From positions 1 through 28,235 of IMG/VR virus record IMGVR_UViG_3300043410_000565: a stretch of 28,235 bases of DNA, one strand, 5' to 3'. A model generated the notes under the pieces. The model was not told the origin of the DNA and did no database searches. It saw nothing but the letters and a program-made list of their open reading frames with translations. The position numbers and the translations under genes are program-made. The first letter of the stretch is position 1, and each line of letters starts with the position of its first letter. Of this stretch, positions 1 to 28,235 are shown in pieces. This DNA is from a virus (lineage: Duplodnaviria > Heunggongvirae > Uroviricota > Caudoviricetes).

Positions 1-127
1 TCCATCTCCCCTTCCTATTTTAAATGCACAAAAGTATGCATAGTTGTATTTATAAATTACTTGACTTTTCTTTGACTTTAGGGGATAATAGCCGTGTCGG
101 GTATGATGATTACGAAGAAAATAATGC

Positions 128-156
128 TTGACTTTAATTGGGTTCTGCCTTATAAT
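128..156 (+). promoter_or_regulatory. sigma70-type phage early promoter
   Basis: TTGACT-17 nt-TATAAT upstream of ORF 180; a weaker copy (TTGACT...GATAAT) at 61-89. Confidence 0.8.
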
Positions 157-179
157 TAAAGTATGGAAAGGGGAATGAT

Positions 180-629
180 ATGCTAAGAAAAGGTGAAATG
201 TTGGATAAAGCCCTGTTGCTTGCAACTAACTCCCACCACGGTCAGTTCGATAAGGGAGGTGCTCCCTATATCTTGCATCCTATCAAGGTTATGCACTATC
301 TGAAGACCGATGATGAAGAATTGCAATGCATGGCTCTTCTACACGATGTAGTGGAAGACTGTGATGTAACCTTTGTAGATCTAGAAGCTATCGGTATGTC
401 TAAGCGTGTAATCGACGCTGTACGATGCCTAACTAAGCAACGTGGTCAAACCCTTGCAGAGTACAAAGAAGTCATCTTCTCTAACCCCGATGCAATGAAA
501 GTTAAAATGGCTGACTTGCGTCACAACTCTGATATCCGTCGCTTGAAGGGTGTCACTGAAAAAGATCTAGTTCGGATGGAAAAGTACCATCGGTTCTACC
601 TTGAAATTCTGGCCAAATTAAATGGCTAA
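180..629 (+). CDS. HD-domain phosphohydrolase (RelA/SpoT hydrolase, Mesh1-like)
   Basis: H-x-GQ-x-DKGGAPYILHP, ALLHDVVED and VKMADLRHN motifs. Confidence 0.8.
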   Translation: MLRKGEMLDKALLLATNSHHGQFDKGGAPYILHPIKVMHYLKTDDEELQCMALLHDVVEDCDVTFVDLEAIGMSKRVIDAVRCLTKQRGQTLAEYKEVIFSNPDAMKVKMADLRHNSDIRRLKGVTEKDLVRMEKYHRFYLEILAKLNG

Positions 630-679
630 ATAGAAATGAGCAGGTAGTCTGCTTGTATGTATTCTTAGGAGATAAGAAA

Positions 680-1657
680 ATGAAAACTGGTATTTTTATT
701 GGGCGATTCCAGCCCGTTCACGAAGGTCATGTCCACGCTCTTGGAGTGGCTGCTTCTCAAGTACAGAAACTGTACATCCTAGTTGGTTCGGCTAATCAAT
801 GCCGTTCAATCCGCAACCCTTGGACGTTTGAAGAACGCAAGCAAATGTTGCAGTTGAAGCTACACGCTCAACGCATTACCAACTACGAAATCATCCCATT
901 AAACGATTATCGCTACTCGGACACTCAATGGATGTCCGACGTTCGTGCCACTATCGAACATTACGATATGGGTACACCGACCTTGTTCGGTCACATGAAA
1001 GAAGGTAACGACTATCTCAAGTGGTTCCCTGAACTCAAATTTAAATCTATCGAGGCTCAGTACTCTATCAACGCAACAGAAATTCGCAACCGTATGTTTG
1101 CAGAGAACGATCCGTTCATGCCTGAAACTGTACGTGGCGATCGTGCATTTTATGACAAAGAAAAAGACTTATTCGCTGGGTATCCATTCCCAGAAACCCT
1201 CAACTTCAACTGCTCCGATGCTATCCTTGAATGCCAAGGTCACATCTTGCTTATCCAACGTAAGTTCTCCCCAGGAAAAGGTGCTTGGGCACTTCCAGGA
1301 GGTTTTAGAAATCAGCGTGAAACATTTCTCGACTGTGCAATCCGAGAGTTGATGGAAGAAACCAACGTGCGAGTTCCAGAGAAAGTTCTCCGTGGCTCAA
1401 TCGTTAAAACCGAATTGTTTGACGACCCTAGTCGTTCGTTCGGTATTCCCCGCAACACCATGGCTGTGTATATGCGTATCAGTCCAAACCCTGACTGGTC
1501 GCTGCCTCGTGCCAATGGTGCTGACGATGCTGCTTTGTGCAAGTGGGTGCCACTAACCGACGCACTGAACAACATCGAGATGTACGATGATCACAAAGAC
1601 ATCGTATCGAAAGTGACTGGTGTCATGCCGATCCCAGCCTTCGCAAAAATCGCTTGA
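680..1657 (+). CDS. nadM: Bifunctional NMN adenylyltransferase / Nudix ADP-ribose pyrophosphatase
   Basis: GRFQPVHEGH (HxGH) N-terminal domain plus Nudix box ALPGG..RELMEET; ATG 680 after AGGAG. Confidence 0.9.
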   Translation: MKTGIFIGRFQPVHEGHVHALGVAASQVQKLYILVGSANQCRSIRNPWTFEERKQMLQLKLHAQRITNYEIIPLNDYRYSDTQWMSDVRATIEHYDMGTPTLFGHMKEGNDYLKWFPELKFKSIEAQYSINATEIRNRMFAENDPFMPETVRGDRAFYDKEKDLFAGYPFPETLNFNCSDAILECQGHILLIQRKFSPGKGAWALPGGFRNQRETFLDCAIRELMEETNVRVPEKVLRGSIVKTELFDDPSRSFGIPRNTMAVYMRISPNPDWSLPRANGADDAALCKWVPLTDALNNIEMYDDHKDIVSKVTGVMPIPAFAKIA

Positions 1658-1682
1658 CTTTAATTCGGAAGTCAGGTATAAT
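1654..1682 (+). promoter_or_regulatory. early promoter overlapping the nadM stop codon
   Basis: AAATCGC-TTGACT-17 nt-TATAAT. Confidence 0.8.
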
Positions 1683-1711
1683 TAATTATAGAAACAAGTA
1701 AGGAGCTTACT

Positions 1712-3112
1712 ATGAAACTCGCTAAAAACATCATCCTCAACACTGACAGCTACAAAGTTAGCATGTTGAAGCAATATCCCGCTGGTACAACTGGCATCTT
1801 CAGTTATATCGAATCACGTGGTGGTCGCTACGACTCAACCCTGTTCTTCGGTCTCCAAGCATTCATTAAGGAGTATTTACTTGAGCCAATTACCCAAGCC
1901 GACATTGATGTTGCAGATGAAATTCTTACAGCCCACGGTGAACCGTTTAATCGTGAAGCGTGGCAATACATCCTTGATACACACAAAGGCTACCTTCCTG
2001 TGGTCATTCGTGCTGTACCTGAAGGCACTGTGGTGCCTGTCAAAAATGTTCTGGCGACTATCGAGAACACAGACCCAGAATGTTTCTGGTTGACCACTTG
2101 GTTGGAAACTGCGTTGCTCCGTGCAATTTGGTATCCTACAACTGTGGCTACTCAATCCAAAACTATCAAAAACATCATCAAAGATTATTTGGAGAAAACT
2201 GGTGACCCTGCTGGTATTGATTTTAAGTTGCATGATTTTGGTGCTCGTGGTGTATCTAGCCTTGAGTCTGCTGGAATTGGGGGTGCGGCTCACTTGGTTA
2301 ACTTCATGGGCACTGATACTATTACTGGTATGCTCTACGCTCGTGAGTATTATAACGCTGGTGTCGCAGGGTTCTCAATTCCTGCCGCTGAACATAGCAC
2401 AATAACAAGCTGGGGTCGTGCTGGTGAAGTAGACGCATACCGTAACATGCTGAAGCAATTCGGTCGTGAAGGTTCTATCCTTGCTGTTGTGTCTGATAGC
2501 TATGACGTGTTCAATGCTGCAGCGAAACTCTGGGGTGAAGAACTGCGTGACGAAGTTATTGCTTCTGGTGCTACTGTTGTCATTCGACCTGACTCTGGTG
2601 ATCCTGTTGAAGTTAACCGTAAACTGATTGAAATTTTGGGAGCAAAGTTTGGATACACTACAAACAGCAAAGGGTTCAAAGTCCTTAACAATGTCAGACT
2701 CATCCAAGGAGATGGTGTTAATGAACTCACCATCCGATCTATCCTCGGAGCCTTCATGGCTATGGGGTGGTCTGCCGACAACATCGCTTTTGGTATGGGT
2801 GGCGCATTGCTCCAGCAAATCGACCGAGACACTCAAAAGTTCGCTATGAAGTGTTCAGCTGCTCTTATCAATGGTGAATGGGTTGATGTTCAGAAAGATC
2901 CTATCACTGACTCTGGTAAGAAGTCTAAAGCTGGTCGTGTAACCCTTTGGACTAACTCTGGTCGTGAGTTCGCTTCTAGCGTAACTCCACCAACTGGTTG
3001 GTCTGACAAAGGTATCGGTGGTTGGACTAATGCTTTGGAGATGGTGTTCATGAACGGTCAATTGACCAAAGAAATCACCTTCGCTGAAGTTCGAGCCAAC
3101 TCTAACAAGTAA
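1712..3112 (+). CDS. nadV: Nicotinamide phosphoribosyltransferase
   Basis: TDSYK, LHDFGARG, PAAEHS, VIRPDSGDP and IQGDG motifs. Confidence 0.95.
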   Translation: MKLAKNIILNTDSYKVSMLKQYPAGTTGIFSYIESRGGRYDSTLFFGLQAFIKEYLLEPITQADIDVADEILTAHGEPFNREAWQYILDTHKGYLPVVIRAVPEGTVVPVKNVLATIENTDPECFWLTTWLETALLRAIWYPTTVATQSKTIKNIIKDYLEKTGDPAGIDFKLHDFGARGVSSLESAGIGGAAHLVNFMGTDTITGMLYAREYYNAGVAGFSIPAAEHSTITSWGRAGEVDAYRNMLKQFGREGSILAVVSDSYDVFNAAAKLWGEELRDEVIASGATVVIRPDSGDPVEVNRKLIEILGAKFGYTTNSKGFKVLNNVRLIQGDGVNELTIRSILGAFMAMGWSADNIAFGMGGALLQQIDRDTQKFAMKCSAALINGEWVDVQKDPITDSGKKSKAGRVTLWTNSGREFASSVTPPTGWSDKGIGGWTNALEMVFMNGQLTKEITFAEVRANSNK

Positions 3113-3136
3113 ACTTTAGTATTAAGAAAATACCCC

Positions 3137-3165
3137 TTGACTTTAATTAAGTCTTGGGGTATAAT
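3137..3165 (+). promoter_or_regulatory. early promoter
   Basis: TTGACT-17 nt-TATAAT. Confidence 0.8.
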
Positions 3166-3171
3166 CATTAT

Positions 3172-3333
3172 ATGAAGACGATAAACGAAATCAACTTAGA
3201 ACTGCAAGAAGCCACTGATGCTGAGCGACAAGAACAACTTGAAGCTGAGTACGAAGAATTTGTAGAGTGGTTACATTATTGTTGGACATGTGAGCAATTA
3301 GATAAAGAATGGATATACAATGAATTCGGTTGA
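3172..3333 (+). CDS. small acidic hypothetical protein (53 aa), probably leaderless
   Basis: Hand translation MKTINEINLELQEATDAERQ...; ATG 7 nt after the -10 box; not in the ORF track. Confidence 0.6.
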   Translation: MKTINEINLELQEATDAERQEQLEAEYEEFVEWLHYCWTCEQLDKEWIYNEFG

Positions 3334-3583
3334 ACAAGAGATTATGGATATTGCGCAAGAAGAATGCGCTGAAGTTATCCAAGCAATTAGCAAGGTACGA
3401 CGTTTCGGCTTCGCTACCGTACACAATGGTAAAGATAACCGTGGCCACCTTGAAGAAGAAATTGGTGATTTGGTTTGTATGTTTGACCTGATGCGTGAGA
3501 AGGGTTTGATTCGTTGGGATAACGTGATTGATGCCTCTGAAAAGAAACGTCAGAAATTGAAAACTTGGAGTAACATCGAATGA
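3320..3583 (+). CDS. MazG-like NTP pyrophosphohydrolase
   Basis: EECAEVIQA...LEEEIGDL motif. Confidence 0.8.
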   Translation: MNSVEQEIMDIAQEECAEVIQAISKVRRFGFATVHNGKDNRGHLEEEIGDLVCMFDLMREKGLIRWDNVIDASEKKRQKLKTWSNIE

Positions 3584-3756
3584 GCCTCCGTGAATTGATG
3601 ATTGAATATATCCTGTTTGCTTTTACTGAAGAGCAATTGATGGAGAAGTTCTCTGTGTTGGATAGTGAGTTGGAAGATCTACCTGATGTAGACTTGCTCG
3701 AGATTTATGATAAAACTCTCTTGACGGAGATCGAAGATGCAGGGGCACAATTTTAA
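3580..3756 (+). CDS. small acidic hypothetical protein (58 aa)
   Basis: ATGA overlap with the previous stop; MSLRELMIEYILFAF... Confidence 0.6.
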   Translation: MSLRELMIEYILFAFTEEQLMEKFSVLDSELEDLPDVDLLEIYDKTLLTEIEDAGAQF

Positions 3757-3916
3757 CCGCACTTCCCATGCAAAAGGAATGTTCGTATACTGCGGTCGTT
3801 GTGGGTTGATTAAATTAAACAACCGAGCTACTCAGAAAGCTATTAGCAAACCTTGTGGTGGCGTTCGTGATTTAGATGATGAAGAATATTTGAAACTTGT
3901 TGGGAGAAAGAAGTGA
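3737..3916 (+). CDS. small possible Zn-binding protein (59 aa)
   Basis: MQGHNF...YCGRCG...KPC; GTGA overlap with the next gene. Confidence 0.6.
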   Translation: MQGHNFNRTSHAKGMFVYCGRCGLIKLNNRATQKAISKPCGGVRDLDDEEYLKLVGRKK

Positions 3917-4413
3917 CTATCCGTTGGATTGAAAATGTGAGCCGTGATTCGGTGAAGAATGGTTTCCACTACGATTGTGGTGTCAATTCTATGCTGATCC
4001 AGATCTCCGATCCGCCAGGAGACCATCCAAAGCCAAAGTATGCTTTCAAAGAAGTTTATGGTTTCGACTTCCTCGATGCCGAGGACGCTGACGGGTTTGA
4101 CGAAGACTTCAAAATCAACGATGAGCAAGCTGCTGAACTTGTGCGTTTGCTTCAACGTGCTTTGGATAACTCTATGAACGTTGTTGTTCACTGCCACGCT
4201 GGTATCTGTCGTTCAGGTGCCGTTGTTGAAGTTGCTACAATGATGGGCTTCACCCCTACTGATCGCTTCCGTCAACCTAACTTGCGTGTCAAGCACAAGA
4301 TGATGAAAGCCCTTGGTTGGACTTACGATCAAGACGAGCCAAAGACTTCCGTTGGTGGTTGGTTATCTGACGGTGGTGTTTGGCTTCCTGATAATTTTGA
4401 AGGTGATGTATGA
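3913..4413 (+). CDS. protein-tyrosine/dual-specificity phosphatase-like protein
   Basis: VVHCHAGICRS (CX5R) catalytic loop. Confidence 0.85.
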   Translation: MTIRWIENVSRDSVKNGFHYDCGVNSMLIQISDPPGDHPKPKYAFKEVYGFDFLDAEDADGFDEDFKINDEQAAELVRLLQRALDNSMNVVVHCHAGICRSGAVVEVATMMGFTPTDRFRQPNLRVKHKMMKALGWTYDQDEPKTSVGGWLSDGGVWLPDNFEGDV

Positions 4414-4601
4414 ATGAACCCACACATGCTGAATTGATGGCACTCTGGAATGTTTGTAAGAAGTTCGTTGAAGACCAAGAAATTGGTAGTCCTGAAACTG
4501 TCTACCAATGTGATTGGGTGATCGAAAACGCATACGAATTTATTGCAGATGTATGCAACGTTGTTGGTTACAAACCTTATGAGGATGATGATGAAAGTTG
4601 A
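4410..4601 (+). CDS. hypothetical protein
   Basis: Coupled ORF with a 4-nt overlap and SD. Confidence 0.6.
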   Translation: MNEPTHAELMALWNVCKKFVEDQEIGSPETVYQCDWVIENAYEFIADVCNVVGYKPYEDDDES

Positions 4602-4899
4602 AGATCTAAAAATCGCATTGCAGTATGCCAAGGATGGTGATGAAGTTACCATTGCGGTCAAATTACCTTATGCAACTGTTGGTTCAATTCCAATGGTTGC
4701 TGTTAAGAATGCTATGACTGGTTTTGATTGGGAGAGTGGTAAGTTTATCATTCGTGCTGTTGAAGAACTAGCATACGCTGATCGCGACTTTGATGCTCAG
4801 TTCAGAGAACTCCAAAAGAAAAATGGTTGGCTTGAATATGAAAAGGCAAACCTGAAGGCTGAAGTTAAACGTCTACAGGCTAAATTAAATGCAAGTTGA
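4591..4899 (+). CDS. hypothetical protein with C-terminal coiled coil
   Basis: GAGGA SD before the ATG run at 4585-4593. Confidence 0.65.
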   Translation: MKVEDLKIALQYAKDGDEVTIAVKLPYATVGSIPMVAVKNAMTGFDWESGKFIIRAVEELAYADRDFDAQFRELQKKNGWLEYEKANLKAEVKRLQAKLNAS

Positions 4900-5062
4900 T
4901 TTTGTTATTGAAGACCGTGATATGATTATCCAAGCTGTCTTTGATGGGCAACTTGGCGTTGAACATATCACTATGGATGAGATCTTTGAACTGGAAGATG
5001 CTCTGTTTGAAGAAATCTGCGACGAAGTAACACCGTTCGCAATTTGGGAAACAATTCAGTAA
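4889..5062 (+). CDS. small acidic hypothetical protein (57 aa)
   Basis: MQVDFVIEDRDMIIQAVFDG...; fills the gap, not in the ORF track. Confidence 0.55.
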   Translation: MQVDFVIEDRDMIIQAVFDGQLGVEHITMDEIFELEDALFEEICDEVTPFAIWETIQ

Positions 5063-5091
5063 TTGACTTACAAGAACTTATCAGGTATAAT
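5063..5091 (+). promoter_or_regulatory. early promoter
   Basis: TTGACT-17 nt-TATAAT. Confidence 0.75.
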
Positions 5092-5112
5092 ACTCTAAAC
5101 AATGGAGGAACA

Positions 5113-5301
5113 ATGACATACCCACACAAAATTACTGTACAGGAAATTCCAGTACCTGCTGGAACAATTCAAACTGTAATTACCACTGACTATGGGACTT
5201 ATGAAACTAATCATAAGTTCTATGCAGAACCAGAAGAGTTTCTTGCCTTCTGGAAACCTTTAGTTGAATATTATGAAAGAGTGAAAAATGGAAGAAGTTA
5301 A
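5113..5301 (+). CDS. hypothetical protein
   Basis: GGAGG SD before ATG 5113. Confidence 0.65.
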   Translation: MTYPHKITVQEIPVPAGTIQTVITTDYGTYETNHKFYAEPEEFLAFWKPLVEYYERVKNGRS

Positions 5302-5608
5302 ACAACCCTTGGGAAACAACCCTGAATTTCAAGAATGGCTAAGAGGACTATTACACGATGAGCTCACAACAGATTTGTGCGTTACTTTCACCAAAAAAGA
5401 TGGGACAGAAAGAGAAATGTACTGTACCCTCGCAGAATCCCGCATCCCAGCAGACAAACAACCAAAGTCAGGGTTGGAGGAAGCGACAAATAGCACGACT
5501 GGTGGATCCGCACTACGTGTCTTTGACACCGTCACCCAAGAGTGGAGATCCTTCCGTTGGGACTCAATCAAAAACGTAACATTTTCTATTGGAGAAACAA
5601 ATGAATAA
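5288..5608 (+). CDS. WYL-like SH3-fold protein typical of T4-like phages
   Basis: VTFTKKDGTEREM..TL and VFD....WRSFRWDSI motifs. Confidence 0.7.
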   Translation: MEEVKQPLGNNPEFQEWLRGLLHDELTTDLCVTFTKKDGTEREMYCTLAESRIPADKQPKSGLEEATNSTTGGSALRVFDTVTQEWRSFRWDSIKNVTFSIGETNE

Positions 5609-5792
5609 AGGTTTAGTTGTGATCGGTGTGGTCATCTTCGCTGTAATGGTTGTTATTGGAGCGCCAATCGCTTTAATTTGGGCAATCAATACATTATTCC
5701 CTGCAGTCGCAATTCCATACACTTTGGAAACTTGGTTGGCTGCATTTATTATCCCAGCTGCATTTAAGACGGAAGTGAGTTTTAAGAAATGA
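5601..5792 (+). CDS. small membrane protein
   Basis: Two hydrophobic stretches; GGAG SD before ATG 5601. Confidence 0.7.
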   Translation: MNKGLVVIGVVIFAVMVVIGAPIALIWAINTLFPAVAIPYTLETWLAAFIIPAAFKTEVSFKK

Positions 5793-6055
5793 GTATGTTT
5801 TCAACAGAACAAGATCGTAAGAAATTTATGGGGGCAATTCAAGAGTTGAGTAACTCTATGCTCCGCATTGAAGCCGAACGTGATTTGATCCGTGAAATCG
5901 TTAAGGAAAAGTCAGACGAATTCAAGATTAGTAAGAAAATCATTAATAAGATTGCAAAAACTTACCATAAACAGAACCGAACTCAGGTGGAAGCCGAGCA
6001 TGAAGAGTTTATGGAGATCTACGACGAAGCTACTACAACGCAAAAAACCGCTTGA
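5789..6055 (+). CDS. dsbA: T4 DsbA-like dsDNA-binding protein
   Basis: 88 aa helical protein with I...KEK..EF.I..K..NK....YHK pattern; lies near rnh as in T4-like phages. Confidence 0.7.
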   Translation: MSMFSTEQDRKKFMGAIQELSNSMLRIEAERDLIREIVKEKSDEFKISKKIINKIAKTYHKQNRTQVEAEHEEFMEIYDEATTTQKTA

Positions 6056-6080
6056 CTTTAATTAGGAAATAGGGTATAAT
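6052..6080 (+). promoter_or_regulatory. early promoter overlapping the dsbA stop codon
   Basis: CGC-TTGACT-17 nt-TATAAT. Confidence 0.8.
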
Positions 6081-6107
6081 TATTCTATAACTTGGAGGAT
6101 TTATCCT

Positions 6108-7235
6108 ATGGCTACAGCCGCAAAACGACAAAAACTAATTGAAAAAGCCGAGCGCATGAGCAAGGGTGTTGAAGTTACTCTGACTGAAGATAACTACAAC
6201 ACCGACTTGTTGCGTGCGCTTAATTACTACAACACAAACAATGATGACAAAGACAAGAAGAAGTGGTTCATCAGTCACTACGCTAAGATCGACAAGAAAG
6301 TCGCTGTTGAGCTTTTGAAGGTTGATGAATACCATTTCCGCCACGCTGGTATCCTTGCTCGTATGCAAGACGGTGGCTCGGTTCTTAAAGAAAAAGAACT
6401 CAACTACTTCAATGAGCGTGTCAAATTCTTGAAAGAACAAATTGGCTCACGTCAAAAGTCTCAAGACAAAGCCGATAAGAAAGCTGCAGCAACTGCAGCA
6501 CTGGTAGCAGCGCAACCCTCTATCCAGCAACGCATGGATGAAAAGGCACATGAACTAGCAGGTGAAATTGACGGAGCGATTGATGACTACATTCTCTCAA
6601 AGGGTAAGAACACAGACTTCTCGACGAAGGGTTATCTGGCATCGAATAACGTGTCCGCTCCAATCGCAAAACGCATCGGAGAATTCTATGTCTCAACAGC
6701 CAAAGAGTTGCGAGAAGCACTCGAAGGAAAAGACGACCAATTGAAAGAAGGTTATTCTCACTTCACTAAGCGTGAATTGAAGAAGTTCGCTGAGTTTGTT
6801 GAACAGATTATCACTGACTGTAACCAAGCAGTACAAACTGCCAAGGCTACTCGTGCACCTCGTAAGCGCAAACCTGTACCACTGTCCAAGCAAGTTGCTA
6901 AGGTCAAGTACATGAAGGAATTCGCTGAACTCAAACTGAAGTCAGTGAAACCTGAAGATATGGTTGACGCCAAAGAAGTTTGGATCTACAATACCAAGTA
7001 TCGTAAAGTCCAAGTCTATCGTTCAACTGTTGGTCTTGCTGTTAAGGGTACAACCCTGATTGGCTTTGACGTTGTTGAGTCTAAGTCTATGACCCTGCGT
7101 AAACCCGAAGACTTCTTCAAAGGGTTGACCATGACTAAGCGTCCTCTGAATGCAGCATTCAAGACTTTGAAAACTAAACCCTCTGCGCCAAATGGTCGCA
7201 TCAATGAGGAATGTATTATCCTCGGAGCATTTTAA
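6108..7235 (+). CDS. basic hypothetical protein of T4-like phages
   Basis: 375 aa ORF with GGAGG SD; C-terminal LRKPE...NGRINE motif; coupled to rnh. Confidence 0.8.
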   Translation: MATAAKRQKLIEKAERMSKGVEVTLTEDNYNTDLLRALNYYNTNNDDKDKKKWFISHYAKIDKKVAVELLKVDEYHFRHAGILARMQDGGSVLKEKELNYFNERVKFLKEQIGSRQKSQDKADKKAAATAALVAAQPSIQQRMDEKAHELAGEIDGAIDDYILSKGKNTDFSTKGYLASNNVSAPIAKRIGEFYVSTAKELREALEGKDDQLKEGYSHFTKRELKKFAEFVEQIITDCNQAVQTAKATRAPRKRKPVPLSKQVAKVKYMKEFAELKLKSVKPEDMVDAKEVWIYNTKYRKVQVYRSTVGLAVKGTTLIGFDVVESKSMTLRKPEDFFKGLTMTKRPLNAAFKTLKTKPSAPNGRINEECIILGAF

Positions 7236-8140
7236 TGATTCTCGTAGACTATTCACAAGTTGCTCTGGCGACCATCCTAACTTTCCAACGTGAGTTGAAA
7301 GGTACTGAATCAGAAGTTAAGAACCTGATTCGTCACGTTGTTTTATCCACCATCAAGTCATACAAAAAGAAGTATGGCAAAGAGTATGGTCAGATTGTAA
7401 TTGCAACTGACGGTCGTAAGTACTGGCGCAAAGAAGTATTCGAGCACTACAAGGCAGGTCGTAAGAAAGCACGTGATGCTTCTGACCTTGATTGGAAACT
7501 CATCTTTGACACTATGTCTGAGATCCGCGATGACCTCGCTGAATACTTCCCATACAAGGTAATCAAGTATGACCGTGCAGAAGCCGATGACATCATTGCC
7601 GTGTTGACCGAGTATGTTCAATCAAACGAACTCATTCAAGAAGGCTTGATGGAAGAAGCTCAGAAGGTTTTGATTCTTTCTTCAGACAAAGACTTCAAAC
7701 AACTGCAGTTGGCTCCATACTCATCAGGTAATGTTAAGCAATGGTCACCTATGCTCAAGAAGTTTATCACTGCTACAAAGCAAGAGATTACAGACTTCAC
7801 GATTGAGCATATCGTTAAGGGTGATGCTGGTGACGGTATTCCAAACATTCTGTCCAAGGATGATGTGTTTGTTGTTGGTGAGCGTCAAAAGCCTGTAAGT
7901 GCTAAGAGGCTTGCTGAGTTTTATGAGAAGGGTATTGATGCCTGCCGTAATGATGAAGAACGTCGTAACTGGCAACGCAATGTTACTCTGGTCGCTTTTG
8001 ATAAAATCCCTAAAGATGTCAAAGACGCGATTGTCGAGTCATACCTAAATAGCAAACCCACGAACGATAAAATGAAGATTATGAACTATCTGATTGAACA
8101 TCGTTGCCGACTATTACTTGACGAGTTAGAGGACTTTTAA
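7235..8140 (+). CDS. rnh: T4-type RNase H (5'-3' exonuclease, FEN family)
   Basis: MILVD, YWRK..F..YKAGR, EADDIIA, SSDKDF.QL and GDAGDGIPN motifs. Confidence 0.92.
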   Translation: MILVDYSQVALATILTFQRELKGTESEVKNLIRHVVLSTIKSYKKKYGKEYGQIVIATDGRKYWRKEVFEHYKAGRKKARDASDLDWKLIFDTMSEIRDDLAEYFPYKVIKYDRAEADDIIAVLTEYVQSNELIQEGLMEEAQKVLILSSDKDFKQLQLAPYSSGNVKQWSPMLKKFITATKQEITDFTIEHIVKGDAGDGIPNILSKDDVFVVGERQKPVSAKRLAEFYEKGIDACRNDEERRNWQRNVTLVAFDKIPKDVKDAIVESYLNSKPTNDKMKIMNYLIEHRCRLLLDELEDF

Positions 8141-8565
8141 TGAGAAAATATGTTACAGAGATGTTGAAGGATATTAATGAAGATCCTTCTAAGATTGAAT
8201 TGTACAAAGAAGATGCCGCACTAAGAATTATCCTAATGCACGCATTCGTACCACAGAAGAAGTTTATTCTTCCAGAAGGTGAACCTCCGTTCAAACCTTC
8301 AGCTGAACCGATGGGTATGACCCCGACAAACTTGTTCAGCGAATTGCGTCGTATGTACGTCTTTTTGCGTGAAGATTTGACCCCTCTCAAACGAGAGAGT
8401 CTTTTTATCAGTCTTCTAGAGGGAGTCCACCCAGAAGAAGCGAAGATGTTAATCGCTGTAAAAGACCAAACTCTACATAAACTATACCCGAAAATCAACA
8501 GAAAGCTGCTAGAGAAGGCTGGGCTGTTGACTCCGAAGGCTAAAAAAGACGAAGAAATCGCTTGA
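8140..8565 (+). CDS. hypothetical protein of T4-like phages
   Basis: LPEGEPPF and RESLFISLLEGVHPEEA motifs; coupled to rnh. Confidence 0.75.
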   Translation: MRKYVTEMLKDINEDPSKIELYKEDAALRIILMHAFVPQKKFILPEGEPPFKPSAEPMGMTPTNLFSELRRMYVFLREDLTPLKRESLFISLLEGVHPEEAKMLIAVKDQTLHKLYPKINRKLLEKAGLLTPKAKKDEEIA

Positions 8566-8590
8566 CTTTAATTCCAACTTATGGTATAAT
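8562..8590 (+). promoter_or_regulatory. early promoter overlapping a stop codon
   Basis: AAATCGC-TTGACT-17 nt-TATAAT. Confidence 0.8.
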
Positions 8591-8622
8591 ATAAGTATGG
8601 AAAGTTGAAAAGGATCTTTGTT

Positions 8623-8907
8623 ATGAGACGTTTGATTGTGTTATCCGTGTTTGTAAGTACCAGTGCCATGGCTCTAGACTTCCAAACCGAGTGGGCTAAG
8701 TTCGCTGATGATTTTGCTAAACTGAAATCAAAGGTTAGTGTTACAGTTGATGTTCCTAAAGTTAGCGAAGATGCTGACATAAAGAAGGTTGACCCCAAGT
8801 CACCTGACCGTCTTGGTCTGAGTCTTTCAGACCCTAAGATGCGTGAGCATGTAACCTCGCTCTATCAAAAACCTGACACTGTTGTCTTTTCAACCACAAT
8901 TCGTTAA
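8623..8907 (+). CDS. exported protein with signal peptide
   Basis: MRRLIVLSVFVSTSAMA signal with AxA cleavage site. Confidence 0.65.
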   Translation: MRRLIVLSVFVSTSAMALDFQTEWAKFADDFAKLKSKVSVTVDVPKVSEDADIKKVDPKSPDRLGLSLSDPKMREHVTSLYQKPDTVVFSTTIR

Positions 8908-8922
8908 TCGGAGATTTATATT

Positions 8923-9468
8923 ATGAAAAAAGTGATTTTTGTTGCCGTCATTACTGCTGCTCTGTCAGCATGTTCCTCTGTCAAATTGACTAGCATTGAC
9001 CCAGTGTCAAATGATGCGGTCAAGTACACCCAAGACTTCGGTAAGGTTGAAGTGACCTTCAACGACAAAGGTGATTGGGAATCTATCAAGTCCTCTGCTA
9101 CATCGTCAGTGCCAATTGACGTTGACGCTGGTCTTGAGCAAGGCATGAACATTGCCACTATGCGTGCAAAACGAAATATCGTTGAGTTCATCAATACCGA
9201 TTTGAAATCGTCTAAGACCACAGACGCTATGACTAACTCCCTCGCTAAGAACATTGCTTCTGGCGATGAGCGCAGTCAAGAACGTGCAGCAAGTATTGCT
9301 ACACAAGTACAAGAGAAAATCTCTGTACAAGCTGATGGTCTGTTGAAGGGTGTTTACGTGACTGATCGTAAAATCTCTTCAGACAAACGCACCGTTGTTG
9401 TAACTATCCAAGTGGATAAGCGTTCAATGCGTGCTGCTTCTCAAATCCGTATGGCGATGTCACAATGA
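8923..9468 (+). CDS. lipoprotein (LPP20-like)
   Basis: MKK, hydrophobic core, then LSAC lipobox. Confidence 0.75.
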   Translation: MKKVIFVAVITAALSACSSVKLTSIDPVSNDAVKYTQDFGKVEVTFNDKGDWESIKSSATSSVPIDVDAGLEQGMNIATMRAKRNIVEFINTDLKSSKTTDAMTNSLAKNIASGDERSQERAASIATQVQEKISVQADGLLKGVYVTDRKISSDKRTVVVTIQVDKRSMRAASQIRMAMSQ

Positions 9469-10358
9469 AAAAGTTTATGACGGTTGCTGCCTTGGTGGTG
9501 GCAACCACTGCTAATGCGCAGACACCGTTGTTGACTGTTGTCCCAGCAGCCCTAAGTGTTACACAGGTTGCTTCAAACATAATCGACAATTATGAGCCTG
9601 CACCTGTAACTGTTCAAGCAGCTGGTTTCGGTGATACATGTAAGCAAGCCCTAGATGCTGCAAAGCGTTCTGCTCTTGAAAAGACCAACGGTTCTTTCCT
9701 ACACTCCGTGGAGAAGTACAAAGATGGTTCATACCACGCTAAGATTGAAGAATACAGTGGTGGTGTGATTAAGTCTTTCAAGTATCTCCGCGATGACTGC
9801 ACATATGTAATCATTGAAGCGCAAGTCGTTCGTCGTTCTAACATTGTACAGATGAACGGTACTGACTTGAATAAAGATCAGATCCTGCACGTCAAAGGAA
9901 TCAAAGAAGAACGCGACCGTAAACAATCGGCTGTTCGTTTGTTGGATGATCGTCGAGATGCTGTCTACTTCAAAACAGATAACATTGAGATGAATGTTCA
10001 AGACAACTCAGATTGGGTTGATGTTGCTATCAAAGGTGAGTTTGCTTTTAAGGATAAGTGGAAAGCGGATTGGAAAGATGTCCGTCAGATGTTTGGTTAC
10101 TTCAACCTCCCATCTTTTACTACTGAAGCGTCAGTGTTGGTTACTGGTTACGATGAAGATGGTAAGAAAATCTTTGACCGTACCATCCAACGTACATGGA
10201 CAGCTGGTGGTGAATGGAGGATGTGGTACATCACAAACTATGGTGTAGAACGAAGTGTTGAAGTTCGTATCCACGAAACCGATCCTCTGAAGGTTAAGTT
10301 CCGTGTTCCTCTTGACCAGTTAGAAAAAGTGAAAAGTTTTAAGGTTGAAGTTGTATGA
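9465..10358 (+). CDS. exported protein
   Basis: MKKFMTVAALVVATTANA signal peptide; G.G.T..QALD.A motif. Confidence 0.75.
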   Translation: MKKFMTVAALVVATTANAQTPLLTVVPAALSVTQVASNIIDNYEPAPVTVQAAGFGDTCKQALDAAKRSALEKTNGSFLHSVEKYKDGSYHAKIEEYSGGVIKSFKYLRDDCTYVIIEAQVVRRSNIVQMNGTDLNKDQILHVKGIKEERDRKQSAVRLLDDRRDAVYFKTDNIEMNVQDNSDWVDVAIKGEFAFKDKWKADWKDVRQMFGYFNLPSFTTEASVLVTGYDEDGKKIFDRTIQRTWTAGGEWRMWYITNYGVERSVEVRIHETDPLKVKFRVPLDQLEKVKSFKVEVV

Positions 10359-10783
10359 AAAAGAAATGGGTTGATGCGTTCATGGATACAGCCGAGCGAT
10401 TTGCTCAGCTGAGTTCTGCTGTTCGACTGAAGGTTGGTGCAGTTGTTGTAAAAGACCAACGCATCGTATCCATTGGTTACAACGGTACACCTGCTGGCTG
10501 GTCTAATGAGTGCGAAGAAACGATTTATCGGATCGCCGAAGAACCTATTCAGAGAACAAAAGATGAAGTTATCCATGCTGAAGCGAATGCGATTGCCAAG
10601 TTGGCTCGTGATGGTGAGTCTGGTTTACACGCTGATCTATTCTGTACTCATGCTCCTTGCATTCAATGTGCCAAGATAATCTATGGCGCAGGTGTAAAGA
10701 AAGTCTATTACCGAAATTCATATCGTAATAACGATGGTTTGGACTTCTTGGCTAAATGCGGTATACAATTAGAAAAGGTATAA
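10355..10783 (+). CDS. cd: dCMP deaminase
   Basis: SIGYNG, HAEANAI and PCIQC Zn-deaminase motifs. Confidence 0.9.
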   Translation: MKKKWVDAFMDTAERFAQLSSAVRLKVGAVVVKDQRIVSIGYNGTPAGWSNECEETIYRIAEEPIQRTKDEVIHAEANAIAKLARDGESGLHADLFCTHAPCIQCAKIIYGAGVKKVYYRNSYRNNDGLDFLAKCGIQLEKV

Positions 10784-10786
10784 ATA
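10779..10786 (+). promoter_or_regulatory. T4-type late promoter
   Basis: TATAAATA about 30 nt upstream of ORF 10818. Confidence 0.7.
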
Positions 10787-10817
10787 GTAGAATTAGATAT
10801 ATTCTACCGAGGATTCC

Positions 10818-12311
10818 ATGCGTAACTTTAAGAACTGGCTGACTGAAGAGTTTAACTCTGCTGACTATGAAGGCAGAACCCCACATCACGTTTACCATAC
10901 CGAACATGGACATCTAGTTCACGTTCATATTGATAAAGATGAACACGGCAGTCACGCAACGTTTATCAACCAACACTTAGGTGGAGTTGTTAAAACAGTT
11001 CACTGGAAACCAGATGCTGAACAACCTTCAAAAGATGAACTTGAGAAGGCTTCAGCGTATGAGCCAGAAGACGACGAGAAAGAACATATGAAAGAAGAAA
11101 TTCTTTCGTTCAAAGGTTTACTCGCTGAAAAAGCACCACCAAAGGTTAAGGTTGAAAAACCAGCGAAAGCTGAAACTGAACACGTTGATAAGAACGGTAA
11201 TTTGTCTATCAACGCTGGTGGTATTCTAACTGAGATGGCTACACACTATCACCTGAATGAGCATAAGCACAAGGTGAATGGTACAATTGGTTCTCCAGAA
11301 CACAAAGCCGAACAGAAAGAAATTCAGGGCAACATCAATAAGATCGCCAAGCATAAGAATGCTACTAAGGAAACCAAAGAGCAAGTTCAGACACGTATCT
11401 ATCATGGTCGTTCTGCAGCTGCTGGTATCATCCGCAATGTGCGTGTGAAACATGGTCCAAAGGCACGTATCATTAATGTTGGTCACACTTCTAAGGCTGG
11501 GGACATCCCTCGCTTTACTCGTGGTGTTCACAACGATACTCAGGAGAATACTTCTGACGTTGCGGTTGAGGTACATGGTTCTCAGAACAAACCTCATCCA
11601 AAGAACTCTGATGGTACGCACTTTGAAGGTTTCTCTCTAAAGTCTTCTAAGAAGTCCGCAGAGATTACAGCAAAGAACCCAGCAGCCGACATGGGTGGAT
11701 TGATTGATCACTCTACTCGTAAGTTGGAAGCTGATAAAGAAGGTAAGGCTGCTCTAGAAAAGCACGTCTTCAAACCACTAGGCATTGGCGGTAAAACGCC
11801 AGCCGAGCGTGGTAAGATTCTTGATAAAGCCAGAGCAGAACATGAAGCTGCAGGTGGTGAGAAGAACAAGAGTCCAATGGAGTTGAAAGCGAACGAAGGT
11901 GGCAAGAAAGCCATCAAAGCTCAAAACGATGAACTCCATGACCATTTGAAACATCTAACGACTCTTCCGAAGAACGAAGGTAACAAGATGATTGGTAAGA
12001 TGTTGACGGCTCACTTGATGCCTGATACTGATATGCCAAACTCAAAGGTCAAAGTGTCTGGTGAGAAGAAAGAGAAGATCAAGTCAGTGGTTGAACCTAA
12101 CAGTGACCACCCATTGAAGAAAGTTCTTTCTGATCCAAAGACAAAGTTTGACGTTCGCAAGAACGCAGGTGGTGGAGCAATCCACGTTGGGTATGAACAC
12201 CCAAAGACAGGTGAGTTCGTTCACCTAGCAACTTATGCTGCGAAACCTAAGTCCAATGCCTCTAAGGCAGGTACGATGGGTTGGAACATCAAGGCTGCTA
12301 AGTTCCACTAA
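10818..12311 (+). CDS. late, probably capsid-packaged protein with a possible PD-(D/E)xK-like domain
   Basis: Late promoter; N-terminus MRNFKNWLTEE resembles T4 capsid-targeting sequences; TSDVAV...EGFSLKS motif. Confidence 0.55.
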   Translation: MRNFKNWLTEEFNSADYEGRTPHHVYHTEHGHLVHVHIDKDEHGSHATFINQHLGGVVKTVHWKPDAEQPSKDELEKASAYEPEDDEKEHMKEEILSFKGLLAEKAPPKVKVEKPAKAETEHVDKNGNLSINAGGILTEMATHYHLNEHKHKVNGTIGSPEHKAEQKEIQGNINKIAKHKNATKETKEQVQTRIYHGRSAAAGIIRNVRVKHGPKARIINVGHTSKAGDIPRFTRGVHNDTQENTSDVAVEVHGSQNKPHPKNSDGTHFEGFSLKSSKKSAEITAKNPAADMGGLIDHSTRKLEADKEGKAALEKHVFKPLGIGGKTPAERGKILDKARAEHEAAGGEKNKSPMELKANEGGKKAIKAQNDELHDHLKHLTTLPKNEGNKMIGKMLTAHLMPDTDMPNSKVKVSGEKKEKIKSVVEPNSDHPLKKVLSDPKTKFDVRKNAGGGAIHVGYEHPKTGEFVHLATYAAKPKSNASKAGTMGWNIKAAKFH

Positions 12312-12341
12312 AAATATTTGATAAAAAAAGTCAAAAAAGAC

Positions 12342-12381
12342 TTGACTTTTAATCAAACCTGTGGTATAATTCTTATAAATA
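12342..12381 (+). promoter_or_regulatory. early promoter followed by a late promoter
   Basis: TTGACT-17 nt-TATAAT (12342-12370) and TATAAATA (12374-12381). Confidence 0.75.
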
Positions 12382-12427
12382 GTTCTACTGGAGTTGAAAG
12401 ACTCTGGTAGAAAATTCTAAAAATCGC

Positions 12428-12456
12428 TTTACTTTTATTAGGAAATAAGGTATAAT
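12428..12456 (+). promoter_or_regulatory. promoter for the leader peptide
   Basis: AAATCGC-TTTACT-17 nt-TATAAT. Confidence 0.75.
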
Positions 12457-12462
12457 TCTTCT

Positions 12463-12603
12463 ATGAACTCGATAATGTTAAATTCCAGATTGCATAAACA
12501 GCTTCCGCAAGTAGCTGCATGGAATTGCACACACCCAGAGTTTACAGAAGGCTCAGGATATGCGATTGAAAGCGATACTGGGGGTTTTGGTAAGTTGATG
12601 TAA
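12463..12603 (+). CDS. putative attenuator leader peptide (46 aa, leaderless)
   Basis: MNSIMLNSRLHKQLPQVAAWNCTHPEFTEGSGYAIESDTGGFGKLM*; ATG 7 nt after the -10 box; 3' end overlaps the antiterminator arm. Confidence 0.65.
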   Translation: MNSIMLNSRLHKQLPQVAAWNCTHPEFTEGSGYAIESDTGGFGKLM

Positions 12604-12626
12604 CGATACGTCTAACTTCTATTTAC

Positions 12627-12665
12627 CAAAACCCCGAAGATGAAAATCTCGGGGTTTTTGTTTTT
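12627..12665 (+). terminator. intrinsic terminator with a competing antiterminator
   Basis: AAAACCCCG-A-AGAT-GAAA-ATCT-CGGGGTTTT then T-tract; the left arm also pairs with 12581-12593. Confidence 0.85.
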
Positions 12666-12681
12666 AGCGATCAAAAATCGC

Positions 12682-12710
12682 TTGACTTAAATTAAGAACT
12701 GCGTTATAAT
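12682..12710 (+). promoter_or_regulatory. promoter upstream of the tRNA array
   Basis: AAATCGC-TTGACT-17 nt-TATAAT. Confidence 0.75.
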
Positions 12711-12791
12711 ACGTGTTCTGATGTTCTTTAAAAATCTGGACTTTGTTTAAAAAGTTGTCAGCGTTGGTTCGCTGATGCTGACAACTTCTGT

Positions 12792-12865
12792 TCCTCCATG
12801 GTGTAATGGTAACACAACGGGCTTTGAACTCGTTATCATTGGTTCGATTCCAATTGGGGGTGCCA
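12792..12865 (+). tRNA. tRNA-Gln(TTG)
   Basis: Cloverleaf; ACGGG-CT TTG AA-CTCGT; CCA. Confidence 0.9.
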
Positions 12866-12968
12866 AACAAAAACACATTATCTAACCTGTAGTGCGGTCA
12901 CAGGGCATCGTAAGGTGTGGTAGCCGTGATAGTGTGCTTTTGTTTGGTTCATATAACAGGAGAAAGAA

Positions 12969-13115
12969 ATGAAACGAAAACAAATGGCTGCTCCTCGTGA
13001 ACGTAATCAGTTCGTGGCTGCAGCCCTATTCCGAAAAGCGGGTGCCCACTGTAAATCCAACAAGGCAGTCCGTCGTAAACAAAAAATGGATGTCTTAAAA
13101 GGGTTTGTAGTTTAA
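12969..13115 (+). CDS. small basic protein (48 aa), weakly ArfA-like; stop codon inside tRNA-Lys
   Basis: AGGAG SD; MKRKQMAAPRERNQFVAAALFRKAGAHCKSNKAVRRK... Confidence 0.6.
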   Translation: MKRKQMAAPRERNQFVAAALFRKAGAHCKSNKAVRRKQKMDVLKGFVV

Positions 13116-13177
13116 CGGCAAAAACATCTGGCTTTTAACCAGTAAGACTCTCGGTTCGAATCCGAGCAGACCCACCA
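13101..13177 (+). tRNA. tRNA-Lys(TTT)
   Basis: CTGG-CT TTT AA-CCAG; TTCGAAT T-loop; CCA. Confidence 0.9.
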
Positions 13178-13189
13178 AAAGTTCTTAGG

Positions 13190-13263
13190 GGTGGGCATAG
13201 TGTAGTGGAAGCACCCGACTCTGTGAAAGTCGTAGTATGGGATCGTTACCCATTGTTCACCCC
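13190..13263 (+). tRNA. tRNA-His(GTG), G-1, CCA not fully encoded
   Basis: CGACT-CT GTG AA-AGTCG; ATCGTTA T-loop. Confidence 0.8.
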
Positions 13264-13274
13264 TAAGAATTTTT

Positions 13275-13350
13275 GCCGATGTAGCTCAGTTGGTAGAGCA
13301 GCGGATTGAAAATCCGTGTGTCACTGGTTCAAATCCAGTCTTCGGCACCA
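13275..13350 (+). tRNA. tRNA-Phe(GAA)
   Basis: Canonical cloverleaf; CCA. Confidence 0.95.
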
Positions 13351-13355
13351 AATAT

Positions 13356-13429
13356 TCCTTCATAGCTCAAAGGTAGAGCAATCGGCTGATAACCGATAGA
13401 CAGAGGATCGTTACCTCTTGAAGGAACCA
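13356..13429 (+). tRNA. tRNA-Ile(GAT)
   Basis: ATCGG-CT GAT AA-CCGAT; CCA. Confidence 0.9.
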
Positions 13430-13440
13430 AATTAGACCGT

Positions 13441-13561
13441 TAGAATCGTTACAGCAATTTTAAATAATCTTTCTGGAAAAAAGAGGGTCTGGGTTCGAAT
13501 CCCAGCGCTGAGTTGGTCTTCAGTGTGGTGTAATGGTAGCACGATAAAAGCGATTCTGTTA
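13441..13561 (+). ncRNA. Y-RNA-like element 1 (permuted tRNA mimic, GGA loop)
   Basis: Stem AGAATCG/CGATTCT plus CAGCAA; interior order anticodon arm, T arm, closed acceptor, D arm. Confidence 0.75.
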
Positions 13562-13563
13562 TT

Positions 13564-13638
13564 GGTGATATGGCGTAGATGGATGCGCACTGGCTTCATA
13601 AGCCAAGGAGAGTGGATCGATACCACTTATCACCACCA
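13564..13638 (+). tRNA. tRNA-Met(CAT)
   Basis: TGGC-TT CAT AA-GCCA; CCA; Met versus Ile2 not certain. Confidence 0.8.
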
Positions 13639-13646
13639 AAGATTTT

Positions 13647-13738
13647 GGAGAGTAATGCAGCTGCGTTGGTGCGGCGACCAGCCTTGAAAACTGGGTTCTC
13701 AGAAATGGGATGGGGTTCGACTCCTCTGCTCTCCGCCA
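13647..13738 (+). tRNA. tRNA-Ser(TGA), 8/4 non-canonical fold
   Basis: CT TGA AA loop; long variable arm; G73; 8-bp acceptor and 4-bp T stem. Confidence 0.8.
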
Positions 13739-13850
13739 AAATATTCGGCGTAATTAACCGATAGTAAACACTAACAGATGCTGGGTCATCATGTCTGTTT
13801 AAGCTGATAAAGCTAGTGGGGTATAAGTCCCTAATGTGCCTCGATATTTT

Positions 13851-13925
13851 GCCCTTGTAGTATAATGGCTATTACAGTTGCCTTGTAAGCATCAAAATGC
13901 GGTTCAATTCCGTACTGGGGCACCA
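13851..13925 (+). tRNA. tRNA-Thr(TGT)
   Basis: CT TGT AA loop; GCC start; CCA. Confidence 0.85.
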
Positions 13926-13929
13926 ATTT

Positions 13930-14000
13930 TAGGATGAGTTCTGCAACACACAAGAACACCAAACTTTTAATTTGACCTGTTCGTCAAAATCATCCTGTTG
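13930..14000 (+). ncRNA. Y-RNA-like element 2 (Lys TTT anticodon-like hairpin)
   Basis: Stem AGGATGA/TCATCCT plus CTGCAA and GTTG; CAAA-CT TTT AA-TTTG. Confidence 0.7.
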
Positions 14001-14005
14001 TATAT

Positions 14006-14080
14006 GTACCATTAGACTTCTGGTGAGGTCATCACCCTTTCAAGGTGACTAGACGGGATCGTAACCCGTATGGTACTCCA
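14006..14080 (+). tRNA. tRNA-Glu(TTC)
   Basis: TCACC-CT TTC AA-GGTGA; CCA. Confidence 0.88.
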
Positions 14081-14177
14081 AGGCAAATAGTAATCTTGTT
14101 TTGATGCATGGTTACTCAACGTTTGTTAGTTTAGATGGGTGCTATCAAAACTAATGCAAGGAAGGAAACTTCTTTGC

Positions 14178-14253
14178 TCCGTAGAATCCAAGCAAGGTGC
14201 AAGGACTTGACTGTTAATCAATGATTAGACTGGTTCGATCCCAGTGTACGGAG
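14178..14253 (+). tRNA. atypical tRNA-Asn(GTT)-like gene, no CCA
   Basis: TTGA-CT GTT AA-TCAA; normal T arm; large D loop; extended acceptor. Confidence 0.65.
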
Positions 14254-14267
14254 CAAAGCAGTTTTAT

Positions 14268-14341
14268 CAGGGAATAGGATAGTGGTAGTCGACGAGTCTT
14301 GGATACTCGAGGTGGGAGTTCGATTCTCCCTTCCCTGACCA
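14268..14341 (+). tRNA. tRNA-Pro(TGG)
   Basis: CGAGT-CT TGG AT-ACTCG; CCA. Confidence 0.88.
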
Positions 14342-14351
14342 CAGAATTATT

Positions 14352-14426
14352 GGGGGCAGTAGTGGGCTACGGCTCTCCCTTGCAAGGAGGGTGTCTAGAA
14401 GGATTCGATTTCCTCGGTCTCCACCA
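14352..14426 (+). tRNA. atypical tRNA-Ala(TGC)
   Basis: CTCC-CT TGC AA-GGAG; G3:U70; reduced D arm; CCA. Confidence 0.7.
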
Positions 14427-14432
14427 ATATAT

Positions 14433-14507
14433 GCGTTGTAAACTTTGATGGTGAAGCCTCGGCTCTTAACCGATGTGAAGACAGTTCGAATCTGTCACGA
14501 CGCACCA
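14433..14507 (+). tRNA. tRNA-Lys(CTT)
   Basis: TCGG-CT CTT AA-CCGA; CCA. Confidence 0.88.
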
Positions 14508-14512
14508 AGTTT

Positions 14513-14617
14513 TAGGTTAGTTACAGCAAAAATTAATGCACTGTCAATGGTTGACAATTTCACTTTCAATGAAACGTTTGTGGGTTCGATCCCCACTGCA
14601 AAACAACTAGCCTGTTG
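14513..14617 (+). ncRNA. Y-RNA-like element 3 (internal tRNA-Glu-like cloverleaf)
   Basis: Stem AGGTTAGTT/AACTAGCCT plus CAGCAA; D-like arm, TTTCA-CT TTC AA-TGAAA, T arm GTGGG-TTCGATC-CCCAC. Confidence 0.75.
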
Positions 14618-14623
14618 AATTAT

Positions 14624-14700
14624 GTCCCTTTAGCATAACTGGAGAATGTACCGTCCTACGAAGTCGGGCGATGCAGGTTCGAATCCTGTGGGGGACGCCA
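14624..14700 (+). tRNA. tRNA-Arg(ACG)
   Basis: CT ACG AA loop; CCA. Confidence 0.88.
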
Positions 14701-14705
14701 AGTTT

Positions 14706-14897
14706 TAGGATCCTTTCAGCAACATAAAATGCAATGAAAGCCTCGTGTCGGTGGTGCAAATCCACCCTTCTCCACTGAGTGTATCAGTGAGTGTGAGTCA
14801 CTTTAAACATAGCCAGAGGACGCTCAGGAGTTCGGCTGGTATATTCAGTGGAGAAGTAGCTCAGTTAGTAGAGCAGAGTTAAAAGCGGATCCTGTTG
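14706..14897 (+). ncRNA. Y-RNA-like element 4 (circularly permuted tRNA-Phe-like)
   Basis: Stem AGGATCC/GGATCCT plus CAGCAA; tRNA 3' half (14735-14774) precedes the 5' half (14850-14880). Confidence 0.8.
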
Positions 14898-14902
14898 ATT
14901 AT

Positions 14903-14992
14903 GGAGATATGGTCGAGTCTGGTTTATGGCACCTGTCTAGAAAACAGGCAACCCGAAAGGGTTCGTGGGTTCAAATCCTACTATCTCCGCCA
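14903..14992 (+). tRNA. tRNA-Ser(AGA)
   Basis: CCTGT-CT AGA AA-ACAGG; long variable arm; G73; CCA. Confidence 0.9.
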
Positions 14993-14996
14993 GTTT

Positions 14997-15092
14997 TAGG
15001 TTATTTGCAGCAAAACAAAATTCATAGGTTCGACTCCTATATTACTCACCAAAATCCGAGTGATTGCATGGCGCAAACAAGATAACCTGTTG
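14997..15092 (+). ncRNA. Y-RNA-like element 5 (T arm, closed acceptor, D-like arm)
   Basis: Stem AGGTTAT/ATAACCT plus CAGCAA; ATAGG-TTCGACT-CCTAT then ATTACTC/GAGTGAT. Confidence 0.75.
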
Positions 15093-15117
15093 TATTTTAA
15101 ATGAAAGAGGTGATACT

Positions 15118-15687
15118 ATGCCAAGTGTATTTTTAGTAAGCGATACGCACTTTGGTCACGCTGGTGTATGTAAATTCACCGAAGCAGACGGAGTGACAAA
15201 AATCCGACCGTGGACTGATCCAGAAGAAATGGATGAAGCCATGGTCAAGATGTGGAACGAAACAGTCAAGCCGACTGATAAAGTTTACCACTTAGGTGAC
15301 GTTGTCATTAACCGCAAGGCATTAAAGATTATGCATCGGTTGAACGGTGACAAGGTTTTAATTAAGGGCAACCACGATATCTTTAGATTAGAGGAATATA
15401 CTCCATTCTTCAGAGACATTCGAGGGAGCCACGTGATGAACGGTATGATTTTAACTCATATCCCAGTTCATGAATCTAACTTGTATCGTTTCGGTACTAA
15501 CATCCACGGTCACACTCATACCAATCGCGTTATGATGACTGATCAATACGGTGTTACTCGAATCGACCCTCGTTACCAATGTGTCTGTGTTGAACAGACA
15601 GATTTTAGACCAATCTTATTTGAAGACGTAATTAAGCGTATCAAAGAAGAAGGTGGATCAGTCGGTTTCAAGAACGGTAACTATTAA
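15118..15687 (+). CDS. calcineurin-like metallophosphoesterase
   Basis: SDTHFGH, LGD, GNHD and HGHTH motifs; GAGGTG SD before ATG 15118. Confidence 0.9.
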   Translation: MPSVFLVSDTHFGHAGVCKFTEADGVTKIRPWTDPEEMDEAMVKMWNETVKPTDKVYHLGDVVINRKALKIMHRLNGDKVLIKGNHDIFRLEEYTPFFRDIRGSHVMNGMILTHIPVHESNLYRFGTNIHGHTHTNRVMMTDQYGVTRIDPRYQCVCVEQTDFRPILFEDVIKRIKEEGGSVGFKNGNY

Positions 15688-15688
15688 T

Positions 15689-15778
15689 GGAGAGTGGGCA
15701 GGACGGTAATGCAGCAGTTTGCTAAACTGTAGATCTCAGGAATGGGGTCAGTGGGTTCGATTCCCACACTCTCCGCCA
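15689..15778 (+). tRNA. tRNA-Ser(GCT)
   Basis: TT GCT AA loop; long variable arm; CCA. Confidence 0.9.
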
Positions 15779-15784
15779 ATTGTC

Positions 15785-15859
15785 GGGCTGATAGCTTAAT
15801 GGTAAAGCAGCCGACTCATAATCGGTTGAGTCTGAGTTCAATTCTCAGTCAGCCCACCA
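15785..15859 (+). tRNA. tRNA(CAT), probably Ile2 (lysidine type)
   Basis: GCCGA-CT CAT AA-TCGGT resembles the bacterial Ile2 anticodon arm. Confidence 0.8.
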
Positions 15860-15929
15860 AGTTGTGTTGCAACTAATCTGGGGTGCTTGCGTTCTCGCCC
15901 AGTTAAAATGCCAAATAATACGCAGCCAT

Positions 15930-16006
15930 GCGGATGTGACGGAATTGGTATACGTGCTAGACTCAAAATCTAGATTCTGCGAGTTCGAGTCTCGCCATCC
16001 GTACCA
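15930..16006 (+). tRNA. tRNA-Leu(CAA), short variable loop
   Basis: CTAGA-CT CAA AA-TCTAG; Leu-type D arm; CCA. Confidence 0.88.
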
Positions 16007-16012
16007 GATAAT

Positions 16013-16086
16013 GTAGGTGGAGCCAGATGGTCGGGCACTGGATTGCAAACCCATGGAAGCAGGTTCGATTCCTGTCACCTACTCCA
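16013..16086 (+). tRNA. tRNA-Cys(GCA)
   Basis: TT GCA AA loop; U73; CCA. Confidence 0.85.
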
Positions 16087-16116
16087 AAAATATTTGATAA
16101 AATAGTCAAAAATCGC

Positions 16117-16145
16117 TTTACTTTTATTCAGAGTTAAGGTATAAT
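16117..16145 (+). promoter_or_regulatory. internal promoter of the tRNA array
   Basis: AAATCGC-TTTACT-17 nt-TATAAT. Confidence 0.75.
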
Positions 16146-16165
16146 TAATGTAATGAGTTGATAAT

Positions 16166-16252
16166 GCGAGAATGGTGGAATGGTATACGCATCGGGCTTA
16201 AAACCCGACGTCTGTAATGGGCATGCGGGTTCGAGTCCCGCTTCTCGCACCA
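16166..16252 (+). tRNA. tRNA-Leu(TAA)
   Basis: TCGGG-CT TAA AA-CCCGA; long variable arm. Confidence 0.92.
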
Positions 16253-16255
16253 AAT

Positions 16256-16331
16256 GTCCCGTTAGCTCAGTGGATAGAGCATCGGTCTTCTACACCGTGG
16301 GTCGGGAGTTCGAATCTCTCACGGGACGCCA
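16256..16331 (+). tRNA. tRNA-Arg(TCT)
   Basis: CT TCT AC loop; CCA. Confidence 0.92.
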
Positions 16332-16341
16332 AAAATAAAAC

Positions 16342-16370
16342 TTGACTTTTAATCAAGTTTGTAGTATAAT
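16342..16370 (+). promoter_or_regulatory. internal promoter
   Basis: TTGACT-17 nt-TATAAT. Confidence 0.75.
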
Positions 16371-16510
16371 TAATGTTGTTAAGTTAGTTCTTAAAGACCT
16401 TTCTAAGTCACTACGTGGAGTCGGGTGCGTAAGGCAATTTTAGGGGAATCGCTGGAAGAGTGATTCGGTTAGAGTTGCGTTGGGATAGTTAGGGGCAGAC
16501 TCTACAATTT

Positions 16511-16586
16511 GCACGATTCGTCTATCGGTTTAGGACACCAGCCTTTCACGTTGGTAAGACGGGTTCGATTCCCGTATCGTGTACCA
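16511..16586 (+). tRNA. tRNA-Glu(TTC), second copy
   Basis: CCAGC-CT TTC AC-GTTGG; CCA. Confidence 0.9.
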
Positions 16587-16690
16587 TATCAAAACGCATT
16601 GATGACAGTTAAACGGATAAGCAGGAATTTATTCCTCCGTGTTATACAGAAGGCTTTGTATGACGGTCAATGCGTTTTGATATGGTATAG

Positions 16691-16917
16691 ATTTTATACA
16701 CATGACACTTCAATGTCAGCAAGAGAAAGACACTAAATTCGAGTAGATGGCCATCGAAAGATTTAGTAGAGCACAGTCGGCGTGATTCCGTGCAAAACTA
16801 AGAATCTGTGGTTGAGTATCCCAAGTGACGTACCGAGTCCGTGCAGCTGCTTTAACGATGCGGTGAATGGTATCAATAACGATGGTGATACATTTGAGGT
16901 TGTCAGTTGTATAAAAT
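16691..16917 (+). ncRNA. unknown ~225-nt structured RNA
   Basis: Long interrupted terminal stem ATTTTATACA..TGACA.CTTCAATGT / ACATTTGAGG.TGTCA..TGTATAAAAT; internal hairpins; no plausible ORF. Confidence 0.55.
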
Positions 16918-16973
16918 TTAATGGAAGCGGATTAGAAATCTGCTTTTTACTAAATAAGTAAAAAGGAGATAAT

Positions 16974-17414
16974 ATGAAGCAACAGAAAAACAAATTTACG
17001 GATCAAGAAGTAATTGATGCGTATAATGAAGAAAAACATTTAGGTAAACTCGCAGTAAAATTCAAAGTTCCCCATATTCAAATGTGGAGAGTTTGTAAGA
17101 AACTAGGGTTGAGTTTTGGTAATGGTGGTGGAGCAAAAACTAAAATACCTCTTGAAGAGATTTTAGCAGGTGACCATCCTTATTATCAAACTCTAAAACT
17201 TAAAAGAAGATTGATCAAAGAAGGTATCTTAGAGAATAAATGTTCTTGTTGTGGTATAACTGAATGGCAAGGTAGAGAAATCGTGCAACAATTAGACCAT
17301 ATTAATGGAGATTCTTCTGATCATAGAAAAGATAATTTAAGATTACTATGTCCAAACTGTCATTCTCAGACTGACACTTGGTGTGGTAAACAAAATGGAT
17401 GCTTAGTCCCGTAA
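16974..17414 (+). CDS. HNH endonuclease (free-standing, homing type)
   Basis: CSCC...LDHINGDSSDHRKDNLRLLCPNCH; AT-rich; AGGAG SD. Confidence 0.9.
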   Translation: MKQQKNKFTDQEVIDAYNEEKHLGKLAVKFKVPHIQMWRVCKKLGLSFGNGGGAKTKIPLEEILAGDHPYYQTLKLKRRLIKEGILENKCSCCGITEWQGREIVQQLDHINGDSSDHRKDNLRLLCPNCHSQTDTWCGKQNGCLVP

Positions 17415-17483
17415 TGGTATCGGGGGTAGACTGTAAATCTATTGGCTCAGCCCTTCTCTGTTCGAATCGGAGAGCATCCACCA
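17397..17483 (+). tRNA. tRNA-Tyr(GTA)
   Basis: TAGA-CT GTA AA-TCTA; variable arm; CCA. Confidence 0.88.
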
Positions 17484-17489
17484 AAATTT

Positions 17490-17564
17490 GGTCTCAAAGT
17501 GTTCATGGACGCACGCATGCCTGTCACGCATGAAGAAGGGGATCGTTACCCCTTGGGACCGCCA
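17490..17564 (+). tRNA. tRNA-Asp(GTC)
   Basis: CATGC-CT GTC AC-GCATG; G73; CCA. Confidence 0.88.
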
Positions 17565-17568
17565 AATT

Positions 17569-17635
17569 TAGGATCCTTACCGCAAAACTAAAACATTTCA
17601 CTTTATGGCTGTGAAAAGCAAAGCGGATCCTGTTG
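17569..17635 (+). ncRNA. Y-RNA-like element 6 (minimal)
   Basis: Stem AGGATCC/GGATCCT plus CCGCAA and GTTG; single hairpin TTTCAC/GTGAAA. Confidence 0.7.
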
Positions 17636-17652
17636 TTTAAAATGGAGAAATT

Positions 17653-18408
17653 ATGTTAGTTTATCTTGGTAAGCATAAGAATTGGTTTGGACCATATCAA
17701 CTTGCTGATGCCCTATGTTTCTGGGTCAAAGAAGTTGAAGATGAATATGGTATAAAAGCGAAACCACAATGGGTTCATCATTTCGGTGAATGGCTCGCTC
17801 ATGGTGACATTGAACCTGAACATAAGGTTGGTGAGGTTTACCGTTGGAATAAACAAGAACGACATAAGACTTTGCTCTATCGGTTCTTGCTTTGGATTGA
17901 TAAACTGAAGGACAAGTTTCCTCGAGAGATTATCAAGATTGATCGTTGGGATAGTTGGAACATTGATTCCACTCTGTCGCCAATTATCCTTCCTCTGTTG
18001 AAACAGTTGAAGGAAACAAAGCACGGTTCGGCTCAGGTTGATCTGGAAGATGTTCCAGAAGAGTTGCGTGCTGAAGGTCATAGCGATTTTAGTGATCAAA
18101 AAACATTTGACTTTTATCGTGAAAACAACGATAATATAGATTATGAAATGGTACACAAACGTTGGGACTGGGTTCTTAACGAAATGATCTTTGCCTTTGA
18201 TCACTTGGTTGATCGAACTTGGGAAGATAAGTATCATAGTGGTGAACATGACATTACTTGGACTAGACTCGAGAATGGATGTTCACAAATGGGACATGGA
18301 CCAAACGACACATACAAATGTGACTACGATGGTCTGAATGAAGAATGGAAAAGAGTAGATAATGGTCTTAGATTGTTTGGAAAGTATTTCCGAAATCTCT
18401 GGGACTAA
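17653..18408 (+). CDS. hypothetical protein (Trp-rich)
   Basis: 251 aa; GGAG SD; ends GLRLFGKYFRNLWD. Confidence 0.8.
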   Translation: MLVYLGKHKNWFGPYQLADALCFWVKEVEDEYGIKAKPQWVHHFGEWLAHGDIEPEHKVGEVYRWNKQERHKTLLYRFLLWIDKLKDKFPREIIKIDRWDSWNIDSTLSPIILPLLKQLKETKHGSAQVDLEDVPEELRAEGHSDFSDQKTFDFYRENNDNIDYEMVHKRWDWVLNEMIFAFDHLVDRTWEDKYHSGEHDITWTRLENGCSQMGHGPNDTYKCDYDGLNEEWKRVDNGLRLFGKYFRNLWD

Positions 18409-18417
18409 ATAGAAAAT

Positions 18418-18492
18418 GCCTCGTTAACTCAGCGGTAGAGTAACTCCCTTACAAGGAGAAGGTCGGCGGTTCAATCCCGTCACGAGGTACCA
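18418..18492 (+). tRNA. tRNA-Val(TAC)
   Basis: CTCC-CT TAC AA-GGAG; CCA. Confidence 0.92.
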
Positions 18493-18499
18493 GAATTAT

Positions 18500-18575
18500 A
18501 GCGGGTTAGAGAAACGGCATCTCATCAGTCTCATAAGCTGAAGACACCTGGTTCGACTCCAGGACTCCGCTTCCA
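18500..18575 (+). tRNA. tRNA-Met(CAT), initiator-like body with a bulged acceptor
   Basis: TCAG(T)-CT CAT AA-(G)CTGA; lacks the three G-C anticodon pairs; CCA. Confidence 0.75.
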
Positions 18576-18579
18576 AATT

Positions 18580-18647
18580 TAGAATCGGTTCAGCAAATAA
18601 AATGCATTCAACTTGTAATTGAAAAAAGCAAAAAAACGATTCTGTTG
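18580..18647 (+). ncRNA. Y-RNA-like element 7 (Thr TGT anticodon-like hairpin)
   Basis: Stem AGAATCG/CGATTCT plus CAGCAA and GTTG; TTCAA-CT TGT AA-TTGAA. Confidence 0.72.
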
Positions 18648-18664
18648 TATTAAAGGAATAAATT

Positions 18665-18856
18665 ATGGATATGGATCAGGCAGCGGTATTTTTCGCTGGT
18701 TCAGTTTTGACAGCACTTGGATTTTTGATCTGGGTTGGCTTTGTACTTTTGGTTAATAACCTTGTACACAAATACTGGAAGAGTTGGGGTTGGTCATGGA
18801 ATGTTATTAACCCTCAACCTGTTCGATTCATGAATGAAGAAGAATTGAAGAAATAA
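18665..18856 (+). CDS. small membrane protein
   Basis: One long hydrophobic helix; AAGGA SD. Confidence 0.7.
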   Translation: MDMDQAAVFFAGSVLTALGFLIWVGFVLLVNNLVHKYWKSWGWSWNVINPQPVRFMNEEELKK

Positions 18857-18857
18857 T

Positions 18858-18934
<77 letters not shown>

Positions 18935-18960
18935 AAATTCGTACTATATAGAAGTACAAT

Positions 18961-19037
18961 GCGGATGTGATGGAATTGGTATACGTGTTGGTCTTAGAAG
19001 CCAAATTTTGTGAGTTCGAGTCTCACCATCCGCACCA
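18961..19037 (+). tRNA. tRNA-Leu(TAG), short variable loop
   Basis: TTGGT-CT TAG AA-GCCAA; paralogous to Leu(CAA). Confidence 0.88.
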
Positions 19038-19060
19038 ATTAATTTTATGGAGATTCATTA

Positions 19061-19300
19061 ATGCGTAGAGATAAACGACGTAAGTCTTTTGGTTTGACTG
19101 TTATCGTTGAAGATGGTAAATTTGAAAAAGCAATGCGCTTGTTCAAGAAGAAGGTTGACGACTCTGGATTGTTGAAAGAGGTTCGTGACCGTGAAGCCTA
19201 TGTTAAACCGACTATCCGTCGCAAACTTGCCAAGAATGCTGCTCGTAAGCGTTGGGCAAAGTATCTTGAATCACAAACATTGCCCACAAAGCAATATTAA
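19061..19300 (+). CDS. rpsU: ribosomal protein bS21 homolog
   Basis: FEKAMRLFKKKV..SGLLKEVRDREAYVKPT.RRK..K.AARKR signature. Confidence 0.9.
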   Translation: MRRDKRRKSFGLTVIVEDGKFEKAMRLFKKKVDDSGLLKEVRDREAYVKPTIRRKLAKNAARKRWAKYLESQTLPTKQY

Positions 19301-19309
19301 AAAGATTAT

Positions 19310-19384
19310 TCCAGAGTAGCACAGCGGTAGTGCAGTTGACTGTTAATCAATTGGTCGTAGGTTCGATCCCTGCCTCTGGAGCCA
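19310..19384 (+). tRNA. tRNA-Asn(GTT)
   Basis: Canonical; CT GTT AA loop; CCA. Confidence 0.93.
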
Positions 19385-19397
19385 ATAAGGAGAGTAA

Positions 19398-20204
19398 ATG
19401 GCAGTAAAACAGGTTTGTCCTGATGTGGCATTCCCTTCATTTGATCATCTATTCAACCAGTTGAAAGGGTTGAAGTTGTCATTTGATCCAAACTGGCCAA
19501 GTTTACCAACGATGCCATCTCCGATGTTTCCGAACATTAAGATGCCTGAGTGGCAGACTACTAATCTAGCATTTAACATTTCTGTTAATCAAATGCTAAA
19601 GTGGTTTGAGATGATCTTTGCTAAACTGTCGTCATTCTTGGGTTCTGTATTTACTTTTCCAGATATTCCGCATATCAACCTGAAGTTACCAGACCTGTTT
19701 AATTTTAGCGGTGAGACTGATTGGGCTGCGATTTTCGCAAAGATTCCAAGTCTAAAATTACCGTCATTGCCAGATCCGTTGCTTCCAAATATGCATATGC
19801 CTGAGTTTGAGAGTTTAATTAAATTTCAGGCATTGATTTTAAATTACATGTCATCATTGATGGACTCGTTGATTGGGTTGTTACAATCAGTGATCAATAA
19901 ACTGAACATCAAACCTTTCTCATTAGGTTTGTCTATGCCTTCGTTTCCTGATCCATTGTTTCCTTTCGACTTTGAATCGTTAATGTTGAACATGCCTTCG
20001 CTACCGTCGTTGCCAGACCCATTGTTTGGTAACTTTAAAAACCCTTCAATGGAGTGGTTGGAAAGAGGTAAGAATTACTTCCTTCACTTACTTGGGTTGA
20101 TTGGTAAGACGATTGATGATTTTGTGGCATCTATTGCGAATTGGATTGGTGGTTGGACTCCACCATTGATTTGTTTTGGTGTACCTATAACAGTAGAAAC
20201 TTAA
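19398..20204 (+). CDS. Pro/Leu/Phe-rich repeat protein
   Basis: Three repeats of LPSLPDPL(F/L)PN..MPE(W/F); AGGAG SD. Confidence 0.75.
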   Translation: MAVKQVCPDVAFPSFDHLFNQLKGLKLSFDPNWPSLPTMPSPMFPNIKMPEWQTTNLAFNISVNQMLKWFEMIFAKLSSFLGSVFTFPDIPHINLKLPDLFNFSGETDWAAIFAKIPSLKLPSLPDPLLPNMHMPEFESLIKFQALILNYMSSLMDSLIGLLQSVINKLNIKPFSLGLSMPSFPDPLFPFDFESLMLNMPSLPSLPDPLFGNFKNPSMEWLERGKNYFLHLLGLIGKTIDDFVASIANWIGGWTPPLICFGVPITVET

Positions 20205-20215
20205 TTGAGGATATT

Positions 20216-20485
20216 ATGACATTTGAACCATTAGGCAAACGTGTTTACATTGCTGAAGTAAAAACAGAAAAGAAGACAGCATCGGGTATTATCCTAGAAG
20301 GTGCTAACTCTATTCGTGAAACTAAGTTTGCCGAAGTTTTGGCTGTTGGTTATGACGTTAAGAAAGTTCGTGTTGGTCAACGTATCGTTTTGGATTGGTC
20401 GAAGTGTTTCCCAGTCAAGGTTGGTGACGTTGAACGTGCAGTGATTGATGAGGATCATATCCTCGGTACATACTGCGACGAATAA
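20216..20485 (+). CDS. groES: GroES-like co-chaperonin
   Basis: FEPLGKRV, EKKTASGIIL, VLAVG and IDEDHILG motifs; true start ATG 20216. Confidence 0.85.
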   Translation: MTFEPLGKRVYIAEVKTEKKTASGIILEGANSIRETKFAEVLAVGYDVKKVRVGQRIVLDWSKCFPVKVGDVERAVIDEDHILGTYCDE

Positions 20486-20492
20486 AGGATTT

Positions 20493-20568
20493 GCCCTTTT
20501 AGCTCAGTTGGTAGAGCAGCACATTAGTAATGTGAAGGTCGCGTGTTCGAATCATGCAAGGGGCACCA
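20493..20568 (+). tRNA. tRNA-Thr(AGT)
   Basis: CACA-TT AGT AA-TGTG; GCC start; CCA. Confidence 0.9.
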
Positions 20569-20573
20569 AAATT

Positions 20574-21113
20574 ATGAAGCTAATTGATTTCATTCAAACA
20601 TTTGATGGCGTTCTATCGCCAGAAACATGTAAGTTGATCATTGATCAATTTGAAGCAAATAAAGAAATAACAGAGAAACATGATACAGACTTGTATAAGT
20701 TTGATCAATTGAATCTCAATAAGACTGAAGGTTTATCAGAACTTGCTCAGGTTGTTGCGAATAATCTAGTCTCAGTCTATGATGATTATTTTAAATCGTT
20801 GCAGTTGAGTGAATATGTTAGCATTGAATCGTTTGAAGACATTCGTATCAAGAAGTATGCAAAAGGCTCTGGCGCTGAATTCAAAACTCACGTTGATGTA
20901 GCTGATAAAGCATCTGCTTCTAGGTTTTGTATTGCTATCATCTATCTTAATGATAATGATGGTCTTACTACTTTCCCGACACTTGGTGTTGGTGTAAAAC
21001 CTAAAGCTGGTCGTGTTGTAGTATTTCCTCCAACGTGGATGTTTCCACATAATGGATTACCGCCAACTGACAACGATAAGTACATTATGATGACATGTTT
21101 GCATTATAAGTAG
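20574..21113 (+). CDS. 2OG-Fe(II) oxygenase (prolyl-4-hydroxylase-like)
   Basis: HVD, IIYLND, FPP.W.FPH and KYI motifs; start after the tRNA at ATG 20574; ends in TAG. Confidence 0.88.
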   Translation: MKLIDFIQTFDGVLSPETCKLIIDQFEANKEITEKHDTDLYKFDQLNLNKTEGLSELAQVVANNLVSVYDDYFKSLQLSEYVSIESFEDIRIKKYAKGSGAEFKTHVDVADKASASRFCIAIIYLNDNDGLTTFPTLGVGVKPKAGRVVVFPPTWMFPHNGLPPTDNDKYIMMTCLHYK

Positions 21114-21132
21114 GAGAAGGATATGGGTTCAG

Positions 21133-21348
21133 ATGGTAGCTAAAAATGATATCACTGGAGATGCAATCCAGTCTAAAGGAAATTCTAGGGCATATCAAGA
21201 GAATCTCGAAAAGATTTTCGGTGATAAGTCTGAAGAGAAAGAAAGAAAAGCCAGAGAAAAGGCTGAGTATTTTGCTCGGTTAAATGCCGAGTATGAGGAT
21301 AGAGTTACTCGTAACAACGAGGAAACTCAACAAGTAATGAGTCGCTAG
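21133..21348 (+). CDS. hypothetical protein; TAG stop inside tRNA-Trp
   Basis: KNDITGD.IQSK...Y.EN..KIFG motif. Confidence 0.7.
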   Translation: MVAKNDITGDAIQSKGNSRAYQENLEKIFGDKSEEKERKAREKAEYFARLNAEYEDRVTRNNEETQQVMSR

Positions 21349-21415
21349 TTCCAATTGGCAGAACGATGGTCTCCAAAACCATATGTTGGGGGTTCGAATC
21401 CCTCGCGGCTCGCCA
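21339..21415 (+). tRNA. tRNA-Trp(CCA)
   Basis: ATGGT-CT CCA AA-ACCAT; CCA. Confidence 0.9.
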
Positions 21416-21422
21416 AACAAAT

Positions 21423-21498
21423 GCGGGTATAGCTCAGCTGGTAGAGCACAACGTTGCCAACGTCGAGGTCGAGGGTTCGAATCCCTTTGCCCGCTCCA
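21423..21498 (+). tRNA. tRNA-Gly(GCC)
   Basis: TT GCC AA loop; U73; CCA. Confidence 0.93.
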
Positions 21499-21528
21499 AC
21501 TTTTTAATGAGGTAATAAAGGTGTAATC

Positions 21529-22011
21529 ATGAAAAAACTAAACATTGACGAAGTAAAAGCGTTCATTCAGGCACAAAGTCCAGAGACAAAGATCTACATC
21601 GGGGGTGATTCTGAACGATTCCTAATCGGCAATGATTGGTATGCGGATTACACACTTGCCGTTGTTGTTCATATTGACGGTAAACATGGTGCTAAGGTAT
21701 TCGGTGAAGTTCAAAGAGAACGTGACTGGGACCAAAAGAAAAACAGACCACGTATGCGTCTAATGAACGAAGTTTACAAAATCGCAGAATTGTACCAAAA
21801 GCTGCACGACGTATTAGAAGACAGAGATGTTCAAATTCACTTGGACATTAACCCTGATGAAAAGTACGGTTCAAGCTGCGTGGTGCAAGAAGCTGTGGGT
21901 TATATCCGTGGTATGTGTAACGTGATCCCAATGGTTAAGCCAAAGGCATTCGCTGCATCTTACTGCGCTGATAGATTGAAACATATCATGAGCCATCAGA
22001 AGGCTGCGTGA
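21529..22011 (+). CDS. RNase H-like YkuK (DUF458) family protein
   Basis: IYIGGDS, RLMNEV, IHLDIN and KP.AFAASYCAD motifs. Confidence 0.8.
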   Translation: MKKLNIDEVKAFIQAQSPETKIYIGGDSERFLIGNDWYADYTLAVVVHIDGKHGAKVFGEVQRERDWDQKKNRPRMRLMNEVYKIAELYQKLHDVLEDRDVQIHLDINPDEKYGSSCVVQEAVGYIRGMCNVIPMVKPKAFAASYCADRLKHIMSHQKAA

Positions 22012-22028
22012 TTGACTATATAATATAT

Positions 22029-22104
22029 GCTTCTATGGCAGAGTGGCTTATGCGACCGTCTCTAAAACGGGTGAAGGTGGGTTCAAATCCCACTAGGAGC
22101 ACCA
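22029..22104 (+). tRNA. amber suppressor tRNA (anticodon CTA)
   Basis: Full cloverleaf: GCTTCTA/TAGGAGC acceptor, CCGT-CT CTA AA-ACGG, GTGGG-TTCAAAT-CCCAC, A73, CCA. Confidence 0.88.
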
Positions 22105-22124
22105 AACTTTTGAAAGGATATGCA

Positions 22125-22160
22125 ATGGAGAAATTCTCAGCATAGATTCGACCACCGTAA
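22125..22160 (+). promoter_or_regulatory. amber-containing regulatory uORF MEKFSA(TAG)IRPP*
   Basis: GAAAGGA SD; ATG GAG AAA TTC TCA GCA TAG ATT CGA CCA CCG TAA. Confidence 0.6.
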
Positions 22161-22207
22161 GGTTCTTTTGTTTTATATTATGTCTATCAAATTTTAACAA
22201 AGGAATC
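22161..22207 (+). promoter_or_regulatory. SD-sequestering hairpin
   Basis: GGTTCTTTTGTT (22161-22172) pairs with AACAAAGGAATC (22196-22207), 12 bp including 2 G:U. Confidence 0.6.
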
Positions 22208-22211
22208 TATT

Positions 22212-22589
22212 ATGTGTATCGAACTAAAAATTAAATCTAAACATCTTGCTCTTGAGCCTTCTATTATTCGTTGTGAAGAAAGAAAACTCAAGAAGCGTAT
22301 GAAACATAACCGTGATGGCGAAACATCGTATTGGGAACTTGCTAGACAGCGAGATAACCTAATCCTTCATCGTCGTTGGAATGTGAGAAATGAATCTCGT
22401 GCCACTGAGTTGGCTCGTGCATATCTCGCTGGAAAACCTTATTCTCACGTTGAAAAGAAGCGTAAGGATGAGACAATGTTTCAGATGATGATCGTTCCTC
22501 GTATTGTTGCGATGGTTACCAAATATGGGACCAAAGAACAACGATCCGTTGATCGAAAAATTATTCAAGAATGGTCAAAAATCGCTTGA
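22212..22589 (+). CDS. basic hypothetical protein
   Basis: LKIK.K.LA.E..IIR.EE...HR...VR.ESRA..LA.AYL.G.PY..VE; AAGGA SD. Confidence 0.8.
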   Translation: MCIELKIKSKHLALEPSIIRCEERKLKKRMKHNRDGETSYWELARQRDNLILHRRWNVRNESRATELARAYLAGKPYSHVEKKRKDETMFQMMIVPRIVAMVTKYGTKEQRSVDRKIIQEWSKIA

Positions 22590-22614
22590 CTTTAATTCAG
22601 GAATAAGGTATAAT
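22586..22614 (+). promoter_or_regulatory. promoter for ncRNA element 8
   Basis: AAATCGC-TTGACT-17 nt-TATAAT. Confidence 0.8.
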
Positions 22615-22626
22615 TAATGTATGAAT

Positions 22627-22905
22627 TGGGATGAATACAGCATAGTAAACTACTATGACTAAAGAGTAGCCCACGCACAGGAGGAAACATCGTAAGGTGT
22701 CAATTTTGTGGGCTAGGTTGGAAAGACTATTGCATGCTCTTATGCCTCGTGAACCCTAGTAGGATTCAGATAGTTACACCCGAATGTGTACCAAGTTGCC
22801 GTAACTTGTACGGATATGCCAGTGAACTGGATGATTCTCGTGGGGTTTGCCGAAAGGGACACGATGGTTTAAGTAACTAAAATGATCAACCCGATCATCC
22901 CGTTG
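22627..22905 (+). ncRNA. Y-RNA-like element 8 (long, ~280 nt)
   Basis: Stem GGGATGA/TCATCCC plus CAGCAT and GTTG; internal stems with GNRA loops; own promoter. Confidence 0.7.
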
Positions 22906-22917
22906 TTTAAATTTTAC

Positions 22918-22946
22918 TTGACTTTAATTCAGAAGTCAGGTATAAT
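22918..22946 (+). promoter_or_regulatory. promoter for element 9 and the TROVE-like gene
   Basis: TTGACT-17 nt-TATAAT. Confidence 0.8.
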
Positions 22947-22959
22947 TGATGTATTGAGT

Positions 22960-23115
22960 AAGGTTAGGTTCAGCAAACCTAAAACTAGGTGGCAAATCTC
23001 CTCGGAGACTGCTACCACTACGCTGGCACGTGGATCTTTGATCCACCCGAAAGGGTTTGTGCGCCAAGAGTTTCGATTTCTCTTGTAAATCAAAAAGTAG
23101 GAAACTAACCTGTTG
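22960..23115 (+). ncRNA. Y-RNA-like element 9 (5' of the TROVE-like gene)
   Basis: Stem AGGTTAG/CTAACCT plus CAGCAA and GTTG; several internal hairpins. Confidence 0.72.
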
Positions 23116-23155
23116 TTTGACTTAGGCTTCGTTGCCTGTAATTGGAGATGTAAAT

Positions 23156-24592
23156 ATGAATACTTTTGTTTCAGCCGTTCAAAATCAAGAAGCACGCACT
23201 ACTAACGGCATGCGTGCCCGTAAGTCTACTGCCAATGCGTGCGTAGACCTTTTCTTCAAAATCGGAGCTTCACGTGGTAAAGACATTACCAAGGAATTCG
23301 TTGCAGCTTATGTTGAGAACCGTGAGATCGCTCTGCGTATCGCACAATGGGTTCGTGACGTTCGTGGTGGCGCAGGTGAACGTGAAATCTTCCGTCAAAT
23401 CCTAAAGTACCTAGACAAGCACCACCCAACTGATGCAGCTTTGCTGTTGATGAAAGTACCAGAAATTGGTCGTTGGGATGACATCTTTGTTGTAGAAAAC
23501 AAAGAGAACAAGTATAAGGCATTCGCCATGCTTGGTGACGCACTACGTGCTAAGAACGGCTTGGCTGCTAAGTGGACTCCTCGTAAGGGTGACTTGGCTG
23601 TTGAGATCCGTCAATTCTTCGGCATGTCGCCAAAGTTTTATCGTAAGTCCTTGGTTGAATTGACTAAGGTTGTTGAAACTGACATGTGTGCAAAGAACTG
23701 GGACTCGATTAACTTCAGCCATGTTCCATCTCTGGCTCACTCTCGTTACAAGAAGGCATTCTTCCGTAACACTCAAGAGTATGCCAAGTATGTTGCTGAA
23801 CTGACTAAGGATCCTAAGGATCGTACAGTTCAAGTCAAAATCAATGCAGGTGCGGTTTATCCATACGATGTGTTGAAGGGTGTTATCGGTTCTTACAACA
23901 AGAACTATAACGCAACTGAACTAGGTGCATTGCAAGCCCAATGGGATGCTATGGAAAACTTTGTTGGTGATGCTAACGTATTGCCACTGGTTGACGTATC
24001 AGGCTCAATGTCTTGCCGTGCTGGTGGCGCGAAGTCTACTTCTGCCACTACTTGTATGGATGTTGCAGTTTCTCTTGGTCTGTATATCGCAGACAAGAAC
24101 AAGGGTAAGTTCAAGGATACATTCCTAACTTTCTCTTCTTCTCCAGAGTTGCTGCACCTGAAGGGTAACATCGTTCAGAAGTGCCAACAAATGGTGCGTT
24201 CTAACTGGGGTATGTCTACTGACTTGGTTCGTGCCATGGATAAGATCCTGAGCGTTGCTAAGCAAGGTGGTGTACCACAAGAAGAAATGCCAGAAATGTT
24301 GTTGATCATGTCTGACATGCAATTCAACCAATGCGCTCGTTTCGACGACTCCGCAATGCAAATGATGGCACGTAAGTTTGAAGCAGCAGGATACGAACTG
24401 CCAAAGATCGTGTTCTGGAACCTAAACGCTGCGGACAATGTCCCAGTGAAGTACGATGCTTCGAACGTGGCATTGATCTCTGGTTTCAGTCCACAGATCA
24501 TGGTATCTGTTCTGGGTGGTGATACTGAAAAGTTCACCCCAGAAGCTATCATGATGAAAGCAATCGGTGTAGACCGATATGCTCTAGCCTAA
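23156..24592 (+). CDS. TROVE/Ro60-like protein with C-terminal vWA domain (DUF2828-type)
   Basis: RDVRGGAGER, GRWDD, AAKW.PR helical region; MIDAS DVSGSM, ST, SDMQF, IVFWNL; GGAG SD before ATG 23156. Confidence 0.8.
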   Translation: MNTFVSAVQNQEARTTNGMRARKSTANACVDLFFKIGASRGKDITKEFVAAYVENREIALRIAQWVRDVRGGAGEREIFRQILKYLDKHHPTDAALLLMKVPEIGRWDDIFVVENKENKYKAFAMLGDALRAKNGLAAKWTPRKGDLAVEIRQFFGMSPKFYRKSLVELTKVVETDMCAKNWDSINFSHVPSLAHSRYKKAFFRNTQEYAKYVAELTKDPKDRTVQVKINAGAVYPYDVLKGVIGSYNKNYNATELGALQAQWDAMENFVGDANVLPLVDVSGSMSCRAGGAKSTSATTCMDVAVSLGLYIADKNKGKFKDTFLTFSSSPELLHLKGNIVQKCQQMVRSNWGMSTDLVRAMDKILSVAKQGGVPQEEMPEMLLIMSDMQFNQCARFDDSAMQMMARKFEAAGYELPKIVFWNLNAADNVPVKYDASNVALISGFSPQIMVSVLGGDTEKFTPEAIMMKAIGVDRYALA

Positions 24593-24805
24593 TACCCTAG
24601 TCGCTTGGGGACGGGAAGCGTTGACTGGTGCGCTTAATCACCAGTCACCATAATGAAGTATATTCAACACGGAGTAAGGGTTCTGCAGAACAACTGCTTT
24701 GTGTGCCGCATGGTGACCAGCACCCAAGGTCGAAAAGTAGGGTATCCGTCTAGTATGTGCACAGGAAAAACGGAAACGCACGAATGTATTTCATTATGGT
24801 ATTAT

Positions 24806-24882
24806 GCGGGATTGGTGTTCAATGGTTAGCATGTGAGTCTTCCAAACTTGAGGTACGAGTTCGAATCTCGTATCCCGCTCCA
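24806..24882 (+). tRNA. tRNA-Gly(TCC)
   Basis: CT TCC AA loop; U73; CCA. Confidence 0.9.
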
Positions 24883-24918
24883 TAACTTTGACTTTGTTTT
24901 TATTTAAAAGGTGATTTG

Positions 24919-26025
24919 ATGTCTTATTTCATTCGTAATGGTAACAACTTCCGTATCGCTGCTGAAGAAGCACTCGATATTCAAACGGTTCTCCCCGTTG
25001 GAAACTACACTGTCAAATTCAATGACATGGGTGGCTTTTTCTTTCTAGAAATGGTTGACCAATTTAAACAAGTCCAGAAACTGTACGGTGATACAACTAA
25101 GAATGCATCACGCATTATCCGTACATACTTAGACCGAGACGTTTCAACTGGTGTAATGCTCACTGGTGAAAAAGGCTCTGGTAAATCTCTGCTAGCAAAA
25201 ACTCTTTCAATCGAGGCTGCGTTGCTAGACATTCCAACCATCATCATTAACGATCCATGGGTTGGTGACAACTTCAATAAATTCCTACAAGATATCGAAC
25301 AACCTTGCGTCATTCTGTTTGACGAATTCGAGAAGGTTTACGATAACGAACACCAAGAGAAAGCATTGACTTTGCTTGATGGTGTATTCCCTTCACGCAA
25401 GCTGTTTGTTATCACTTGTAATGACAAGTGGCGTGTCAACGAACATATGCGTAACCGTCCTGGTCGTATCTACTACATGTTGGACTTCAAGGGTCTTGAC
25501 CCAGTGTTCATCCAAGAATACTGCGAGGATGCTTTGGAATCTAAACAATACATCGACAAGATCGTTGAGATCTCTGCGTTGTTCGAGCAATTCAACTTCG
25601 ACATGCTGAAGGCATTGGTTGAAGAAATGAATCGTTACGGTGAATCTCCACAAGACGCATTGAAGATGCTGAACGCAAAACCAGAGTTTAACAACAACGG
25701 TAAGTTCGAGTGCCAGTTGATTGTCAACGGTGAGCCTGTCAAGGATCAAAACGTGCGCACTGAATGGCACGGCAATCCTCTGTCTGGTACTATCGGCTTT
25801 GACTTCTACTCAAAGAACAACTATGGCTTCGGTGGTCAAACTAGCGAAGACTTCGCTCCAATCACTGCTGATGAAGATGGCGAGTTCTGGAATGAGATCT
25901 ACTTCAACCCCAACCACATCGTGAAGGTTGACGCTCAGGCTGGTAAGTTTACATACCAGAAGGATCATGTGTTCTGTGTCTTGACTCGCAAGAAAGAACA
26001 AGGCTACAACTACTTGGCATTCTAA
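24919..26025 (+). CDS. AAA+ ATPase
   Basis: Walker A GEKGSGKS, Walker B ILFDEFEK, and RPGR arginine finger. Confidence 0.88.
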   Translation: MSYFIRNGNNFRIAAEEALDIQTVLPVGNYTVKFNDMGGFFFLEMVDQFKQVQKLYGDTTKNASRIIRTYLDRDVSTGVMLTGEKGSGKSLLAKTLSIEAALLDIPTIIINDPWVGDNFNKFLQDIEQPCVILFDEFEKVYDNEHQEKALTLLDGVFPSRKLFVITCNDKWRVNEHMRNRPGRIYYMLDFKGLDPVFIQEYCEDALESKQYIDKIVEISALFEQFNFDMLKALVEEMNRYGESPQDALKMLNAKPEFNNNGKFECQLIVNGEPVKDQNVRTEWHGNPLSGTIGFDFYSKNNYGFGGQTSEDFAPITADEDGEFWNEIYFNPNHIVKVDAQAGKFTYQKDHVFCVLTRKKEQGYNYLAF

Positions 26026-26034
26026 GGAGATAGT

Positions 26035-26478
26035 ATGGACTTAGCATTATTGGTATATGGTATCTCTTTGCTTCACGGCATTGGAACCTTCGTTGTTATG
26101 TGTATGCTCGCAAGCGGTGCGCTTGCTTTTGTATTCTTCCTTTGGCGAGTGTCCGAGTGTGATGAAAAGAGTTATTACTCAGACAAAGAAAACAAACTGC
26201 GTGTTGAAAATGGAACCATGTGCGAGAAATGGATCAGACGTGGGCTTGTAAGTCTATTCTGTTTTGGTTTGTTCCTTGTGTTCATTCCTACTGAAAAGAC
26301 TGCATATACTATGGTTGGTGCTTATGCTGCACAAAAGGTAGCAGAGAACGATAAGGTTCAGAAGATGTCTGGCAAGGTATTAACTATCATCGAACAAAAG
26401 CTGGATGGCTACATTGAAGACGGTATCAAAGAAGCTGAAGACAAGGTTGAACGTGCAACGAAAAACAAATCGCGATGA
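26035..26478 (+). CDS. membrane protein
   Basis: Two hydrophobic segments; AGGAG SD. Confidence 0.75.
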   Translation: MDLALLVYGISLLHGIGTFVVMCMLASGALAFVFFLWRVSECDEKSYYSDKENKLRVENGTMCEKWIRRGLVSLFCFGLFLVFIPTEKTAYTMVGAYAAQKVAENDKVQKMSGKVLTIIEQKLDGYIEDGIKEAEDKVERATKNKSR

Positions 26479-26953
26479 TTACTTTGTAATCCATTCGACT
26501 ATGCCCTCTGGCTTTGAATGTAAAATTCCAGCCAGAGGTTATAATCTGAAGTCATGGCTTGCGTTTGAGGATAAATTGAACGCTACATACTATTATGAGC
26601 AAACTACCAAGGCTGTTTATGAGCACTTGGTGTTTGGCGATCCAAATGCTGTTATAGATACGGAGGATGATGATGAGCCAAGAGCAAGTAAAGGTAAAGC
26701 ACTCAAAGAGACTGCAACAAAAAGAAAACCACGTAAAGAAGCAAGCGAAGATTCTGAAGGAGTATCAAAATCCAAGCGACCTGCCAAACCGACAGTTAAA
26801 AGAGCCACATCGACTAGCAAAGCGAAAGGCAATGAATTGCGGAAACCCGCAGTGCCTAATGTGCGGAAACCCAAGAAAGACGTTCAAGGAACTAACAATT
26901 CAAGAACAAAGGCAGCACCAAGAACTCGAAATACAAAGAGCAAGACACAGTAA
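26405..26953 (+). CDS. hypothetical protein (start uncertain, perhaps 26501; Lys-rich tail overlaps the next gene)
   Basis: Only ORF covering 26480-26670. Confidence 0.45.
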   Translation: MATLKTVSKKLKTRLNVQRKTNRDDYFVIHSTMPSGFECKIPARGYNLKSWLAFEDKLNATYYYEQTTKAVYEHLVFGDPNAVIDTEDDDEPRASKGKALKETATKRKPRKEASEDSEGVSKSKRPAKPTVKRATSTSKAKGNELRKPAVPNVRKPKKDVQGTNNSRTKAAPRTRNTKSKTQ

Positions 26954-27005
26954 TGGTACTGTGGTTGATGAGATTGAAGTATATTTACAAGTGAGGAACG
27001 GGTAA
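26670..27005 (+). CDS. basic Cys-motif hypothetical protein
   Basis: GGAGG SD; CGNPQCLMCGNPRK...LTIQE motif. Confidence 0.75.
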   Translation: MMSQEQVKVKHSKRLQQKENHVKKQAKILKEYQNPSDLPNRQLKEPHRLAKRKAMNCGNPQCLMCGNPRKTFKELTIQEQRQHQELEIQRARHSNGTVVDEIEVYLQVRNG

Positions 27006-27178
27006 TGAGTATGGAACAATGGAAAGCCGATCGGCTTATGAAGAAAGCAAAGAAGGGTGCACGCAAGGCACTTGAAAAGCAAGGGCATCACCGTAAGACT
27101 GCTGCTAAGTTGGTCAATGCTGCGTTGAAACGAATCCACACCCAGCAAGAGGAACAGAATGATTCACCTAACAATTGA
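27005..27178 (+). CDS. small basic protein (57 aa)
   Basis: TAATG coupling; MSMEQWKADRLMKKAKKGARK... Confidence 0.6.
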   Translation: MSMEQWKADRLMKKAKKGARKALEKQGHHRKTAAKLVNAALKRIHTQQEEQNDSPNN

Positions 27179-27338
27179 GAGTAATACACCTGTTGCTATT
27201 AATCCACAACAAGTATTGTTTGTTAAAGAAGCACCAACATCAGGGTGTGTAATCGTATTCGATAATGAAACACGATTACATGTAAGAAATAGTTATCTTG
27301 ATGTGGTTGGACAGATCGCTGCAACCAATAACACATGA
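27159..27338 (+). CDS. small FlbD-like protein (59 aa)
   Basis: MIHLT...VAINPQQV..V......VIVF.....LHVRNSYLDVV; GAGGA SD. Confidence 0.6.
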   Translation: MIHLTIESNTPVAINPQQVLFVKEAPTSGCVIVFDNETRLHVRNSYLDVVGQIAATNNT

Positions 27339-27697
27339 GATATTATTCATACATCGATTCAGAAGATGATATCGAAATCACCAAACTCGTCTACTCGGAG
27401 AAAGAAATCCTAGACGAGTTTTGGTTACATTGGTCTAACGAAATGAAGGGTAATGGCTTTGGTCATATGATTAACCCTCAATCGTGTGTTGATGATTGGT
27501 GTACTATGCATTGGGCTCAACGTGAAGATGTTTATAAGTTTAAGAACGGGTTTGATGGCAAAGATTTTATTATCAATGAGTTTAACTTTCAAGACCCATC
27601 ATTTAACCTAGCAACTGTCATCTGTTTAAATGATAGTTCAGTGGTGATTGATAGATATGTTAATTTGAGTTTAGAAATGGAGAGAGCTGATGTTTAA
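27335..27697 (+). CDS. hypothetical protein
   Basis: ATGA-coupled ORF. Confidence 0.7.
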   Translation: MRYYSYIDSEDDIEITKLVYSEKEILDEFWLHWSNEMKGNGFGHMINPQSCVDDWCTMHWAQREDVYKFKNGFDGKDFIINEFNFQDPSFNLATVICLNDSSVVIDRYVNLSLEMERADV

Positions 27698-28040
27698 TTT
27701 GTTCAAAGTAAAGAAGTTAGAAGCACAGGTTGAGTCATTGAAGGCTGACTTGAAGCGAGCACGTGAAGAAGCAAGCGCAAAGGTTATGGATGATTGCCAT
27801 GCTTGTGATTTTGTTATTGATTGGAAAAACCTAAATGCGTTCTCTGTTGAGCGTCATGGTGGTCCAAAGACAGCATACACAATTATTGGTTACTATGCTG
27901 GCACAGGTGAACAAAAGCAAGTTGAAGAATGGAAGTTCTTCTGCTCACAAGAACAACATAATAAATTAGCACAGGAATTTAGAGATGGAATTGCCAAAAA
28001 AGCTGATATTGCCTTGCGGGAATACAGCACTTCTACATGA
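27690..28040 (+). CDS. hypothetical protein
   Basis: GGAG SD; coupled ORF. Confidence 0.7.
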   Translation: MFNLFKVKKLEAQVESLKADLKRAREEASAKVMDDCHACDFVIDWKNLNAFSVERHGGPKTAYTIIGYYAGTGEQKQVEEWKFFCSQEQHNKLAQEFRDGIAKKADIALREYSTST

Positions 28041-28188
28041 ACTAGAGAATCAATATTACTGTAATTATTGCCACTTTGTAGTTGGCTCAAGTGAAGAACC
28101 ATCGGAGTGTAAACGCAAACGCGAAGAAGCCGAACCTATTAAAAACGATTATTGGATGAATATAAATGACGAACCAGAACAGCACTGA
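27985..28188 (+). CDS. small Zn-ribbon-like protein
   Basis: LPCG...YYCNYC...C. Confidence 0.6.
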   Translation: MELPKKLILPCGNTALLHELENQYYCNYCHFVVGSSEEPSECKRKREEAEPIKNDYWMNINDEPEQH

Positions 28189-28235
28189 AATTAAAAGCAC
28201 ATTGACTGATGAGCAAATCGTTGCCATTGCCCAGA
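28166..28235 (+). CDS. partial ORF running off the window
   Basis: MTNQNSTEIKSTLTDEQIVAIAQ... Confidence 0.4.
   Translation, partial: MTNQNSTEIKSTLTDEQIVAIAQ

Follow-up and report, generated by a model that had tools for sequence, protein, structure and literature searches.

Locus and genome context

The analysed window, a viral DNA stretch of 28,235 nucleotides, comprises bases 1-28235 of a 160,850-bp genome from a freshwater-type phage with T4-like genes. Its capsid protein is approximately 64% identical to that of the nearest cultured phages, and sequencing runs containing parts of the leader region were mostly freshwater metagenomes, with small word shares. No host assignment was obtained by comparison of the bS21 protein. 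A short ORF (the leader) lies between promoter-like sites and an intrinsic terminator at the head of a long tRNA array (Table 1). A permuted tmRNA gene is located elsewhere in the genome (G000:C1 47007-47391).

Table 1. Features of the leader locus and tRNA array, in window coordinates.
Feature	Coordinates	Strand	Basis
Upstream early (sigma70-type) promoter-like site	12342..12370	+	11/12 consensus; belongs to the phage's repeated promoter family
T4-type late-promoter-like box TATAAATA	12374..12381	+	sequence
13-bp GAAA hairpin, 5' end of upstream/late transcript	12383..12412	+	-16.4 kcal/mol, z -4.95
Early promoter-like site, predicted leaderless transcript starting at or near ATG	12428..12456	+	promoter motif
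Leader ORF, 46 codons, 20 amino acids	12463..12603	+	sequence; frame conservation
Predicted sensing segment, codons 1-38	12463..12576	+	folding model; no new amino acid after Asp38
Small mid-ORF hairpin, candidate RNA-polymerase pause site	12499..12517	+	folding
Antiterminator 5' arm, encodes G-G-F-G-K, beyond the sensing window	12581..12593	+	exact complement, folding
Shared strand: antiterminator 3' arm and terminator 5' arm	12623..12635	+	exact complement, folding
Intrinsic terminator hairpin and U tract	12628..12664	+	-17.4 kcal/mol, compensatory stem variants
Bypass promoter-like site, 3' of terminator	12682..12710	+	promoter motif
tRNA array from tRNA-Gln(UUG), with bS21, GroES-like, DUF2828 and other genes and further promoters	12792..24882	+	ARAGORN, domain search

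For the array, ARAGORN called 30 tRNA genes by default and 35 at a lowered threshold. An initial sequence-only reading of the window had described a complete tRNA set; this holds for 19 of 20 amino acids, tyrosine not being called. A tRNA-like sequence with a GTA anticodon (assigned by eye) is located at 17399-17481, after an HNH endonuclease gene; it was called by neither ARAGORN nor Rfam and is probably a tRNA-Tyr.

Several further elements lie in the array. Genes for bS21 and a GroES-like protein are found at 19061-19300 and 20141-20485, respectively. A tRNA with a CUA anticodon, a possible amber suppressor, is located at 22029-22104; CUA anticodons occurred in 6 of 28 arrays examined. Long-stem or multi-hairpin RNAs, some with tRNA-like arms, are predicted between tRNA genes (12863-12947, 13437-13558, 13931-13998 and 16582-16687) and gave no match in Rfam; similar elements were recognized by eye at 14510-14612, 14706-14896, 14997-15088 and 17570-17633. 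The array ends with a gene for a DUF2828/DUF7788 protein (23132-24592; PHROG 850, 'RNA-binding protein'), which adjoins tRNA arrays in several cultured phages too.

Promoter-like sites and predicted transcript start

Upstream of the leader, the box TATAAATA resembles the consensus of T4-type late promoters. An NTAAATA box was present 20-140 nt 5' of the ATG in 84 of 93 unique leaders, against approximately 0.045 expected per locus. A leaderless start, as proposed in the sequence-only reading, agrees with the promoter-like site and the position of the window's ATG, 6 nt after the -10 box. The spacing alone is weak evidence, because an ATG is likewise placed at 11 of 30 matches to the phage's promoter motif (counted by eye). 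In the family, a -10 box precedes the ATG by 6, 7 or 10 nt in 77/93 leaders, and AGGA or GGAG is present in 8 of the other 16. Elsewhere in the genome, promoters at G000:C1 3137, 44757, 49550 and 129689 have an ATG immediately 3', followed by apparent genes, which suggests a wider use of leaderless mRNAs by this phage.

The promoter-like site 3' of the terminator had raised the reservation that the switch may only boost expression. This applies to the window phage, but 29 of 74 loci lack a consensus promoter before the first tRNA, which there usually lies 50-54 nt away. The 74 loci are those with a tRNA within 700 nt, the window and near-duplicates included.

Content of the leader ORF

A recount gave 46 sense codons, 20 amino acids and 38 distinct codons, including four Gly codons, four Ser codons, both codons for Asn, His, Lys, Gln and Glu, and ATA and AGA, in full agreement with the first description. 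The expectation of 32-33 distinct codons by uniform sampling was likewise reproduced (null mean 32.5). Under this null, the probability was 0.011 for at least 38 codons, 0.024 for 20 amino acids and 0.001 for both jointly. Among 46-codon stretches of 11 long window genes (n = 3368), none had 38 distinct codons and 1.5% had 20 amino acids. These single-leader statistics, taken alone, are modest, the feature having been chosen post hoc. The 160,850-bp genome has 680 short ATG ORFs, among which only the leader ORF combined at least 19 amino-acid types with a terminator behind. It gave no match at threshold in Rfam, Pfam, PHROG or Atlas.

The count of 38 codons is true of the window leader but marks the upper end of the family (range 27-38, with 38 reached in 4/93); the family mean corresponds to z +1.3 against the uniform null. 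GGG, GGT and AAG of the window leader sit in the tail that is masked in the folding model, its second His codon replaces an Arg CGC present in 87 of 93 relatives, and it is without any CGN codon.

The leader region folds with z -3.6. The mid-ORF hairpin was more stable than in codon-shuffled folds in 28/28 family representatives (mean -6.6 kcal/mol, mean z -1.5; control segment z -0.1); in the clade to which the window belongs, it is weak (z -0.4).

Antiterminator and terminator

The end of the ORF is the exact 13-bp reverse complement of the left terminator arm, as first noted. In the window, the antiterminator hairpin (-26.8 kcal/mol) competes with the terminator (-17.4 kcal/mol), with 12628-12635 common to both, and this terminator was the only terminator-like site found by a scan of 12300-25200. 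By pattern, mutually exclusive antiterminator and intrinsic terminator on a shared strand were present at 186 of 202 loci, the arm core being fixed by the search pattern used for finding them. In members found by peptide alone (L101, L106-L109), both arms change together and the GFGK tail is lost. One antiterminator position has an A/C mismatch in 55/93 leaders.

In 87/93 leaders the antiterminator exceeds the terminator in stability, and ribosome-free folding gave the antiterminator in 93/93. An untranslated leader is therefore predicted to leave the array on. For folding under a stalled ribosome, a footprint extending to +11 from the P site was masked. The antiterminator then formed in 93/93 leaders for stalls at or before codon -3 (counted from the GGT of G-F-G) and in 0/93 for stalls at -2 to 0. 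This edge depends on the footprint value: with +13 and +15 masks it shifts to -4, and Asp is excluded. With the ribosome at the stop codon, 21-22 of the 93 leaders still folded the antiterminator.

The last new amino acid is encoded three codons before the GGT in 92/93 peptides and four codons before it in one. Where Asp has moved upstream, Tyr occupies codon -3. In the folding model, the claim that stalling at any codon would be sensed is restricted to codons 1-38, codons 39-46 falling outside the predicted sensing window.

A protector (1:2) hairpin of the trp/his type is absent; inside the ORF only a 4-bp consensus pair was found. With no conserved protector, absence of translation is predicted to cause readthrough, not superattenuation. 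The locus was also considered as a structured ncRNA or riboswitch; this was rejected, as the apparent three-way junction of the window is not conserved and Rfam gave no match. Rfam leader families (Trp, His, Leu and Thr leaders, T-box) remained below the gathering threshold, the best being His_leader with 20.5 bits on the minus and 14.9 on the plus strand, compared to a threshold of 49.

Conservation among relatives

Relatives were found by peptide-profile and DNA-pattern scans, which gave 201 loci, many of them the same contig twice. Together with the window, 202 loci were examined; the arm pair and the terminator arm were present in 186, and the set yielded 184 ORFs, 100 unique DNA sequences and 93 unique peptides. 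Eighteen loci were dropped: L070 and L071 are truncated, L089 is unrelated, and the other 15 were checked individually. Six of these are cut by contig ends, and L135 had been read on the wrong strand. Dropped loci L101, L102 and L106-L109 are six members with changed arms; in L108, the sole Val is located in the tail. L064 no longer has a terminator, and in L195 the frame is disrupted, by decay or assembly error. The leader of L184/L300 was called at the second ATG (34 instead of 41 codons).

The sequence-only reading had proposed checking whether related phages keep the codon diversity and pairing while the peptide drifts. The peptide does drift (median pairwise identity 49%, minimum 22%), with the frame, coverage of 19-20 amino acids, pairing and position before an array retained. 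Downstream of the leader, tRNA-Gln comes first in 58 of 62 loci, and the remaining four have at most 256 nt of downstream DNA; within 2.5 kb upstream, no tRNA gene was found in these loci. All 20 amino acids occur in 83 of the 100 unique leaders, 19 in the other 17 and fewer in none. Of the 93 peptides, 82% hold 20 amino acids, compared to 15% after column shuffling and 41% after swaps of halves; among 28 representatives with less than 70% identity, 22 do.

Several amino acids are present in exactly one copy in nearly all 93 peptides (Tyr 93, Asp 93, Trp 92, His 89, Cys 88), at varying positions. Cys is only N-terminal in 46 peptides, only in the middle in 42, at both places in one and absent from four. 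Position changes were counted on a tree built by a quick method from three genes next to the leader (57 rows, 64/77 loci). On well-supported branches, at least 6 changes were forced for Cys, 4 for His, 5 for Tyr and 6 for Gln, counts that recombination may have inflated.

DNA-anchored distances occurred in 8 and 4 length variants and kept a single frame in 91/91 and 90/90 cases; the arm-to-arm distance spanning the non-coding spacer took 11 lengths in all three residues modulo 3. The other reading frames are open in 3/93 and 0/93. Frame-preserving indels, closed alternative frames and leaderless or SD-led starts indicate that the leader ORF is likely under selection for translation. Going by the sequences, it is the presence of one codon for each amino acid and each split-box tRNA class that is conserved, not the codon count.

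Among 38 closer peptides, 13 columns are invariant, and the DNA of closer relatives is conserved at many synonymous sites. A profile search gave 19 matches, 18 short family-like proteins and one protein of 1712 aa; no known protein family was found for the leader peptide. Neither blastn nor tblastn gave cultured homologues of the window leader or of the L113 leader, and bacterial genomes gave one match, a 2,154-nt MAG contig. Contigs of relatives covered the leader in 4/4 RNA-library runs, such contigs showing neither strand nor level. Among four further runs, two, both not on record as RNA, covered the leader.

Codon choice and tRNA species

For codon choice before the arm, expected counts were derived from the window genome's codon usage applied to all relatives. 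AUA was present in 82/93 leaders (6.8 expected), AGA in 79/93 (31 expected) and AGY in 90/93 (61 expected), and both Leu boxes were represented in 93/93. The opposite was seen for Pro-CCY (7/93, 49 expected) and Thr-ACY (10/93, 78 expected). Leader and genome codon shares differed for UUU (1.00 vs 0.40), CAG (0.83 vs 0.28) and GAG (0.84 vs 0.28). The enrichment of AUA and AGA points to sensing of tRNA species, not of amino acids alone.

For the most part, leader codons correspond to the 25 anticodons shared by the arrays; Thr-AGU and Ser UCC are the two clear exceptions. A tRNA-Thr with the AGU anticodon is encoded in 23/28 arrays, and ACU or ACC occurs in 0/28 leaders; UCC is present in 27/28 leaders, with Ser-AGA and Ser-GGA tRNAs called 11 and 2 times only. 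In the window, this tRNA-Thr with its unusual anticodon is located at 20493-20568, and leaders avoid ACU/ACC before the arm. Leaders without Cys (L272, L280) or Val (L242, L304, L240) still precede tRNA-Cys or tRNA-Val genes, and amino acids missing from leaders showed no match to tRNAs missing from arrays.

Leaders in other phages

A sequence-independent scan for analogues covered 8 small viral loci and 6 stretches of cultured phages. At L018:700-882, an unrelated 38-codon leader with 20 amino-acid types, a competing helix and a terminator precedes a tRNA array and showed the same masking behaviour. In Vibrio phage nt-1 (HQ317393.2; L312:8916-9085), an unannotated ORF of 37 codons encodes 19 amino-acid types and is accompanied by a terminator and by an alternative helix at its stop codon; it lies approximately 90 nt before the main tRNA block. 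It matched 50 Vibrio phage records including KVP40. All seven leaders of this type that were examined have 18 or 19 types, are without Gly, Cys or both, and place the alternative helix at the stop codon.

In phage BUCT-ZZ01 (ON615601.1, UTS52160.1; L310:3504-3712), a 46-codon ORF with 19 types and a terminator lies approximately 670 nt before the first tRNA. No antiterminator folded under ribosome masks, and the ORF was set aside as an unconfirmed candidate. The stretches of DLP_6, RSP15, S13 and Ahp1 contained no convincing leader; that of Ahp1 may miss the array head.

Comparison with known systems

Leader-peptide transcription attenuators of amino-acid operons include trpL, hisL and pheL and the multivalent thrL and ilvL. 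The phage locus resembles these trp/his-type systems in its short ORF, an antiterminator over the ORF end, an intrinsic terminator and readthrough predicted upon stalling. Where those leaders have codon runs for 1-3 amino acids, it has one codon each for 19-20; it also differs in preceding tRNA genes of a phage and in being mostly leaderless. The tandem or enriched codons for 1-3 amino acids and the biosynthetic operon by which this type is recognized were not found; Cys, Tyr, Asp, His and Trp are single, and tRNA genes lie downstream. T-box riboswitches bind one uncharged tRNA directly, without a ribosome, and switch between terminator and antiterminator. They share with the mechanism proposed for the phage leader a terminator/antiterminator switch answering to tRNA status, but tRNA binding is ribosome-free there, and the phage leader gave no Rfam T-box match.

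For the toiL uORF of E. coli topAI, stalling at many positions has been proposed to relieve repression, making it a broad sensor of translation stress (PMC12121999). Stalling at many positions of one uORF as the proposed input is common to both; toiL frees a ribosome-binding site, with Rho-dependent termination and with antibiotics as inputs (PMC12121999), whereas the phage leader has an intrinsic terminator, all-amino-acid content and tRNA output. The Anabaena trn operon is likewise a spare set of tRNA genes, with induction upon impaired translation, but it is controlled by TrcR, a ribbon-helix-helix repressor (PMC8421152, PMC10272220); 'attenuat' and 'leader' are absent from the accessible text of PMC8421152. 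Mycobacterial polycysteine sORF attenuators, as far as described in the accessible part of the source, are also leaderless short ORFs acting as ribosome-stalling sensors at the operon head, but they respond to one amino acid, control a ribosome-binding site translationally and belong to chromosomal genes (10.1101/834739). Phage tRNAs have been described as a counter-defence against anticodon nucleases, a selective reason for a spare tRNA set; the accessible text describes no regulation of their expression, and 'attenuat' is absent from it (PMC10264068). In full-text searches covering few subscription papers, no publication on leader-peptide control of phage tRNA genes was found.

Proposed mechanism and alternative explanations

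The locus combines an ORF with two mutually exclusive predicted hairpins, and its frame, amino-acid coverage, pairing and position are conserved throughout the family. We consider it probable that this is a conserved, likely translated leader-peptide attenuator which gauges the whole aminoacyl-tRNA pool, with translation and switching predicted from sequence conservation. The core of the sequence-only reading (translated leader, ribosome-controlled switch, broad tRNA sensing and array output) is supported by this conservation.

In this mechanism, a ribosome would start at the leaderless AUG (SD-led in some lineages) and follow the polymerase. If it arrived in time at codons 39 to stop, it would cover the G-run 12580-12584 and the terminator would form. 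If it lagged within codons 1-38, or was never loaded, the stronger antiterminator would form. Shortage of any aminoacyl-tRNA would thus allow readthrough into the array, and tRNA production by the phage probably rises whenever ribosomes lack any tRNA. In the window phage, whose array has other promoters, the switch would act as a booster; where a lineage has no bypass promoter, it would act as the gate of the array. Since each codon is present in one copy, the response would be to severe loss of a single tRNA (e.g. by an anticodon nuclease) or to accumulated slowness, and less so to mild starvation. As triggers, cleaved and uncharged tRNA are indistinguishable from sequence.

The same attenuator might instead have been selected as a gauge of amino-acid starvation, for which the 20 amino acids matter and the tRNA species do not. 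Amino-acid coverage is indeed the strongest conserved trait, and the match of codons to arrays has exceptions. To a ribosome, moreover, uncharged and missing tRNAs are indistinguishable. Second codon classes, however, are far above expectation (AUA, AGA and AGY), and tRNA output would not be expected to cure a shortage of amino acids, which makes this explanation unlikely. Quite unlikely is a toiL-like general gauge of translation speed or ribosome availability, in which the codon mix would serve to be slow and average, not as a per-tRNA test. It would account for the avoidance of genome-preferred codons by the leaders (at UUU, CAG and GAG), for the antiterminator folded without a ribosome in all 93 leaders and for bS21 and GroES-like genes in the array, but it has no need for single Cys, Tyr, Asp, His and Trp codons that relocate within a window ending at codon -3. 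Sensing of translation speed is probably an added input to the attenuator rather than an alternative.

We regard as very unlikely that the locus makes a functional small peptide, or a small RNA ending at a plain terminator, with the alternative hairpin incidental. The invariant columns, synonymous-site conservation and folding z of the closer relatives and leader region would suit such a product. Against it, identity falls to 22% in the wider set, with composition kept and order not; the GFGK tail changes whenever both arms change; and neither a consensus fold inside the ORF nor a match at threshold in Rfam, Pfam, PHROG or Atlas was found. A chance ORF beside an ordinary terminator has a negligible probability: an ATG follows 11/30 promoter matches anyway and the feature was picked post hoc, but the family-wide conservation of frame, coverage and pairing and the single case among 680 short ORFs contradict it.

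For the whole-pool attenuator, a more specific reading is put forward tentatively, at somewhat less than even probability. Large phages may have repeatedly evolved a 'pangram' leader that polls each tRNA species once with wobble-read codons, so that loss of any tRNA to a defence nuclease would call up a full replacement set. As part of this reading, the design would occur in unrelated sequence families, among them those of nt-1 and KVP40, two cultured Vibrio phages. It is conceivable, though we would not quite favour it, that defence nucleases act as the main trigger. If true, a single cis element would respond to an entire class of anti-phage defences, whichever nuclease is involved.

Implications

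The cultured Vibrio phage analogues offer a laboratory route, and the leader could serve as a reporter for anticodon-nuclease defences and for loss of tRNA modification. The mechanism would widen attenuation, with its 1-3 sensed amino acids and biosynthetic target genes, to the entire genetic code and to tRNA genes as targets. It has long been asked why phages encode nearly complete tRNA sets. A whole-pool sensor would imply that such a set is an inducible safeguard against the loss of tRNAs and not just a constitutive compensation for codon usage, an idea directly testable with a 240-nt reporter.

Follow-up and report, generated by a model that had tools for sequence, protein, structure and literature searches.

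Based on the comparison of 91 non-redundant loci combined with modelling of ribosome footprints, we propose that a small cassette of a T4-like phage is likely a translational ON-switch, and that what it reads out may be a shortfall of release factor. An amber suppressor tRNA (anticodon CUA) is here followed by a leader reading frame with an in-frame TAG, a Pro-Pro-stop and a predicted stem covering the Shine-Dalgarno (SD) sequence of an orphan gene, here called X. The phage amber tRNA would compete with host RF1 at the leader UAG. Normally RF1 would end the leader there, with some 15 nt left before the stem, leaving X off. If the suppressor, which we infer to be charged by a host synthetase, wins, the ribosome would reach the Pro-Pro-stop and pause over the anti-SD strand, freeing the SD of X; stalled ribosomes open SD hairpins in this manner in ermC and secM. 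The chain from readthrough via the Pro-Pro pause and the opened stem to X expression is in our judgement likely, with charging, pause and switching deduced from an anatomy that is read directly. The element is real and widespread, and apparently undescribed.

The window, i.e. the whole stretch of 28,235 nucleotides that was analysed, corresponds to the initial 28 kb of a genome of 160,850 bp with T4-like gene content (gp32, gp45, gp59, UvsW and related genes), 30 tRNAs and a tmRNA. Under code 11 the coding density is 0.914, compared to 0.936 if TAG and 0.928 if TGA is read as sense. TAG terminates 15/209 ORFs, and reading through it adds 0-37 residues. Genome-wide recoding of TAG (code 15) was rejected, since density barely changes, the TAG extensions are this short and the code 11 ORFs are not fragmented. 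The phage genome uses the standard code, as the initial annotation had held when it remarked on a suppressor in a region that is not recoded. No release factor, RF2 or synthetase was found among 125 proteins scanned, a subset of all ORFs made up of 21 window proteins and, from the rest of the genome, 104 out of 144 listed ORFs. None of the 19 SD-ATG-x(0-9)-TAG sites in the genome is followed by at least 60 open codons, and ARAGORN finds neither tRNA-Tyr nor tRNA-Ala among the 30 genome tRNAs. The genome also encodes ribosomal protein S21, Acb1, RNA ligase and ClpP, and its tmRNA is permuted.

The initial annotation had placed the leader 20 nt after the CUA tRNA and an SD-hiding hairpin before X; all of these coordinates hold (Table 1). 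The tRNA forms a cloverleaf with CUA in a 7-nt loop and an encoded CCA end, as in suppressor tRNAs, and has G1:C72, A73, an A27-G43 mismatch and a short variable arm. Its ARAGORN label, tRNA-Pyl, follows from the anticodon; the body scores as a standard Rfam tRNA, and the 125 scanned proteins, a part of the ORF set, include no synthetase. The leader ATG at 22125 lies 20 nt after this tRNA. An ATG at 22120, previously named as an alternative start in another frame, was rejected, as it lies 1 nt from the SD and is missing from, e.g., L001, L003, L012 and L025. The stem comprises 13 bp including G-U pairs. The window's fold alone is only modestly above chance (z -1.94; 1/20 spacer shuffles equalled the real sequence); the main support comes from comparison across loci. 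Contigs from four freshwater metatranscriptomes, ~93-94% alike, span the leader and X, three of them also the tRNA, which attests presence in RNA libraries only.

Table 1. Coordinates of the cassette in the window and of features in related loci.
Feature	Position	Strand	Basis or remark
Amber suppressor tRNA (anticodon CUA)	22029-22104	+	ARAGORN; Rfam tRNA 57.1 bits
Leader Shine-Dalgarno GAAAGGA	22112-22118	+	6 nt from ATG 22125, 1 nt from ATG 22120
Leader uORF MEKFSA-TAG-IRPP-TAA	22125-22160	+	sequence and comparison
Putative gating amber codon TAG	22143-22145	+	TAG in 87/88 SD-led leaders
IRPP	22146-22157	+	leader reading
Leader TAA	22158-22160	+	leader reading
Pro-Pro-stop, inferred pause site	22152-22160	+	conserved PP among relatives
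Anti-SD strand of stem	22160-22172	+	fold prediction, pairs with 22196-22208
SD strand of stem, AAGGA at 22200-22204	22196-22208	+	fold prediction
Gene X, 125-aa basic all-helical orphan	22212-22589	+	single copy, one HMM match in genome
tmRNA (genome coordinates)	47007-47391
Family Y loci	L202-L259 (e.g. L211, L213, L215 at 2001); L260:1180-1430		in-frame TAG
Loci with promoter in stem, named	L048, L071, L080, L102, L107, L146, L153, L159		sigma-70-like match

Several further features were observed in the tRNA array and beyond X. The non-coding region 22620-23130, with two strong promoters (22586, 22918), precedes a DUF2828 gene (a PHROG RNA-binding protein), and RNA-contig depth at ~22680-22860 lies far above the flanks in four runs, a depth that sums other organisms' contigs; Rfam has no match to this region, a candidate abundant ncRNA. 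A module of a stem and CAGCA is repeated after tRNAs at 13451, 14523, 14716, 18590, 22637 and 22970, in some cases followed by tRNA-like parts. TCAGCAT in the leader resembles this module, but the resemblance was rejected as the explanation, as most homologs do not keep it and its 7-mer class is common. A 268-aa ORF rich in Pro, Leu and Phe (19398-20204), with internal PSLPDP-like repeats and no Pfam match, lies inside the array.

Conservation of the leader was assessed in loci gathered with the X protein and its alignments, as sets of 26, the best 80 of 124, the best 80 of at least 136 (metagenomes), 20 and 1, together with three named phages. From 182 loci with gene X, 22 were dropped (no start found or <130 nt upstream), although two of these, L062 and L076, do carry the leader, leaving 160 usable and 91 non-redundant loci. 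The strict pattern, stop-x(0-8)-PP in frame and 35-85 nt upstream of X, is present in 82/91 loci (80 TAG, 2 TGA) and before 3/132 other SD-led genes of the window's genome. When starts were corrected and the distance limits relaxed, a recount to which this control figure does not apply finds an SD-led start, stop and PP in one frame in 88/91 loci (87 TAG, 1 TGA). The remainder consists of one TGA locus without a start (NCTB) and of L072 and L150 without PP, L072 also lacking the leader. The uORF, in-frame amber, PP and stem first noticed in a single genome are hence kept in homologs. These loci are phylogenetically related and the tallies were made without a tree of X, so that the counts are not independent events.

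The constraints on the leader are those of a translated sequence. Its length before the stop ranges from 1 to 61 codons with the frame always kept, and the stop-to-PP spacing is 2-7 residues (or ~80), again always in frame. Among 12 distinct close variants, 9/12 variable columns are third codon positions, and 14 different Pro-Pro codon pairs occur among the 82 loci. TAG is followed by A in 59/82, and PP lies at a median distance of 60 nt from the X start (5-95% range 56-71). Taken together, these patterns indicate that selection acts on the leader frame, the stop codon and PP. Gene X itself ends on TAA or TGA in 91/91 loci and on TAG in 0/91. The use of TAG in 87/88 SD-led leaders thus appears notable and speaks for the proposed gate, given that TAG ends only 15/209 ORFs and no X gene. 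The sole TGA among these 88 leaders, ML-TGA-VYAPP-TAA in L023, adjoins a UCA tRNA; judging from this exchange, stop identity follows the suppressor anticodon.

Stalling at Pro-stop is known from TnaC. PP is directly followed by a stop in 69/82 loci. The 13 loci without this stop carry RxPP in 8 cases (RGPP, RSPP, RDPP, RAPP), compared to 3/69 with the stop, i.e. RxPP is present in 11/82 relatives overall. Because the non-stop variants are mostly RxPP, two known stall types appear to replace each other at the PP position. According to the accessible part of PMC3985003, C-terminal Pro-Pro disfavours release and favours trans-translation, and passages of PMC12992588 describe arrest at RAPP and RGPP, with RSPP and RDPP partly permissive and under-represented, and RGPP, RSPP and RDPP arrest-prone. 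The initial annotation had likened the window's RPP-stop to RAPP/RGPP-type motifs. A pause at PP-stop stands as the deduction it was; the motif does not, as the window has I-R-P-P-stop and not R-[AG]-P-P followed by sense codons.

Among isolated phages, the cassette is present in three types; it occurs in DSS3_MAL1, BUCT-ZZ01, the Stenotrophomonas phages DLP3, DLP5 and Summit, and the N4-like OLIVR1, as well as in L200. In DLP3, DLP5 and Summit the leader reads MK-TAG-VYKPP and the tRNA lies 7 nt downstream of X, and in OLIVR1 a 'tRNA-Val' has a CUA-containing loop. The OLIVR1 label of X, 'putative structural protein', finds no support in the main text of the OLIVR1 paper, and a weak X homolog in T5S1 (E 0.06) has no leader. 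In L053 and L146 the gate would be the stop of an ordinary gene, as a longer gene upstream of X terminates in ...AIQIFR-TAG and xxFKPP-stop comes next. In L029 (2880-2990) and L266 (NCTB), TGA lies upstream of RGPP with no SD-led start in that frame, an ATG being one base off; by pattern there is no amber tRNA here, and ARAGORN missed a tRNA-like sequence whose loop may contain UCA. Gene-neighbour clustering returned no third gene constant beside the cassette, the best reaching 17/91 loci.

Opening of the stem was modelled with assumed footprint edges, A-site +12 and P-site +15. With these edges, the median energy required to open the ribosome binding site (RBS) of X across the 82 loci is 10.1 kcal/mol with the ribosome at TAG and 2.5 with the ribosome at PP, in the window 12.0 and 2.2. 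The RBS is thus modelled as closed in the former state and open in the latter, in agreement with what had been suggested from the window alone. The energy falls by at least 2 kcal/mol in 78/82 loci, a figure to be read against the general effect that masking more sequence lowers the opening energy in any gene, with 25/133 control genes dropping by at least 2. X nonetheless ranks first among the 133 genome genes for loss of RBS occlusion (9.8, next 6.5). Spacer shuffling halves the occlusion (median 5.0), and the real spacer exceeds the shuffle mean in 81/82 loci and all 20 shuffles in 46/82. The stem sequence differs between loci with the SD still paired, as read by eye and not as a formal covariation count. 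A sigma-70-like promoter is matched in 14/82 spacers (1.0 expected), with the -35 box overlapping the anti-SD, and may offer an ungated route past the switch in those loci; the window spacer has no such match.

The suppressor is equally a regular part of the arrangement. In the fetched flank of X, a CUA tRNA is present in 76/91 loci and a UCA tRNA in 1/91, usually ~110 nt upstream. The suppressor is absent from the fetched flank in 14/91 loci, many of them short fragments, and in L077, a 75%-complete contig, none was found by pattern. The 79 distinct CUA tRNAs share G1:C72 (77), A73 (64) and the anticodon loop, with varying acceptor bodies, and a Watson-Crick 27:43 pair is present in only 18 of the 79; the accessible part of PMC13092985 describes an E. 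coli case in which an unpinned 27-43 pair improved UAG readthrough. The suppressor tRNAs of L051, L066 and L186 have an atypical CCCTAAC loop and are misnamed or unnamed by tRNA finders, and the leaders of L066 and L186 end on PP-TAG.

Suppression may serve further genes. Four loci (L077, L117, L156, L167) carry a domain of ~80 residues between TAG and PP-stop, which in L117 is an 81-residue conserved domain without internal ATG. This inserted domain is otherwise found at the N-terminus of the proteins of another family, Y (~185 aa), which has an in-frame TAG at codons 2-5 in 38/40 distinct loci, with no nearby restart in 37. A CUA tRNA lies within 2 kb in 24/40, often directly before Y. Family Y has no Pfam, PHROG or Atlas match and is missing from the window's genome. 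In Rhizobium phage RHph_I1_18, a Y gene with TAG that the annotation lacks adjoins the CUA tRNA. A second leader of this phage, ML-TAG-FKPP-TAA, precedes a different, 127-aa gene (L260:2060-2536), which by eye resembles the N-terminal half of a Y fusion in Atu_ph07 and Phosso; the gated payload hence seems exchangeable. L250 and L258 (1860-2000) show another arrangement: Y is free of TAG, and the CUA tRNA is followed by a leader MT-TAG-V and then a GC stem with a U tract (read by eye), possibly an amber-gated transcription attenuator.

Two jumbo phages, Phosso and Atu_ph07, have an operon that opens with a Pth2 gene and closes with the Y domain. In Phosso (L262:72-566), which has two CUA tRNAs, an SD-led MKY-TAG stands in frame upstream of Pth2; in Atu_ph07 (L261:132-581) it is an SD-led MIGEHF-TGA, with a UCA tRNA, a suppressor also noted in the passages of PMC6102473. 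In both, Pfam PTH2 positions 3-12 follow this stop and precede the annotated Met, and the interval contains neither ATG nor GTG nor TTG. The two phages would thus represent a second match of stop and anticodon, judged by sequence. The only nameable gene found under a matching stop gate is a peptidyl-tRNA hydrolase, a termination-rescue enzyme, a link that rests on two genomes and was reached via family Y, not X. The conserved domains encoded behind in-frame stops in L117, family Y and Pth2 lend indirect support to the view that the suppressor is aminoacylated and decodes UAG.

The role of X is the weakest step of our explanation. The family is large (2589 representatives at E<=0.001), and the AF2 model (pLDDT 90) predicts a long helical hairpin and a small helical domain. 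The protein is basic, with invariant or conserved K, H, R and E outside the hypervariable hairpin tip. X has no Pfam, PHROG, PDB-sequence or ESM Atlas match, and 123 members of its alignment returned five single weak matches against Pfam and PHROGs. Fold searches gave a best E of 1.3 (Foldseek on PDB), unnamed relatives only (BFVD) and generic helical hairpins (VIA, best Z 7.9); an RF2 chain at Foldseek rank 17 (E 4.0) was rejected as noise. A GGQ motif is found neither in X nor in its alignments, and no X fusions were seen among proteins of 283-2000 aa, which is weak evidence. That free release factor is the quantity sensed, and that X aids termination or rescue, or protects termination, is a plausible if not quite favoured proposal, made because the sole nameable stop-gated gene is a peptidyl-tRNA hydrolase.

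The same switch could instead respond to how much phage tRNA is available or charged, as a stage timer, a gauge of tRNA integrity or synthetase capacity, or a co-infection signal, with X in a late or host-takeover function that has nothing to do with termination. We regard this as unlikely, if worth serious attention: the tRNA travels with X (suppressor in 77/91 flanks), and the 79 CUA tRNAs share so little beyond G1:C72, A73 and the anticodon loop that charging may be loose and conditional. For recoded phages, the accessible part of Borges et al. (10.1101/2021.08.26.457843) moreover proposes that suppressor tRNAs signal infection stage and co-infection. A timer, however, would need no stop-codon contest, and the stop-gated Pth2 genes point to termination stress. 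It is improbable that X feeds back positively, inhibiting RF1 or protecting or charging the suppressor, with bistable readthrough as a precursor of the code switch of recoded phages. The basic character of X and its invariant K, H, R and E would be compatible with binding of RNA or a factor, and X and the tRNA are tightly linked, but the genome offers almost nothing to read through, as the 15 TAG-ended ORFs and the 0/19 start sites described above illustrate, and neither RF2 nor a synthetase is among the 125 proteins scanned.

Two further alternatives concern the leader itself. Readthrough might be needed without a lasting stall, either as the stem is melted by a ribosome that passes and terminates slowly, or as a pause leads to mRNA cleavage and tmRNA tagging, which leaves a 3' fragment without the anti-SD. 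Pro-stop is a known context of tmRNA tagging in the accessible part of PMC3985003 and the phage encodes a tmRNA; yet PP is kept in 88/91 loci, its distance from the start varies little, and RxPP becomes common where PP is not followed by a stop, all of which argue for the stall and make this alternative decidedly improbable. The spacer could also be kept as a promoter or RNA-processing signal of the tRNA array, with the uORF an RNA motif or by-product and no translational switch at all. Promoter-like sites in 14/82 spacers and the frequent A after TAG agree with this, but whole-codon length changes, third-position variation, the variety of Pro-Pro codon pairs, the TGA/UCA swap and the read-through domains speak so strongly for translation, and the window spacer is so plainly without a promoter match, that we give it hardly any weight. 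Our preferred explanation remains a switch operated by readthrough at the leader stop, which may report a shortage of release factor.

Extending this, we tentatively suggest that many standard-code phages may run a hidden readthrough regulon, in which a private suppressor tRNA probes host release-factor availability. Such a regulon would comprise at least three architectures (PP-stall with anti-SD stem, N-terminal in-frame stop, and leader with terminator), and its interchangeable payloads, i.e. X, Y, a third helical protein and Pth2, might restore or replace termination. If true, release factors would be disabled by some host defence or infection state that has so far escaped notice, and the regulon would be an intermediate on the way to complete recoding of a stop codon. 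The cassette could explain, in a form open to experiment, the retention of suppressor tRNAs by standard-code phages, the switch being ~190 nt long and carried by cultured phages. It points two large orphan families, X and Y, at translation termination, and represents a natural regulatory use of stop-codon suppression that annotation pipelines miss or cut short, as with Y in RHph_I1_18 and the two Pth2 genes, annotated without their first domain residues. No description of the element was found in open-licence full text (PMC and bioRxiv, without supplements or subscription journals); the accessible parts of Borges et al. (10.1101/2021.08.26.457843), PMC7162821 and PMC13602936 do not describe it. 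The element can be compared with several known systems.

Autoregulation of prfB (RF2) relies on an early in-frame UGA and a +1 frameshift, with output rising when release factor is short. The cassette shares with prfB an early stop that competes with a bypass route. The bypass here would, however, be in-frame suppression by a dedicated tRNA rather than a frameshift, at UAG (RF1) and with a separate leader and stem, and X lacks GGQ. A +1 frameshift of the prfB type does not fit, as 88/91 loci have a single reading frame for start, stop and PP; the one ambiguous locus is NCTB, whose TGA has no SD-led start in frame. With arrest-peptide attenuators (ermCL, secM and the RAPP/RGPP leaders ApdA, ApdP and ApcA, the latter described in passages of PMC12992588), the cassette shares a short leader, a proline pause site and the predicted opening of an SD stem. 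In contrast to them, its pause site is gated by an in-frame stop and a co-encoded suppressor tRNA, most copies have PP-stop and not RAPP, there is no evident input from a drug, a metabolite or a pulling force, and it is phage-encoded. Impaired release at a C-terminal Pro-Pro before a stop is likewise shared with Pro-stop stalling and tmRNA tagging (accessible part of PMC3985003), which here apparently serves as the actuator once the readthrough gate has been passed. As far as the accessible part of Borges et al. describes them, phages recoded to code 15 or 4 similarly use a suppressor tRNA to express stop-containing phage genes conditionally in a standard-code host, whereas here the genome is not recoded, a single regulatory codon rather than structural or lysis blocks is concerned, and there is no release factor or synthetase module among the 125 proteins scanned. 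XacN1 (PMC5852040) and Atu_ph07 (PMC6102473), finally, share orphan suppressor tRNAs in standard-code phages. The XacN1 paper states in its accessible part that its authors were unable to identify a target of the suppressor, and none is named in the passages on Atu_ph07, whereas the targets proposed here lie in unannotated leaders and gene starts. By analogy, the cassette would thus work like an arrest-peptide attenuator joined to prfB-type logic, distinct from RAPP peptides, prfB frameshifting and recoded phages.
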